DNA of 63,141 nucleotides, the filler included. It is 6 parts of 6 records of this genome, joined end to end, with 100 filler letters (N's around TTAATTAATTAA, not from the genome) between each part and the next. Parts side by side here need not be neighbours in the genome. Positions count along the whole stretch, not along the records: positions 46,013 to 55,756 come from SRR31156797_26816; 5 more parts are not named here. The stretch is one strand, 5' to 3'. Both the position numbers and the translations under genes were made by a program. This document shows, one piece after another, positions 1 to 63,141 of the stretch. The notes beneath the pieces were generated by a model, which saw nothing but the letters and a program-made list of their open reading frames with translations, was not told the DNA's origin and made no database searches. Position 1 is the first letter of the stretch. Each line of letters starts with the position of its first letter.

Positions 1-71
1 AAAAAAGATAAGTAAGCTGTCCCCGGAATTTGTTAGTTCAACGTTATCTACATTAACAAATTGAGGCAATT

Positions 72-1247
72 ATGAAGAAAATAATCGGCAGAGATCTTTC
101 TCCTTCAAACGAAATATCCTGGGTTCCTGATGAAGGTACTTTCCCAATAAAACATTCTATTTCGGGAAACCGCTTCGGTGGATTGATTGCTCTGTTGATC
201 GGTTCCCTTTGGATTTACTTTTTTATCGAGGATATATTCAAAGCATTGAACCCAACGTTTCCGCCTCTGCAACTATTGATGATGGCACTCATTACTCTTC
301 CGGGCCTTTTCATTCTGATCTATGGAATGCGCCAATTTGTCTATCATGAAGAAACCATCATCGATAAGAATCATGTTTCATGGAAACGTCGGGGACTCAT
401 CATGACACGACAATGGCAGGAAGCGATTTCAGATTATCAAGGCGTGCTCAAAGAGCACTTTTATTGGCATGGGAAACGGCGTTCAAATTATATGAGCTAT
501 CTTATTTGGTTAGACCATTCTGATTATCGAAAGGTAATTTTGCTGTATAAAGCAAATAGCAGCATGCTCGTCCCTCCGGTTGAATGGAATGAGAAATGGA
601 GGCGTTTTGCAGAGCTGTTCCAATTGCCTGTTCTGGAAAAGACAGAAAGTGGGATAAGCTCTTCGGATTTCCACGACCTGGAAAAACCCCTGATCAACAA
701 GATTCGTGATGGAAAACGAAAGGTCATTCACATCAACCCTCAGGAGGCAAAATTGGGACGGATGGCCAAACTCACCCATGAAGATAATTTGTGGGTTATC
801 ACCTGTTACCCGGTGTGGACTAATTGGAAAAGTATTGCAGGCCTGATTGTTCTGGTCGTTTTTTTACTAGGCACCTATGCCTATGGGCTCATTGACACGC
901 AATTATTCAGATATTCCCTATTGATTGTACCTGTGTGTATAATTGCAATAGGTTTATCCATACGAAAGCATATTGCTAGACCAGAGCAACTTGCCCTCGA
1001 CAAAAAATACATTTATTACCGGTACTGGCATAAACAAAAGGGATTTGTAACCGATGATATTCCCTTACTTTCAATCTCTAATATTTCAGTCAAGTCAAAC
1101 CCCATGCATTTTAGGTCTGCGGCAGATATCGTTATCGAGGGAAAGAATAGGAGCATCCGCTTTGGTTGGTGGTTGCCTAAGAAAACGAAGCTGCGCATCG
1201 AAAGCCTAGTAATTTCATTGATTGCCAATGATTTAACTGACAGCTGA
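72..1247 (+). CDS. Hypothetical membrane protein, apparently two TM-hairpin plus soluble-domain modules
   Basis: 391-aa ORF with GAGG RBS; two pairs of hydrophobic helices, each followed by a beta-rich segment; more AT-rich than downstream genes. Confidence 0.7.
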   Translation: MKKIIGRDLSPSNEISWVPDEGTFPIKHSISGNRFGGLIALLIGSLWIYFFIEDIFKALNPTFPPLQLLMMALITLPGLFILIYGMRQFVYHEETIIDKNHVSWKRRGLIMTRQWQEAISDYQGVLKEHFYWHGKRRSNYMSYLIWLDHSDYRKVILLYKANSSMLVPPVEWNEKWRRFAELFQLPVLEKTESGISSSDFHDLEKPLINKIRDGKRKVIHINPQEAKLGRMAKLTHEDNLWVITCYPVWTNWKSIAGLIVLVVFLLGTYAYGLIDTQLFRYSLLIVPVCIIAIGLSIRKHIARPEQLALDKKYIYYRYWHKQKGFVTDDIPLLSISNISVKSNPMHFRSAADIVIEGKNRSIRFGWWLPKKTKLRIESLVISLIANDLTDS

Positions 1248-1262
1248 TTAATTGGAAAAAAG

Positions 1263-1324
1263 GGGGCCAAATCTACGTTTGACCTATCTTGTCGTATAGA
1301 AGCGTCAAGCGTAGACTTGATCCC
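1263..1324. repeat. Imperfect inverted repeat (REP-like hairpin)
   Basis: GGGGCCAAATCTACGTTTGAC (1263-1283) vs reverse complement of GTCAAGCGTAGACTTGATCCC (1304-1324); 17/21 identity, 20-nt loop. Confidence 0.6.
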
Positions 1325-1484
1325 GCTAGAAGATGCACGGGTCAATAAGCTCATCCTTCACCGGAATGGGCGTGATCTGGTGGCCTTTCGGAAAAACTAA
1401 AATTAGGGAAGAGACCGGGATCCGAAGAAGGAACTCGGTTTTTTGTTGACATATTCGGTTTTTTAAAATAGCACATGACTCATG

Positions 1485-1672
1485 TTTCAGGTGCCCGAAT
1501 GGGCATAATATGGGAACCCTGTTAAAATCAGGGACGGGCCCGCCGCTGTAATCCCGCCTTTTCCATTATTTTCAGGAAAAGGAACTCCATAAACTTTACG
1601 TGCCACTGATGTTTGGAATGCGAATCGGGAAGGCCGTTTATGGGGCGGGAAAGCCAGAAGACCTGCCTGGAA
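1485..1672 (+). ncRNA. Cobalamin (AdoCbl) riboswitch
   Basis: Hallmark blocks in order: AGGTGC, GGGAACCCTGTTAAAATCAGGGACGG, CCCGCCGCTGTAA, GCCACTG, GGGAAGGC, B12 box AGCCAGAAGACCTGCC; TTGACA at 1446 upstream. Confidence 0.95.
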
Positions 1673-1778
1673 TCGGAATATGGCCCCGTGGACAAGGGTC
1701 TGATATACAATCTGAGGAAAAACCAGGGAATCCCAGATCATTTATTTCAAATGGTCCGGGTTTTTTTTTGCCGATGAT

Positions 1779-2651
1779 ATGAGAAAACAACCTGTTATCC
1801 ATAAACGCAAACGAAAGAACGGAAAGTGCCGGTTCATAATTATGCCATTGAATGGGCTCATGACAGTGGGTGTTTTGTGGTTGGCCACGGCAAGCGCGGT
1901 GCATGCATTGCCCATTGAGGATGATCTTCTTTTTTTTGAATACCTTGGGCAGGAAAGAGAAGCAAACGGGCAAGTGACTCAGCACTTTGCATTACGCTTC
2001 AATGGTCCTGAACTTGATTTTTTAGATGTTTTTGTTCAACAAGACGGCGACCCAACCCTTTATCGGGCAAAAGTGGAAAATAAAAACGTCGCTGTTTCCT
2101 CCTATAGGGTTTCCTTCTTTCGCCTTTTTGCATTTGGTGGATCGAAGAACCGGCATTACATTGCCCAGGCGGATTTTCCCGGATTTGGAAACTCAAAAAT
2201 AAAGGTGAAAAGGCAGCCGGCGGTACCGCCGAAGGAACCCATGCCCGTCATTGATCTTGTGTCTCCCGAATTCAATTATTGGCCCCAGACCGGTCAGCGC
2301 TTTGTCTTCAGACTAAATCCAAATATTGCGCCAAATGATATTGAATTATTCGTTCTGGAAAACGGGCGGTTAAGAGCTCTGGCGCCTGATGGAAAAAGGG
2401 GCTTTTCATATGTTCCGCCCCACGACAACCGGCTAAGAAATGAAAGCGCAAAGGCATGTCGCCAGGATACGATTATTGCACGGATAAAAGACGGCAATGA
2501 CACGTGCAAAATATCCTATGCCATGCGGTTGCATCGATCCAGAACCGCATTTCTTGATCAAAAAGCGGGTGTTGTTCTATTGCTGGCCGCTGCATTATTT
2601 TTTGGCATGTGGGTAGTTAGGAAGCGAAAGAGATCGATAACGCCATGGTAG
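1779..2651 (+). CDS. Hypothetical exported, C-terminally membrane-anchored protein (true start may be ATG near 1842 or 1860)
   Basis: Signal-peptide-like TVGVLWLATASAVHA; C-terminal TM helix plus basic tail; overlaps next gene; first gene after riboswitch. Confidence 0.7.
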   Translation: MRKQPVIHKRKRKNGKCRFIIMPLNGLMTVGVLWLATASAVHALPIEDDLLFFEYLGQEREANGQVTQHFALRFNGPELDFLDVFVQQDGDPTLYRAKVENKNVAVSSYRVSFFRLFAFGGSKNRHYIAQADFPGFGNSKIKVKRQPAVPPKEPMPVIDLVSPEFNYWPQTGQRFVFRLNPNIAPNDIELFVLENGRLRALAPDGKRGFSYVPPHDNRLRNESAKACRQDTIIARIKDGNDTCKISYAMRLHRSRTAFLDQKAGVVLLLAAALFFGMWVVRKRKRSITPW

Positions 2652-3583
2652 AACGGATCCGATTGATCATACAGCATTTGTCTTTTCTCTTTTTTATCTA
2701 TGGCGGCCGGTTGGGGGTTCAACTGGGAAATTCGGTTCCTTGTTTTTCCTGCCCCTATGTGAGCGGGTGCGCCGGGCACTGTTATCTCATGGCGTTGCAG
2801 CGGAGTCAGGTGGGCTTTCAGGTTTCATTTGACTATCTCTTTTCCCAGTCCGGATTGCGGGTCCTATGGCCGTTTGTTGTCTTCCTGCTCTTTTTCATCC
2901 CACTTTCAAAACTGTGGTGTGGGTGGCTCTGTCCCTTTTGCCTGTTTCAGGACTGGATCACCATGATCCGGAAAAAAATGGGGATACGACAGATGGTCAT
3001 TTCACGGAGGGTCCGGGACAATCTCAGATCCATAAAATACATATTGCTGGCACTCTCTATCGTTATACCCCTTAGCATTGCCAATTTCGGACTGCATCCG
3101 GACTGGGCACTCCCCTTTTGCCAGATCTGCCCGGCAAAGCCCCTGCTGCCCATGTTCGCGGGCAACTTTTCTCATTTTTCCATTGATTTCACCAATTCCG
3201 TCACCCTGGTATTTACCCTGTTGTCAATGGTGGTTGCCGGCGGCCTCCTTGTGGGCATGTTCTTCAAAGAACGCTTTTTCTGCATGTTTTGCCCCCTGCT
3301 GGGACTGATGCACCTGTTTAAGGCCATCAGCCCTCTGAAATTTGAAAAGAACGTTGAAACCTGCCTTGCATGCGGAAATTGCGAGAGGCTTTGTCCGGTT
3401 GATATCTCCCGGGTCCACCTGGAAAAAGAGAAAAAAGATGTCCTGACCCAGGACTGTATGGCCTGCATGAGCTGCGTTGAGTCCTGTCCCGGCGACGGGG
3501 TGTTGACCTTTAAATGGTTCAAGTTCAAGCTGTTTTCTTCCTCCAGATCATATCTTGCCCGAAAATGGAGTGTGAAAAATTGA
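2645..3583 (+). CDS. Membrane-bound 4Fe-4S binding protein (NapH/MauN-type)
   Basis: TM helices, CGWLCP and CMFCP motifs, two ferredoxin motifs CLACGNCERLCP and CMACMSCVESCP. Confidence 0.88.
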   Translation: MVERIRLIIQHLSFLFFIYGGRLGVQLGNSVPCFSCPYVSGCAGHCYLMALQRSQVGFQVSFDYLFSQSGLRVLWPFVVFLLFFIPLSKLWCGWLCPFCLFQDWITMIRKKMGIRQMVISRRVRDNLRSIKYILLALSIVIPLSIANFGLHPDWALPFCQICPAKPLLPMFAGNFSHFSIDFTNSVTLVFTLLSMVVAGGLLVGMFFKERFFCMFCPLLGLMHLFKAISPLKFEKNVETCLACGNCERLCPVDISRVHLEKEKKDVLTQDCMACMSCVESCPGDGVLTFKWFKFKLFSSSRSYLARKWSVKN

Positions 3584-4815
3584 GTTCGGATAAAATCAAT
3601 AAACGCCTATTGCGGTTGAAACAAAGATTCAGGAAGCAGATCTCAATCGAATATGAAACGCAATTTCAAGATATCAGAAGCCATAAGGATTATGTGCCTG
3701 AAATCGAGCATTTCCTGGATGTTCTAAAATACACCACTCACCCGGAGGAGATGCAAAAAAAGACAAAGTGCAGGCCCCTGTTGACCCTGTGCATTCAGGC
3801 ACCCTTGGAACTATTTTTTGCTTCAGGGATGCGTCCATTCAAATTGGCATGTGGGTCATTTGAGGCCCCTCATTTAGCCGTTCAGCAGTTACCCGCCTTG
3901 ACCTGCCCCATGATGAAGTCCGTGATCGGAATGCTCAATAGCCGTGATGGGGAAGATGTGCCGGCTTATAAAGCCGTAATTCCCACCACGTGCGATTGGG
4001 TCGTAAAATTTTCCGAATTAACCGGCATGGATGAAACCTTCAATTTTCATATGGAATTGCCCCATATGAGAGAAAAAGAGACGTCATCACGGCGTTGGCT
4101 TGAAGAAGTATACGCTTTAAAAAAATGGCTTGAAGAAATATCGGGCAAAAGGATTTTAAAAAAAGACCTCATGAACGCCGTTTCAACATTCATGACCGCT
4201 TACCAGATGTTTTCCGAACTCATTGAACTAAGAAGGGGACATCAGGTACCGTCGGTTCATTTCGCGGTCATAACCAATGCACTGGTCTATGATGACATCA
4301 ATGAATGGATCATTCATGTGGACCGCTACATTGCCGGTTTGAATGGAAGACCGAAGGATCGCATACCGGTATTCTTGGCCGGATCTCCCATACTATTTCC
4401 CAATTACAAACTTCTAAAGCTCATTGAAGACGCCGGCATGAGTGTTATTGCGGATGATTTATGCTCCATGGAGCGCGTTTTCCCGGGGGCTACCTGTTAT
4501 GAAGACCCGTCGGAATACGGATTGATGCGGGCATTGGGGGAACGAAACCACAAGGCATGCATCTGCCCGACCTTTGCCGACAATCAAAGACGCGTGAATT
4601 CCATGCTGAATGTGTTGATAAAGGAAGATATTAAAGGGATTATTTTCCATGTATTAAAGGGATGTCATCCCTATGATATTGAATCGGTGATTGTCGAAAA
4701 GAAATTAAAGGCATCGGGTTACCGATTCCTAAAAGTAGAAACGGATTATGTGAAAGAGGATGAACAAAATATTGTCACACGGCTTGAGGCATTCGGGCAA
4801 ACCCTTGATCAGTGA
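3580..4815 (+). CDS. 2-hydroxyacyl-CoA dehydratase-family Fe-S protein, double-cubane cluster protein (DCCP)-like
   Basis: Cys motifs TLCIQAP, ACG, TCPMMKS, TTCD, DDLCS, CICP, GCHPY; C-terminal ETDY..TRLEAF; probable TTG start at 3580 overlapping the upstream stop, with GGAG RBS. Confidence 0.85.
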   Translation: MSSDKINKRLLRLKQRFRKQISIEYETQFQDIRSHKDYVPEIEHFLDVLKYTTHPEEMQKKTKCRPLLTLCIQAPLELFFASGMRPFKLACGSFEAPHLAVQQLPALTCPMMKSVIGMLNSRDGEDVPAYKAVIPTTCDWVVKFSELTGMDETFNFHMELPHMREKETSSRRWLEEVYALKKWLEEISGKRILKKDLMNAVSTFMTAYQMFSELIELRRGHQVPSVHFAVITNALVYDDINEWIIHVDRYIAGLNGRPKDRIPVFLAGSPILFPNYKLLKLIEDAGMSVIADDLCSMERVFPGATCYEDPSEYGLMRALGERNHKACICPTFADNQRRVNSMLNVLIKEDIKGIIFHVLKGCHPYDIESVIVEKKLKASGYRFLKVETDYVKEDEQNIVTRLEAFGQTLDQ

Positions 4816-4836
4816 CACAATGAATGGGATTTTTTC

Positions 4837-5595
4837 ATGAAAATCGGAATAGATGTGGGAAGTACGGCAATTAAGACCGTTTTTGTAAAGTCGGATCAAA
4901 TTGTATGGAAAAAGGCGGTCCCCACCAGACCGGGGCAACCGGAACTGGTGGACCGGATTATGGAAGAAGGGATGAAAGCGTGCCACGTTGTAAAAGCGGA
5001 CATAGAAAAAAGATGCGTAACCGGTTATGGGCGCAACCTGATCGCCGGAAGTGATTTTACGGTGGACGAACTCTCCGCAAATGCGGCGGGCATCCATCGT
5101 CTCACATCCGGTAAGGCAAGGACCGTCATTAATATCGGCGGGCAGGACGTAAAGATCATCAAGTTGTCCCCTACGGGAAAAATCTTCGATTTCAGGATGA
5201 ATGACAAATGTGCGGCAGGCACCGGGCGTTTTTTTGAAATTGCCGCCAAAATACTGGATACGCCTCTCGAAGCGTTTCACACGGCGGGCATGGAGGCCCA
5301 CGAGGCCGTCGGCATCAACAGTACCTGTGCCGTCTTTGCGGAGAGCGAGATCGTTTCCCTCATGGCCCAGGGCATCCATAAAAACGCTATTATTAAAGGG
5401 ATCAATAGTGCCGTGGCGCGGCGCATCGCCAATCTGGCGGGAAACGGTGCATTGGAAGAAGATGTCTATATTGACGGCGGCCCGGCAATGAACAAAGGCT
5501 TGGTTGAATGTTTGGAAGATGAGCTGTTCTGTGATATTGATGTGCTTGAAGTTCCTCAATTTACGGTTGCATTTGGGACCCTGTTCGTAGAGTAG
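4837..5595 (+). CDS. ATP-dependent acyl-CoA dehydratase activase (HgdC/BadF-BcrAD ASKHA family)
   Basis: GIDVGST, TGYGR, IGGQDVK, MNDKCAAGTGRF, STCAVFAESE motifs. Confidence 0.93.
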   Translation: MKIGIDVGSTAIKTVFVKSDQIVWKKAVPTRPGQPELVDRIMEEGMKACHVVKADIEKRCVTGYGRNLIAGSDFTVDELSANAAGIHRLTSGKARTVINIGGQDVKIIKLSPTGKIFDFRMNDKCAAGTGRFFEIAAKILDTPLEAFHTAGMEAHEAVGINSTCAVFAESEIVSLMAQGIHKNAIIKGINSAVARRIANLAGNGALEEDVYIDGGPAMNKGLVECLEDELFCDIDVLEVPQFTVAFGTLFVE

Positions 5596-5940
5596 CCCCT
5601 CCCCGAACCCTCCTCAGGGTTCATGGAGCGGGTATTCCGTCAGCCACGGTTACGCCGGAGATGATATGCCCACAGGCGTTTGCCGGATCAATGGCCCGGC
5701 AGTGGCGCCGACTGTTTGTCCGTTTCTTCTGAATATCGTCAATATTTTTTGTGTTGACCATTTTTTTGACACTTTGGTTCATGGGGTGTCGCCTCAAATC
5801 TTCCATACTATAGCGTTCTCCTAGTGTTTACGGGGGAGCGCCGATGTTTCTTTTTTTTTGGGCACAATTCTTGCAATTTCTCCAATCAACGGCTTTTGAT
5901 TCAAGAAAATTCTTTTACCGGGGCATTTCTTAACGTCGGG

Positions 5941-7782
5941 ATGTTGCCGCTGCAACAGATAAGACCCGACCCTCGGAGCAGGCGGAAAATCATGTTGAAT
6001 ATTTTGGAGTGTACGCCGATTGCGCAATTCGGCATCGGCCTGGATCATAAAATTACCCATTGGAATCGATCATGCGAGCTTCTGACGGGATATTCGTCGG
6101 AAGAAATGATCGGAACGGATCGCCAATGGGTCCCCTTTTATTCCGAAAAACGTCCCGTTCTCGCTGATCTTATCCTTGCCGATGATTTTAATCTGTTTCA
6201 AGATATTTATCAGGGAAAGAAGGCTTCAAAATCGGAGGTTGTTCCCTTCGCCTGGCAGGCTACCGATTACTTTGAAAACATCGGCGGCAAGCCTCGGCAT
6301 ATCTTCTTCGTAGCGGCGCTTGCCGTTGATCCCGACGGCAAAAAAGTGGGCGCGGTGGAAACCCTTCAGGATATTACGACCCGGGTTAATGCGGAAAGAG
6401 ATCTCATTGCCGGTGAAAAACGGTACCGAATGCTCACTGAAAAGGTGGCCGACGGGATTATACTCTTTCAGGAAGGGAGACTGATGTTCGCAAACAGTGT
6501 TTCCGCCCAAATACTCGGTTGCGAACGTGCGGAAGAACTGGTCGGGCGGCAAACCAGGGATTTCATCGCCAAGGATTTCAGGGAGTCTTTTGAAATCATG
6601 AGACAGGAATTCGCGGCGGGAAAGTTCCACGAAAAAATCGTTAAAATGAAGTGCCTCAAGGCCGATGGCCGGGAGATCTGGATAGAGGCCCACAATGAAT
6701 ATATTCAATGGGAAGGCAAGCCCGCCGTTCTGGCCACGGTAAGGGATATCACCCAGGCGAGAATTCGGGAGATGGCCATTCAGGCGGAAACGGCCTCCCT
6801 TCGAATGGAAAACAAACGTTTGAAATGTGCCGCAGGGGATCGCTATCGTTTTGGAAACATTGTCGGAAAAAGCCAGGTGATGCAGAATGTTTATGATGTT
6901 ATCCTGAAGGCCGCCGCAACCGATGAAAATGTTATTATTTACGGAGAATCCGGAACGGGCAAAGAGCTTGTGGCAAGGGCCGTCCATGAGATGAGTGATC
7001 GGAAAACGGGTGAATTTGTGCCGGTGAACTGCGGGGCCATCCCTGAAGCACTCATTGAAAGCGAGTTTTTCGGGCACAAAAGAGGGGCTTTCACGGGTGC
7101 CGTTGCCGAAACCCACGGATACCTGGCACTGGCCCGTGGCGGGGTCCTTTTTCTGGATGAAATCGGTGATTTCCCCTTGATTATGCAGGTGAAATTGCTC
7201 CGTGCCATGGAAGGTGGCGGATATACGCCGGTGGGAAGCAGCCGGATCGAAACGTCGGACTGCCGCATCGTTGCCGCCACCAATAAGGACATGAAGGCGT
7301 TGGTGAAAAGCAACCTCATGCGCGAGGATTTTTTTTACAGGATGCACGTGATTCCCATTCAGATGCCGCCTTTGAGGGATCGAAAAGAGGATATCCCCCT
7401 GTTGGTGGAGCATTTCCTTAAAACATATGATAAAGTCGGAAAGAGGCCTATCCTTTCCGGTAGATTAATGGAAGCCATCTATGGTTACCACTGGCCGGGA
7501 AATGTACGTGAACTTGAAAACATGCTGCGTCGGTATCTGGCCGTGGGGCGTGTCGATTTCCTGGAGATGGGCTTTGATCAACCCCATGAATGGGAGAGAA
7601 CAACTTCAAACCCTTATGCATGGGACGGGACGAATCTGGCGGCGTCCGTTGAACGCTTTGAGCGGAACCTGGTTATGGACGCGCTTAAGAAAGCTCAATG
7701 GCATAAAGCAAGGGCCGCGGCCCATCTTGGCATTTCCAGAAGAACCCTTTTCCGGAAACTAAAGAGTCTGGAGCTATCCTAG
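5941..7782 (+). CDS. PAS-PAS sigma-54-dependent transcriptional activator (start uncertain, 5941 or 5992)
   Basis: Two PAS domains, Walker A GESGTGKE, GAFTGA loop, LFLDEIG, WPGNVREL, C-terminal Fis-type HTH. Confidence 0.93.
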   Translation: MLPLQQIRPDPRSRRKIMLNILECTPIAQFGIGLDHKITHWNRSCELLTGYSSEEMIGTDRQWVPFYSEKRPVLADLILADDFNLFQDIYQGKKASKSEVVPFAWQATDYFENIGGKPRHIFFVAALAVDPDGKKVGAVETLQDITTRVNAERDLIAGEKRYRMLTEKVADGIILFQEGRLMFANSVSAQILGCERAEELVGRQTRDFIAKDFRESFEIMRQEFAAGKFHEKIVKMKCLKADGREIWIEAHNEYIQWEGKPAVLATVRDITQARIREMAIQAETASLRMENKRLKCAAGDRYRFGNIVGKSQVMQNVYDVILKAAATDENVIIYGESGTGKELVARAVHEMSDRKTGEFVPVNCGAIPEALIESEFFGHKRGAFTGAVAETHGYLALARGGVLFLDEIGDFPLIMQVKLLRAMEGGGYTPVGSSRIETSDCRIVAATNKDMKALVKSNLMREDFFYRMHVIPIQMPPLRDRKEDIPLLVEHFLKTYDKVGKRPILSGRLMEAIYGYHWPGNVRELENMLRRYLAVGRVDFLEMGFDQPHEWERTTSNPYAWDGTNLAASVERFERNLVMDALKKAQWHKARAAAHLGISRRTLFRKLKSLELS

Positions 7783-7969
7783 TCCCATTTCGGGACATAT
7801 CTGTCCCATTATCATATTTCATATTAATTTCAAATAATTATTCCATATGATACCGCTTTGGTGTGCCATGGGTGTCCCGGTACGCCTTGGGAGCCGATCC
7901 GGCACAGAATTGTGGTAGAAGCAAAATATCTTCATCATTACAGATAGTTAAATTCCACCATGAGCTTGT

Positions 7970-7985
7970 TGGCATTTGTCTTGCT
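7970..7985 (+). promoter_or_regulatory. Sigma-54 (-24/-12) promoter
   Basis: TGGCAT-TTGTC-TTGCT matches TGGCAC-N5-TTGCW with exact spacing; 35 nt upstream of the receiver gene; adjacent to a bEBP gene. Confidence 0.8.
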
Positions 7986-8020
7986 AAAAAGACCCATGAC
8001 GGGATCAAGAAGGAGGTTTC

Positions 8021-8449
8021 ATGAATATTTTGCTGGTGGAGGATAACGTGCCCACGGGGAAAACCCTGTCGGAGATCATGAGGGCTTGGGGTCATCATAT
8101 CCAGTGGGTGACCACGGGAGAAGAGGCACTTGCTGAAGTGCGGCGGATCCATTCCGACCTGATCCTTCTGGACATTTCATTACCCGACATCCAGGGGTAT
8201 GAATTGATTCCCGCCATTAAGGGGATACAGCCTGAAGTGGGTATTGTGACCATGACGGGGCACAACTCCCGGGATTTGGAGGCAAAGGTTCGAAAAGAGG
8301 GTATCGTTTACTATATGATCAAGCCGTTTGACCTGAAAATCTTAAGGGATATTTTGGAGCATATTTCAGGAAGGGTGGCCCTCCATGAAAATGACATGTT
8401 CCCTTGGCGTAAATCCTCAAAAACTGGGGACTTTTACAGAATTCAATGA
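8021..8449 (+). CDS. Single-domain response regulator receiver
   Basis: ILLVEDN, LILLDISLPD, MTG, KPFD; AGGAGG RBS. Confidence 0.9.
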   Translation: MNILLVEDNVPTGKTLSEIMRAWGHHIQWVTTGEEALAEVRRIHSDLILLDISLPDIQGYELIPAIKGIQPEVGIVTMTGHNSRDLEAKVRKEGIVYYMIKPFDLKILRDILEHISGRVALHENDMFPWRKSSKTGDFYRIQ

Positions 8450-8470
8450 AAAAATGGAAGGAGTAAAGCG

Positions 8471-9772
8471 ATGAAAAAAAGATCACTCGGTTTTAAACTC
8501 GTAACAGGCGGTATTGCCGTGGTGCTGATTCCGCTGGTGGTGGTGGGCCTTTTTTCGGTGAGCAAAGCTTCACAATCACTTGATGCCCTGGCCAAGGAGC
8601 AGGCCGTGAATATTGCCGGAGAACTGGCGACCATGACGCAACTCGTGCTGCTGGAAGAGATTAAGCTCATTAAGGAGTTGGCGGTGGGACGGCAATTGCG
8701 AATTGCTGCCAAAGCCTTTGCCGATGCGGGCCAAAAAGATGCCGGGCAAAAGATCGACCGGCTGAATGGAAGACTGGCCCATACTCTGAAAAAGGTGGGA
8801 AAAGACTATGAAACAATCATTGTGACCGATAGGTCCGGAACCGTCATTGCCGACAGTGGCGGGGGAAAACTGAAGGGGATTTCCATAAAGGATCGCGACT
8901 ATTTTCATGTGGCCAAAAACGGCAAGGCCAATGTGGGCACGGTGGTGAAATCCAAAATGTCGGGTCTCCCCGTGGTCCCGGTATGTGCTCCGGTATTGTC
9001 GGACGACGGAAAATTTTTGGGAACCGTCACGACGGTTCTGAACATTGATTTTTTGTCGGACAACATCACCTCCGTGAAGGTGGGAGAGACCGGTTACCCC
9101 TTTATGGTGGACAAGAACGGTCTTACCATCGCACACCCCAATAAAAAACATATCCTGGAAACAAACTTGGCGAAACTCAAGGGGATGGAAGGTATCATGG
9201 GGAACATGATGGCCCAAAAGAGCGGCGTGGATGCGTATGTCTTTGAAGGGATAGATAAGATCGCAGGATATGCGCCCGTGGCACTTACGGAATGGAGTAT
9301 CGGCGTCACACAGCCCACGGAGGAATTCATGGGGGCCGCCAATGGCATCAGAAACGTAATCTTGCTCGTGGGAGGGATCTTTCTGGCCCTTACGATCTCG
9401 GCCGTTCTTTTTTTTGCACGAAGCATCACCCGCCCCATCATGCGGGCGGCAAACGGACTCAATGACGGGTCTGAGCAGGTGGCGGCCGCATCCAGTCAGG
9501 TCTCCGCCTCCAGTCAGTCCCTGGCCGAAGGTGCATCCGAATCGGCAGCTTCACTGGAGGAGACATCTTCTTCCTTGGAAGAGATGTCTTCCATGACCCA
9601 GCAAAACGCCAACAATGCCAATGAGGCGGACAGCCTCATGCAGGAAACCAACCATGTGGTCACCCGTGCCGATGAATCAATGGAAAACCTGACCACATCC
9701 ATGCAAGAGATTTCCGCAGCCAGTGAAGAAACCCAGAAAATCATCAAAACCATTGATGAAATCGCTTTTCAG
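8471..9772 (+). CDS. Methyl-accepting chemotaxis protein with dCache sensor (3'-truncated at contig end)
   Basis: TM-dCache (DRDYF, GETGYPFMVD..IAHP)-TM, then MCP signalling helix EETSSSLEEM...IIKTIDEIAFQ. Confidence 0.93.
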
Positions 9773-9872
9773 NNNNNNNNNNNNNNNNNNNNNNNNNNNN
9801 NNNNNNNNNNNNNNNNTTAATTAATTAANNNNNNNNNNNNNNNNNNNNNNNNNNNNNNNNNNNNNNNNNNNN
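9773..9872. other. Artificial contig linker
   Basis: 44 N + TTAATTAATTAA (stops in all six frames) + 44 N. Confidence 0.98.
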
Positions 9873-9874
9873 GG

Positions 9875-10795
9875 ATCTCGGGGGTCCGGGCCATCGCGGA
9901 ACACCTAAAAATCCCCCTGGAAATCCTGGACTTAAGCGACATCTTCGAACGTGAACTGATGACCCCTTTCGTGGATGCCTACTTGAACGGACTCACGCCC
10001 AACCCGTGCGTTCGGTGCAATCCGACCATCAAGTTTGAACAGATGTACCATTATATGGTGCGGCATCAATTTCATTTCATGGCAACGGGTCATTACGTTC
10101 GCATCAAAAGGCCGGGGAAAAACAATCCCATGAGCCTGTGGAGAGGTAAAGACCGGAAAAAAGACCAGTCCTACTTCCTTCACCGGCTGAGCCAAAGGCA
10201 CCTCTCAAAAACCATTTTTCCCCTGGGCCATATGGCCAAAGCAGAAACCCGTATCCGGGCACGGGAACTGGGCATCCCCTGCCATGGGGACCGGGAAAGC
10301 CAGGAAATCTGTTTTATCCCGGGAATGGATTATCGGCATTTCATCGCATCGCGAAAAAACAACGCCCCTTTTAAAAAAGGCGACATCATCAATCTTGAAG
10401 GCGACACCCTAGGGGAACATGACGGCATTCACCGCTACACCGTCGGTCAGCGGCACGGGCTGGGGATCGCCTCTTCCAGGCCCTATTATGTCAAAGCCCT
10501 GGAACCGAAAGGGAATCGGGTAATCGTGGGACGGCGGGAGGATCTTTTTTCGAGTGAAGTATCCGCAACGGATTTTCACTGGATCAGCCCGTTTGAACCC
10601 GGTCGACATGAAGCCGTCAGCGCTCAGGTCCGCTACCGGCATAAACCCGCATCCGGGCGGCTGCAAGTACTCTCTTCCGCCCGCGTCAGATTTATCTTCG
10701 ACCAGCCCCAGATGGCCATAACGCCGGGGCAGGCCCTTGCCTGTTACGAAGGGGACCGGGTTCTCGGAGGAGGATGGATTGAGAAGGACATTTAA
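9875..10795 (+). CDS. mnmA: tRNA 2-thiouridine(34) synthase MnmA (5'-truncated)
   Basis: TPNPCVRCN, ATGHY, KDQSYFL, ESQEICF, YTVGQR.GLG, AITPGQ; frame open from contig start. Confidence 0.95.
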   Translation: MSGVRAIAEHLKIPLEILDLSDIFERELMTPFVDAYLNGLTPNPCVRCNPTIKFEQMYHYMVRHQFHFMATGHYVRIKRPGKNNPMSLWRGKDRKKDQSYFLHRLSQRHLSKTIFPLGHMAKAETRIRARELGIPCHGDRESQEICFIPGMDYRHFIASRKNNAPFKKGDIINLEGDTLGEHDGIHRYTVGQRHGLGIASSRPYYVKALEPKGNRVIVGRREDLFSSEVSATDFHWISPFEPGRHEAVSAQVRYRHKPASGRLQVLSSARVRFIFDQPQMAITPGQALACYEGDRVLGGGWIEKDI

Positions 10796-12140
10796 GATCA
10801 TCACACTCGGCTGCAAGGTAAATCAATACGAATCCGCGTTTATGGCCGAATCCTTAAGCCGGGCAGGATGGCACAGGGCAGCCCATGAGGCATCAGCCGA
10901 TGTTCTGGTGATCAATACCTGCATCGTCACCCACAAGGGGGCGCACCAGTCCCGGCAGGCGATCCGCAAAGCCATTCGGGAAAACCCGGGAAGCCTTGTT
11001 GCGGCCATCGGCTGCTATGCGCAGATGTTTCCCGAAGAACTTGAGGCCATTGACGGTCTCGATTTTATCGCCAACAACCGGGTCAAGGCTCAAATCCCCC
11101 GGCTCTTGATGGAACTCTCTTTTCGCAAAGAAAAAACCCTTGTCCTGCCGCCTTTTGAACCCGAAACACCCTTTGATCCCCTTGACATTGAGAACTTCCC
11201 GGGCCGAACCCGGGCTTACCTGAAGATCCAGGATGGCTGCCGGTCTTTCTGTTCCTATTGCATCGTCCCTTACGCCAGGGGGCCCTATCGAAGCCTGGAG
11301 CCTGAAAAAGTCATTGGGGCGCTGGAAAGGTTTGCGGAACGGGGATACCGGGAAGTGGTGCTGACGGGGATCCACCTGGGAAAATACGGGGTGGATCTGT
11401 CAGGCCGAATGAATCTTACGGGGTTGCTTCAAAGTGTGGGTAAAGAAGGCTTCCCCCTTCGGTTGAGGCTGAGTTCCCTGGAACCCCGGGAACTGGATGT
11501 GAACATCATTGAGATGGCCGCTTCTGAAAAATGGCTCTGCCCCCATTTTCACATCCCCCTTCAAAGCGGGGATGATCAAATTCTAAAAAGAATGAATCGC
11601 CATTATACCGCAAAGGAATTTTCTGAAAAAATCAAAGCCATTCATGCCGCCATCCCCCGGGGTGCCATCGGGGTGGATATCATGGCCGGATTTCCGGGAG
11701 AAAACAACACCGCCCATGCAAACGGCGTTTCACTCCTGCGGGATCTGCCCGTCTCTTACCTGCACGTGTTCCCCTTTTCACCCAGGAAGGGAACACCGGC
11801 CTGGCATTTCAAGGACAAAGTAGACATTGATACCATCAAACAACGGGCTTCGGCCCTTAGGGCTCTTGGACAAGAAAAACGGATGCTGTTTTATGGAAGT
11901 TGCCTGGACCACGTCTTTGATGTACTGGTGGAAGGCCCCCATGCCAAGGATAAGACCCTCATGACAGGGGCCGGCGAGAATTATCTTCCATTTGTGTTTC
12001 CCGATGACAAACGGTTGCGGGGTCATGTGCTACGGATGAGAGCCGTGGGAATTGCAGGAGATAAGGTTCTGGGAAAAATTCAAAAACCACAGTCAACAAT
12101 TAAAGATCGAACCAACGCAGTACGGTCGGTAGAAACATGA
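10779..12140 (+). CDS. mtaB: tRNA t6A37 methylthiotransferase MtaB
   Basis: TLGCKVNQYES, INTC, GCYAQ, radical SAM CRSFCSYC after KIQDG, HVFPFSPRKGT; probable TTG start at 10779 with GGAGG RBS. Confidence 0.92.
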   Translation: MRRTFKIITLGCKVNQYESAFMAESLSRAGWHRAAHEASADVLVINTCIVTHKGAHQSRQAIRKAIRENPGSLVAAIGCYAQMFPEELEAIDGLDFIANNRVKAQIPRLLMELSFRKEKTLVLPPFEPETPFDPLDIENFPGRTRAYLKIQDGCRSFCSYCIVPYARGPYRSLEPEKVIGALERFAERGYREVVLTGIHLGKYGVDLSGRMNLTGLLQSVGKEGFPLRLRLSSLEPRELDVNIIEMAASEKWLCPHFHIPLQSGDDQILKRMNRHYTAKEFSEKIKAIHAAIPRGAIGVDIMAGFPGENNTAHANGVSLLRDLPVSYLHVFPFSPRKGTPAWHFKDKVDIDTIKQRASALRALGQEKRMLFYGSCLDHVFDVLVEGPHAKDKTLMTGAGENYLPFVFPDDKRLRGHVLRMRAVGIAGDKVLGKIQKPQSTIKDRTNAVRSVET

Positions 12141-13701
12141 GAAACAGGGTCCCCATGAGGAGTAATAATAATGGCGGCAGACCCAGTCCGGCAGGAAGAA
12201 ATCCAAAAAGAACGGCGATAACGGCGGTGATCAGTGCAAATGGAATTTGCGTTCGGATGTGGTCGTGCGGCTCCACGCCGCAGGAAATCGATGAGATGAT
12301 CGTTGTATCGCTGAATGGGGAGCAGTGATCGCCAAAAACAGCGCCGCTGAAAACCGCCGCCGTTGAAATCTGTAAATAGGTCTCCTGCCATGCGGGATCT
12401 CCTGCCCGGCACGCCGTTGCGGCCATGGGTATGGCCAGCGGAAAAAGAATCCCCATGGTCCCCCAGGACGTCCCGGTGGAAAAAGAGATCAGGGAACCGG
12501 TCACGAATATCAACGAGGGGATGAGAACCGCGGCGTCGGTTTTTGACATCAGGGATGAAAGATATTCCGCGGTTTTCAATTCGCCTAAGACACTCCCGAT
12601 CATCCAGGCCGCCACCAATATGAAGATGGGGCCCATGAGGGACCGGACACCCTCTTGAAACGCAAGGACTCCCTGAAGGCGGTATCCGGTTTTCCGACGC
12701 GGGAAAAGGAGTACGGCCACGCATGACGCCATCAGGGAGGATAGCACCAGCACAAGCGGGCCGGCGCTTGAACCGAAAGCCGAGGTGATCTTTATAATCG
12801 TTACGGGCCACTTGGGCCCGGGGCTCCCCAAGAGATAAAACCCCAGAAAGAACAATAAAATAAGGGTTATCAGCGGAATAAATACGGTATGTATCCCCGC
12901 AACATTTTCTTTAATACGCTGCGGTTCTTCTTTGATGGCGGCGTTGAGGGTCCGGGCCTCCTTTTCAAAGGTCTCCATGGGGCCCGGATTGAAACGCCTG
13001 AGGATGGAGACAAACAGCATCACCAGTGTAAACCAGCAATAGAAATTAAAGGGTATGGATTTGACAAACATCAGATACGGATTGATGTCGCGCCCGGCAA
13101 GCCGGTACCCCTCTTTGATCATGCTCAACTGGTAGGCAATCCAGGTGGAGATAAACGCAACACACGCCACGGCCGATGAGGTGGCGTCAACGATATAGGC
13201 GAGTTTGACCCGCGACACGCCACATTTTTCCGCCATATCCTTACAGACGCGCCCCACCAGCATGCTGTTGGCCAAACCGTCAAAAAAGCAGATGATGCCA
13301 AGGCCCGCTGCCGCGGTCTGAAAGCGCCTGGCGGTTTTTTCCCTTTTCCGCACAAAGTAATGGAGCACGGCCTGAAATCCGGTACCCTCATTCAGCACGG
13401 CGGCAAAGCCTCCGAGGACAAGGGTGAACAGTATGGCGCCCACCTTCCATGAACTCGTAAGACTCGGTGCCAGATGACGGGCAAAGAGGTCAAGATAAGC
13501 CTGCCATGGATTCCCATTGCAGAGGATGAGCGCCCCTGAAAAGGCACCGATCAGCAGGCCCCAAAAGGCCCGGCGGGTGATCACCACAAGCACCAATGCC
13601 ACGATGACGGGCCAGACGGTTTTAAGGGGAGTATCCAGTGCCCATACAACCCAGGTAAGGGCAAATACGCCTGTCCCCAGCATTAGTTTCCGTTTATTCA
13701 T
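12100..13701 (-). CDS. Na+/H+ antiporter NhaC-family transporter
   Basis: Many TM helices; FFD, YIVDATS, STGTSWGT, GAVFGDHCSPFSDTTIISS motifs. Confidence 0.9.
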   Translation of the reverse strand: MNKRKLMLGTGVFALTWVVWALDTPLKTVWPVIVALVLVVITRRAFWGLLIGAFSGALILCNGNPWQAYLDLFARHLAPSLTSSWKVGAILFTLVLGGFAAVLNEGTGFQAVLHYFVRKREKTARRFQTAAAGLGIICFFDGLANSMLVGRVCKDMAEKCGVSRVKLAYIVDATSSAVACVAFISTWIAYQLSMIKEGYRLAGRDINPYLMFVKSIPFNFYCWFTLVMLFVSILRRFNPGPMETFEKEARTLNAAIKEEPQRIKENVAGIHTVFIPLITLILLFFLGFYLLGSPGPKWPVTIIKITSAFGSSAGPLVLVLSSLMASCVAVLLFPRRKTGYRLQGVLAFQEGVRSLMGPIFILVAAWMIGSVLGELKTAEYLSSLMSKTDAAVLIPSLIFVTGSLISFSTGTSWGTMGILFPLAIPMAATACRAGDPAWQETYLQISTAAVFSGAVFGDHCSPFSDTTIISSISCGVEPHDHIRTQIPFALITAVIAVLFGFLPAGLGLPPLLLLLMGTLFLMFLPTVLRWFDL

Positions 13702-13985
13702 CCTTCTCCTGAAAAATCTCCTTTCAGACTGACATGGCTGTGAATACGTATTTATATCTACCGTCGTTTATATGGTATTCTACAGAATTGTGGGAAAATC
13801 ACGCAACATAACAATGACTACTGGAAACAGTCGTTTTGTGCTGATTCACAAGGAATATATCACTGTCGATTCGCATATGCAAGCTAGACATACTCCCTAC
13901 GGGGTACCGCCACCCGACAGCTCTCCCCAGACACGCAACATAACGTCCCCTGTTTGCTATTATTTCATTTCGAGGAAAAAAGAAC

Positions 13986-14036
13986 TTGACTCATAGTAAT
14001 ACGAAGTAATAATATTGGTAATACGATGTAATAATA
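13986..14036 (+). promoter_or_regulatory. Sigma-70 promoter overlapped by tandem operator-like repeats
   Basis: TTGACT at 13986; GTAATACGAAGTAATAATA (13996-14014) and GTAATACGATGTAATAATA (14018-14036), giving four GTAATA units. Confidence 0.7.
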
Positions 14037-14091
14037 AAAGAGAGTAAATTCAAAATTTCAAAATCCGGGTTGGGTATGGAGGACGCACACC

Positions 14092-14388
14092 ATGAAAAAA
14101 GCCAAACATGAGATCATCACCTTCAAGGCGGACGCTTCCCTACTGGAAGCCATGAAAGGGATCCCGAATCGATCCGAATTCATCAGAAATGCAATTTTGG
14201 CAGCTCTTGAGAGTGCCTGCCCTCTATGTAGCGGTACGGGAGTTCTCACGCCGCAGCAAAAAGAACACCTGCAGGACTTCCTGGTGGATCATTCCCTGCA
14301 GGAATGCGAAAAATGCCATGATCTACGCTTCATCTGTCCTCACGGTTCTGAAAAGAATTTCAAAAAGGACTTTCCCAATTGCGGATAA
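14092..14388 (+). CDS. CopG/ribbon-helix-helix regulator with Cys/His-rich C-terminal domain
   Basis: IITFKAD...NRSEFIRNAI RHH signature; CPLC, HSLQECEKCH, ICPH; GGAGG RBS. Confidence 0.8.
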   Translation: MKKAKHEIITFKADASLLEAMKGIPNRSEFIRNAILAALESACPLCSGTGVLTPQQKEHLQDFLVDHSLQECEKCHDLRFICPHGSEKNFKKDFPNCG

Positions 14389-14424
14389 TCCGGAATAAGG
14401 GCCTTGCTGATGGAAACATGATCC

Positions 14425-14802
14425 ATGTTGCTTTCAAAACGCCTCATTCAGATAATCGGATGGCTTCCCATTCTGGCACTTGCGTATGGGGTCGCAGGGC
14501 TTCCGCTCATTCATCCCTTTTTTCACCATCCTTACGAAAAGCGCCGCCACCTTGCAGGGCGTCATGATCTCAACCGGGCATTCTCAAATGACGAGCGACC
14601 CCTGAAAGAGCTGCAACGGCACTCGAATTGCCGCATCTGCTCATTTTTACAGGGTTTTCACGGCAATCACCCGGCCACGTTCTCCATTGAGGGTTTCGAG
14701 CAATTTCCATGGAAAATCAACCTGCCCCTTGACGCCTCTCTCATAAAACGCTTCGAGCATTGGAATCTTCTTCCCAGGCCACCTCCGACGCCTATGGCAT
14801 AA
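14425..14802 (+). CDS. DUF2946-like (CruR/CutF-type) His/Cys-rich upstream protein
   Basis: N-terminal hydrophobic helix, HPFFHH, CRIC, C-terminal PRPPP; directly upstream of a TonB receptor. Confidence 0.7.
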   Translation: MLLSKRLIQIIGWLPILALAYGVAGLPLIHPFFHHPYEKRRHLAGRHDLNRAFSNDERPLKELQRHSNCRICSFLQGFHGNHPATFSIEGFEQFPWKINLPLDASLIKRFEHWNLLPRPPPTPMA

Positions 14803-15004
14803 CCCACTCTTCATAGATTTTTTTGTTTAATCAATCCGTCCTTTCCCTTTTTCTCTCAAAAAGGGTCACCCCTATGGGCGTGATGGATCACTTTGCCCGG
14901 CGCCGTCGGGAAGAGAATGGAACTTCACTGTTCAAATTACAAAACAGTAGGGTCATGAATCGGCAAAATGAGATATTGCCGACTCCATATGGAGGCCTAA
15001 GCAC

Positions 15005-17038
15005 ATGGATATGTTAAAAATAAAGTTAATAACCGGATTACTTCTGTTCGTTCCGACGATTTTGCCCGTTTTTGCCGGCAACACATCCCATGCAGGCGCC
15101 GTCAAATTGGAAACCATTGTCGTGTCTGCCCCTAATGAGCAGGAAACCGAAGAGACAATCGACGGTAAAACGCTGAAAACCCACAAAATTGTGGACCTTG
15201 CCGAAACCCTTTCCAATGAAATGATTGAGGCGGCCCTGGTCCGGAAATCCATGTACGGCAATGAGGTTTCCATCAGGGGCTTTGGGAAATCCAATCTCAG
15301 GGTATTGATTGACGGCACGGTTATTGAAGGCGCCTGCGGGGGAAGAAAGGACCCCTCCCTGTCGCTTCTCAGTACCCTGGCCATTGAAAAGCTGGTGGTC
15401 AGAGAGGGCCCCTTTGATGTGTCGGAACCCGGCGCCCTGGGCGGCAGCATTGACGTGGTTAAGAAAAGACCCGAAAAGGGGTTTCACGGTGAAATCAATG
15501 TCAAAGGCGGACGGTTTGATTACCTGAACGCGGGCGGGTACCTCACCGGAGGCAACCATATGATCCAGGGGCTGGGCGGATATAACTTTTCTCAATCCGA
15601 CCAGTACAAAGACGGGGATGGAAATTCCCTCAGCAGTTTTGCATTGCCCGAATATGCCTATAAACCGGAATACCTCAATATGAAGGCATTCAAGAAACAG
15701 GATGCCATCGCCGAACTTCAGTTTACGCCCACGGAAAACCAGACAATCCTGTTGTCGCAGATATTCAGCAAGGGCGAGGACATCATGTCCCCGAGATTCG
15801 GATGGGACATCAAGGAGGAAAAGGCCTATTTGACAAGCGGCGAATATGTCGTCGCCGGCGCCGGCCGGTTTTCGGATCAACTGACATTACAATTGTATCG
15901 CAACCGGGTTGAGCATTACCCCACCACCCAATTCAGGGTCACCAGCGACGTTGCGCTCATGAATAATGACGTTATCTCGACCATAACGGGGGGGAAAATA
16001 GAGAATGCACATCTGACGGACTTTGCGGATGTGACGTACGGCATAGATGCCTACAAACGGCACTGGTTCGGCGATGTGTACAAAAATGGGATTCTGGTTA
16101 ACGGAGAGCTCATCCCCGATGTGAATACGGTTCAAACGGGGCTCTTCATCAAAGCCGAAAAAGATGTGGATGAATGGTTTCTGGGCGTGGGCCTTAGGGG
16201 AGACCGCTACGAAACCAAAGCCAAGGAAAACCTCAAGTTCAGTTCCCGGACCACATCCACCAACCGGAATGAGGATTTTCTGCCAAGCGGTTACGCAACC
16301 GCAAGATATTATTTTACGGACAAAATGCATATGTTCGGGGGAATCGGCCACAGCGTACGGATCCCCACGGCCGTGGAACGATACATTCAGGGCTCCCCCA
16401 CTTTCTTCGGCAACCCGGACCTCAAACCGACCAGAAACACCGAGTTGGATCTGGGGTTCGGTATGATGACCCAAAGATTGAATCTAAAAGCAAAGGTCTT
16501 CTACAGTGATCTCAAGGACTATATTTACCAGGAGCAGCGAACGCCGGGAACAATTTCCTGGACCAATATCAATGCACATATCTTCGGCGGCGATATCAAA
16601 GCACGGGTGCATATTGTTCATGGTTTTTCCGTGGAGGGTGCCATTGCCTATCAAAGGGGTAAGAAGGATTCACAACCGAACTACAATTATGACGACAACC
16701 TCGCGGAAATTCCGCCCCTTAAAACCAAACTGGCCCTTCATTATGAATCGGACGGTTTCTTCGGGCTCATGGAGTGGATCCATTCAAACAAATACAGCCA
16801 TGCGGATACGGATGCCGGAGAAAAGGAACTTCCCGCCTGGAATGTGTTGAATATCCGGGCAGGCTATACGTTCAATGAATATCTGGCACTCAATGTGGGA
16901 GTTGACAATGTCTTTGACGCGGCCTACGCCGTTGCCAACTCATACGAGCGGGATCCACTCACTCCGGGGGCGCCCCATGTGGCCATCGTAAACGAACCGG
17001 GACGATTCTATTACGCCAGTCTGAGTTTCAGATTCTGA
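15005..17038 (+). CDS. TonB-dependent receptor, OprC/NosA-like metal receptor
   Basis: Signal peptide, TonB box ETIVVSA, plug IRGF..IDG, GACGGRKDP, GNPDLKP, C-terminal Phe (FRF). Confidence 0.92.
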   Translation: MDMLKIKLITGLLLFVPTILPVFAGNTSHAGAVKLETIVVSAPNEQETEETIDGKTLKTHKIVDLAETLSNEMIEAALVRKSMYGNEVSIRGFGKSNLRVLIDGTVIEGACGGRKDPSLSLLSTLAIEKLVVREGPFDVSEPGALGGSIDVVKKRPEKGFHGEINVKGGRFDYLNAGGYLTGGNHMIQGLGGYNFSQSDQYKDGDGNSLSSFALPEYAYKPEYLNMKAFKKQDAIAELQFTPTENQTILLSQIFSKGEDIMSPRFGWDIKEEKAYLTSGEYVVAGAGRFSDQLTLQLYRNRVEHYPTTQFRVTSDVALMNNDVISTITGGKIENAHLTDFADVTYGIDAYKRHWFGDVYKNGILVNGELIPDVNTVQTGLFIKAEKDVDEWFLGVGLRGDRYETKAKENLKFSSRTTSTNRNEDFLPSGYATARYYFTDKMHMFGGIGHSVRIPTAVERYIQGSPTFFGNPDLKPTRNTELDLGFGMMTQRLNLKAKVFYSDLKDYIYQEQRTPGTISWTNINAHIFGGDIKARVHIVHGFSVEGAIAYQRGKKDSQPNYNYDDNLAEIPPLKTKLALHYESDGFFGLMEWIHSNKYSHADTDAGEKELPAWNVLNIRAGYTFNEYLALNVGVDNVFDAAYAVANSYERDPLTPGAPHVAIVNEPGRFYYASLSFRF

Positions 17039-17134
17039 GATAATGTTTAGAAGGATGAGCCGGTCTCAAAATGTTCGATTTTGTTCGAGGCTAAGGAGGG
17101 CTAACATTGTAACCGAATGGGTTCTTTCCGCTTT

Positions 17135-17677
17135 TTATTTCCTCATTCCCGCCTCGAAAAAAACGTGAACTTCCCCCTCACATGCCCCCTTTTCATGCAT
17201 GGGGCACCCTTCGATTACGGGTTGTATGGAATATCTGACACCCAAGACTTCCAGCCAACATTCAATTCGGTACATCACTCCGCAACGGTATCCATCGATG
17301 ACGCCGATCTGTTTCATTCCCTTGTAAGCGAAGCATTGCAGGCGCTCCCATTTCCAGCGGATCAAATTTACGGCAGGTGAGGTGAAATGTAGTTTCTTGA
17401 AAACCGAATCCGGCAAAGTCAGTTCCAGGGCTGGCATCAGAAATTGCATGAGGTCGTCAAAAGTTTCGAATTTATTCCGGGCCATCCCCAAAAGCCGTTT
17501 CATTCTATCCACCTCAATGGGTGCCAGGGATTTTATGGCCGCTTTGTTTAATGCATTCGCTTTTTCTATCCCAAATTCATGGCAAGCGTAATAAAACCAC
17601 ATACCATCATGGGTTAGCCATCCCTTTCCCAGTAAATCCCTGATTTCCGTTTTTTCAATTCCGTCGAGTACGCCCAT
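17135..17677 (-). CDS. DUF6125-like conserved hypothetical protein
   Basis: WLTHDGMWF motif and conserved Cys residues; probable ATG start at 17677 after a purine-rich RBS. Confidence 0.7.
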   Translation of the reverse strand: MGVLDGIEKTEIRDLLGKGWLTHDGMWFYYACHEFGIEKANALNKAAIKSLAPIEVDRMKRLLGMARNKFETFDDLMQFLMPALELTLPDSVFKKLHFTSPAVNLIRWKWERLQCFAYKGMKQIGVIDGYRCGVMYRIECWLEVLGVRYSIQPVIEGCPMHEKGACEGEVHVFFEAGMRK

Positions 17678-17779
17678 TCTTCCTTTCCTTTTACCGGAAT
17701 CCTTTTTATACCAAATCAAAATAACGTGGGCATAACCGGCCGAGAGGAAGCCCAGCGAAATCTCAATCACGATTCATGC

Positions 17780-18649
17780 CTAGCCGCTTCGCTGCCTCTC
17801 AGCGCAACAAAGCCGAGTGAAACCCGGGATATCAAGTTCATCCGCCCTTTTAGCCAGATAGAGTCTTCTGATGTCAGAGGCGGACAGGTCCTCGACAACG
17901 CGAAAACCGGTGGACCGCAGGATGTCTACCATGTTCTCCACATGAAGAAGCGTTCGCATCGGCTCATCTCGACGTGCGCCTCCTTTATCGAGTATTTCGA
18001 ATAGCCGTAAGTCTGCGGGCGACATGGTCGACTTGGGCTGAAAATAGTCGAAGACAATTCGGCTCCCCGGAGAACAAACTCCAGCCAGCGATGTGAACGC
18101 CTCCTCAATCGCTCCGCGGGTGAGATAGCAGATCGTACCGAGCCAGGACACGAAAGTTATGGCCTGGGGGTCGAATCCGCAGCCAGGCAGCACGTCAGTA
18201 AGAGACTCGCGCTCAAAATCAACCGGAATGAGGACAAGGTGGGACGGCAATTCACCCAGGCGTGATCGGATGCGGACTCCCTTCCATTGCTGTGTTGCGG
18301 GATGATCGAGCTCGAACACGGTGACCCCTGGCTCATTGTGACGGAGAGCCCAGCTGTCGAGGCCGGCCCCAAGGATTACGTACTGGCGACACCCGTCCTG
18401 TAAAAAATCGTTAAGGATATCCTCCGTATAGCGGCTCCGAACAACAACGAAGACGCTGATTGGCCGGACCTTGGCGAGAAGGGGTCGCCAGAAGAGCCAG
18501 CGAAGGGGAGCCACGTGAAGAATTACGCTCAATGGTGGACCGAGCAACCAGTTCGCGGCGCTATCCTCAAGGATGGGAGGTGAATCATACACAAAGTGGT
18601 ATGCCCTATGGGCTGCCGCGAACTGAGCAGTTCTGCTCTTAGATTTCAA
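17780..18649 (-). CDS. Class I SAM-dependent methyltransferase (leucine carboxyl methyltransferase-like)
   Basis: RTA..AA.RA, RSRYTED, QYVILGAGLDS, FELDHPATQ, SWLG..YL; probable TTG start at 18649 after AGGAGG. Confidence 0.9.
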   Translation of the reverse strand: MKSKSRTAQFAAAHRAYHFVYDSPPILEDSAANWLLGPPLSVILHVAPLRWLFWRPLLAKVRPISVFVVVRSRYTEDILNDFLQDGCRQYVILGAGLDSWALRHNEPGVTVFELDHPATQQWKGVRIRSRLGELPSHLVLIPVDFERESLTDVLPGCGFDPQAITFVSWLGTICYLTRGAIEEAFTSLAGVCSPGSRIVFDYFQPKSTMSPADLRLFEILDKGGARRDEPMRTLLHVENMVDILRSTGFRVVEDLSASDIRRLYLAKRADELDIPGFTRLCCAERQRSG

Positions 18650-18693
18650 TGATGTTCCTCCTGAATAATCAATGTGGCTTCTGGGTCGCCAAG

Positions 18694-19161
18694 TTAACCG
18701 TTGGAAATTTCGCAATAAACGTTCCAGAAATGGGTGTTTTGGGGCCTTAAAACGTCATTTTCACTCCCAAAATACTCCCTGTCCACTTCTCATCACGAGA
18801 ATAACGCCCCTCCTTCATTGATTCCTCAACCCATCCTCGATAGATATTGGCAAACCCGGGGGATGCCCTCGAAATTGAAAGCCTCCCGTAACCCGCCGAA
18901 ACCAATCCCATACCGCTGCTGAGATTTCACGATCTCATTGTCTCCACAATAAGGCCATTCCACAGGATGTTTCACAACTCCGGCTCTGACCATGTTCAGG
19001 TCCACATATACGAGACACTGAATCAAATGACGATCTGTTTCCACGGCCGTTGCATGATAACGATCTTCCCAATAGGCGCCTTTGCATTTCTTTCGCAGAT
19101 TGTATTCCTGCCCGGTTCGACCCGCGATTAATTGAATCGATTTGGGAATCGTCTCTCTATC
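18694..19161 (-). pseudogene. REP-associated tyrosine transposase (RAYT, Y1/IS200-like), 5'-truncated and frameshifted
   Basis: IQLIAGRTGQEYN..GAYWEDRYHATAVE..YVDLNMVRAGVV.HP.EW; continuation YRGWVEES..RDEKWTGSI lies in a shifted frame; a third-frame tail ends at 18694. Confidence 0.75.
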
Positions 19162-19261
19162 NNNNNNNNNNNNNNNNNNNNNNNNNNNNNNNNNNNNNNN
19201 NNNNNTTAATTAATTAANNNNNNNNNNNNNNNNNNNNNNNNNNNNNNNNNNNNNNNNNNNN
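19162..19261. other. Artificial contig linker
   Basis: N44-TTAATTAATTAA-N44. Confidence 0.98.
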
Positions 19262-19262
19262 T

Positions 19263-21296
19263 GTTCCTTTTATGGAGCGTTACTCAAATTCAACCAGAGA
19301 AGTGGCTCAAGATGGTCGTCGTGGTGCTTTAATGTTGAGCGTTTCGGTTCGTCATCCAGACTCGGAAGAGTTTATTGATGCAAAAATGGAACAGGGAAAA
19401 GTTACCGGAGCAAATGTATCGGTAAAAATTCATGATGAATTTATGCAGGCTGTTGTTGATGGAAAAAAATACAAACAACAATATCCAATTAACTCTAAAA
19501 AACCTTCTTACACACAGGAAATAAATGCGGGTAAGCTTTGGAATAAAATTGTTCACAACGCATGGAAATCGGCAGAGCCAGGAATTCTTTTCTGGGATAC
19601 CATCGAGAGAGAATCAGTACCTGATTGCTACGCGGATTTAGGATACAGAACTGTATCAACAAATCCTTGTGGTGAGATTCCATTGTGTCCATATGATAGT
19701 TGTCGTTTGTTGGCAATCAATTTATACAGTTACGTTGAAAATCCATTTACCCCAGAGGCAAAATTCAATTTTGAATTGTTTAACAAGCACGTTGCTTTGG
19801 CTCAAAGAATAATGGATGATATTATCGATTTGGAATTGGAGAAAATCGATGCGATTGTTGAGAAAATTAATGCAGATCCTGAAGGTGGTGAAATTAAGAG
19901 AGTGGAGCGTAAACTTTGGGAGAATATTCGCGAAAAGGCAAACGAAGGAAGAAGAACAGGCGTTGGTATTACCGCTGAGGGTGATATGTTGGCAGCATTA
20001 GGAATGCGTTATGGAACAGATGAAGCTATTGATTTCTCGGTAAAAGTGCATAAGGCAATTGCTGTTGAAGCTTATCGTTCGTCGGTTTATTTAGCTAAAG
20101 ATCGTGGTGCATTTACGATTTACGATAAAGAGCGTGAGAGTAAAAATCCATTTATTCTTCGTTTGAAGGATGCTGATGAGACTTTATATAAGGACATGAT
20201 CAAATATGGTCGTCGTAACATTGCCTGCCTTACCATTGCTCCTACTGGGACTACAAGTTTGATGACTCAGACAACTTCTGGAATTGAGCCAGTATTTATG
20301 CCGGTTTACAAACGTAGAAGAAAAGTAAATCCTAACGATAAAGATGTACGTGTTGATTTTGTTGATGAGATTGGTGATAGCTGGGAAGAATTTGTGGTAT
20401 TCCACCATAAATTTGTAACCTGGATGGAAGCAAACAATATCAATGCAGCTCAGCATTTTACAAATGAAGAAATTGACGAATTGGTGAAACAATCTCCTTA
20501 TTATAAGGCTACATCAAACGATGTGGATTGGTTGCAAAAGGTTCGTATGCAAGGAAGAGTTCAGAAATGGGTAGACCACTCAATTAGTGTAACTGTAAAC
20601 TTACCGAATGATGTGCCAGAATCGTTGGTTGGAGAATTGTATGTAGAAGCTTGGAAAAGTGGATGTAAAGGTTGTACAGTTTATCGCGATGGCTCTCGTT
20701 CAGGAGTTTTAATTTCTAATGATACCAAAGAAAAAGAAGATAAGAATATCCCAGAAAAACGCCCTGCGGAACTTGAAGCTGACGTAGTTCGTTTTCAAAA
20801 TAACAAAGAAAAATGGATTGCTTTTATTGGATTGTATAAAGGACAACCATACGAAATCTTTACCGGTATTCAGGATGATGAAGAGGGAATCCTTCTGCCA
20901 AAATCGGTTAATAAAGGAATCATTTTAAAAGGAAAAGATGAGGAAGGAAATACTCGTTATGACTTCCAATTCTGTAATAAGCGCGGTTTTAAGACTACTT
21001 TTGAAGGATTATCGTACAAATTTGACAAGGAGTTCTGGAATTATGCAAAACTGATTTCAGGTGTATTGCGTCACGGTATGCCAATCGAGCAGGTTGTTAA
21101 TCTGATAGCTGGACTTCAGTTGGATAGTGAAAACATAAATACATGGAGAAACGGTGTTGAACGTGCTCTTAAAAAGTACATTCCTAATGGAACAAAAGCA
21201 AAAGGAATGAGTTGTACCGAGTGTGGTTCTGATCATATCATTTATCAGGAAGGATGCTTGATATGTCAGTCATGTGGTACATCGAAATGCGGATAA
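19263..21296 (+). CDS. nrdJ: Class II adenosylcobalamin-dependent ribonucleotide reductase (5'-truncated)
   Basis: GRRGALM, TNPCGEIPL, IAPTGTTS, YRDGSRSGVL, C-terminal TSCPD-like region and CxxC..CxxCG zinc ribbon. Confidence 0.93.
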   Translation, partial: VPFMERYSNSTREVAQDGRRGALMLSVSVRHPDSEEFIDAKMEQGKVTGANVSVKIHDEFMQAVVDGKKYKQQYPINSKKPSYTQEINAGKLWNKIVHNAWKSAEPGILFWDTIERESVPDCYADLGYRTVSTNPCGEIPLCPYDSCRLLAINLYSYVENPFTPEAKFNFELFNKHVALAQRIMDDIIDLELEKIDAIVEKINADPEGGEIKRVERKLWENIREKANEGRRTGVGITAEGDMLAALGMRYGTDEAIDFSVKVHKAIAVEAYRSSVYLAKDRGAFTIYDKERESKNPFILRLKDADETLYKDMIKYGRRNIACLTIAPTGTTSLMTQTTSGIEPVFMPVYKRRRKVNPNDKDVRVDFVDEIGDSWEEFVVFHHKFVTWMEANNINAAQHFTNEEIDELVKQSPYYKATSNDVDWLQKVRMQGRVQKWVDHSISVTVNLPNDVPESLVGELYVEAWKSGCKGCTVYRDGSRSGVLISNDTKEKEDKNIPEKRPAELEADVVRFQNNKEKWIAFIGLYKGQPYEIFTGIQDDEEGILLPKSVNKGIILKGKDEEGNTRYDFQFCNKRGFKTTFEGLSYKFDKEFWNYAKLISGVLRHGMPIEQVVNLIAGLQLDSENINTWRNGVERALKKYIPNGTKAKGMSCTECGSDHIIYQEGCLICQSCGTSKCG

Positions 21297-21326
21297 CCTA
21301 TCGATAATAATACAAACAACTTAATT

Positions 21327-21356
21327 AAGGGAGCCAATTTTGGCTCCCTTTTTTTT
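21327..21356 (+). terminator. Intrinsic terminator after nrdJ
   Basis: AAGGGAGCCA-ATTT-TGGCTCCCTT followed by T run. Confidence 0.85.
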
Positions 21357-21726
21357 GTCAATTAAAAATTGGATGAGTATTCGAAATGATAAATTGAAAG
21401 CAAATATGTTTTAAAAAAGTTTTTTTGTAAGTTAAAAATATTAATTTTGTTACAATCAAGTTCAAGATTGCAAATTAAATTGATAATTTGTGATTTTTTG
21501 ACATTGCAAGTATGATGTGGTAGGAATTTATGCAACATATAAGTGGTGACTTGTCGATTATGACTGTTTAAAATTTATTTCTGTTATTAAAGGGTTTACA
21601 TTTTGTAAGCTCTTTTTTTTACGTCAAAAAAGATGTAAATCCAATAGGTTTTTATTTTGTCTTATCATAAAATACTCTAACTTTGAGTATAGAGCATTAA
21701 AACAATAAAAAATTAACTACGACTAT

Positions 21727-22113
21727 ATGGATTTTTCATCAAACTATAACTGGGAGGGTAAAGTTTTGTTGGTGGCAGAAGATGAAGATTTTAACTATAT
21801 TTTTTTAGAAGAAATTCTTATCGATACAAATGTTACTTTGATTCGTGCCAAAGATGGGCAAGAGGCTATCCAGATATTTGAATCCAATCCTGAAATCGAT
21901 CTTGTTTTAATGGATATGCAGATGCCAGTTCTGAATGGATATGATGCAACCAGAAGCATTAAGAAATTGAAGCAGGAGATTCCAATTATAGCACAAACAG
22001 CTTACCATTATGGTGAAGCTTATGAAGAGATAATGGCTGCAGGTTGCGATGACTTTGTTACCAAGCCTATTGATATTGGAGGTTTGAAAAATATTATTGC
22101 CAAATTTTTATAA
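21727..22113 (+). CDS. Single-domain response regulator receiver
   Basis: LVAEDE, LVLMDMQMP, AQTA, TKP; Bacteroidota-type TAACTTTG promoter element upstream. Confidence 0.9.
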   Translation: MDFSSNYNWEGKVLLVAEDEDFNYIFLEEILIDTNVTLIRAKDGQEAIQIFESNPEIDLVLMDMQMPVLNGYDATRSIKKLKQEIPIIAQTAYHYGEAYEEIMAAGCDDFVTKPIDIGGLKNIIAKFL

Positions 22114-22192
22114 TCCACTCATTTTTGAATTTTCCAGCCTAATTTCTTTTTCCATTTTCTTATCTTTGCTGCCAAATTAACGGATATTAAAG

Positions 22193-23725
22193 ATGAGCGA
22201 AAAGAAAGTCAGAGTTCGATTTGCACCCAGTCCTACCGGACCACTTCACATGGGTGGCGTAAGAACAGCCTTATTTAATTATTTATTTGCCAGAAAGCAC
22301 AATGGGGAATTTTTGCTTCGTATTGAAGATACGGATCAAACCAGATATGTTCCAGGTGCTGAAGATTACATTGCAGAATCTTTAAAATGGTGTGGTATAA
22401 CCATTGATGAAGGAGCAACAGTTGGAGGAGAATTTGGTCCTTACCGCCAATCAGAGCGTAAGCCAATGTACCGAGAGTATGCTGATAAGTTAATTGCTTC
22501 GGGTGATGCTTACTATGCGTTCGATACTCCAGAAGAGTTGGATGCTATCCGTAAACAATGCGAGGAAGAAAAGAAAACATTTATATACAATCACGAAACG
22601 CGTGATAATTTGAACAACTCTTTGGCTTTATCTGTTGAAGAAGTTCAAAACAAAATTGATGCTGGAGAAGCTTATGTTGTGCGTTTTAAAATGCCTGTAG
22701 GTGAAGAACTGCACATGGATGACGAAATTCGTGGTCATGTGGTATTCAATACTTCAACTTTAGATGATAAAGTGTTGTTTAAATCAGATGGAATGCCAAC
22801 TTATCACCTGGCAAATGTTGTTGATGATTACTTAATGAAAATTTCACACGTTATTCGTGGGGAAGAGTGGTTGCCATCGATGCCATTACATGTGTTGTTG
22901 TACAGACAATTGGGTTGGGCAGCCGATATGCCTAAGTTTGCTCACTTGCCACTGATTTTGAAACCAGTTGGTAAGGGAAAATTAAGCAAGCGTGATGGAG
23001 ATAAATTAGGATTTCCTGTTTTCCCATTGTTGTGGACAGACCCTAAAACCAATGATATCTCATCGGGTTACCGTGAAGAAGGTTATTTTCCTGAAGCTTT
23101 CGTGAACATGTTGGCTTTCTTGGGATGGAATCCAGGTACTGAGCAAGAGATTTTCTCAATGGAAGAATTATCTGCAGCATTCTCATTGGAGCGTGTGAAT
23201 AAATCAGGTGCGAAGTTCGATCCTGAAAAAACAAAATGGTTCAATCGCCAGTATTTGGTAAACAAGTCTGATGAAGAAATTGGTGGCTTGTTTGCTGCTG
23301 AAGTATTGAAGGAAAAAGGAATTGAAGCTGATCAGGCAATTGTAAATCGTGTTTGTGGCATGGTGAAAGATCGTGTTGATTTTATCGCTGAATTGTGGGA
23401 GCAAGTATACTTTTTCTTCGAGGCACCAAAAGAGTACGATGCCAAGACTGTGAAAAAAGGTTGGAAAGAAGATACTCCTTCTTTAATGGCAGAACTGAAA
23501 GGTATTCTGGAAGGAATTGAAGATTTCTCATCTGCAAATTCTGAAGAAATTGTGAAAGGATGGATCACCGCTAAAGAAATTGGTTTTGGTAAAATCATGA
23601 ACCCATTCCGATTGGCTATGGTAGGTGCTGGTAAAGGTCCTCACATGTTCGATATCATCGAGATTTTAGGAAAAGAAGAAACTCTTGCCCGTTTGGATTA
23701 TGCAATGGAGAATATTAAAAAATAA
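22193..23725 (+). CDS. gltX: Glutamate--tRNA ligase
   Basis: [28 protein letters not shown]. Confidence 0.97.
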
Positions 23726-23747
23726 AGTTCAGACTTATTGAATAAAG

Positions 23748-23780
23748 AAGCCCGTTGATTAAAATAATCAACGGGCTTTT
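23748..23780. terminator. Intrinsic terminator between convergent genes
   Basis: AAGCCCGTTGATT-AAAAT-AATCAACGGGCTT-TT. Confidence 0.85.
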
Positions 23781-23800
23781 ATATTTTTTAGTAATTATGA

Positions 23801-24397
23801 TTATCCTCTTCTTCTTTCAAGAAGGATCATCATCATTAAACCTAGCATGATTCTGTCATCATCCTCTGCACCCATTTCTCCAATTTTTGTTAATTCAAAA
23901 TTTCTCCCAAAGAAAGAGGCTTGCTTTTTTAAACGGATAATTTCTTTTCCGTTTTCATCCGTAACGATGTACGAAGGATTGAAAAGATATCCAGTAAAAA
24001 TTCCCAAAACAGGAATTTCTCCCAATAATGAATCAAATACCTTAACCCACGCGTTTTCTTCTCTTACTGTATATTTTTCACGTTCTGAATTGTCGAAAAT
24101 TCTATAATCTGTTTTCCATATCGATCTCCAGCCTTTACGTACAATTTTACCAAATGATTTTTGACCTTCATCCATAAATGTGTAAGCTGTCGAAAAGTCT
24201 AACCACTTATCTGCTTTGATACTATAATTTATTTTTTCTCTTGAATCATCGCTATAAATTTGAATATCCTCTTTTAGCTTAAACATTTTTTGTCGTACAT
24301 AAGCTAGAGTTTTTCCATCAGCGTCAGTAGCCGTAAAGTCGTTTGCTAGAGTAGAAATATTGAATTTGAAATTTACAGGGAATTGTATGTTTTTCAT
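23801..24397 (-). CDS. Conserved hypothetical protein, LURP-one/tubby-like
   Basis: DFTATD..G..LAYVRQKMFKLKEDI pattern; beta-barrel-like body with a hydrophobic C-terminal helix. Confidence 0.7.
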   Translation of the reverse strand: MKNIQFPVNFKFNISTLANDFTATDADGKTLAYVRQKMFKLKEDIQIYSDDSREKINYSIKADKWLDFSTAYTFMDEGQKSFGKIVRKGWRSIWKTDYRIFDNSEREKYTVREENAWVKVFDSLLGEIPVLGIFTGYLFNPSYIVTDENGKEIIRLKKQASFFGRNFELTKIGEMGAEDDDRIMLGLMMMILLERRRG

Positions 24398-24631
24398 GTA
24401 CTGTATTATTTAGTTTTAACAGTGCGCAAAATTAACAAAATAAATATATTTCAAAGATTGATTAATTTGTTTCTTTTATTTGAGGCTCTTACTCAAAGTG
24501 AGATTCTCAATTAATGTTTTGTGTGTATATTTTAAATAAGGAGAGGTAATAAAAAAACCTGTCAGGATCCTAAATCCTAACAGGTTTGTAATATTGTTTT
24601 GTAGCTTGCAGCTGAGCTCTGACAGCTTAAA

Positions 24632-26347
24632 TTATTTCTTCTTCTGTGCCTTAGCCCATGAATCTTTCAAAGAAACCGTACGGTTAAAGATTAGCTTATC
24701 AGCTGTAGTATCCTTATCAACCGAGAAATATCCCAAGCGAGTGAACTGGAAATGTTCCTCTACTTTAGCATCTTTCAAGCAAGGCTCAACGTAACACTCT
24801 TCCAAAACGTTTAAAGAATCAGGATTAATGAAATCTTTAAAATCTTTGTCTTTGTGTCCGTCAGGAGCTTCATCGTTGAATAAACGATCGTAAATGCGAA
24901 CCTCGGCTTTAGCAGCATGCTTGGCAGAAACCCAGTGAAGTGTTCCTTTAACCTTACGCTTGCTCTCTTCAGATCCGCTACCACTTTTCGATTTAGGATC
25001 GTAGGTACAGTGAATTTCTGTGATGTTTCCATCAGCATCTTTCACAGCTTTTTCACACATTACAATGTAAGCAGCTTTTAAACGAACTTCGCGTCCCGGA
25101 GTCATGCGGAAGAATTTACGTGGTGCATCTTCCATAAAATCGTCACGCTCGATATATAATTCACGAGAGAATGGAATCTCACGAGTTCCTGCATTCTCAT
25201 CTTCAGGATTGTTATCGATGCTTAATAACTCTTCTTCACCTTCAGCATAGTTGGTAATAATCAGCTTGACTGGATTTAAAACTCCCATTACGCGAGTAGC
25301 CGTTTTGTTCAAATCCTCGCGAACATGGTGTTCCAGTAAAGAAACATCAATTACATTGTTACGCTTTGCCACACCAATGGTATCGGCAAAATTGCGAATA
25401 GATGCTGGCGTAAATCCTCTGCGACGCAAACCAGAAACGGTTGGCATTCGCGGATCATCCCATCCGTTAACGTGACCATCGTTTACCAATTCCAATAACT
25501 TACGCTTACTCATAACTGTGTAGCTTAAGTTTAAACGTGCAAACTCGCGCTGTTTTGGTCGGTACTCGGTATCGGTTAAGTTCTCTACGAACCACTCGTA
25601 AAGCGGACGGTGAACTTCAAATTCCAAAGTACAAATAGAGTGAGTGATACCCTCGATATAATCCGACTCGCCATGAGCATAATCGTACATTGGGTAAATA
25701 CACCACTGGTCGCCAGTACGGTGATGATGTGCATGCATGATACGATACATCAATGGATCGCGCATGTGCATATTTGGTGATGCCATATCAATTTTGGCAC
25801 GCAATACTTTTTCTCCATCCTTATACTCACCATTCTTCATTCTTGCGAACAAATCAAGGTTTTCCTCTACGCTACGACTACGGAATGGACTCTCGGTTCC
25901 AGGAACTGTTGGTGTTCCTTTTTGCTCAGCAATTTGCTCAGCAGTCTGATCGTCAACGTAAGCTTTACCATCGGTAATCAACTTCACAGCCCAATCGTAT
26001 AACTGATCGAAATAATCAGAAGTATACACTGGATCCCCATCCCACTTAAAACCTAGCCATTTGATGTCTTCCATAATGGAATCAACATATTCTGTATCCT
26101 CTTTTACAGGATTGGTATCGTCGAAACGCAGGTTACATTTTCCCTGGTATTGTTGGGCAAGGCTAAAGTTCAGGCATATTGCCTTTGCATGACCGATGTG
26201 AAGATACCCGTTTGGTTCCGGTGGGAATCGCGTGTGAATTCTTCCATCATTTACATTGTTTTTCAGATCTTCCTCGATAATCTGTTGGATAAAATTAAGA
26301 GATTTGCTTTCGTTAACACTCTCTTCTTTTACAGTTTTGTTATCCAT
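24632..26347 (-). CDS. glnS: Glutamine--tRNA ligase (start 26347 or 26371)
   Basis: [45 protein letters not shown]. Confidence 0.97.
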
Positions 26348-26678
26348 ACTTTTCAATTTAAAATGATACATGATTTGCCCTGGATTCTTTCGAATCCTGC
26401 CTTGCCTTTCGATTCGAAACGCATGAATATAAATTTACAATAAATAAACTTATCCGATGGCATTCGAAAACGAAAAAACAAAAGTAGATAAAATACGCTA
26501 AACTCGTTTCAAATTAAGCCATAAAGAAGAGTTGGTAAAGGATAAAGTTTAAAGTAAAAAGGATAAAGTGGGAAAATCCCAGGAATCAAATCCCAAATCT
26601 TAATTTGTTTTGGAACTTGGGTTTTGGAATTTGAATTTTCTTACTTTAATTTCGCCACAGATTAATAAGAGCAAAAAG

Positions 26679-27029
26679 ATGGGAATTATTGAATTGGAAG
26701 GCATGGAGTTTTATGCCTATCACGGATGTTTTAAGGAAGAACAAATTGTTGGGAACAAGTTTACCGTGTATGTGCGTATGGAGTACGATGCAAGGCAGGC
26801 AGCGAGTAGCGACCACATTGGTGATGCTTTAAACTACCAGAGAGCTTACGAGAAAATTAAAGAACAGCTGCAAATTAAATCGCATTTGTTGGAGCATGTT
26901 TGCGAAAGAATTTTGGATATGTTGTACGAAAACTTCGCAGAATTGAAGCATGCAACAGTAAAAGTTTCGAAAATGAACCCTCCAATGGGTGGACAAATTG
27001 AAAAAGTGAGCCTAACACTTTCTCGCTAA
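26679..27029 (+). CDS. folB: Dihydroneopterin aldolase
   Basis: FYAYHGC..EE..GNKF, LNY, LLE, K.NPP motifs; ATG at 26679. Confidence 0.93.
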   Translation: MGIIELEGMEFYAYHGCFKEEQIVGNKFTVYVRMEYDARQAASSDHIGDALNYQRAYEKIKEQLQIKSHLLEHVCERILDMLYENFAELKHATVKVSKMNPPMGGQIEKVSLTLSR

Positions 27030-27145
27030 TTGTTTGATTCTGCAAGATTTGCAAAAAAGCTGTAATTTTTTTCTTACAAAAGCTTTAAAAAGTTTGTTTT
27101 GATAAAACCAAAATTTATATCTTTGCAACGCCTTTAAGGAAAAAG

Positions 27146-27175
27146 GGTCTCTTGGCCGAGTGGCTAGGCAGTGGT
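27146..27175 (+). tRNA. tRNA 5' fragment, probably tRNA-Cys (truncated by contig end)
   Basis: GGTCTCTTGGCCGAGTGGCTAGGCAGTGGT = acceptor, D-arm and 5' anticodon stem typical of Bacteroidota tRNA-Cys; TATCTTTG promoter just upstream; anticodon not visible. Confidence 0.75.
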
Positions 27176-27275
27176 NNNNNNNNNNNNNNNNNNNNNNNNN
27201 NNNNNNNNNNNNNNNNNNNTTAATTAATTAANNNNNNNNNNNNNNNNNNNNNNNNNNNNNNNNNNNNNNNNNNNN
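27176..27275. other. Artificial contig linker
   Basis: N44-TTAATTAATTAA-N44. Confidence 0.98.
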
Positions 27276-27516
27276 CTTTCTGAAACCTTAAGTTTACAAG
27301 TATGGTATATCAATACGTCCCTACCTTAGGGGTTTATTGATCAAATTAGTTTTCCCGTAGGAATAAACCTCCATGTTTATCCTGCTTTCTTAATAAAGAA
27401 CAAGCTACCCAGGCTTGTTCTTTTAAATTTTTTTTGACTTAAACCGCAGATTCTTTTTTTCTTTATCAAATTATTATCCGTGTGTATCCGTGGCTAAAAA
27501 AATATTTTGTTATTTC

Positions 27517-28416
27517 TCAATACCGCTCCAATGCCTTTTTTAATTTCTCCCTGATGATATCCTTAATTCGCAAAGGCTCCAGTATCTCTGCAAAACAACC
27601 ATAAGAAAGAATATAACTGTATAACCATTCGTCCTCTGGAAACTCTACACTAACTGTCATAGAGCCGTCCGGATTTGTTTTTACATATTTGGGATGAAAT
27701 TCATCTAAGACTCTGTATGTCATAATTTTATCTATTTTCATGATTACTTTTGTTGATTTGAATTTTGCCTTTGGGGCCTCTTCAAATATCTCTTTGTTAA
27801 ATACCCGTGAAAAAAACTCCTCTGTTACTTCAAATTCAGCTATTCTTTTTAACTTAAACAATCTGTAATCATTTTTTGCCCTGTCATAACCATATAGATA
27901 CCAGTTACGACTTTTGAATAATATCTTTACAGGTTCCAGAGTCCTGTTACTTTCCTGACCATATGAGTTGAAATATTTGAATTTAACTACTTTTTTATTT
28001 ATGATAGAGTTTTTTATATTGTTAAATTTCTCCTTTTCCTCATCCCGACTACCCCAATGTGAGAAATCAATCTCTATCCAGTTAACCTGTTCTTTGTTAA
28101 ACAGAGAGGCGAATTTCGAGAGAGCCTCATCAATGTCCGGATATTGAGCAGCTTTTAGACTTTGCAGCCCCATCAGTACTTCATTTTGCTCATCCTCAGA
28201 GAGTATTGATTTATCAAAGATAAAATCATCCAGAATTTTTATTCCTCCCCCTTTTCCTTTCTGTGTAAAGATAGGGATTCCGGCAGCACAGAGTCTGTCT
28301 ATATCACGATAAATAGTTCTGGTAGATACTTCGAATCTCTCTGCTAATTCCTTTGCTGAGATGTTTTTTTTATCTATAAGAATATATAAAATTTCAAATA
28401 ATCTAATTGTTTTCAT
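27517..28416 (-). CDS. YafY-family HTH-WYL transcriptional regulator
   Basis: RLFEIL..L, AKELAERFEVSTRTIYRDI HTH, WYL motif (NWYLYGY), RLFKLKRI; AGAGG RBS before ATG 28416. Confidence 0.93.
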   Translation of the reverse strand: MKTIRLFEILYILIDKKNISAKELAERFEVSTRTIYRDIDRLCAAGIPIFTQKGKGGGIKILDDFIFDKSILSEDEQNEVLMGLQSLKAAQYPDIDEALSKFASLFNKEQVNWIEIDFSHWGSRDEEKEKFNNIKNSIINKKVVKFKYFNSYGQESNRTLEPVKILFKSRNWYLYGYDRAKNDYRLFKLKRIAEFEVTEEFFSRVFNKEIFEEAPKAKFKSTKVIMKIDKIMTYRVLDEFHPKYVKTNPDGSMTVSVEFPEDEWLYSYILSYGCFAEILEPLRIKDIIREKLKKALERY

Positions 28417-28692
28417 ATTTTTTTCCTCTGTTTTCATTAGATAACCAAAAAGTTACAATAATAGAACACTAGCCTATAAGTCAGTGTTTTGAAGCTGTCC
28501 TATTCAAGCGAAGACTGAATTAAGAGTGTATCGCATTAGGATAGGTGACTTATTCAATAAAATTGTTTCCTAAAAAATAGTCTTTTTATTTATATTATAG
28601 CATATCAATTTGATAATGTGTGGAATAGTAACGAGGAAAATAACTTTTTAGAGGTATAATACATTAGGGAAGGAAAAACCGGGGGTGATTTT

Positions 28693-29538
28693 ATGAAATT
28701 AAGGGAATTTGAGTTCATGGAGTCAATATTAAATGAGGAGGAGATATTAAACGAAGAGTTTGCTTTTGTTAATTACGGCTTAAAGTATAAGATACTTTTT
28801 TTTGACAAATATGAACTTAACTACAGTTATATTAGTGATCTTCTTCTAGAGGTGATGGTGGTAGTTTATAATCTTAATTTTAGGGATAAAAACTATTTCG
28901 TCGATGAATTCAGCTTTAATAAAATAGCAGATAAAGTAGTTCAATTTGTTGAAGATGAGTTTAAGGCAAATGATTTAAACTTAAGCTTTCGAGAGAAAAA
29001 CTTTATCTTTGAACATGAGGATGTTGTATGGCACTCTCTAAATGTAGCTATTTTATCGTATCTGTTAGGGAAAGAATTGAATTACTCTCAAAAAGACTTG
29101 AAAAGGCTGATTGTAGCAGCATTTTTTCATGATGTCGGTAAAATGTTGGTAGATTCATCTGTGTTGAGAAAAAAGGGGAAGTTAACAACAGATGAAATTG
29201 TTGATATCCAAAAACATTGTGCTAATTCCAAGAAGCTTTTGGCGCACCTGGAAAGTGTAGATGATGAGATGAGAGATGCTATTCTTTCTCATCATGAGAA
29301 GTTAGACGGTTCGGGTTATCCCAGAGGATTGCACGAACATGAGATAAATGAGATGGCAAAAATAATAAGTGTAACTGATATTTTTGAGGCTATGTCTTCA
29401 GACAGGACATATAGAAAAGGCTTTCCTATAGGAAAAGTTTTTGATATGATGTGTAGTAAGGACTTTGGTAAACTGGATTACAGTCTGGTTAAGAAGTTAA
29501 AAGTCATAATACTGAGATGCACAGGAGGACAGTTTTGA
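28693..29538 (+). CDS. HD-GYP domain protein (c-di-GMP phosphodiesterase family)
   Basis: HSLNVA, HDVGK, HHEKLDGSGYP, DIFEAM..DRTY. Confidence 0.9.
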   Translation: MKLREFEFMESILNEEEILNEEFAFVNYGLKYKILFFDKYELNYSYISDLLLEVMVVVYNLNFRDKNYFVDEFSFNKIADKVVQFVEDEFKANDLNLSFREKNFIFEHEDVVWHSLNVAILSYLLGKELNYSQKDLKRLIVAAFFHDVGKMLVDSSVLRKKGKLTTDEIVDIQKHCANSKKLLAHLESVDDEMRDAILSHHEKLDGSGYPRGLHEHEINEMAKIISVTDIFEAMSSDRTYRKGFPIGKVFDMMCSKDFGKLDYSLVKKLKVIILRCTGGQF

Positions 29539-30038
29539 GCAAAATGATATCTACAACAAATGAAAAATTCAAATTAAGATTTGCTACTAGAGAGGATGCA
29601 GGTCTTATCCTTGGATTTATTAAGGAGCTTGCAGAATACGAGAAGCTCCTGCATGAAGTAAAGGCAACAGAAGAGAGTTTGCTGGAATCAATCTTCGACA
29701 AGGGGAGAGCTGAAGTTATAATCGGAGAATATGATGGCAAAGCTGTTGGAATGGCTCTATTTTTTCACAATTACTCTACCTTCCTAGGGAAAGCGGGAAT
29801 ATATCTTGAAGATCTGTATATCCAGCCTGAGTATAGAGGCGAGGGTTTAGGTAAAATCTTATTGAGATATCTTGCGAAATTATGTATAGAAAGAGATTGT
29901 GGAAGATTAGAATGGTCGTGCCTTGACTGGAATGAACCATCAATTGCTTTTTACAAAAAAATTGGTGCAGTTCCAATGGATGAGTGGACAGTTTTTAGAG
30001 TAACAGGAGAAAGTTTAGACAAATTAGCTGAGAGATAA
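29535..30038 (+). CDS. GNAT acetyltransferase (diamine acetyltransferase-like)
   Basis: IKELAEYEK, YSTF.G, YLEDLYI.PEYRG.GLG, LDWNEPSIAFY; start TTG 29535 or ATG 29544. Confidence 0.9.
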   Translation: MSKMISTTNEKFKLRFATREDAGLILGFIKELAEYEKLLHEVKATEESLLESIFDKGRAEVIIGEYDGKAVGMALFFHNYSTFLGKAGIYLEDLYIQPEYRGEGLGKILLRYLAKLCIERDCGRLEWSCLDWNEPSIAFYKKIGAVPMDEWTVFRVTGESLDKLAER

Positions 30039-30079
30039 AAATTAAAAAGACTAAAAGAAACAAAGTTCAAAGATGTAGT

Positions 30080-30180
30080 GTAAGGGCTTGCCGACGGCAC
30101 GCCCTGCTTTTGAATTTCTGAATATCAATAATAGAGTATTAAAATTTTAGAGTTTTGTAGGGGTAGGGTTTTCCTACCCT
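30080..30180. repeat. Pair of GTAG-class REP-like palindromes
   Basis: GTAAGGGCTTGCCGACGGCACGCCCTGC (30080-30107) and GTAGGGGTAGGGTTTTCCTACCCT (30157-30180); GC-rich hairpins in AT-rich DNA. Confidence 0.55.
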
Positions 30181-30221
30181 TTATTTTATATAAAATTATT
30201 TGACCTAAGAGGTGGGGGATT

Positions 30222-31565
30222 ATGAGAATAAAAAAAATTAATCAAATAGATGAAAATAAAAATGGGAAATACATACTCTACTGGATGCAGCAAAGCCAGC
30301 GAGTTAACTATAATCATGCCCTGACTTATGCAATTAATGAGGCAAATAGCCTAAAGCTTCCTTTGATTGTATGTTTTGGTCTTACGAATTATCCCGAATC
30401 AAATGAGAGGCACTATTACTTTATGCTAGAAGGCTTGAATGAAGTTGCCGTAAAATTTAGAGAGATGAAGATTAAGTTTGTTATCCGGCTCAAACCACCA
30501 TTTGAATTAGCACTGGAGTTATCTGAGAAAGCAGCACTTACGGTAATTGACAAAGCTTATTTGAAGATACAGAAGCAGTGGAGGCAGGAACTTACTTCAA
30601 GGATAAATACTCCTTTGGTTGAAGTAGAGAGTGACCTGATAGTACCGATAGAGATAACAAGTAACAAAGAGGAATATGCAGCGTATACTATCAGGAAGAA
30701 AATAAAGAGAAATCTAGATGAATACTTAATAGAGCACGATACTCCTGAAGTTTTAGAATCCTCTCTGAAGATAGATATATTAAGTGAAAATCTAAATGAG
30801 ATAGAGGAGATAATTAGTCAATTGGGAATAAACAGATCAGTTAAAAAATCTGTATATCTCAATGGAGCTTATTCAAATGCAAAAAAACTATTAACTGAAT
30901 TTATAGATGAAAAATTAGATGATTATGATAAGTTTAGTAATGATCCTACACTTGATTATACTTCACATCTTAGCTCGTACTTGCATTTTGGTCAAATTAG
31001 TGCTCTTGAGATAGCATTAATAGTTAAAAACAGCGGAAAAAACAGAGAGAGTGTAGAATCCTTTCTTGAAGAACTGATAATTAGAAGAGAGTTAGCCTTT
31101 AACTTTTGTTACTATAATCCTGATTATGATAATTTAAAGGGATTAAAGGCAAACTGGATATATGAGACACTGGAAAGACATGAACTGGACAGCAGAGACT
31201 TCATATATAGCAGAGAGCAGTGGGAGAGAGCTGAAACACATGACCAAATATGGAATGCGTGTCAAACAGAGCTGGTTTTGACAGGTGAGATGCACGGATA
31301 TATGAGAATGTACTGGGGAAAAAAGATACTGGAATGGTCAGAGAGTATAGAAAAAGCTTTTGAGACAGCAATCTATCTAAATAATAAATATGCAATAGAT
31401 GGCAGAGATGCCAATTCCTATACAGGCATAGCCTGGTGCTTTGGCAAACATGACAGACCGTGGTTCGAGAGAGATGTATTTGGTAAAATCAGATATATGA
31501 ATGAGAATGGAATCAGACGGAAGTTTAAAATAGATAAATATATAGATAAAATAAATAAATTATAG
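30222..31565 (+). CDS. phr: Class II CPD DNA photolyase
   Basis: YILYWMQ..QR..NHAL, SHLS.YLHFGQIS, EELIIRREL, GEMHGYMRMYWGKKILEW, DGRDANSY. Confidence 0.93.
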   Translation: MRIKKINQIDENKNGKYILYWMQQSQRVNYNHALTYAINEANSLKLPLIVCFGLTNYPESNERHYYFMLEGLNEVAVKFREMKIKFVIRLKPPFELALELSEKAALTVIDKAYLKIQKQWRQELTSRINTPLVEVESDLIVPIEITSNKEEYAAYTIRKKIKRNLDEYLIEHDTPEVLESSLKIDILSENLNEIEEIISQLGINRSVKKSVYLNGAYSNAKKLLTEFIDEKLDDYDKFSNDPTLDYTSHLSSYLHFGQISALEIALIVKNSGKNRESVESFLEELIIRRELAFNFCYYNPDYDNLKGLKANWIYETLERHELDSRDFIYSREQWERAETHDQIWNACQTELVLTGEMHGYMRMYWGKKILEWSESIEKAFETAIYLNNKYAIDGRDANSYTGIAWCFGKHDRPWFERDVFGKIRYMNENGIRRKFKIDKYIDKINKL

Positions 31566-31573
31566 TTCACTTT

Positions 31574-31621
31574 AAAAGAGGAACAGATAATCAAAATGAT
31601 TAAATCTGTTCCTCTCTTTTT
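31574..31621. terminator. Bidirectional terminator-like hairpin
   Basis: AAAAGAGGAACAGA...TCTGTTCCTCTCTTTT between convergent genes. Confidence 0.65.
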
Positions 31622-31648
31622 CATTAAATATTTAATAATAACGGTTGA

Positions 31649-31834
31649 TTATAGCATAAATTGCCAATGGTGATGTGATTTCATAAATTCAATAAATTCG
31701 GTTTTTCCACCATCACGAAAATCTCTGATGATTCTTTTAAGATAACCTCTGTTATATTCAGATTCTTTCTTGTCGTTCTCTCTAAGTACTTCATTTAATT
31801 CATCTAAATTCAGGTCTAAAATATTACGATACAT
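31649..31834 (-). CDS. Small hypothetical protein
   Basis: 61 aa, AAAGGGGG RBS upstream, hairpin downstream. Confidence 0.55.
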   Translation of the reverse strand: MYRNILDLNLDELNEVLRENDKKESEYNRGYLKRIIRDFRDGGKTEFIEFMKSHHHWQFML

Positions 31835-32071
31835 GTCAAGCCCCCTTTAACGTTTTGTTTGATAAGAGTGTACGACATTATTTCGGAAAAATCAAGAGTA
31901 AATCCAGAAAAATTTCACATTATATATAATTTTTATAGTTTAATAAATTAAAATATATACAGTAAAAGAGTTTTGCGGAATATCTAAAAAAAAGTATCTG
32001 AAAATAAAAAAACTCTGCTTTAAACAGAGTTTAATTGTGATTAATAAAATTGTGTTGTATCCAAAGTTATG

Positions 32072-32257
32072 TTAAACCTCAATATCAATCTGATGGTTAA
32101 GTTTTTTCAAACATTTAGAGCAAATTTTAACTGAGCTGTTGTTTGTTCCGCCAAATTTCAGATCATAAAGTTTTCTTATTTGTGCTGTTGAGAAACAAAG
32201 AGAACACATGTGATAGACATCAAAGTCTCTTTCTAATTTTATTTCGTTATTATCCAT
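32072..32257 (-). CDS. Small zinc-finger-like protein
   Basis: 61 aa with CSLC and ICSKC; AAGGTGA RBS. Confidence 0.6.
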   Translation of the reverse strand: MDNNEIKLERDFDVYHMCSLCFSTAQIRKLYDLKFGGTNNSSVKICSKCLKKLNHQIDIEV

Positions 32258-32421
32258 ATTATATCACCTTACTTTTACTATGACTTGTATTGGTTAAAAT
32301 TTCAATATTATTCATTGTTATCTCTTTTTATTTTAGTAACATTATATCATTTAAGTAAAAAAAAGTAAATGAAATCCTCTTTATATTAAAGTAAAAAAAA
32401 GGTATAAAAAAAGCCACAATA

Positions 32422-33327
32422 TTATTCTATTGTGGCTCTGTCTTTTCCATTAGCTTTACTCTTATACATTAGTTTATCAGCTCTCTGGATTAATGATTCA
32501 ATAGTGTCTTGCGGATTGATTATTGATCCTCCAATTGATGCAGTTACTGAGAGGGTTTGTTTATCTTCAGTGTGAACTTCAGTTCGTTTTATCAGAGAGA
32601 GTAACTTATGAGTAATATTTTTGAGGACGAAATAATCACTTACATTAACGATACTAATGAACTCCTCCCCACCCCAGCGGCCGACGATATCCTCATTTCT
32701 AAGATTGAGAGAAAGAGTTTTGGCGATATTTTTTAACACAAGATCACCAAGATCGTGACCGTGAACATCGTTAAAATTCTTGAAATTATCGATATCGATA
32801 AAAATTACCGCAAATTCTTTCCCTATTGATTTGTATAAACGATAACTTGATTCAAGATTATTATCAAGAAAACGTCTGTTTGGTAGTTGTGTCAGTTGAT
32901 CAAGCATAGCTAATTTTTCCAGATCTTTTATTTTCTCCAGTATTTTTTCTCTATCTATGCTATCACTGAATATTTCAATAGCTCCGATTATTTTTCCAGT
33001 TTTTTCTCTTAGAGGGAGACTCTTAATAAAGACAGGAACTCTATAACCTTCTTTATGATGAAAGAAAACATTGATTTCACGGATATTCCCATCTTTGATT
33101 GTTGAACTCAAGGGACAGCCGTCAGTACAAAGAAATTTTCCATTTTCATCTACATGTTTTAGTATATTATCCCAGCAGTGTGTTCCAACTACTTCATCAC
33201 TTGAAAAACCTGTGATTTTTTCAGCTGCTTTATTCCAATAAGTTATTTTTCTCTCGAAATTTACAAAATAAACTCCATCATAGAGATTATCAAGAATATC
33301 TCTATATTCCTCTAATTCTGTATGCAT
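32422..33327 (-). CDS. PAS-GGDEF diguanylate cyclase
   Basis: PAS (YWNKAAEKITG), DQLTQLPNRR, DIDNFK, RWGGEEF, AD..MY..K. Confidence 0.93.
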   Translation of the reverse strand: MHTELEEYRDILDNLYDGVYFVNFERKITYWNKAAEKITGFSSDEVVGTHCWDNILKHVDENGKFLCTDGCPLSSTIKDGNIREINVFFHHKEGYRVPVFIKSLPLREKTGKIIGAIEIFSDSIDREKILEKIKDLEKLAMLDQLTQLPNRRFLDNNLESSYRLYKSIGKEFAVIFIDIDNFKNFNDVHGHDLGDLVLKNIAKTLSLNLRNEDIVGRWGGEEFISIVNVSDYFVLKNITHKLLSLIKRTEVHTEDKQTLSVTASIGGSIINPQDTIESLIQRADKLMYKSKANGKDRATIE

Positions 33328-33386
33328 ATTATCGCCTCCCTATGACACGTATACTTTATATTTCAACGAAAATATTAAAAAACCTT

Positions 33387-33644
33387 CTAAATTTTGACTT
33401 TTTTAACACTATTTATTAAAAATGCCTTGTTAATTTTATAGAGCTCTTTATACTCTATTTTTTTTAAAAAGGATTTAATCTCTTCAAGATCATGATTTAT
33501 TCTCAGACTTTGCCCGCAGCTAAAAGATATCTTAGCCGGAGTAGGTATTATTTTTATATCTGCTTCTAAACCCAAAAGGATTTTTTCAGCTTTTAATACT
33601 TCATATATATTTTGGAATGAAATAAGATAAAATGTTTCGTTCAT
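33387..33644 (-). CDS. DUF3343-family small protein
   Basis: F......KAEK.L, IIPTP..IS.SCG pattern. Confidence 0.75.
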   Translation of the reverse strand: MNETFYLISFQNIYEVLKAEKILLGLEADIKIIPTPAKISFSCGQSLRINHDLEEIKSFLKKIEYKELYKINKAFLINSVKKVKI

Positions 33645-33843
33645 ATGATCACCTGTTAATTTAATTTAATTTTAGTGTAACAAATACTTAGTTTAAATGC
33701 AAAGATAATTAATTATTAAAAAGGAAATAAAAGATGTATATATATAATATAAATATATACGATTATAATAATATATTTTTTAAATCAATGATAAAAGGGT
33801 AAACTATATATATAGTATATTAAAAATTTTAAGGTAATTTTTA

Positions 33844-35157
33844 ATGAATGAAGGTGATATTATGGATAGATTTAAAGGTTTTAGAGCTTCTATATTGCAT
33901 TTTCTTGAAAAATTATCTTCAAAAGATAAATCTCATACATATGAGTACTATGAAGATGGTTTGTTAATTCTTGAAAATGGAAAAGTAAAAGAGTTAGGTA
34001 AATTTGATGAGTTATATCCCAAATATGAGGATAAAATGGAACTAACTTTATGTGCAAACAAATTAATTATGCCCGGATTTATTGATACTCATATCCATTA
34101 TGCTCAGACAGATATTATTGGTTCATACGGAGAGAAATTGCTTGAATGGCTTAGGAAATATACATTTCCAACAGAGATGAAATTTGCGGATAAAAAAATA
34201 GCAAAAGAGACAGCAGATTTTTTTATTAATGAATTATTGCGAAACGGGACAACAAGTGCAATGATATTTTGTACTATTCACCCTGAGTCAGTTGATGCTA
34301 TTTTTGAGAAATCACTTGAAAATAATATGAGAATGATAGCCGGAAAGGTACATATGGACAGACATGCTCCTGAAGGACTTTTGGATAGTGTAGAGCAGGG
34401 CCTTGAGGATGCGAAGGCTTTAATTAAGAAGTGGCACAATAAGGAGAGATTAGCATATGCAATAACACCGAGATTTGCACCTACTTCTACTCCCGAGCAG
34501 CTAAACTCACTGCAGGAACTATATAAACTAAAAGATGATCTGTATATGCAGACTCATCTAAGTGAAAATGAAGATGAAGTAAAATGGGTAAGATCACTCT
34601 TCCCCAGAGCGGACTCATATTTAGATGTTTATAGCAGAAATCATCTGGTGCGTAAAAGAAGTATCTTTGCTCACTGTATTCATTTAGAGGAGAAGGAGTA
34701 TGAAACTCTGAAAAGAAGAGGCTCTGCAATATCATTTTGCCCTACATCAAATCTATTTCTGGGAAGCGGATTGTTTGACTATCATAAAGCTGTGAAATAC
34801 GGAATACCTGTAGGGATCGGCTCTGATATAGGAGCCGGGACGAGTTTCTCGATAATCAAAAATCTGGGAGAAGCATATAAAATATGTCAGCTGAATAGCC
34901 AGAAGTTCTCAGCTTTTGATGCATTTTACTCTGCAACACTGGGAGGGGCAAAAGCCCTGGATATAGATGATAAAGTTGGAAACTTCGAAGTAGGAAAAGA
35001 GGCAGATTTTGTAGTAATTGATTTTGAGTCAAGTCCAATAATGAGGAGAAGATACAGGACTCTGGAGACATTAGCTGAGAAACTCTTTATGCTGATGATA
35101 ATGGGTGGAAGTGAAAATATCTACTCAACCTATGTAATGGGTAAAAGACTATATTAA
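33844..35157 (+). CDS. guaD: Guanine deaminase
   Basis: PGFIDTHIHYAQ, LLEWL.KYTFPTE, YAITPRFA, QTHLSEN, CPTSNLFLGSG, GSDIGAGTS. Confidence 0.95.
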   Translation: MNEGDIMDRFKGFRASILHFLEKLSSKDKSHTYEYYEDGLLILENGKVKELGKFDELYPKYEDKMELTLCANKLIMPGFIDTHIHYAQTDIIGSYGEKLLEWLRKYTFPTEMKFADKKIAKETADFFINELLRNGTTSAMIFCTIHPESVDAIFEKSLENNMRMIAGKVHMDRHAPEGLLDSVEQGLEDAKALIKKWHNKERLAYAITPRFAPTSTPEQLNSLQELYKLKDDLYMQTHLSENEDEVKWVRSLFPRADSYLDVYSRNHLVRKRSIFAHCIHLEEKEYETLKRRGSAISFCPTSNLFLGSGLFDYHKAVKYGIPVGIGSDIGAGTSFSIIKNLGEAYKICQLNSQKFSAFDAFYSATLGGAKALDIDDKVGNFEVGKEADFVVIDFESSPIMRRRYRTLETLAEKLFMLMIMGGSENIYSTYVMGKRLY

Positions 35158-35167
35158 TAAAATAATG

Positions 35168-35211
35168 AAAGCATTTGTCGTTTGTAATTAAATACAAGAC
35201 AAATGCTTTTT
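35168..35211 (+). terminator. Intrinsic terminator after guaD
   Basis: AAAGCATTTGTC...GACAAATGCTTTTT. Confidence 0.75.
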
Positions 35212-35418
35212 ACTGTTTAATTACAAAAAAGGGAAAAGGACATAGATTTTTTTTATGAAAAATGTTATAATAAGCACTAATAAAATGTGGAAAATAAAGA
35301 TTTTATGTGATCTTTGTATTTGTTTTTTAACATGCGGTTTACAGTAAAGTATAAATCTATTACATAAAAAATTTTAGATGAAAACTGATTTTATTTAGTT
35401 TTCTATTAGGAGGATGAG

Positions 35419-36372
35419 ATGCAAAGCAGTAAGAACTATATCTTAGTTTTCGGAGCTTCAGTAGTTGATATATTCGGATTTTGTAAGAGAAATTATAGAA
35501 GTCACGACTCTATCCCGGGAAAAGTGAAGATTTCCTTTGGAGGAGTTTCTAGAAATATAGCGGAAAATATGGCGAGAATGGGAGTAAATACTAAATTTAT
35601 ATCTATTCTTGGAAATGATGAATTTGGAGTATCTATGCTGGATCACTCTAAGCAAGTTGGTTATGACATGAGTGATTCATTAATTCTGCAAGAGGGTGAT
35701 ACACCTACATATATGGCAATTTTGGATGAGAATGGTGAAATGGTATCTGCTGTAGCTGATACAGACAGTATAGATGAGATGAATCCTGAGTTTATTGATT
35801 CAAAGGCTGATATTATCGAGAAATCAGCGTATACTTTTTTAGATGCTGATGATCCTGAAAATTTAAAATATATTCTTGAGAATTATTACGGAGCAACTAA
35901 TTTTATATTAGATCCGGTATCAACAAATAAAGCTAAAAATATAAAGCACCTTATTAAATATTTTCATTCTATTAAACCTAATAAACATGAGGCGGAGATA
36001 CTGTCAGGTATAGAGATCAAAGATGATAATGACTTGCAAAGAGCTGGGCAATATTTCCTAAACCTTGGAATAAAAGATGTGTATATTAGTCTGGATGAAG
36101 ACGGAGTATATTATACCAATGGTGAAGAAGAGGGTAAAATTAAAGCGATTAGCCCGAAAGTAAAGAACGTAACAGGTGCCGGAGATTCATTTGTTGCAGG
36201 ACTTGGTTATGGATATATGAATAATCTAAATATAGAGGAAACTGTGAAAATTGCTGTAGCTATGTCAATAGTTACTATCTCTCATGAAGATACAATCCAC
36301 CCTAAAATGAGCAAAGAATATGTACAGAATATTATCGAGGAAACAAAATGGGAAATAAAAAAATTTAAATAA
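35419..36372 (+). CDS. PfkB-family carbohydrate kinase (pseudouridine kinase-like)
   Basis: GGVSRNIAEN, DPVS, KPN..EA, VTGAGDSF. Confidence 0.88.
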   Translation: MQSSKNYILVFGASVVDIFGFCKRNYRSHDSIPGKVKISFGGVSRNIAENMARMGVNTKFISILGNDEFGVSMLDHSKQVGYDMSDSLILQEGDTPTYMAILDENGEMVSAVADTDSIDEMNPEFIDSKADIIEKSAYTFLDADDPENLKYILENYYGATNFILDPVSTNKAKNIKHLIKYFHSIKPNKHEAEILSGIEIKDDNDLQRAGQYFLNLGIKDVYISLDEDGVYYTNGEEEGKIKAISPKVKNVTGAGDSFVAGLGYGYMNNLNIEETVKIAVAMSIVTISHEDTIHPKMSKEYVQNIIEETKWEIKKFK

Positions 36373-36378
36373 TAAATT

Positions 36379-36404
36379 AAGCCTTCTGGAGACAGAGGGC
36401 TTTT
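36379..36404 (+). terminator. Intrinsic terminator
   Basis: AAGCCTTCTG-GAGA-CAGAGGGCTT-TT. Confidence 0.75.
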
Positions 36405-36576
36405 ATATTACATAAAAAATAAGCAAAAAATATTGAGAATTATTTTTTTTGCTTATTTTTGTATGTTTAAAAAAAGGATATCTTTATCTCAGTGGAAATA
36501 ATATTAGTGAAAAAAGAATCGATTAACTATTTTTTGCAAACTTAATTGATTGAAGTGAATAAGTAGGAGTGATCAT

Positions 36577-39321
36577 ATGGCGAATTCAAATATAAATAGA
36601 ACCGGAATGAGTTATTATATAGTGATTATAATAATAATCCCGCTTTTAATACTGACAGGAGTGCTATGGAGATTTTTTACTGTAGGAAATAATACAGTTA
36701 GAGAAAAAAGAGTTGAACTTGAATCAGAAAAACTGGCATCATATGTTGAGAGAGATTTAGACCAAAGATTATTAGCACTTCAGCGTCTGGCGGATAGATG
36801 GGTTGCAGCAGGAGGAACTAAGCAGGAGCAATTTGAAAAAGACGCCGGCAACTATATAGTAGATATGCCTGGTTTACAGGCTTTGGAATGGGTAGATGAG
36901 ACATACCATGTGAGATGGGTAGTTCCATATGCCGGTAATGAACAAGCTAAAGATCTTGATTTGGCATTTGAAGAGAGAAGATACGTAGCACTTGAAAAAG
37001 CTAAATTGAGTAGCGATCCGACAGTTACATCTGTTATCGATCTGGTACAGGGAGGTAAGGGTTTTCTGATCTATTATCCTTTGTATGTAAAAGGTGAGTT
37101 TGACGGATTCGTATTAGCAGTATTTAAAATAACGGAGTGGCTTGATAGTGTGTTTTTTAATAGTGAATCAGATGATGAGATAAATAACTTCAAGGCGAGT
37201 ATTTTATTTGATAATGAAACTATTTACTCTCAGCAGGGCTGGGATGATGTTAGTGAAAAAGCCAGAGAGTTTAAAAAAACCAGAAGAATACAGATATTAG
37301 GGAAAAACATAAGTATAGTCACAAGACCTACAGATAATTTTATGAAGGAAACTTTTTCATTGCTTCCTAATATCGTAGCGTCATTTGGTGTGATTATGTC
37401 TGTTATGGTAGCATTTTCTATGTTCTTATTCTTAAAAACAAGTAATGAAACATTTAAACTTAATATTACTAAATCTAATCTCCAAAATGAAATATTGGAA
37501 AGAAAAGAGATAGAGGAAAAATTGTATAACGCTTCAGCTAGATTGGAACTTGCAGCTAGAGCAGGTAGGATAGGAGTATGGAGCTGGGATGTCATAAGCA
37601 ATAAATTAACATGGGATAATCAAATGTATCAATTATACGAAACATCTGATGAGATGCCTTTGAACTTTGATGTCTGGAAAAATTCTCTGCATCCTGATGA
37701 TTTGGAAAGATCAGTTGAATTGATTCAAAATGCAGTGAAGGGAACAGCTGTGTTTGATACTGAATTTAGATTAAAATTCAATGATAACAGACTAAAATAT
37801 GTGCATGCAGCAGCAAAAGTTGAACGTGATCAAAATGGTAAAGCTATCAACATGATAGGTGTAAACTGGGATATATCACAATTAAAGAAAACAGAAAGAA
37901 TGCTAAAAAAACAAGCAGAGTTACAGGAGTTGCTTGTTAAAATATCATCTCTCTATATAAGTATGCCACTGGAAAAAGTAGAGACAGGCATACAGTCAGC
38001 ACTGGGAGAGATTGGGGTTTATGTTAAAGCTGACAGGGTATATGTATTTGAATATGACTTTGACGCATTGACAACGTCAAATACTTATGAATGGTGTCAG
38101 AAAGATGTGGTACCACAAAAAGAGAAATTGCAAAGTGTAAATCTGAATAAAATATCACCATTATTAAATTCTCACCTAAATCATAAAGTTATGGGGATTC
38201 AAAATGTAGATGATATGGAAAATGAAGAGCTAAAAGAGTTTTTACAGATGCAAAATATAAAAACTCTCGTGACAGTACCTATGGTAAATGAAGGGAAACT
38301 TTTTGGTTTTATTGGTTTTGACTGGGTAAGAACGGAGTATAAATACTCTTCAGAAGAGCTTCAGCTTTTAGAAATTTTTTCTCAGATACTGATCAATATT
38401 CAACTGAGAAAAAAATCAGAAAATGAATTAGTTGAGAGTAAAAATAGATATGACCTTGCAATAAAAGGAACAAATGCAGGACTTTGGGATTGGCATGTTC
38501 AAACGGGCGAAACAGTATTTAACGAAAGATGGGCAGATATTATAGGTTATACGCTTCAAGAATTAGAACCAATTAATATTGATACATGGTTAAGATACTG
38601 CCATCCGGAAGATTTGCAAGAGTCTGATAAACGTCTAAAAGAGCATTTCAAAACTAAACAGGGTTTCTATGACTTTGAATGTAGAATGAAACATAAAAAT
38701 GGTCAATGGATATGGGTTCATGACAGAGGCCAGGTGGTAGAGTGGAGTGAGAACGGAAAACCACTCAGAATGCTGGGAACTCATATAGATGTAACACAGA
38801 GAAAAGAAGCAGAAGATATGATCAAACATCTGGCAAATCATGATCCTCTAACTGATCTGCCAACTCTGAGACTGGCAAAAGACAGAGCATACGTATCTAT
38901 TCAGATGGCAAAACGAAATAATGAAATGACTGCATTTTTGTTTATAGATCTGGATGGATTCAAAGCAGTAAATGATACATATGGTCATGATGCAGGAGAT
39001 GAAGTCTTGGTTAAAGTAGGAGAAAGGTTCATCAGGACAGTTAGACAGGTTGATACAGTAGCCAGAATAGGCGGCGATGAATTTTTAATTATTCTAAATG
39101 AAATAGATAATATTGAGGATATTGAAAAAATTGCCAAATCAATATTGAAAGAGATAGATAAACCTCTTATTATTAAAGATATTCAGGCTGATATAGGAGC
39201 AAGTATAGGTATCTCTGTGTATCCGAGAGATGGGCTCAAAGTAGAAGAGTTAATCAAAAAAGCTGATACAGCTATGTATGAGATAAAAAAATCAGGGAAA
39301 AATAATTTTACTTTTGTGTAA
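36577..39321 (+). CDS. Membrane CHASE-like/PAS/GAF/PAS diguanylate cyclase
   Basis: Two TM helices flanking a sensor (DLVQGGKGF), PAS (HPDD), GAF (ADRVYVF..YEWC), PAS, RIGGDEF. Confidence 0.92.
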   Translation: MANSNINRTGMSYYIVIIIIIPLLILTGVLWRFFTVGNNTVREKRVELESEKLASYVERDLDQRLLALQRLADRWVAAGGTKQEQFEKDAGNYIVDMPGLQALEWVDETYHVRWVVPYAGNEQAKDLDLAFEERRYVALEKAKLSSDPTVTSVIDLVQGGKGFLIYYPLYVKGEFDGFVLAVFKITEWLDSVFFNSESDDEINNFKASILFDNETIYSQQGWDDVSEKAREFKKTRRIQILGKNISIVTRPTDNFMKETFSLLPNIVASFGVIMSVMVAFSMFLFLKTSNETFKLNITKSNLQNEILERKEIEEKLYNASARLELAARAGRIGVWSWDVISNKLTWDNQMYQLYETSDEMPLNFDVWKNSLHPDDLERSVELIQNAVKGTAVFDTEFRLKFNDNRLKYVHAAAKVERDQNGKAINMIGVNWDISQLKKTERMLKKQAELQELLVKISSLYISMPLEKVETGIQSALGEIGVYVKADRVYVFEYDFDALTTSNTYEWCQKDVVPQKEKLQSVNLNKISPLLNSHLNHKVMGIQNVDDMENEELKEFLQMQNIKTLVTVPMVNEGKLFGFIGFDWVRTEYKYSSEELQLLEIFSQILINIQLRKKSENELVESKNRYDLAIKGTNAGLWDWHVQTGETVFNERWADIIGYTLQELEPINIDTWLRYCHPEDLQESDKRLKEHFKTKQGFYDFECRMKHKNGQWIWVHDRGQVVEWSENGKPLRMLGTHIDVTQRKEAEDMIKHLANHDPLTDLPTLRLAKDRAYVSIQMAKRNNEMTAFLFIDLDGFKAVNDTYGHDAGDEVLVKVGERFIRTVRQVDTVARIGGDEFLIILNEIDNIEDIEKIAKSILKEIDKPLIIKDIQADIGASIGISVYPRDGLKVEELIKKADTAMYEIKKSGKNNFTFV

Positions 39322-39337
39322 CAAGATTTAGACAGCT

Positions 39338-39369
39338 AAAGACCCTTTATTAGGAGACAGGGTCTTTTT
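39338..39369 (+). terminator. Intrinsic terminator
   Basis: AAAGACCCT...AGGGTCTTTTT. Confidence 0.7.
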
Positions 39370-39484
39370 GTTGTAAAAATAGCATAGTTTTAAGCTAAAA
39401 AAGCTTTTTTTAGTGGATAAATCCTTATAATCGTAGTAAAATTTAATATTGGACTTATGGTTAAAATGAGAGGGGGCTGTAAAT

Positions 39485-42400
39485 GTGAATAGAAAATATT
39501 TATTTGTGTTTTTATATATTATTATGCAGATTGGTTTTAGAGCTTTTGGAGTAATTGATTTAACTGAAGAGGAGAAAGTTTGGTTAAGTAATCATAAACT
39601 TATCAAAGTTGGAAGTGATTATCAGGCACCTCCGTTTGATTTTATGGAAAACGGAAAACATTCAGGAATATCCTCAGAGTATATAGAGCGTTTTGAAAAA
39701 GAGTTAGGTGTAAAATTTGAATATATAACAGGGCTGAACTGGACTCAAACACTAGAGAAGATCAGAAGTAAAGAGATAGATGTTGTTGCTAATTTAGCAA
39801 AAAATAGTGAAAGAGCTGAATATATAGATTTTACTCTTCCTATTGCATCTTTTCCAACTGTTATTTTCGTGAGAAACAGTAATGATGATATTGTAAAAGT
39901 AGAAGATTTTAAGATAAAAAAATTAGCTGTTTCGGAGAATTACTATACACATCAGGATTTGATGAAAAATTATCCGGATATAGAACCTGTTTTGGTAGCT
40001 AATCCGGATGAGGGCCTAAAAGCTGTTTCTTTTGGAAAAGTTGATGCTTATCTCGGGCATTTAGGGATCGGCTCATTTCAAATGCATAAAAATGGAATAA
40101 CAAATCTGAAAGTTGCATTTGAGTATTCAACAGAAAATAGTGAATTCTATATAGGTATTAGAGATGATTGGCAGATTTTAACAGGTATTCTAGATAAAGT
40201 GATAGAGAGTGTGCCTGAAACTGAAAAAATAGAGATAGCTAGAAGATGGGTTCCTGTACTTAGCAATCAAACAAGAGAAGCAGAGAAAAAAGAGTTAATA
40301 AATTTGACCATTGAAGAGATGAAATGGTTGTCACAGCATAAAAAAATCAGATTATCAGGTGATCCGGATTGGCTTCCTCATGAAGCGTTTAATGAAAAAG
40401 GTGAATTCATAGGAATAATTCCTGAAATCATCAAAAAAATAGAAGAGAGACTTCCGCTTGAGTTTGAGATAATTCAAAATAAAACATGGACAGAAACTCT
40501 AAACATGGCGAAATCCAAGGAAGTTGATGTAATATCTGCTATTAATAATGAGGCGAGAAGAGAGTATCTAAACTTTACAGATACTTATCTGGATTATCCA
40601 ATAGTTATTGTAACAAAAAAAGATTTTAAAAATATAAGCGATACATCTGAACTAAGAGGAAACAAAGTAGGTTTACCTAGAAATTACGGTTATGTTAAGA
40701 GAGTAAAAGATAAGTATACAACTATAAATTTTGTTGATGTAGAGTCAGTTTCAGAAGGACTGATGAAGGTATCAACCGGTGAACTTGATGCATTTATTGC
40801 CAATATTTCTACTTCTATCTATATGATACAGGAGCAGACTCTTATTAATCTAAAAATTAACGGAAAAACTGATTTAGAGATGAGTATAGGACTGGGTGTA
40901 AGAGATGATTGGCCAATACTTAGAGATATTTTGAATAAAGCGATAGACTCTATATCAGAGCGAGAGATTAATGAAATTAAAAAGAAGTGGGTAGGAAATA
41001 ATCTAGAGGGAATTATTACGAAAACAGAAGTAGCCGGAGACTTGGCAAAATTAGCAGGACAATTTTTATTAATTATATTTCTCATAACTTTGATGATAAT
41101 TTTGTTAATGAAGTTATTAAATGTTAAGAGTTTGGATAAACTAAAATATGGCTCTCATAGAAGTAAAAATATAGCAATTATAACCATATCCACTGTGATA
41201 GCAGTTATAATTATTGCTACATGGATTATTCTTGAGAGAATAAAAAGTGATACCAAACGTAGAGCGAGATACTCTATAGAGACAGTGCTTAATACCACAA
41301 ATGATGCTATAAACATGTGGATAGATAATAATATTAAGCAACTGGAGTACAGTGCTTCACAACCTAAATTTATAGAGTTAGTAGAAGAATTATTAAAAGT
41401 TCCCAGAGACAAAAATGTTCTGAAGAAAAGTGTGGAGCTACAAAATATCAGAAAATATCTTAGTGAGAATAACTATAAAACGAATAGTGTAGGCTTTTTT
41501 ATTATTGCTCCGGATTATATAAATATTGGTTCACGACGTGATGCCAATATGGGAGATATTAACCTCATAAGTAAACAAAGAAAAAAACTCCTTGATGATG
41601 TCTTTGCCGGTGAAAATAGATTCATCCCTCCTATCAGATCAGATGTTCTGGTACTGGAAACAGATGAAAAGATACCACCTACAATGTTTTATGCAACTCC
41701 AATTAAAAATAGTTCCGGAAAAGTGATAGCAGTATTAACTCAAAGAGAGGTACCAACCGAATACTTTGATAGATTATTTAGACTGGGAAGAGTAGGAAAT
41801 ACAGGTGAAACTTATTCATTTGATATAAACGGTAGATTAATATCTGACAGTAGATTTGATAACCAGCTAAGAAAAGTAGGCTTGCTTGCTGATGATGCTA
41901 ATAGTATGTTAGAAGTAGAGATACTAGACCCGGGTGTTGATCTGACAAAAGGACATACTCCAAGGCTTGCCAAAGAAGATATGAAACTGACTCTTATGGC
42001 AGAAAATGCAATAAAAGGATTTAGCGGAGTTAATATCGATGGTTATAGAGATTATAGAGGAGTAGAGGTTGCAGGCTCGTGGATATGGAATAATAAATAT
42101 AACTTCGGACTTACTACAGAGATGGATTATGAAGAGGCAATGGCTCCATATACTTCCACTAGAAATGTCGTTATTTTACTGGTTTTTCTTACAGTAATTC
42201 TAACTATAGGGCTTACACTTATTAGTATATTAATTGGTGAACGTGCAAATCAAGCACTGACAAAAGCTAATGAAGAACTGGAAGATAGAGTGGAAAGCAG
42301 AACAAAAGAGTTAAGCTCAGCGAATAAAAATCTGGAAGCAACTCTGGAAGCTCTGACTCATCCGTTTTATGTAATCGATGCAAAAACAAGAGAGATAGTT

Positions 42401-45400
42401 CTGGCAAATAGTGCGGCAAAAGAGTTAAGTCCTGATGGCAAGATAACAACATGTTATAAACTAACTCATAAATTAGACGAGCCATGCAGTGGTTTAGATG
42501 ACCCATGTCCGTTAGTTGAGATTAAGAGAACAAAAAAACCATATAAAGTTGAACATACGCATTATGATAAAAATAATAATCCGATATTTGTAGAGGTTTC
42601 CGGTTATCCGATATTTGATGAGAATGGTGAATTGATTAGAATGATCGAGTATTCTCAAGATATTACTAAACGTAAACTTGCGGAAAAAGCTATATTGGAA
42701 GCTAAAAATAAAGCTGAAGAGATGCTAAGAGTTCAACAAAAATTAGAGAAAAAATTAAAAGAAAATGTTGAATTTATGCAAACTATGATTGAGCATCTAC
42801 CGGCAGCTGTATTTGCTAAAGATATCGAAAAAGATTATAAATTCGTTCTATGGAATCGTACATGTGAAACTCTGTTTGGAATGCAATCTAAAAATATGTT
42901 AGGTAAAACGGACTATGATATTTTCCCTGCGAATGAAGCGGATTTTTTCCGAAATACAGATGAAGAAGTTGTAAGAAAAGATAAAGTAGAGATTATTCCT
43001 GAGGAAACAGTAACAACAACTGAAGGAGAAAAAATATTAACTACTATTAAAGTAATAGTTAAGGATGAAGGAAAGCCAAAAACTTTGCTAGGCATAACTC
43101 AAGATATAACAGAAAGAAAACGGCAAGAGGAAAAGTTAAGAAAAGCTCTTGAGAGAGTTGAAACTCTGTATAAGGCATCACTAGCCCTGCGTGGAACTAT
43201 GAGTTTAAATGAAATACTGGAAATAATATTAGATAGGTTACAAAGAGTAGTGGCGTTTGATAGTGCCTCGGTACAACAGCTCTATGGTGAGAAATTTAGA
43301 ATAATTTATCTAAAAGGTTTTGAGAATTCTGATGAAGTATTGGGCCTGGAGTTTGATACTCATAGCAATAATCTGGCTAAAAAAGTAGCTGAAATTAAAG
43401 AACCTATGGTAGTTGATGATATCACTCAATATGATGAGTTTATCGATATGTCAAAAGATAGTGATATAAAATCATGGATGGCAATTCCTCTAATATTTAA
43501 TGATGAGATAATCGGGCAATTGACACTGGATTCCAATGATATAGCTTTCTTTGATGAAGAGATGGCGGAACTATGTAACGCCTTCGCTACTCAGGCAGCT
43601 ATTGCCATACGAAATGCACAATATTTTGAGGAATTAAAAATAGCCAAAGAGGAAGCGGAAGCAGCAACAAAAGCAAAAGGTGACTTCCTGGCGAATATGA
43701 GTCACGAGATAAGAACTCCTATGAATGCAATAATAGGTCTTAATAGTTTATTAGAGAGAACAGAATTAAATGCTAAGCAAAAAGATTATGTATCAAAAGT
43801 CAGTGGTGCAGCGAATAATCTGTTAGGGATAATAAACGATATACTTGATTTCAGTAAAATAGAAGCGGGGAAACTTAGTATAGAGAAAATTGACTTTGAC
43901 CTTGATGATGTACTTGATAATATATCAAATGTACTGGGATTAAAAGCTTATGATAAAGGAATAGAGTTCCTGATAATAAAAGAAAATGATGTCCCTGTAA
44001 ATCTAATAGGCGATCCCTTGAGAATGGGGCAGGTGTTATTAAATCTTGCTAATAACTCTATTAAATTTACAGAGCATGGAGAGGTAACGCTAAAAGTCAA
44101 AGTTGAAAAAGATATGAATAATAATAAAGTGTTGCTCCACTTTGCAGTAAAAGATACAGGAATAGGTATGACTCCTGAGCAAATGGAAAGATTGTTTAAG
44201 GCATTTTCGCAGGCAGATACATCTACAACCAGAAAATTTGGAGGTACCGGCCTTGGTTTGACTATCTCCAAGAGATTAGTTGAACTGATGAATGGAGAGA
44301 TAGGAGTAGAGAGTGAGTATGGAATAGGAAGTACTTTCTACTTCACAGCTGAGTTTGAGATAGGAAAAGAGAAGAAAAAGAAACTGAATATTATTCCTGA
44401 ATCGCTTAAAGAGTTAAGTATACTTGTAGTTGATGATAATAACTCAGCAAGAGAAGTATTAGGAAACTATTTGGAGACTTTCTCATATTCTCCTGTATTA
44501 GTCTCATCAGGTGAAGAAGCCATTAGCGAGATCAAGAATAATCATTATGATCTAGTATTTATGGACTGGAAAATGTCGGGCCTAGACGGTATATCGACAT
44601 GGCGGCATATCAAAAAAACTATGGATGAAGAGGAGCTGCCTAAGGCGATATTAGTAACAGCATACGGTAAAGAGGAGATTAATAAACAGGCTAGAGAGGA
44701 AGGTTTCCAAGAGTTATTGAGTAAACCAATATCTCAGTCAGTATTATTTGATTCCATAGCACTTTCTTTTGGAGAAAAAGTAGAAGAAAGAGAGAATAAA
44801 AACTCAGATGATATCTATCCTGAAGGTTTTGACGGTGTAAGAGGGGCGAAAATACTATTAGTAGAGGATAATGAGATAAATCAACAAGTAGCAAAAGAGA
44901 CTCTTGAACTGGAAGGTTTCTGGGTTGATATTGCTGAGAATGGTCAGATAGCCTTTTCAAAAGTTAATGAAAAAGATTATGACTTGGTTTTAATGGATCT
45001 TCAAATGCCTGTACTTGATGGTTATAAAGCTTCAAGAAAAATAAGAGGTCTGTCAAAGTTTGAAGATTTAAAAATTATAGCTCTTAGTGCTGATGCTATG
45101 TCAGGTACAAGACAAAGGGTGCTGGAATCAGGAATGAATGATTTCATCACGAAACCTATTGAAAAACAAGATCTGTTTGAAGCTCTTGCTAAATGGATAG
45201 AAGCAGGAGAGAGAGAGCAAAACCAAGTGGATATTAATAATCAGGAATTAATATCACAGGAAGACATAGAGTCTATTCTGGGAAATGTAGACGTATACGA
45301 CGGTCTGAGAAGAGTGTCAGGAAATGTGGAACTATTCGTAGATATCTTGGTAAGATTTAGCAAAAAAAATCAGAATTTCAATGATGAATTTATGGCGCTA

Positions 45401-45880
45401 ATAGACGGAAATAAGGAAGAAGAGAGCAGAAGAATGATCCATACGCTAAAAGGAGTAGCTGGAAATCTTGGTGCCAAAACACTTCATTATTATGCAAAAG
45501 AGCTGGAGAGTGAGATACAAAAAGATGAGTATGATGATGAGCAAGTAAAAAATATACTCATGAATGTAAATACCGAGCTACTGGGACTTATTCAGCAAAT
45601 AGATGAAGTAGCAAAAAAAGTTGATGAGATTAAGAAGAAAAACAAAAAAGAGAGTGCAGAACTTCCACTTGAAGAGCTGATATCAAAATTCGAAGAGATG
45701 AGAAACTTCATAGAGGAGTATGATACCGAAGCAGAGGAAGTATTTAATGAATTAAAAGAGTATATGGAAAACTATGATTTCTATAATACTTTTGTAGAGC
45801 TAGGTGATAGTATCGTCGAGTATGAATTTGAAAAAGCACTTGAATTATGCGATGAAATAATAGAAGAATTAAAAAAATAG
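39485..45880 (+). CDS. Giant hybrid sensor histidine kinase (2x SBP, Cache-like, PAS, PAS, GAF, HisKA, HATPase, 2x REC, HPt)
   Basis: Two BvgS-like SBP domains, GETY Cache-like region, [21 protein letters not shown], two receivers, HTLKGVAGNLG HPt. Confidence 0.93.
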   Translation: MNRKYLFVFLYIIMQIGFRAFGVIDLTEEEKVWLSNHKLIKVGSDYQAPPFDFMENGKHSGISSEYIERFEKELGVKFEYITGLNWTQTLEKIRSKEIDVVANLAKNSERAEYIDFTLPIASFPTVIFVRNSNDDIVKVEDFKIKKLAVSENYYTHQDLMKNYPDIEPVLVANPDEGLKAVSFGKVDAYLGHLGIGSFQMHKNGITNLKVAFEYSTENSEFYIGIRDDWQILTGILDKVIESVPETEKIEIARRWVPVLSNQTREAEKKELINLTIEEMKWLSQHKKIRLSGDPDWLPHEAFNEKGEFIGIIPEIIKKIEERLPLEFEIIQNKTWTETLNMAKSKEVDVISAINNEARREYLNFTDTYLDYPIVIVTKKDFKNISDTSELRGNKVGLPRNYGYVKRVKDKYTTINFVDVESVSEGLMKVSTGELDAFIANISTSIYMIQEQTLINLKINGKTDLEMSIGLGVRDDWPILRDILNKAIDSISEREINEIKKKWVGNNLEGIITKTEVAGDLAKLAGQFLLIIFLITLMIILLMKLLNVKSLDKLKYGSHRSKNIAIITISTVIAVIIIATWIILERIKSDTKRRARYSIETVLNTTNDAINMWIDNNIKQLEYSASQPKFIELVEELLKVPRDKNVLKKSVELQNIRKYLSENNYKTNSVGFFIIAPDYINIGSRRDANMGDINLISKQRKKLLDDVFAGENRFIPPIRSDVLVLETDEKIPPTMFYATPIKNSSGKVIAVLTQREVPTEYFDRLFRLGRVGNTGETYSFDINGRLISDSRFDNQLRKVGLLADDANSMLEVEILDPGVDLTKGHTPRLAKEDMKLTLMAENAIKGFSGVNIDGYRDYRGVEVAGSWIWNNKYNFGLTTEMDYEEAMAPYTSTRNVVILLVFLTVILTIGLTLISILIGERANQALTKANEELEDRVESRTKELSSANKNLEATLEALTHPFYVIDAKTREIVLANSAAKELSPDGKITTCYKLTHKLDEPCSGLDDPCPLVEIKRTKKPYKVEHTHYDKNNNPIFVEVSGYPIFDENGELIRMIEYSQDITKRKLAEKAILEAKNKAEEMLRVQQKLEKKLKENVEFMQTMIEHLPAAVFAKDIEKDYKFVLWNRTCETLFGMQSKNMLGKTDYDIFPANEADFFRNTDEEVVRKDKVEIIPEETVTTTEGEKILTTIKVIVKDEGKPKTLLGITQDITERKRQEEKLRKALERVETLYKASLALRGTMSLNEILEIILDRLQRVVAFDSASVQQLYGEKFRIIYLKGFENSDEVLGLEFDTHSNNLAKKVAEIKEPMVVDDITQYDEFIDMSKDSDIKSWMAIPLIFNDEIIGQLTLDSNDIAFFDEEMAELCNAFATQAAIAIRNAQYFEELKIAKEEAEAATKAKGDFLANMSHEIRTPMNAIIGLNSLLERTELNAKQKDYVSKVSGAANNLLGIINDILDFSKIEAGKLSIEKIDFDLDDVLDNISNVLGLKAYDKGIEFLIIKENDVPVNLIGDPLRMGQVLLNLANNSIKFTEHGEVTLKVKVEKDMNNNKVLLHFAVKDTGIGMTPEQMERLFKAFSQADTSTTRKFGGTGLGLTISKRLVELMNGEIGVESEYGIGSTFYFTAEFEIGKEKKKKLNIIPESLKELSILVVDDNNSAREVLGNYLETFSYSPVLVSSGEEAISEIKNNHYDLVFMDWKMSGLDGISTWRHIKKTMDEEELPKAILVTAYGKEEINKQAREEGFQELLSKPISQSVLFDSIALSFGEKVEERENKNSDDIYPEGFDGVRGAKILLVEDNEINQQVAKETLELEGFWVDIAENGQIAFSKVNEKDYDLVLMDLQMPVLDGYKASRKIRGLSKFEDLKIIALSADAMSGTRQRVLESGMNDFITKPIEKQDLFEALAKWIEAGEREQNQVDINNQELISQEDIESILGNVDVYDGLRRVSGNVELFVDILVRFSKKNQNFNDEFMALIDGNKEEESRRMIHTLKGVAGNLGAKTLHYYAKELESEIQKDEYDDEQVKNILMNVNTELLGLIQQIDEVAKKVDEIKKKNKKESAELPLEELISKFEEMRNFIEEYDTEAEEVFNELKEYMENYDFYNTFVELGDSIVEYEFEKALELCDEIIEELKK

Positions 45881-45912
45881 CAAAAATATAATGATTGTCT
45901 AAATCTAAAGCA

Positions 45913-46012
45913 NNNNNNNNNNNNNNNNNNNNNNNNNNNNNNNNNNNNNNNNNNNNTTAATTAATTAANNNNNNNNNNNNNNNNNNNNNNNNNNNNNNNN
46001 NNNNNNNNNNNN
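45913..46012. other. Artificial contig linker
   Basis: N44-TTAATTAATTAA-N44. Confidence 0.98.
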
Positions 46013-46965
46013 GTTACAGCATGGGGGCCGGCGTTTTGCTGGGAGTAAGTGAAATCACCTACATCGCTGCGGTTTGTGATATTGCCGTTATCAGTGTAAT
46101 CGGTGTTACGGTAGTCGGTGCTGCTCAGGCTGTCGGCCACAAGGCGGTTGAGTTCGTCGTAGCGGAAATCCTCAAAAGCATAAAATTTGTGTGATTCCCT
46201 GGAGAGCAGGTTTCCTCGCAAAGTATCAAAGTCGTAAACAAATTCTTCCAGAGCTAAAGGATTATTTTTTTGCAAGGTCTTAAAAAGTGATGGGAATCCA
46301 TAGGTATCATACTCACGAATAACTTCATAATCAGAGCCTATATCGTAATTAGTAATCTGCCCCCGTGCATTGTATGCCGTGCTGTCCCATACCGTTGCGT
46401 TGTCCTGGGTTTTCACCTCGCTAAGATAGCCATAACTGTTATATACATTGCGTATCCCAAAACCGGTGTGCCAGTTTTCGTACTCCAGACGGCCATAGCT
46501 GTCGTAGGTGTAGGTTTTGGTAAAGCTTTCGCTGCCGGTGGTTTCGGTTTGTGAGGTGATGCGGCCCAGCGCGTCGTAGGCATAGCTTTGCGAGGTGCCG
46601 TTGTTGAGGGTAACGGAAGTGAGTGCCCCCAGATTGCCGGCCACTGAGTCTTCGTAGGTCCAGGCTGTGAGCTCACCATAAGGCCCGCTGCGTTGGTACA
46701 TGCGCCCCAACACATCATACAACATGGTGTAGGTGTTGCCCCGGGCATCGGTTTGGCTGGTAAGCTCACCAAAGGCGTTGTAAGAACTAACGATCTGCCC
46801 GGCATCAGGATCGTTCAAGGTGTCACGGTTGCCATGAATATCATAGTGCATGCTGATGGTGGAATTGTTGGCAGTGATGCTTTTGGGCAGCCCGGAGCTG
46901 TAATAATCGTAGGTGATGGTGCCACCATTGTCGGTAACGGATATGGGCTCGCCAAAAGCATTCAT
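46013..46965 (-). CDS. RHS/YD-repeat protein fragment (3'-truncated; starts mid-repeat)
   Basis: Repeated YD..GR motifs (YDIHGN, DPDAG, YNAFGEL, YDVLGR, YDALGR, YDSYGR, YDELNRL, PHAV). Confidence 0.88.
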
Positions 46966-47099
46966 GGTTTTGGTAACGGTTTTTGATGTACAATCATTTT
47001 ACTTGCAATTGTTTTTTTAAAAATGCCGGCATGGGCTCTCGCCCACACCGGATTAATCAGATTCCCGGGAGACGTATTTTTGGATGTGACTGTAACCTG

Positions 47100-47624
47100 T
47101 CAGGGTGTGAGTTTTATCATGCTGGCTTTCCAGTCCTCAGGGGTTTCATCCAGCGTGTAGATTTCTATTCCAGGCTGACCGGCTTCAGGGTCCGCAACTG
47201 CAGTGCCTGCCAAAGCTTCAGCCTGGAGGGTGATATCCACAAATTCGGTCTTTAACCGCCACATAGCACCCGTGGCTGGATCCACTATCAGTATCCCGAT
47301 GAGGCCGCCAAAAAGGATGTTTCCGAAGTACCAGCCATCGAGTGCAAAGTCAACCGGGACCGTTCGGGTTTGGTAGCCTTCCATTTTGATGGTTACAAGG
47401 TAGGAAGCTTTGGCAAAAAAGCCCGCCGATGATTTCAGCATCAACTGGGCCGGTGTATTGCCCCTGTAAATTTCCATTCCTTTTTTATTTACTACGGTAA
47501 CATCGGCACCTTTCGGCTGGCTGTTGACTGTAAATGGGTAATTGGTTTTGCTCACGATGGATGCACATCCACCGGCGATGATCATTGCCGTCAGTAACAT
47601 GACGATTGATAGATTCCTTTTCAT
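47100..47624 (-). CDS. Lipoprotein with PEGA-like domain
   Basis: Lipobox AGGC-ASIVS, SQP.GA, TPA, GWYFGNILFGGLIG.LIVDPATGAMW; ATG at 47624. Confidence 0.82.
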   Translation of the reverse strand: MKRNLSIVMLLTAMIIAGGCASIVSKTNYPFTVNSQPKGADVTVVNKKGMEIYRGNTPAQLMLKSSAGFFAKASYLVTIKMEGYQTRTVPVDFALDGWYFGNILFGGLIGILIVDPATGAMWRLKTEFVDITLQAEALAGTAVADPEAGQPGIEIYTLDETPEDWKASMIKLTP

Positions 47625-47695
47625 TTGGTTTCGGTTTTTGATTTCGTATTCAATATTCAATTTTGGTTTCTGCAGATTTTATTAGCCAATAACCT

Positions 47696-47736
47696 GCCTC
47701 TACATAATTGAGTCGGAAAAGGTGATTTGTTACATT
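47696..47736 (-). promoter_or_regulatory. Conserved ECF-type promoter motif, copy 1
   Basis: Minus strand AATGTAACAAA-N11-GACTCAA-N7-GAGGC upstream of the PEGA lipoprotein. Confidence 0.6.
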
Positions 47737-47929
47737 TTTTTTATAAAAAATTTTAAGAAAACGCCGCAAAAGATTTCCAATCAAGGACATAAGGGTTTTT
47801 AGGTTGTTAACAAATGTTAACAAACCTTAATTTCCTGTTGCAATAGAATGTTTGACGGATCATTTAAATAGAGCACAGCGTGAATTGTTACTTTTGCTTT
47901 CGCAGGTATTATTAATCCTCTTCAAGGAG

Positions 47930-48499
47930 ATGAAAGCAAAAGACAAAAAACGCATCGAGAAACTGAGAAATCGTGACAACTACGAAACAGCGAAGGTTTT
48001 GGATAAAAACCGAAAAGTATTTGCGGCATTTGTTGAATCCTTAAATGGAAACCGTTTTGAAGTAGACGACATGCTGCAGGAAGGAATTGAAGCATTGCTT
48101 CATAAAATTGACGATATAGAAAATGAATCTAATATTAAAAATCTTGATGCGTATTTTTTTACGATATGTAAAAATATCCTGTACAAAAGAATGCAACAAG
48201 ATGGATACGAAATAAGCTACGAAAATGAAACACTTGAATCCTTATTCATTCCTGTTGAGGATACCACGGAACGGGACAAAATAGAAAATGAAAACCTGAA
48301 ATTATACAAAAAGATATTCAATGACCTGACTAAAGAGTGTCAGGATTTACTTTTTCAGAGGTATATTATCAAGAAAGGAACAGATGTGTCAGACCAGTTG
48401 ATAATCAATTTTAATGCATCAAGAAGAACCAAACTAAGCAGGTGCAGGCAAGAGGCTCTTAAGAGGTTGAAAAAATTTAGAAGAACATGGAAGAAATAA
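47930..48499 (+). CDS. ECF-type RNA polymerase sigma factor (divergent)
   Basis: DDMLQEG region 2, YFFTICKN, region 4 L..ECQDLL...Y; overlaps the anti-sigma-like gene; AAGGAG RBS at ATG 47930. Confidence 0.78.
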   Translation: MKAKDKKRIEKLRNRDNYETAKVLDKNRKVFAAFVESLNGNRFEVDDMLQEGIEALLHKIDDIENESNIKNLDAYFFTICKNILYKRMQQDGYEISYENETLESLFIPVEDTTERDKIENENLKLYKKIFNDLTKECQDLLFQRYIIKKGTDVSDQLIINFNASRRTKLSRCRQEALKRLKKFRRTWKK

Positions 48500-49230
48500 C
48501 TTTAGATAAAATCATAGACTACGTAAAAGGGGCTTTGGACAAAGAAAGCACAAAGCTAATTGAAGAAAGGATTAAGTATGATCCTGAATTTGCACAGGAA
48601 GTGGACATGTACAGAGGTTTCCAGAAATTACTGGGAAATGATGAGTTCCTCCATGAACACTTTTCTTCTAAAGTTGCTCCCCCTTCCCTTAACAAACGTG
48701 TAGTTGAAAAAATAAAGCATCTGAAGTATTATGCCATCGCAGCTGCTGCGGTCATCGCATTATTGCTAACTTACTTCACCCTTCTCCGTGACAAACAAAG
48801 TTACACGCCAGATGCTCTTTTTGCAGCATACTTTAAGGAATACAACCAGATTGTTGAGATGCGTGATGGTATTGACTCTACGGGTATGTTCAACATAGGT
48901 ATCCAACAATACAAAGAAGGGGACTGGGAGAGTGCCATCCATTCGTTAAACCAGTCAAAACAAAACTTTCAGCTCACAGCATCCTTTTACATTGGCATGT
49001 GCTACCTTGAGCTTAAGGAGTACGAAAAAGCCCGGAAGCAATTAATCGAAGTCGTTAAGCATCCCAATGAATTCAGGCAGGAAGCCCAATGGTACCTGGC
49101 TTTGACTTTTTTGGCCGAGCACAATATTGAAAGATGCAGCAAAATCCTTAATGAAATTTCATCCCAACCAGATCATCAGCATAAAGCTGGAGCTGACAGG
49201 CTTTTGGTTGATCTGGAAAAGATTGAATGA
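48487..49230 (+). CDS. Putative anti-sigma factor with TM helix and periplasmic TPR domain
   Basis: N-terminal IDYVKGAL......EER...DPEF anti-sigma-like domain; TM AIAAAAVIALLL; TPRs FYIGMCYL, EAQWYLAL. Confidence 0.78.
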   Translation: MEEITLDKIIDYVKGALDKESTKLIEERIKYDPEFAQEVDMYRGFQKLLGNDEFLHEHFSSKVAPPSLNKRVVEKIKHLKYYAIAAAAVIALLLTYFTLLRDKQSYTPDALFAAYFKEYNQIVEMRDGIDSTGMFNIGIQQYKEGDWESAIHSLNQSKQNFQLTASFYIGMCYLELKEYEKARKQLIEVVKHPNEFRQEAQWYLALTFLAEHNIERCSKILNEISSQPDHQHKAGADRLLVDLEKIE

Positions 49231-49456
49231 TCTTTTTAAAGGACAATCATAAATATTGTGCACCTAATCTATTATGGCTTCAACAAGGAAATTTTTTTCT
49301 ATTAAAGGTTCAATGTATTCTAATACCTCAACCAGATTTTAATATACAGTTTTTCCCATATGTTAAATTTATTCACAATGTCCGGAAAGCATTATTAACT
49401 GATTATCTGCATTAAACATGATTTTCTTAAAAAAAAATGTTAAAAAAAGCGCTCCC

Positions 49457-49500
49457 AATGTTCACAAACCTCTACATCCCGGCTCAACTATAATGAAGGC
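49457..49500 (+). promoter_or_regulatory. Conserved ECF-type promoter motif, copy 2
   Basis: AATGTTCACAAA-N12-GGCTCAA-N8-AAGGC upstream of lipoprotein 49689. Confidence 0.6.
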
Positions 49501-49688
49501 ACCAGTGCAAAGTATTGGCGCTAATAAGGGAGAAAACCGAAAAGCCTGAAAAGAGTAGGTTTAACAAAAAAAGGAGGCATCATGACTTTTGACAGTTCTT
49601 AAACCGTGAAAAGCTTTTTAATCACAGAAAACAAAGTTTTATTCCGGCAACTCAATTTTTATTATTATTTTCAAACCAAAAAATTAAA

Positions 49689-50615
49689 ATGAAAAATTCA
49701 ATTTTAACATTACTGTTAATCGCAGTTATTTTTGCTGGTTGCAAAAAAGAAGACTCAACAGGAACTCCCGAAACCCAAAAGGTATCAAGTATCGAACAAC
49801 GCATCCTGAATTTTGAACAAAAACTACAATCTGCTCAAAAAGACGGTACTACCTACGCCATCGACAGTGCCGAGTGGTATGTTGAAGCGTTGCTCAACTA
49901 CAACACCGTTACTCCGGGCATCGAATGTGCAGGGATCTCGGCTGACACTGCCTGGACCAGCCTTCCCATCCCCGCCAATGGGGAATACACGCTTACCCAG
50001 CTCGAATCGGTTTACAGCCAACTGCTGAGCCAGGTACAGCAAAACCTACCCGAAGGCACCATTGTATTTGCGGTGGATTTATACCATTACCAGGTAGAAA
50101 CCGTAATGGTATTTTCTACAAACACAGCATATGCAACACCAACAAATCCTATGTTCAAATCGCTCAACGACACAACGGGATATTGGTACTGGGGTGGCAA
50201 TGCCGGAATGTGTGGACCGGATTCAGGGCTGTATGTCGGGATGGATGCTGCAGATATTTTAACCGCACAACTCACTCATACCTGGACAAATATCTGGACT
50301 GACCTTGAAACATTTACAGTTAATCCTGCATATCCCGGTTTTAACTATTATGACCCGAATTTTCCTTTCACAAGCTATCCGGAACTTGACTCAACAAGAA
50401 TTTTCAAAGCTTCAGGTGATCAATCTGTACTGCAATTTTGTCTTACTCCATCAATGATGGCCTATTACAGTTCGAACAACGGCATAGGGTACATAATAAA
50501 TGATCTGAAACCAGATAGAAAAAAGTATTCACATTGCGTCATCGAACCTGGTGCATGGGATGACCCTGTTGTATTTCATGAAGGCGATTTCACTTATGGT
50601 GTTCCACTAGATTAG
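49689..50615 (+). CDS. Hypothetical lipoprotein
   Basis: Bacteroidota lipobox IFAGC-KKED. Confidence 0.8.
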   Translation: MKNSILTLLLIAVIFAGCKKEDSTGTPETQKVSSIEQRILNFEQKLQSAQKDGTTYAIDSAEWYVEALLNYNTVTPGIECAGISADTAWTSLPIPANGEYTLTQLESVYSQLLSQVQQNLPEGTIVFAVDLYHYQVETVMVFSTNTAYATPTNPMFKSLNDTTGYWYWGGNAGMCGPDSGLYVGMDAADILTAQLTHTWTNIWTDLETFTVNPAYPGFNYYDPNFPFTSYPELDSTRIFKASGDQSVLQFCLTPSMMAYYSSNNGIGYIINDLKPDRKKYSHCVIEPGAWDDPVVFHEGDFTYGVPLD

Positions 50616-50678
50616 CAAAGAATAAGTCCAGGGATCAATATAATCCCTGGACATTTTCATACAACTAAAACTAAGAAT

Positions 50679-52181
50679 ATGAGGAAAATAATTATTTCTC
50701 TAATAATTTTCGCATCATTATGCCAATCAGTTTCTTCAATTGCCCAAGGAAGTTTTATTTTTCAGCCTCCGGCAACGGCTGAATATGACAACCCTGAAGA
50801 TATGATAATCAAACCAAATGGAGATATAATTTATATATACTCATCCAGCATAATTAGCAAGAGTGACATATATACAAATAGTATATATGAAATTGATAAT
50901 GAAGGAAATCTTGTGAATAATGTAGCTCTGGTAGATTCAAATTATAAACACCTTGAATTTAAACATTGCTATTATCTGGATGATACATTGTATCTTTTTG
51001 GAGAGGGCCGTACGTTTGATGCAGAGCCGGAGACCTATATTTTTATGCTTAAACTTGATGATCAGCTCAATGTTACCGATAACATTTTAATTGATCCAGG
51101 ATTAAAAAATGTTGCTGGCTTATATCATGGAAAGTTAAAGTTTGTAAACGATAAGTTTTATTTCCTTTCCTCGGCTCAGGATCAATCATCCAACGTGGAT
51201 CCTCCTTTTTCTGCAGTTATTTCGAAACAAGGGACACTCCTGGAATTTGGCATTGAAACAGAAATTTATAGTCCGATATTCGGTCAATTTGACTTTAATG
51301 TAAATGCCGGAGAAAATGGATATCGTGTATTTGCTTCCGCTTTTGGAAATACAGGTGGACTTCTTGGTTTAATATGCTTTTTTTCAGATGACTTTCAACT
51401 AAAAGAATATTCTATTTTACCTTTTCAAATGGACTCCTACTTCACTTATCAACCTTTGAATGATTCAATATATTTTCTCTCAGGTGAATGGGATGATAAT
51501 ACCCCTCCGGCAATAAAGCATGCAGGAATACTTAAGCTGAAAAATGACACAACCGTAATTGACAGTTTCCTGCATACCACATTTCCGGATTCATCGGCCT
51601 GCCCAGCATACCGGCATTCTTTGGAGCTATTGCCAGATGGCAATCTGATTTTTTGTTTTACGGATAACATTTCGGTCGAGATATTCCCTGAGCTGTTCCC
51701 AACAAAAATTAATCTGATGAAGCTCACACCTGATTTTGAAGTGATCTGGCACAGATACATCGGAGATGGTGAAAATTGCTGGAATGCATATGTAATGCGT
51801 GTTAATGACGACGGAGTGATTGCCATCCATGCAGCATTTAATACAGAGGCTACTGCATGGCAGAGGGATGTACTTTTTATCAAAACCACTCCCGATGGTC
51901 TGATCACCGGAACCCATGACGATTTCCCGGGAATCAGCTCCACCGAAACCATACTGTATCCCAACCCGGCAAAGGATTTCGCGATAGTGGAACTCAGCAT
52001 GGCTTACCAGGCTGCAACGCTTGTGATCAGTAACATCAGCGGGCAGGAAGTCTTCAGGGCCAACCTTACCGGCAACAAACAACAAGTGGATATTTCAGGG
52101 GTTCCGGCAGGGAATTATGTTTATCGGATTTTTAATGAGAAAGGATTGGATGAAAACGGAAAGCTGGTGGTGGGGAGGTAG
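50679..52181 (+). CDS. T9SS (type A CTD) secreted protein
   Basis: Signal peptide; C-terminal ILYPNPA..ISGQ..G.Y..GKLVV sorting domain. Confidence 0.88.
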   Translation: MRKIIISLIIFASLCQSVSSIAQGSFIFQPPATAEYDNPEDMIIKPNGDIIYIYSSSIISKSDIYTNSIYEIDNEGNLVNNVALVDSNYKHLEFKHCYYLDDTLYLFGEGRTFDAEPETYIFMLKLDDQLNVTDNILIDPGLKNVAGLYHGKLKFVNDKFYFLSSAQDQSSNVDPPFSAVISKQGTLLEFGIETEIYSPIFGQFDFNVNAGENGYRVFASAFGNTGGLLGLICFFSDDFQLKEYSILPFQMDSYFTYQPLNDSIYFLSGEWDDNTPPAIKHAGILKLKNDTTVIDSFLHTTFPDSSACPAYRHSLELLPDGNLIFCFTDNISVEIFPELFPTKINLMKLTPDFEVIWHRYIGDGENCWNAYVMRVNDDGVIAIHAAFNTEATAWQRDVLFIKTTPDGLITGTHDDFPGISSTETILYPNPAKDFAIVELSMAYQAATLVISNISGQEVFRANLTGNKQQVDISGVPAGNYVYRIFNEKGLDENGKLVVGR

Positions 52182-52419
52182 CGCAGAGCGCAAGGAGCCG
52201 GAAAGTTGAAATATTGAATAGTGAAGTGATAAAATTGCGGATAGTGAGACTTTCTCCCGAGGGGCTGCTTTGGCAGATCGTCTGAAGGACATCTAAACGT
52301 CAAGAACAGAGCTCTTAGAGCAGAGCGCAAAGAGCAGAAACATTGAAGTGTTGAATACTCAATCAGCAGGTATATAATTGCCAGGTAAGTACAACTCAAA
52401 CGGTGAATTAAATGCACAT

Positions 52420-55365
52420 TTAATTTCGGAGTATATCCGAAATACGATTCTTCCACTTTCGTACAGCAACGATAACCAACAGGGCAAAGAGCGCTGCTAG
52501 TATCAGTGTGACTTTTAAGTGAACTGTATGGTTTGATGACGTTGCAATCGCAGATTGATCACCTACCACTGTCAGTCCGGCCCAATATTTCGGGTGGGTT
52601 TTTATGGATGTAACTGTTTTTAAGAAATCCTGCTTGGCTCGTTGGAGGGCTACATTTTTAGGTAAGCCTTCTTTCAATCCTTCGTAAAATGAGGTCATGA
52701 TCTGGTTTGCCGAAGCATCATCAAGCGAAAAAAGTGAATAACCAACACTCCTGCTGCCGGCATATTCAAATGCCCAGCCCAGGCTAATCACACCTTCACC
52801 ATCCAACAGTTGCCCACTTCCTGATTTGCAGGCACTCAGCATCACCAAATCAGCAGGAATGTCCATACAACAGATTTCCGACGTTAGCAACGGATCATAT
52901 ACGTTTTCGGAAGTACCGGAAGGCAATACCAAACCTGTGTTCATGAGCCCGCTGGTGTCGGTTTTGGTGTGGGTAGCAAAATGGATAACCGAAGCATTTT
53001 GCAGGTAGGGGCTAAGATTCGACTTTTGAGCTCTTTTCCCTGTCAGCAATTCTCCATCAAAAAGATCAGTAAGGTATTCTGCTTCTGACCGGGCATGTTC
53101 TATTTTTGTAAACCCTTGTCGTATTTGCTCTATTTTCCCTTTAAATACGGGCGCAATAGCAACAAACCCTTCTGCCGGGTTATTTTCCTGATACGAATTT
53201 GAAGGCAAACCATACAAGGAGTGATAATAACTAATTGGGAATTCATGCAGCAGGTAAGGCAATGACTTGTAGAACGCCTTTACGCCAGGATTGTATGTCA
53301 GCAGGATTTCAAAGGGTAGCAGCACCAGTTCCTGGTCCGGTATTATCACAAGCTCTTCAATACCAGTAAACATGCTGGTATCTCCTACCAATATTTCTGT
53401 AAGCCGGGAAGCAATATCCTGGTAGGTATGTTTCTCAATAATCCGATCACTAACCGGATTACAAAAATCGATCAGATCATTTACCCGGCTTCTGATGTTT
53501 TGGGCTTGCTGGAATCTTTGCCATATAATTGTATCCGGGCTGATTTTGTGTACATGTAATACTGTATCTTCCAGGTAATAGTTGAACAACAACTGCCCAT
53601 CCTTGACGCTGCCGCTAACCTCATGCAGCGACAATTCATTGAACTCCCGGTTGATGCTTGCCGGATATTTTTGAAAAATAATGTTGCGCAAGGAATCTTG
53701 CTGTAATATCAAGTTGAATAGTTGCTGTTGTAAATCCGCTAAAACCAGGGGGTCGTTATTGGCCTCCAGCTGCACTTTTTTAATGTGCAGCCTGTTGATG
53801 TTATTGCTCAGCAGGGTATTTAATCGGGCTAAACTATCGGGCAGTTGTGTGGCCTGATTTCTTTGCATCATCATACTTTTCACCAAAAGGTATTTCCCGG
53901 TTTCGGAAAAATGCAGGGCTTTTTCCAGGTAGTAGATATCATGGTTTTCCAGGTATAGTTCCCATGCAGCATCCATCCCTGCCAGCATATACCTTCGGAT
54001 CTCCTTTTTCAGTGCTGTCATCCGATCCTGCATAAAGGTTTTGTCTCGCAGCCCGGCTTCCACGCAATGGCTGTAATAGTTGCCGTTGGCTATAATCAAC
54101 CGGTTTATGGTTTTTAATGAATCCTGCTCTAATCTTTGGCGTTTTATGGCCATTAAAGATTCCAGCTTTCGGGCTATGATCTCAGGCAACCGTTTATCGG
54201 CATTAAATACATCTTGTGGGTTGGTGGCATAATCCAGCGTATCTACATCTTTAGAAGTGCAATACAATGCCCTTTGAAAATAGTACAGCGATGAGTCGTA
54301 TTTTTGAAGTTTGTGGTAGATCCTTCCCAAAACCATATTAATATAGGTCAATTCGGGATGATATGATCCATATTGTGACACGTACAGTGAAAATCCCAGA
54401 AAATATTTTCTTAAAGCAGCTTTATAATTACGTTCCTTATTTTCCAGATAATTGCCGAAATTGTCCAGGTATGATGCATAAGCGAGGGTGTCGATATTGC
54501 TGACTGATAAACCGTTATAATACTGTTCATCCAGTGACAATTCTCCGATCTGAGAATAAGCGTAGGCCAGCACATTGTTTATGTAGGGTTCAAATGAATT
54601 CTGACGGCTTTGCATATGGTGAAGTGCATTATTAAAATATACAACTACTTGCTGCCAGTCCCTCATAGCATAATAAACCCGACCTATTCCATAATTGAAA
54701 TTAAACTGCCACAACTTTTGGTTAGTTTTAATTTCTTTTAGCCAGTTTAAACCTTCATTACCATATAATAAGGCCTTTTCAAAATCTGCCTTATCCTGAT
54801 AAAATCGCATGAGATTAAGGTAATCATGAAGTATAGATTCATTTTTTCCTGTGTCAATTTCCCTTTCAAGTCTCAGTGATTTTAGATAGTACAATTCAGC
54901 ACTATCATTTTCCTCCAGTTCTGAATAGTATTTACCAAATGAATAATAAATTCTTGATTCATGTATTGAATTAACTGAGGAGTTAAGTTTCATAGCATAT
55001 TCTAAATAGCCAAAGGCACTGTCATAGCAATTCTTATTTCGCCATGCATTCGCTAAATTGATTGATATATCAATGAGTTCATTCGTGTCATTTAAGGAAA
55101 GCCTTGTGTAAATTCGTTTGTATATTCTTAATGAGCTGTCAAAATTATGAGTGTAATGGTAACAATTACCCTTTCTTTTTCGAAGTTCAAAATCCAAATC
55201 TTTTATCTCTATTTCATTCCAAAACCTTAAGGCATTGCTATAATTCTTTTGATCATAGTAATAATTGAAGCTATCCACTGCAGCAAAATCCTGTGACCTG
55301 GATGATTGTGCACCAATCACCAAGGTAAAAAACACGGCCAATATGTATTTGATTTTGAGCGTCAT
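52420..55365 (-). CDS. Exported TPR-CHAT (caspase-like) protease with C-terminal TM anchor
   Basis: Signal peptide, multiple TPRs, IIPD..L..LPFEIL, catalytic HFATH and LSACKSG, AL..AK, HP.YWA, C-terminal TM. Confidence 0.92.
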   Translation of the reverse strand: MTLKIKYILAVFFTLVIGAQSSRSQDFAAVDSFNYYYDQKNYSNALRFWNEIEIKDLDFELRKRKGNCYHYTHNFDSSLRIYKRIYTRLSLNDTNELIDISINLANAWRNKNCYDSAFGYLEYAMKLNSSVNSIHESRIYYSFGKYYSELEENDSAELYYLKSLRLEREIDTGKNESILHDYLNLMRFYQDKADFEKALLYGNEGLNWLKEIKTNQKLWQFNFNYGIGRVYYAMRDWQQVVVYFNNALHHMQSRQNSFEPYINNVLAYAYSQIGELSLDEQYYNGLSVSNIDTLAYASYLDNFGNYLENKERNYKAALRKYFLGFSLYVSQYGSYHPELTYINMVLGRIYHKLQKYDSSLYYFQRALYCTSKDVDTLDYATNPQDVFNADKRLPEIIARKLESLMAIKRQRLEQDSLKTINRLIIANGNYYSHCVEAGLRDKTFMQDRMTALKKEIRRYMLAGMDAAWELYLENHDIYYLEKALHFSETGKYLLVKSMMMQRNQATQLPDSLARLNTLLSNNINRLHIKKVQLEANNDPLVLADLQQQLFNLILQQDSLRNIIFQKYPASINREFNELSLHEVSGSVKDGQLLFNYYLEDTVLHVHKISPDTIIWQRFQQAQNIRSRVNDLIDFCNPVSDRIIEKHTYQDIASRLTEILVGDTSMFTGIEELVIIPDQELVLLPFEILLTYNPGVKAFYKSLPYLLHEFPISYYHSLYGLPSNSYQENNPAEGFVAIAPVFKGKIEQIRQGFTKIEHARSEAEYLTDLFDGELLTGKRAQKSNLSPYLQNASVIHFATHTKTDTSGLMNTGLVLPSGTSENVYDPLLTSEICCMDIPADLVMLSACKSGSGQLLDGEGVISLGWAFEYAGSRSVGYSLFSLDDASANQIMTSFYEGLKEGLPKNVALQRAKQDFLKTVTSIKTHPKYWAGLTVVGDQSAIATSSNHTVHLKVTLILAALFALLVIVAVRKWKNRISDILRN

Positions 55366-55417
55366 TGCTTTTTCAAAGGTATTTCTTTTCCTAAAAACAA
55401 AAAATTAAATGTTAAAA

Positions 55418-55459
55418 AATGTTCACAAAACGGGGTTTGTGACTCAATATAGTAAAGGC
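55418..55459 (+). promoter_or_regulatory. Conserved ECF-type promoter motif, copy 3
   Basis: AATGTTCACAAA-N11-GACTCAA-N7-AAGGC upstream of the GG-leader peptide. Confidence 0.6.
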
Positions 55460-55555
55460 GCCTTTAACCCGGGTTAAACATTCCAAAAACCACTTTGGAA
55501 AATGATAGACTCAGGTTACGAAAACTCATTTATTAATTTAAAAGAATTTTAAGTC

Positions 55556-55693
55556 ATGAAAGAGAATGCTTTGATTTACAAACCCGAAGAACTGGATGAA
55601 GATTTAATGAAAAAACTAATTGGTGGGGATGGAAATGATCCTCCACCACCAGATGATCCTCCACCACCAGATGATCCAGATAAAAATGGTTGA
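55556..55693 (+). CDS. Double-glycine leader precursor peptide, Pro/Asp-rich core (not in ORF track)
   Basis: MKENALIYKPEELDEDLMKKLIGG-DGNDPPPPDDPPPPDDPDKNG; followed 6 nt later by a C39 peptidase start. Confidence 0.85.
   Translation: MKENALIYKPEELDEDLMKKLIGGDGNDPPPPDDPPPPDDPDKNG
55635..55677 (+). repeat. 18-bp coding tandem repeat
   Basis: ATGATCCTCCACCACCAG x2 plus partial ATGATCC. Confidence 0.9.
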
Positions 55694-55699
55694 TCGGTT

Positions 55700-55756
55700 A
55701 TGATAAGTAATCACCTCCAACACGATAAAAAAGACTGCGGCCCTGCCTGTCTGCAA
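55700..55756 (+). CDS. C39 peptidase domain N-terminus, probably a peptidase-containing ABC transporter (truncated)
   Basis: MISNHLQHDKKDCGPACLQ matches the Q.D..DCG.ACL catalytic motif; only 19 codons visible. Confidence 0.82.
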
Positions 55757-55856
55757 NNNNNNNNNNNNNNNNNNNNNNNNNNNNNNNNNNNNNNNNNNNN
55801 TTAATTAATTAANNNNNNNNNNNNNNNNNNNNNNNNNNNNNNNNNNNNNNNNNNNN
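55757..55856. other. Artificial contig linker
   Basis: N44-TTAATTAATTAA-N44. Confidence 0.98.
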
Positions 55857-55894
55857 AATCGTTTTGACTTAAAAAAATATATAAGGAGTCGGGT

Positions 55895-58468
55895 ATGAAA
55901 AAAAAGCTATCAGTATTAAAATTATTAATTTTGTTTACATTGTTATATAGTAGCAGTATGGGAACGAAGGAATTAAATGTTGCTGTTTTTCCTTTTTCAC
56001 CTCTTATTTCTATGAACGAAAATAATGAAGCAGAAGGATTTTTTATTGATTTAATTGAGGAAATAGCCAAAAAAGAGGATTGGGAGATTAACTATATTAA
56101 TGGAGGTTGGGTCGATAGTTTAGACGGAATAAAGCAAAATAAAGTCAATCTTGCAACTTCAGTTGCTTATACCAAAGAGAGAGATGAATTTATGGATTAC
56201 AGCTCTGAGAGTGCATTTACTGTCTGGAGCATGGTATATGCAAGTAAAAATAGTGAAGTTGAAAATGTATTAGATTTAAGCGGGAAAAAAATAGCTTTAA
56301 TGAAAAATGATTTTAATGCAAAAAATTTCAGGGAGATGGCTGATAAATTTAATATTGATTATGAATTTGTTGAGCTTAAATCCTTTAAAGAGATTTTTGA
56401 AAAAATTAATAGAGGTGAAGTAGACGCAGGGGTTGTTCCAAATACTTTTGGATATATCAATGAGAAAAAATACGATGTTTTTCGAACACCTATTTTATTT
56501 AATCCTTTTGATATTTATTTTACGGTTAAAGATGGAGCCAATCCTGAAATTTTAACTACGTTTTCCTATTACTTACACAACTGGAAAAAAGATAAAAACT
56601 CTTTTTATTATAAAAAATTCAAAGTTTGGTTTTCAGGTGATATAAACAATCAAAATGAAGTTCCAAAAAACGTAATTTATGCTATTGCACTGATTATCAC
56701 TTTTCTGATTTTATCTTTAGTTTTGAATTGGATACTAAAGAACAAAGTAAATAATGCAACTATTGAATTAGTTGCTCTCAATAATCAATTAAAAAACAAA
56801 ATTGAAGAAGCTCTATCCGCTAAGCAAAAAGCTGAAAAGGCAAATCAAGCCAAAAGCTTATTTCTGGCTAATATGAGTCATGAGATTAGAACCCCTATGA
56901 ATGGAATCATAGGAATGATTGAACTGCTTGAAACTACAAAACTTGATAAAGAACAGAGTGAGTATCTAAAAAATATTGATTGGTCAGCTACTAATCTAAT
57001 TTCAATTATTAATGATATTTTGGATCTCTCTAAAATAGAAGCAGGAAAAATTGATCTGGAAAAATCAGAGTTTAATATACTTGAATCTGTTGAAGAGATA
57101 GTTGATAGTTTTGCAATTAGTGCGCATAAAAAGAAACTGGAATTAGTCCACTATGTGGATAAAAATATACCTGAATACTTAATCGGAGATATTGGTAAAA
57201 TCAAACAGGTTTTAATAAATCTTATTGGAAATTCTCTTAAATTTACTGACTCTGGTAATATTCTCATTGAAGTAATCGCAAGTTCATCTATGATTAATAG
57301 AGTTCAACTAAAATTTATCGTTACTGATACCGGTATAGGTATATCCAATGAGCAGATTAATGCTATCTTTGAACCTTTTATGCAGGGGGATTTATCTTAT
57401 AACAAAAAATATCAGGGTACGGGACTTGGTTTAGCTATATCGAAGCGCTTATGTGAACTTATGGGAGGGGAGATCTCTATTGAGAGTGAAGTAGGTAGTG
57501 GATCAAAGATTAGTTTTACTTGTAATGTGGAGGTCTCTACAAATATTTTAAATCAAAACGAAATAGAGAAAATTGATCTTAATATGTCAAAATTAAGAGT
57601 TTTATTAATTGATGATAATAAATTAAATAGAGATATTGTTACTAAGATGCTTATTGATGAAGATATCGATGTTACTACCGCCGACTCTGGTGAAAGTGCA
57701 TTTAAAATTTTGGAGAATAACAAAACATTTAATCTTATTTTATTAGATGTGAATATGCCGGAGATGGATGGCTTTGAAGTTGCTGAAAAATTAAAAAAAC
57801 ATAATCATGATATTGATACAGCTATTATGCTTTTTACTTCTATTGATATTAGAGATCAGTTAAATAGAATCTCCGAGCTGGGAATATCTTCATATCTTAT
57901 GAAACCGGTTAAGAAAACTCAGTTACTAAAAGGTATTAAAACATCAATTAATACTTTTCATAAAAAACATATAGAAAAGAATTTAATGGATATTACAAAA
58001 TTAGATGGCAGTCATAGAATTGATATTGATCTGCTTAAATCAATTCATAAAAATAATCATATCTATAATAATAACTCAAACCAAACTAATGAACTGTTAA
58101 AGAAAAAAATACTATTAGTTGAAGATAACAAAGTTAATCGATTAGCTGTTTCAAATGTTCTTAAAAAAGAGGGGTATGAAGTCTTTATTGGCAAAAACGG
58201 ACTTGAAGCTGTTGAGATGTTAGGCGGACTTGAAGTTGATCTCATATTGATGGATATTCAGATGCCGATAATGGACGGTTATGAAGCTACCAGATTGATA
58301 AGAGAAAGGGAACGTCAAAACTCATTAAATGAAACTCCGATCATTGCATTCACAGCATATGCTCTGGAGAGTGATAAGGAGAAAATACTCAAATCAGGAA
58401 TCAATAATTACTTAGTAAAACCTACTAGAAGTGAGCACTTAATTAAAAAAATTCAATCTTATATTTAA
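55895..58468 (+). CDS. Hybrid sensor histidine kinase (SBP, HisKA, HATPase, 2x REC)
   Basis: SBP domain, [23 protein letters not shown], two receivers. Confidence 0.93.
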
Positions 58469-58505
58469 TTTTCAAAAGGTTTTACAAGAAATTTGGAGGT
58501 TTACA

Positions 58506-61500
58506 ATGATTAAAAAAATATTATTATTTTTAGTTTTTATTTCTGTTTTTATTAATCTAAATGCAGAAGAGAAAAAGGGTCAAAACTCAGTCTTAAATGA
58601 AAAGGAGATACAGTGGGTCAAAGAGAATCCTGAAATAACTCTAGGTTTTTTCAAAAACCTTGAACCGGCTGTAATTAAAAACAAAAACGGAGAGTTAAGT
58701 GGTTTTTTAATTGATTTCAAAATTCGTCTGGAACAGCTTTTAAACTTAAAAATTAATATAGATATTGATGATTATGAAAATCTAAATTCTAAACTGCAAA
58801 ATGGTGAAATTGATGGAATTCTTGCTGCTTCAAATGAAAATATAATAATTGATAATGCGTTAAAGTCAATTCCTCATTTTAAGTATTATTTTGCAGCTTT
58901 TGAAAATAGTTTTAATCCACAAAACATAAGCTCTAATTTAGATATCAAAGATAAAAAAGTAGCAGTTATGGAGAGTTTCATCAAAACCAATTCTGCTGTA
59001 GCCAATAATATCGATATGAAAAATGCAATTTTAGTTGATTCACCCAAAGAAGCTTTTTTACTCCTAATGGAGGAAAAAGTTGATCTGGCAATGCTACTTA
59101 GTTTTCAGAATTATCACTTTGCAAAATACAATTTTACAGGTATAAAAATCTCGCATATTGACTGGGCTAACAAAGAGCAAGCAGTTACTTATATTCATAA
59201 GGATCAGGAAGTTTTATTGAATATTATAAATAAGGGAATCATGAATATCTCTGATTTCGAACTGAGTAAAATTAACAATAAATGGGCTATTCCCAAAATT
59301 AATGCAAACTATATTAACTCCAATATTTTTAACTCTACGGAAAAAAATAAATATAATAATTCAAACTTTTTCTACGAATTATTATTTACTATTTTAAGTT
59401 TTATTATAAGTTTTATACTTTTGATTATTTATTGGAATAAAAAAATAAGTATAGAGATTAGAAAAAGAAGAATATCGGAACAGGCATTGAAAAAAAGCAA
59501 AAAAAAATACAGACAAATAATTGAAGGAATTAGCGATGATTTCCTATTTTATTCACTGGATTCAAATGGAATTATTAAATATATAAGTGCATCATGTATA
59601 AATGTCTTTGGTTATAAAGCAAGTGAACTGCTTGGAAAAAAGTGGTCTGATATATTTTTTATTGAGAATCCTCATATTCAGAGTAAAAGAGAGTTTACCA
59701 TTTACTCTTTTGATAATATTTCCAACTCATTTGAAGCTAGGATAATGCACAAAAACGGCTCTGAAAAACTACTTGAAATAAACGAAAAAAATTCATTTGA
59801 TAAAAAATCACTCTCTTTATCAATTGAAGGAGTTGCAGTAGATGTCACTGAGAGAAAAAAGATCGAATATGATCTGACTAAATTATCTCAGGCCATTACT
59901 CAAAGTTCATCAAATGTAATCATCACTGATAAAAAGGGAGTAATTGAATATGTAAATTCACAGGTTATCCAATCTGAAGGTTATCTTGAAGAACAACTTG
60001 TGGGAAAACATATATCCATACTTGCTCCAATAGGAAAATTTGACACTATATATCAAAATTTTCAAAGAGTTATTGCTATTCATGATATATGGAAAGGTGA
60101 GATACAAAACCAAAATAAAAAAGGTCTAAAATATTGGGTTGCATTATCAATTTCAACTATAAAAAATAAAAATGATGAGATTACAAATTACTCTTTTATT
60201 TATCAAAATATATCTGAATTAAAGAAACTAACTTCGGAATTAGAGGAAGCAAAAAAAACATTGGAAGTTTCAAATCAAGAGTTATTAATCTATAAAAAGT
60301 TTGCCCAATCATCCTCTCAGGGTTTCAGAATGGCAAATTTAAACGGAACAATCTCATATATGAATCCCAGCTTAATAGACTTAAGCGGAGTGGCTATTTA
60401 TGATGATGATAACCTAAGCAGTTTATTAAAATTTTATACTCCAAACTCTCAAAAGATATTGGCAAATAAAGTTCTTCCCAGAATAGCAACAGGTAAAAAC
60501 TGGAGCGGAGAATTAGAGTATTATCTTTCTGATCATAATATTATTAATACTCTGGAGTATTATTATCCAATTGCTGATGATAATAGTAATACTATTAAAA
60601 TCGCAACTATTATTAATGATATCACTGAGCTGAAAAAAGCTGAAAAAGCTCTAAAATTAGCACAAAAAGAAGCTGAATCAGCCAATGAATCTAAAAGTAT
60701 GTTTTTAGCAAATATGAGTCATGAAATTCGTACTCCCATGAATGCAATTATTGGACTAAGTACTTTAATGAAAAAAACTAATTTGGATAAAACTCAAAAA
60801 GATTTTTTAGAAAAAATTGAAAAATCATCTAATTCCCTACTTGGAATAATTAATGATATTTTGGATTTCAGTAAAATTGAAGCTGGAAAAATTAATATAG
60901 AAAAGATCAATTTTAATCTAAGTGAGATAATTATGAGTATCGTTGAGATGCTTAATCATAAAATTTATGAAAAAGATCTACAGCTAAATGTTAAATTTGA
61001 CAAAGCTATTCTTGAGAATTTAATTGGTGATCCTCTGAGAATTAGGCAGGTTATTTTAAATTTTCTAAACAACTCTATTAAATTTACTGAAAAAGGATCA
61101 ATTATCATAAAAACTGAATTAGTAGATGAAAATAATGTAAGTCAAAAAATTAAGGTTTCAATTATTGATACGGGAATAGGAATGAATGATGACGTTAAAA
61201 ATAAACTTTTCAGATCATTTTCACAGGCAGATGAATCAACTACCAGAAAATACGGTGGGACTGGACTGGGATTATCTATCTCTAAAAATTTAATTGAACT
61301 AATGGATGGAGATATAGGAGTAGAGAGTGAATTAAACAAAGGAAGTGAGTTTTTCTTCGAACTTAATCTAAATAAAGCTAACTCTACAACGAAAAAAGAG
61401 AATATTATACAGAAAGAGTTTAAAGATATTAATATTGCAATTGTAGATGATAGCGAAACAGAGTTAGAGCTTTTAACCAGATATTTCGATGATATGCAAC

Positions 61501-62915
61501 TAAATTATAAAGCTTATAACTCAGCACAACTTGCTTCAACTGAAATTCCACAATTTCAAAACTCACCTGAAACAGCTTTTGATATTATTATCGTTGATTG
61601 GAAAATGAATGAAATTAACGGCCTTGACTTAATTAAACAAATTGACAATGAAAATCAATATGCAAATAACGCAACAAAAGTTTTAATTACAAGTTATGAC
61701 GTCGAAGAGCTTAAAAACAGCAACCCTGATATAAATATTGATTATTATCTAAAGAAACCTATTACACAAAGTACCCTGTTTAATTTAATATTAAATTTAC
61801 TGGAAAAAAATAAAAATATTATAGCAAAAGATGATATCTTTAAGAAAATGCAACATAAGGAACTTGAATTGATTAGAGGGGCAAATATTCTTCTCGCTGA
61901 AGATAATGAGTTGAATCAAATAATAGTAAAAGAGTTCTTAGAAGCTGAGGAGTTTAACATAATCATAGCCAATAACGGGCGGGAAGTCCTGGATATTCTG
62001 GAGGAGAGATCAGATATTGAGCTTATTCTTATGGATTTACACATGCCTATACTAAATGGTTATGAAACAACTGAAAAAGTCCGTAATCAAAAAGTATACA
62101 GCGATATCCCGATAGTTGCATTAACTGCAGATGCCATAGAGGGAGTTCACGAAAATGTTCTGCAAGGTAATATGAATGATTATATTACCAAACCTATTGA
62201 TTATATGATTCTGATAAATACTCTAATCAAATGGCTAAAGCCTAATCAAAAGAGTTTAACTAATTCTAAAATAACAGAAAAGATAAATGATAAATCTAAA
62301 GATGATTTTCCTATTCTTTATGGAATAGACACAGATGATGCACTTGCCAGAATATGGAATAATATAGAATTATTTACCAAACTACTTACAAAGTACTATT
62401 GGAACAACAGAGATACTATAGAAAATATTATGGAATATATCGCGACAAGCCAAAATCAAAGTGCTCTTGAAGCACTACATGCCTTCAAAGGAGTCACTGC
62501 TAATATCGGTGGAAAGAAACTATATTCATTAATAGAGGAAACAGAAAAAATGATCAAAACCGAGCACCCAATTACCGTTATTATCAAACAGATTAAAAAA
62601 ATACAGTTTGAATTTGATTTGATTTCCGAATCAATTCACAATAATTTAATAAAATGTGATATAAGATTGGAAACTACTTCTTTAAACACTAACTCTGAGC
62701 ATCTACAGGATATATTGATAAATTTTGAAAATACCTTAGAGGAATCAGATATAAAATCAAGAGAATATTTTGAATTAATATGCTCAAATTTAAAAGATAA
62801 AAAATATACGAGAACTTTAAATAAAATTGACAGTTTCTTAAACTTATATAACTTTGATGCTTCTTTAGAAGAGTTTGGTAAACTTAAAAATATGATTAGT
62901 GGTAAATACAAATAA
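58506..62915 (+). CDS. Hybrid sensor histidine kinase (SBP, 3x PAS, HisKA, HATPase, 2x REC, HPt)
   Basis: SBP, TM, PAS repeats, [21 protein letters not shown], two receivers, HAFKGVTANIG HPt. Confidence 0.93.
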   Translation: MIKKILLFLVFISVFINLNAEEKKGQNSVLNEKEIQWVKENPEITLGFFKNLEPAVIKNKNGELSGFLIDFKIRLEQLLNLKINIDIDDYENLNSKLQNGEIDGILAASNENIIIDNALKSIPHFKYYFAAFENSFNPQNISSNLDIKDKKVAVMESFIKTNSAVANNIDMKNAILVDSPKEAFLLLMEEKVDLAMLLSFQNYHFAKYNFTGIKISHIDWANKEQAVTYIHKDQEVLLNIINKGIMNISDFELSKINNKWAIPKINANYINSNIFNSTEKNKYNNSNFFYELLFTILSFIISFILLIIYWNKKISIEIRKRRISEQALKKSKKKYRQIIEGISDDFLFYSLDSNGIIKYISASCINVFGYKASELLGKKWSDIFFIENPHIQSKREFTIYSFDNISNSFEARIMHKNGSEKLLEINEKNSFDKKSLSLSIEGVAVDVTERKKIEYDLTKLSQAITQSSSNVIITDKKGVIEYVNSQVIQSEGYLEEQLVGKHISILAPIGKFDTIYQNFQRVIAIHDIWKGEIQNQNKKGLKYWVALSISTIKNKNDEITNYSFIYQNISELKKLTSELEEAKKTLEVSNQELLIYKKFAQSSSQGFRMANLNGTISYMNPSLIDLSGVAIYDDDNLSSLLKFYTPNSQKILANKVLPRIATGKNWSGELEYYLSDHNIINTLEYYYPIADDNSNTIKIATIINDITELKKAEKALKLAQKEAESANESKSMFLANMSHEIRTPMNAIIGLSTLMKKTNLDKTQKDFLEKIEKSSNSLLGIINDILDFSKIEAGKINIEKINFNLSEIIMSIVEMLNHKIYEKDLQLNVKFDKAILENLIGDPLRIRQVILNFLNNSIKFTEKGSIIIKTELVDENNVSQKIKVSIIDTGIGMNDDVKNKLFRSFSQADESTTRKYGGTGLGLSISKNLIELMDGDIGVESELNKGSEFFFELNLNKANSTTKKENIIQKEFKDINIAIVDDSETELELLTRYFDDMQLNYKAYNSAQLASTEIPQFQNSPETAFDIIIVDWKMNEINGLDLIKQIDNENQYANNATKVLITSYDVEELKNSNPDINIDYYLKKPITQSTLFNLILNLLEKNKNIIAKDDIFKKMQHKELELIRGANILLAEDNELNQIIVKEFLEAEEFNIIIANNGREVLDILEERSDIELILMDLHMPILNGYETTEKVRNQKVYSDIPIVALTADAIEGVHENVLQGNMNDYITKPIDYMILINTLIKWLKPNQKSLTNSKITEKINDKSKDDFPILYGIDTDDALARIWNNIELFTKLLTKYYWNNRDTIENIMEYIATSQNQSALEALHAFKGVTANIGGKKLYSLIEETEKMIKTEHPITVIIKQIKKIQFEFDLISESIHNNLIKCDIRLETTSLNTNSEHLQDILINFENTLEESDIKSREYFELICSNLKDKKYTRTLNKIDSFLNLYNFDASLEEFGKLKNMISGKYK

Positions 62916-62932
62916 TAAAGGAGTCGTTTTAA

Positions 62933-63141
62933 TTGAATATAATTTCAAAAAAATCCTCAGTTTTAATAGTAGATGATATTCCCGAAAATATAGATGTTCT
63001 GGCAGCACTTTTGGGAAATAAGTATAATGTCAGAGCGGCAGTAAACAGTAAAAAAGCGCTTGATATATGCTTATCCCAAACTCCACCGGATATTATTTTA
63101 CTTGATATAATGATGCCTGAAATGGATGGTTATGAAGTTTG
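62933..63141 (+). CDS. Response regulator N-terminal receiver (truncated by window end)
   Basis: TTG start after AAGGAG; VLIVDDIPENI...PDIILLDIMMPEMDGYEV. Confidence 0.88.
   Translation, partial: MNIISKKSSVLIVDDIPENIDVLAALLGNKYNVRAAVNSKKALDICLSQTPPDIILLDIMMPEMDGYEV

Follow-up and report, generated by a model that had tools for sequence, protein, structure and literature searches.

A probable regulated-proteolysis switch for an ECF sigma factor, divided between an anti-sigma-like membrane protein and an exported TPR-CHAT protease

The stretch of DNA analysed here (the window; 63,141 nucleotides) consists of contigs chained with N-linkers, one of which, a 9.7-kb contig (46013-55756), encodes an ECF-type sigma factor, an anti-sigma-like membrane protein and an exported TPR-CHAT cysteine protease. 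We consider that these genes probably specify a split, DdvS/DdvA-like ECF switch that operates by regulated proteolysis and is distributed over two membrane proteins. The sigma factor, the TPR anti-sigma-like protein and the exported TPR-CHAT protein form a widespread trio, and the double-glycine (GG) peptide that accompanies them in the window is an accessory, Bacteroidales add-on.

All of the genes named in the initial annotation (sigma factor, TPR anti-sigma, TPR-CHAT, GG peptide and C39 start) were found, the C39 gene as 19 codons only (Table 1). Nothing is seen beyond the C39 start because the contig ends at 55756, and from 55857 onward the window belongs to a different contig with a GC content of 28.6%. 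Two more ORFs, lipoprotein-like and T9SS-tailed, lie between the anti-sigma-like and CHAT genes. The lipoprotein-like protein matched no Pfam or NCBIfam family, and its Atlas leads all scored below 0.9; a 27% homologue adjoins the module in locus L138. A 42% homologue of the T9SS-tailed protein is present in locus L137, and its body is weakly propeller-like, a lead only (Atlas scores below 0.9). The pair was rejected as a fixed part of the module, given that the lipoprotein is missing from the corresponding place in a relative. A scan of genome contigs with the single anti-sigma-like protein as query returned one close relative only (Lentimicrobiaceae).

Table 1 Features of the contig of interest (positions along the window)
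Feature	Position	Strand	Remarks
Promoter-like site P1 (ATGTTAACAAA-N16-CAA)	47814..47843	+	87 nt 5' of sigma ATG; putative autoregulatory promoter
Second site, family-consensus type (GTTACTTT-N16-ATTAATCC)	47887..47918	+	43 nt 5' of sigma ATG; score 7.0
ECF-type sigma factor, 189 aa	47930..48499	+	TIGR02937, Sigma70_r2; region 4 divergent
Anti-sigma-like membrane protein, 247 aa (putative)	48487..49230	+	N-terminal helical bundle, TM 79-97, R126 linker, periplasmic TPRs
Promoter-like site P2	49458..49487	+	5' of lipoprotein/T9SS pair
Lipoprotein-like protein, 308 aa	49689..50615	+	family-less; accessory regulated cargo (putative)
Hairpin, terminator-like on both strands	50626..50652		between lipoprotein and T9SS genes
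T9SS type A-tailed secreted protein, 500 aa	50679..52181	+	accessory regulated cargo (putative)
Exported TPR-CHAT cysteine protease, 981 aa (predicted)	52420..55365	-	signal segment, TPRs, CHAT, C-terminal TM 950-968
Promoter-like site P3	55419..55447	+	5' of peptide gene, in CHAT/peptide divergent gap
Double-glycine leader peptide, 45 aa	55556..55693	+	divergent from CHAT; 21-aa core DGNDPPPPDDPPPPDDPDKNG
C39 peptidase-ABC exporter, first 19 codons	55700..55756	+	ends at contig end; assembly break at higher-depth 33-nt record

The sigma factor comprises regions 2 and 4 only within approximately 190 residues, the make-up of an ECF sigma factor. It matched TIGR02937 (sigma70-ECF) with an E value of 3.8e-10 and 39.6 bits, slightly under the cut-off of 42.9 that its relatives pass (47.9-67.6 bits), and Pfam Sigma70_r2 with an E value of 1.7e-4. 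As had been read from the sequence initially, its ORF overlaps that of the anti-sigma-like protein, by 13 nt. The dN/dS ratio was 0.20 for the sigma factor (versus locus L001) and 0.12 for the anti-sigma-like protein. The latter manifests the layout of a membrane anti-sigma factor: a gene at +1, an N-terminal helical domain on the cytoplasmic side, a single hydrophobic segment and TPRs at the COOH-terminus. Residues 10-100 weakly matched the NCBIfam anti-sigma model NF052375 (E 6.7e-4, far under its cut-off), and the N-terminal domain also weakly matched PRK13920. Gene position, topology and these HMM matches together suggest a putative anti-sigma factor. Fold searches with its model returned TPR proteins only, matching residues 126-247 and barely covering the N-terminal domain; PDB sequence searches gave generic TPRs or nothing, and a one-relative sequence search for the N-terminal domain gave nothing. 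Across 141 aligned rows, this domain contained no conserved Cys or His residues as zinc ligands. The anti-sigma-like family extends to 11,442 clusters at E ≤1e-10, some of which are generic TPR matches.

The CHAT domain of the third protein matched PF12770 with an E value of 2.2e-48 and 165.6 bits (curated cut-off, 24). The His/Cys dyad, signal peptide and C-terminal anchor described in the initial annotation are all present: H799 (52969-52971) and C846 (52828-52830) are placed after strands 3 and 4, and hydrophobic segments span residues 1-19 and 950-968, the second followed by a basic tail. The computed signal segment and TM anchor also argue for the extracytoplasmic location proposed there. 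Two acidic residues of the domain, E761 (53083-53085) and D883 (52717-52719), are considered below. Both dyad residues are kept in 68/68 linked CHATs, and the N-terminal and C-terminal hydrophobic segments are each found in 59 of 63 long ones. Fold matches were Csx29 (the best, E 7e-15, 12% identity), separase and DdvA (E 2e-11). By domain and dyad, the protein is predicted to be an active His-Cys protease. Membership of the type III-E Craspases was ruled out, given the signal segment, the TM anchor and a 9.7-kb contig with no Cas7-11-like ORF or other Cas genes. TPR-CHAT proteins occur in 84 of 151 Bacteroidales genomes.

To survey the neighbourhood, we took 80 Bacteroidales anti-sigma loci and 60 phylum-wide loci, with a neighbour defined as a gene within 10 kb. 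A sigma gene was a neighbour in 71 Bacteroidales and 58 phylum-wide loci, and a CHAT gene in 50 and 45, respectively. The sigma gene lay ≤300 nt from the anti-sigma gene in 67/80 and 20/20 loci. CHAT and anti-sigma were separate genes in all 95 linked loci, and they lie on opposite strands in the window. The linkage of sigma, anti-sigma and CHAT genes that had been anticipated is thus conserved; that of the GG peptide, present in 15/80 Bacteroidales and 0/60 phylum-wide loci, is not.

The initial annotation had called for a complex prediction and had placed a cut in the anti-sigma near EMRDG, before the TPRs. Modelling of CHAT with the anti-sigma-like protein supported a direct complex, with a score of 0.61 in three runs compared with 0.05 for the best of three controls, a mark reached by 51/78 solved complexes and 2/108 mismatched pairs and passed by 7/44 blindly picked gene neighbours. 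The runs shared at least 80% of contacts, with a partner pLDDT of at least 84. In the model, anti-sigma residues 121-127 touch H799, 844-845 and 880-884, with R126 (codon 48862-48864) in the active site beside D883; the guessed location is thus borne out by the model, and R126-D127 is the predicted scissile bond. R126 of EMRDG is conserved in 79% of 141 homologues, and a linker Arg is about equally common without a nearby CHAT (22/35) and with one (48/68). The complex model may borrow from the solved Csx29-Csx30 and separase-substrate complexes.

E761, which is not part of the confidently modelled interface, is located in the helix following strand 1 of the protease domain. D365 of MALT1, D163 of RgpB and D95 of TbMCA2, at the same helix position, a known S1 position, bind a basic P1 residue or have been proposed to do so (PMC4357240). 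When linkers were classified with a shift of one to two alignment columns permitted, Glu was present at the E761 position in 61/61 Arg/Lys-linker loci and 0/6 Met-linker loci of the first set, in 26/27 versus 0/5 with a linker Met among loci fetched afterwards, and in 86/87 without versus 0/11 with a linker Met in the combined sets. The exception, L179, has a Lys linker and no Glu at this position. On the best tree, a quick tree, this covariation involves three changes; it cannot reach significance, because well-supported branches contain only one independent pair. We predict that this one S1 residue acts as a specificity switch between an Arg and a Met cut site.

A family motif was learned from the upstream regions of peptide genes. 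De novo motif scores exceeded those of shuffled controls modestly (144 versus 126-135; 143 versus 115-123), and enrichment upstream of sigma genes is therefore the real test of the motif: a score ≥9 was attained upstream of 18/62 sigma genes versus 25/969 other ORFs. Two candidate bipartite, autoregulatory sites precede the sigma gene in the window; P1 is retained in the close relative L001, and the L057 copy of the family-consensus site scores 10.1. The window contains three copies of a variant motif, 5' of the sigma, lipoprotein and peptide genes. This three-site pattern was devised after the sites had been seen, and in the relative G001 it gave two matches, the same number as its reversed control. 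With the family matrix, the window peptide site reaches a score of only 3.4; P3 is identical in G001. The common promoter-like motif supports the earlier suggestion that the sigma factor may control the secreted proteins and the peptide.

In the switch that we favour, the cytoplasmic bundle of the anti-sigma-like protein would hold the sigma factor, and its periplasmic TPRs are modelled to dock on the CHAT domain so as to place the linker in the active site of the separate, C-terminally anchored protease, which would face the periplasm. By analogy with Csx29 and DdvA, a signal at the large TPR solenoid of the protease would activate the His-Cys dyad. Modelling and covariation suggest that the protease would then cut after R126 by means of the acidic S1 residues E761 and D883, and a site-2 protease, as for DdvA, would release the sigma factor. 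Going by the promoter-like motif, the freed sigma factor may drive transcription of the operon that encodes it, of the lipoprotein/T9SS pair and of the GG peptide and C39 exporter. The peptide/exporter cassette would be under sigma control; it is most simply regarded as an output but might also feed back on the protease.

The GG leader adjoins a gene for a C39-ABC transporter, of which the 19 codons seen in the window are identical at 14/18 positions to the full transporter of the related locus L137 and match Pfam C39 with an E value of 0.035; L137 contains both a full C39 exporter and HlyD. The 21-residue core is acidic and proline-rich and lacks Arg, Cys, Ser and Thr; modified RiPPs (TIGR04149, lanthipeptides) have cores rich in Cys, Ser and Thr and a modifying enzyme encoded next to them. 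No NCBIfam match was obtained for the window peptide, its relatives gave weak leader matches only, and window DNA past the exporter is missing. Peptide-linked CHATs are somewhat shorter than others (median, 981 versus 1085 aa; p 0.02, uncorrected for kinship).

What the peptide does can be read in two ways. Produced once the sigma factor is active, it may provide negative feedback by damping the protease or may signal to a different receiver, for example the sensor-less kinases that accompany some loci, with the trio sensing envelope damage or a phage-type outside cue; we regard this as a serious reading, if a little short of an even chance. A HisKA-type kinase of approximately 290 aa directly follows the anti-sigma gene in 6/80 loci, most loci have the trio without the peptide, and the rest of the cargo is freely variable; in L041, for example, it includes a lanthipeptide cluster. 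In the accessible part of its description, DdvA is proposed to sense stimuli from outside, for example damage to the envelope or phage, and it governs a defence island (PMC11506125). Against such a reading, a mere output would not require the peptide gene to be placed consistently head-to-head with CHAT, PADLOC gave zero matches among the five window proteins, and no kinase gene is visible on the contig up to its end at 55756.

Alternatively, the exported core might re-enter the periplasm, bind the TPR solenoid of CHAT and trigger cleavage, giving a positive, quorum-like loop. This autoinduction extends the preferred explanation and is no alternative to its cleavage step. Several observations point toward it: the peptide gene is head-to-head with CHAT in 12 of 13 peptide loci having CHAT, as well as in the window and L137, and carries the sigma-type promoter-like motif; a C39 match is found in 14/14 peptide-locus genomes versus 67/151 overall; the cores differ from cationic bacteriocins in being variable, acidic and proline-rich; similar Gly-Asp-Pro-rich peptides accompany each of the nearest CHATs (window, L137 and L039; support 94); and in G001 an IS66 fragment directly after the peptide promoter coincides with a broken CHAT gene, one case of joint decay. 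On the other side, no peptide is found near CHAT in 37/50 CHAT-linked Bacteroidales and 45/45 phylum-wide loci, 20 genomes have an anti-sigma beside CHAT without a strong C39 match, the peptide label requires nine changes on the CHAT tree, and no TPR signature specific to peptide-linked CHATs was found, TPR charge being no different from that of other CHATs (p 0.28). In relatives, the exporter gene is followed by genes for HlyD-type adaptors; the peptide therefore probably exits the cell and would need re-import, and porins have a size limit. The initial proposal that the peptide is the ligand is thus not supported as a general one, and for the window we judge autoinduction possible but rather unlikely.

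The cleavage step itself could be mistaken if the anti-sigma-like protein were a securin-like inhibitor or partner whose Arg linker occupies the active site uncut, with other envelope proteins as the real CHAT substrates. The complex model shows binding rather than catalysis, and in the RgpB prodomain (PMC4357240), for example, a bound Arg inhibits instead of serving as a cleavage site. This seems improbable, given the anti-sigma position and topology of the protein; moreover, the residue following the linker Arg is small (Ser or Gly in 75/103) and R126 is 29 residues from the TM segment, both of which fit a site-1 cut resembling the RseP-degraded truncations of the DdvA study (PMC11506125). 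Mere clustering, with CHAT a regulon member that does not act on the anti-sigma directly, is the least credible reading: although no CHAT was seen within the DNA fetched for 30/80 Bacteroidales loci, many of which lie at contig ends, and its position varies, the complex model puts the linker in the active site, linker and S1 residue change in match, and the sigma-type motif is not enriched 5' of CHAT genes (1/61).

Our literature search, mostly of open-access work, found no substrate or role for Bacteroidales TPR-CHAT proteins or the anti-sigma-like family and no description of the trio or its peptide version; the ECF classification supplement was covered in part, so that a group there was possibly missed. 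The regulated-proteolysis switch proposed here names a substrate, a predicted scissile bond, a predicted specificity switch and reporter promoters, and thereby makes the function of an exported bacterial caspase-like protease, phylum-wide homologues included, directly testable. If the peptide were the ligand, the phylum would possess a form of peptide quorum sensing with proteolysis as its read-out, of which the search found no example there.

In RseA/DegS/RseP and MucA/AlgW, a site-1 cut in the periplasmic part of the anti-sigma factor precedes sigma release. Systems of the RseA/DegS type use an HtrA-type serine protease, whereas here the site-1 enzyme would be a dedicated, locus-encoded clan CD cysteine protease. 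The gram-positive ComC/ComAB/ComDE circuit has an unmodified GG peptide, a C39-ABC exporter and a peptide gene transcribed from a promoter that belongs to the circuit, and RNPP proteins are TPR peptide receptors. The GG peptide, C39-ABC exporter and putative own promoter recall the former, and the TPR solenoid as a possible peptide receptor recalls the latter; the read-out of ComDE or RNPP is a histidine kinase or cytoplasmic regulator, whereas that of the present module would be a protease of the gram-negative periplasm. It is conceivable, if rather unlikely, that the window holds a Bacteroidales peptide-pheromone circuit whose receptor is a periplasmic caspase-like protease, built on a phylum-wide protease/anti-sigma chassis with Arg/Met specificity set by E761.

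In ECF54, as far as the accessible text of its description extends (PMC7826278), an ECF sigma factor has a conserved neighbouring TPR-CHAT gene that is suggested to be its regulator, but the group is 100% Actinobacteria and has no anti-sigma, with subtilase and carboxypeptidase-regulatory neighbours. The window was not assigned to it, given a relative in Lentimicrobiaceae and an anti-sigma-like gene. In Csx29/Csx30/CASP-sigma of type III-E CRISPR, according to the available part of the report (PMC10028731), a separate TPR-CHAT protein binds a sigma-factor inhibitor through its CHAT domain, cuts it in a flexible loop and is activated allosterically through its TPRs; this system, unlike ours, is cytoplasmic, activated by RNA through Cas7-11 and free of membrane anchors. 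The closest precedent is not Csx29/Csx30 but DdvS/DdvA of Myxococcus xanthus, in which, by the accessible part of its account (PMC11506125), an ECF sigma gene adjoins that of a single-pass anti-sigma factor, a periplasmic TPR-CHAT domain has its His-Cys dyad at the juxtamembrane linker, and a proposed site-1 cut is followed by RseP. In the same account, DdvA combines protease and anti-sigma in one chain, possesses a CHCC zinc domain, is proposed to undergo autoproteolysis in trans and has CBASS and CRISPR as its regulon; here the two functions would reside in separate proteins, a C-terminally anchored protease and a putative anti-sigma that carries a TPR docking domain of its own and whose alignment shows no conserved zinc ligands, and the cargo would be secreted proteins and a GG peptide.

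The locus lies on a contig of 9,744 nt (46013-55756; 40.6% GC), and ORF calls and family searches recovered on it every gene named in the initial annotation, which had read them as a loop controlled by a peptide and a protease. One public sequencing run contains this contig's sequence unbroken and without mismatches, and may be where it originated. The C39 gene continues for 19 codons until the contig ends, and 14 of 18 residues match the start of the full C39-ABC transporter of a related locus, L137. The last 30 bases of the contig are covered by a 33-nt record of 2.4-fold depth, which suggests that the gene is cut by an assembly break at a repeat and is not genuinely truncated. The window comprises six unrelated-looking contigs linked by runs of N (28.6%-51.4% GC), and its hybrid histidine kinases, being on others of these, are not neighbours of the trio. 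The anti-sigma protein has a 91% relative in an uncultured Lentimicrobiaceae assembly, and the host is therefore probably a member of the Bacteroidales. The dN/dS values against this relative, 0.20 for sigma, 0.12 for anti-sigma and 0.31 for CHAT (first 320 codons only), indicate purifying selection on the three genes. In one sequencing run, a contig leads straight from the end of the anti-sigma gene to that of CHAT and lacks the lipoprotein/T9SS pair, and in another run the pair is covered and the trio module is not; the pair is therefore accessory.

Features of the window at and around the trio locus
Feature	Position	Strand	Remark
Hybrid histidine kinases	39485-45880 and 55895-62915		other contigs
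RHS-repeat ORF	46013-46965	-	runs off contig end; start may be internal fragment
PEGA-like lipoprotein gene	47100-47660		RHS-repeat ORF upstream of it
ECF-type sigma	47930-48499
TPR anti-sigma-like protein	48487-49230
Lipoprotein/T9SS pair	49689-52181
TPR-CHAT protease	52420-55365	-
GG leader peptide	55556-55693	+
C39 start	55700

The sigma/anti-sigma/CHAT trio is real, conserved and widespread. An anti-sigma profile matched 24,604 clusters at E 0.001, many of the weaker of which may be generic TPRs, and 11,442 at 1e-10. Among 151 genomes of the order, a CHAT match was found in 84, anti-sigma in 70 and C39 in 67. Distances were taken from the 88 of 124 anti-sigma matches covering most of the profile, from 150 listed of 212 CHAT matches and from the strongest 100 of 109 C39 matches. 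CHAT lay within 10 kb of at least 44 of the 88 anti-sigma matches (among the CHAT matches listed), and C39 lay within 12 kb of anti-sigma in 13 of 41 cases from anti-sigma-bearing genomes (best 100 of 109 C39 matches). The 80 order-level regions fetched, which cover most of the 88 matches, contained within 10 kb a sigma gene in 71, CHAT in 50, a GG peptide in 15 and C39 in 13, with absences being soft because many such loci run to contig ends. A first phylum-wide sample of 20 loci yielded sigma in 20, CHAT in 15, and peptide and C39 in 0; the corresponding numbers for 40 further loci were 38, 30, 0 and 0. The neighbourhood survey thus bore out the proposed linkage of the trio (CHAT at 50/80 and 45/60 loci), with the GG peptide and its exporter as an accessory (peptide at 15/80 and 0/60).

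A short kinase adjoins the anti-sigma gene in 6 of the 80 order-level loci. Sensor-less HisKA/HATPase proteins of 250-305 aa directly follow that gene at L040, L041, L042, L053, L060 and L095, and the copy at L044 (4821-5699), for which no Pfam family was matched, is possibly degenerate. At L041 (6978-19900), the trio and a GG peptide are accompanied by a second anti-sigma and a short kinase, followed by a lanthipeptide precursor, LanC, LanB and a C39 exporter. Anti-sigma homologues of ~500 aa (P0026, P0030, P0040 and similar; L091, 7668-9185) carry several tandem N-terminal helical domains before one TM and the TPR part, and could hold several sigma molecules.

The catalytic His and Cys are kept in 68/68 CHATs of the first 100 loci, and likewise in the window. 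Hydrophobic segments are present at the NH2-terminus in 59 of 63 long CHATs and at the COOH-terminus in 59. Membrane proteins can be oriented by the positive-inside rule, which predicts that the CHAT domain and the TPRs of the anti-sigma both lie on the periplasmic side, close to the inner membrane. Anti-sigma-linked CHATs at L100 (8220-12305) and L111 (7718-10795) lack the C-terminal membrane anchor. At L175 (7580-10896), CHAT matches are split over two oppositely oriented ORFs, of which one encodes the N-terminal part and the other the catalytic half with the TM, possibly as a result of inversion or misassembly.

The anti-sigma linker is variable except for a single Arg, conserved in 79% of 141 alignment rows and present in 70/103 loci, with Ser or Gly next in 75/103. 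It is no commoner beside CHAT (48/68) than elsewhere (22/35). In the window it is R126, 29 residues past the TM, and it falls within EMRDG, near which the initial annotation had guessed a cut; the structure model places this Arg in the CHAT active site. The model was predicted for CHAT 92-942 with anti-sigma 101-247 and no alignments. It scored 0.61 over three runs (best control, 0.05), with at least 80% of contacts common to the runs and a partner pLDDT of at least 84, although solved Csx29-Csx30 and separase-substrate complexes (fold matches at ~12% identity) may have steered it. The same mark was reached by 51/78 solved complexes, 2/108 mismatched pairs and 7/44 blind gene neighbours. Residues 121-127 of the anti-sigma lie against H799, 844-845 and 880-884 of CHAT, with R126 beside D883. 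The TPR residues 160-164, 192-199 and 228-231 are also in contact, 193-199 resting on CHAT 643-645 and 920-926. The model, which the initial annotation had proposed, supports binding of the anti-sigma by CHAT.

CHAT E761 is located on the helix that follows strand 1 of the protease domain. In the available text of PMC4357240 and PMC4626109, this element provides the acid that binds P1 in MALT1 and gingipain R, and in a Leu-specific MARTX peptidase it bears a hydrophobic residue. The residue is Glu in 58/58 Arg-linker, 3/3 Lys-linker and 0/6 Met-linker loci (one unclassified locus excluded), and in loci fetched after this covariation was noticed it is Glu in 26/27 with a basic linker and 0/5 with Met. 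Overall, Glu occurs in 86/87 other loci versus 0/11 Met-linker loci, with L179 as the exception, and D883 is replaced by Glu in 9/11 Met-linker versus 2/87 other loci. The Met-linker loci represent at most three lineages and are compatible with a single origin; independent linker/E761 pairs number one on starred branches and three on the best tree. E761 is not among the confident contacts of the model.

CHAT is probably the site-1 protease of the anti-sigma. By analogy with known systems, the anti-sigma would sequester sigma. CHAT might be activated allosterically through its TPRs, as described for Csx29 in the accessible part of PMC10028731, and would then cut the anti-sigma; RseP, as suggested by DdvA, may make the site-2 cleavage.

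A two-block motif of approximately GTTACCTT-N14-17-ATTAATAG, learned from 16 peptide upstream regions other than that of the window, gave only a modest gain over shuffles. Scores of at least 9 occurred before 18/62 sigma genes, in most cases 30-47 nt ahead of the start, and before 25/969 other ORFs, 1/61 CHAT, 1/99 anti-sigma and 1/15 C39 genes. The motif fits a putative ECF promoter under autoregulation, from which the peptide would be expressed as well. The window peptide site scores low (3.4). The variant ATGTTMACAAA-N14-17-CAA matches at three places in the 63 kb, one each ahead of the sigma, lipoprotein and peptide genes, a triple found in 0/100 shuffles with a pattern drawn up after the sites were seen. 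The relative's assembly G001 keeps the sigma-side and peptide-side copies as its sole two matches (reversed control, also two), and in L137 the sigma and peptide genes are both preceded by a similar element. The window sigma has a divergent region 4, which may account for the variant. A family-type site lies 43 nt before the window sigma, so cross-talk from a paralogue sigma is possible.

The peptide family comprises 17 GG-leader peptides at 16 loci including the window, plus L137; the cores are short and for the most part acidic and rich in proline. Of the 13 loci showing both genes, 12 have peptide and CHAT arranged head-to-head. L137 and the overlapping L138 (CHAT identity, 39%) carry the complete set: HlyD, C39-ABC, peptide, CHAT, anti-sigma, sigma, T9SS protein (42%) and lipoprotein (27%). 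The reading of the peptide as an output or negative feedback falls a little short of an even chance. In G001 (L140, G001:C358, 135-3517), an IS66 fragment directly follows an intact peptide promoter with no peptide gene there, and CHAT carries a stop and frameshifts (one instance only, from a draft assembly). That the peptide is the activating ligand, as its placement beside CHAT might suggest, is possible but less likely: it is absent from 37/50 CHAT-linked order-level loci and all 60 phylum-wide loci, no strong C39 match was found in 20 genomes with anti-sigma beside CHAT (among matches listed), the peptide label changes nine times on the CHAT tree, and no TPR charge signature was found in peptide-linked CHATs. 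A peptide unrelated to the trio takes the remaining share of probability.

The interval between CHAT and anti-sigma at L137 (6716-7470) contains the CHAT/peptide divergent promoter region in two additional copies, accompanied by short remains of the start of CHAT. At L037 (5489-5904), two peptide genes stand in tandem; their leaders are nearly identical and their cores begin differently. The HlyD-like adaptor after the C39 exporter at L049 (15229-15741) is 171 aa, compared with ~430 aa elsewhere, and might deliver peptide to the periplasm only.

Our literature search found no description of the trio or its peptide version; the available part of PMC8195603 mentions other caspase/ECF/TPR neighbourhoods and not the present one. 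As far as the accessible descriptions go, ECF54 likewise has a CHAT neighbour but is actinobacterial and without an anti-sigma. The trio would work like DdvS/DdvA, as partially described, without being a member, given that here the protease is separate and the zinc domain missing. With Csx29/Csx30, from which, on the portions available, the window system differs in being membrane-bound and in having no Cas partner on the contig, it would share the logic of a protease that cuts an anti-sigma.
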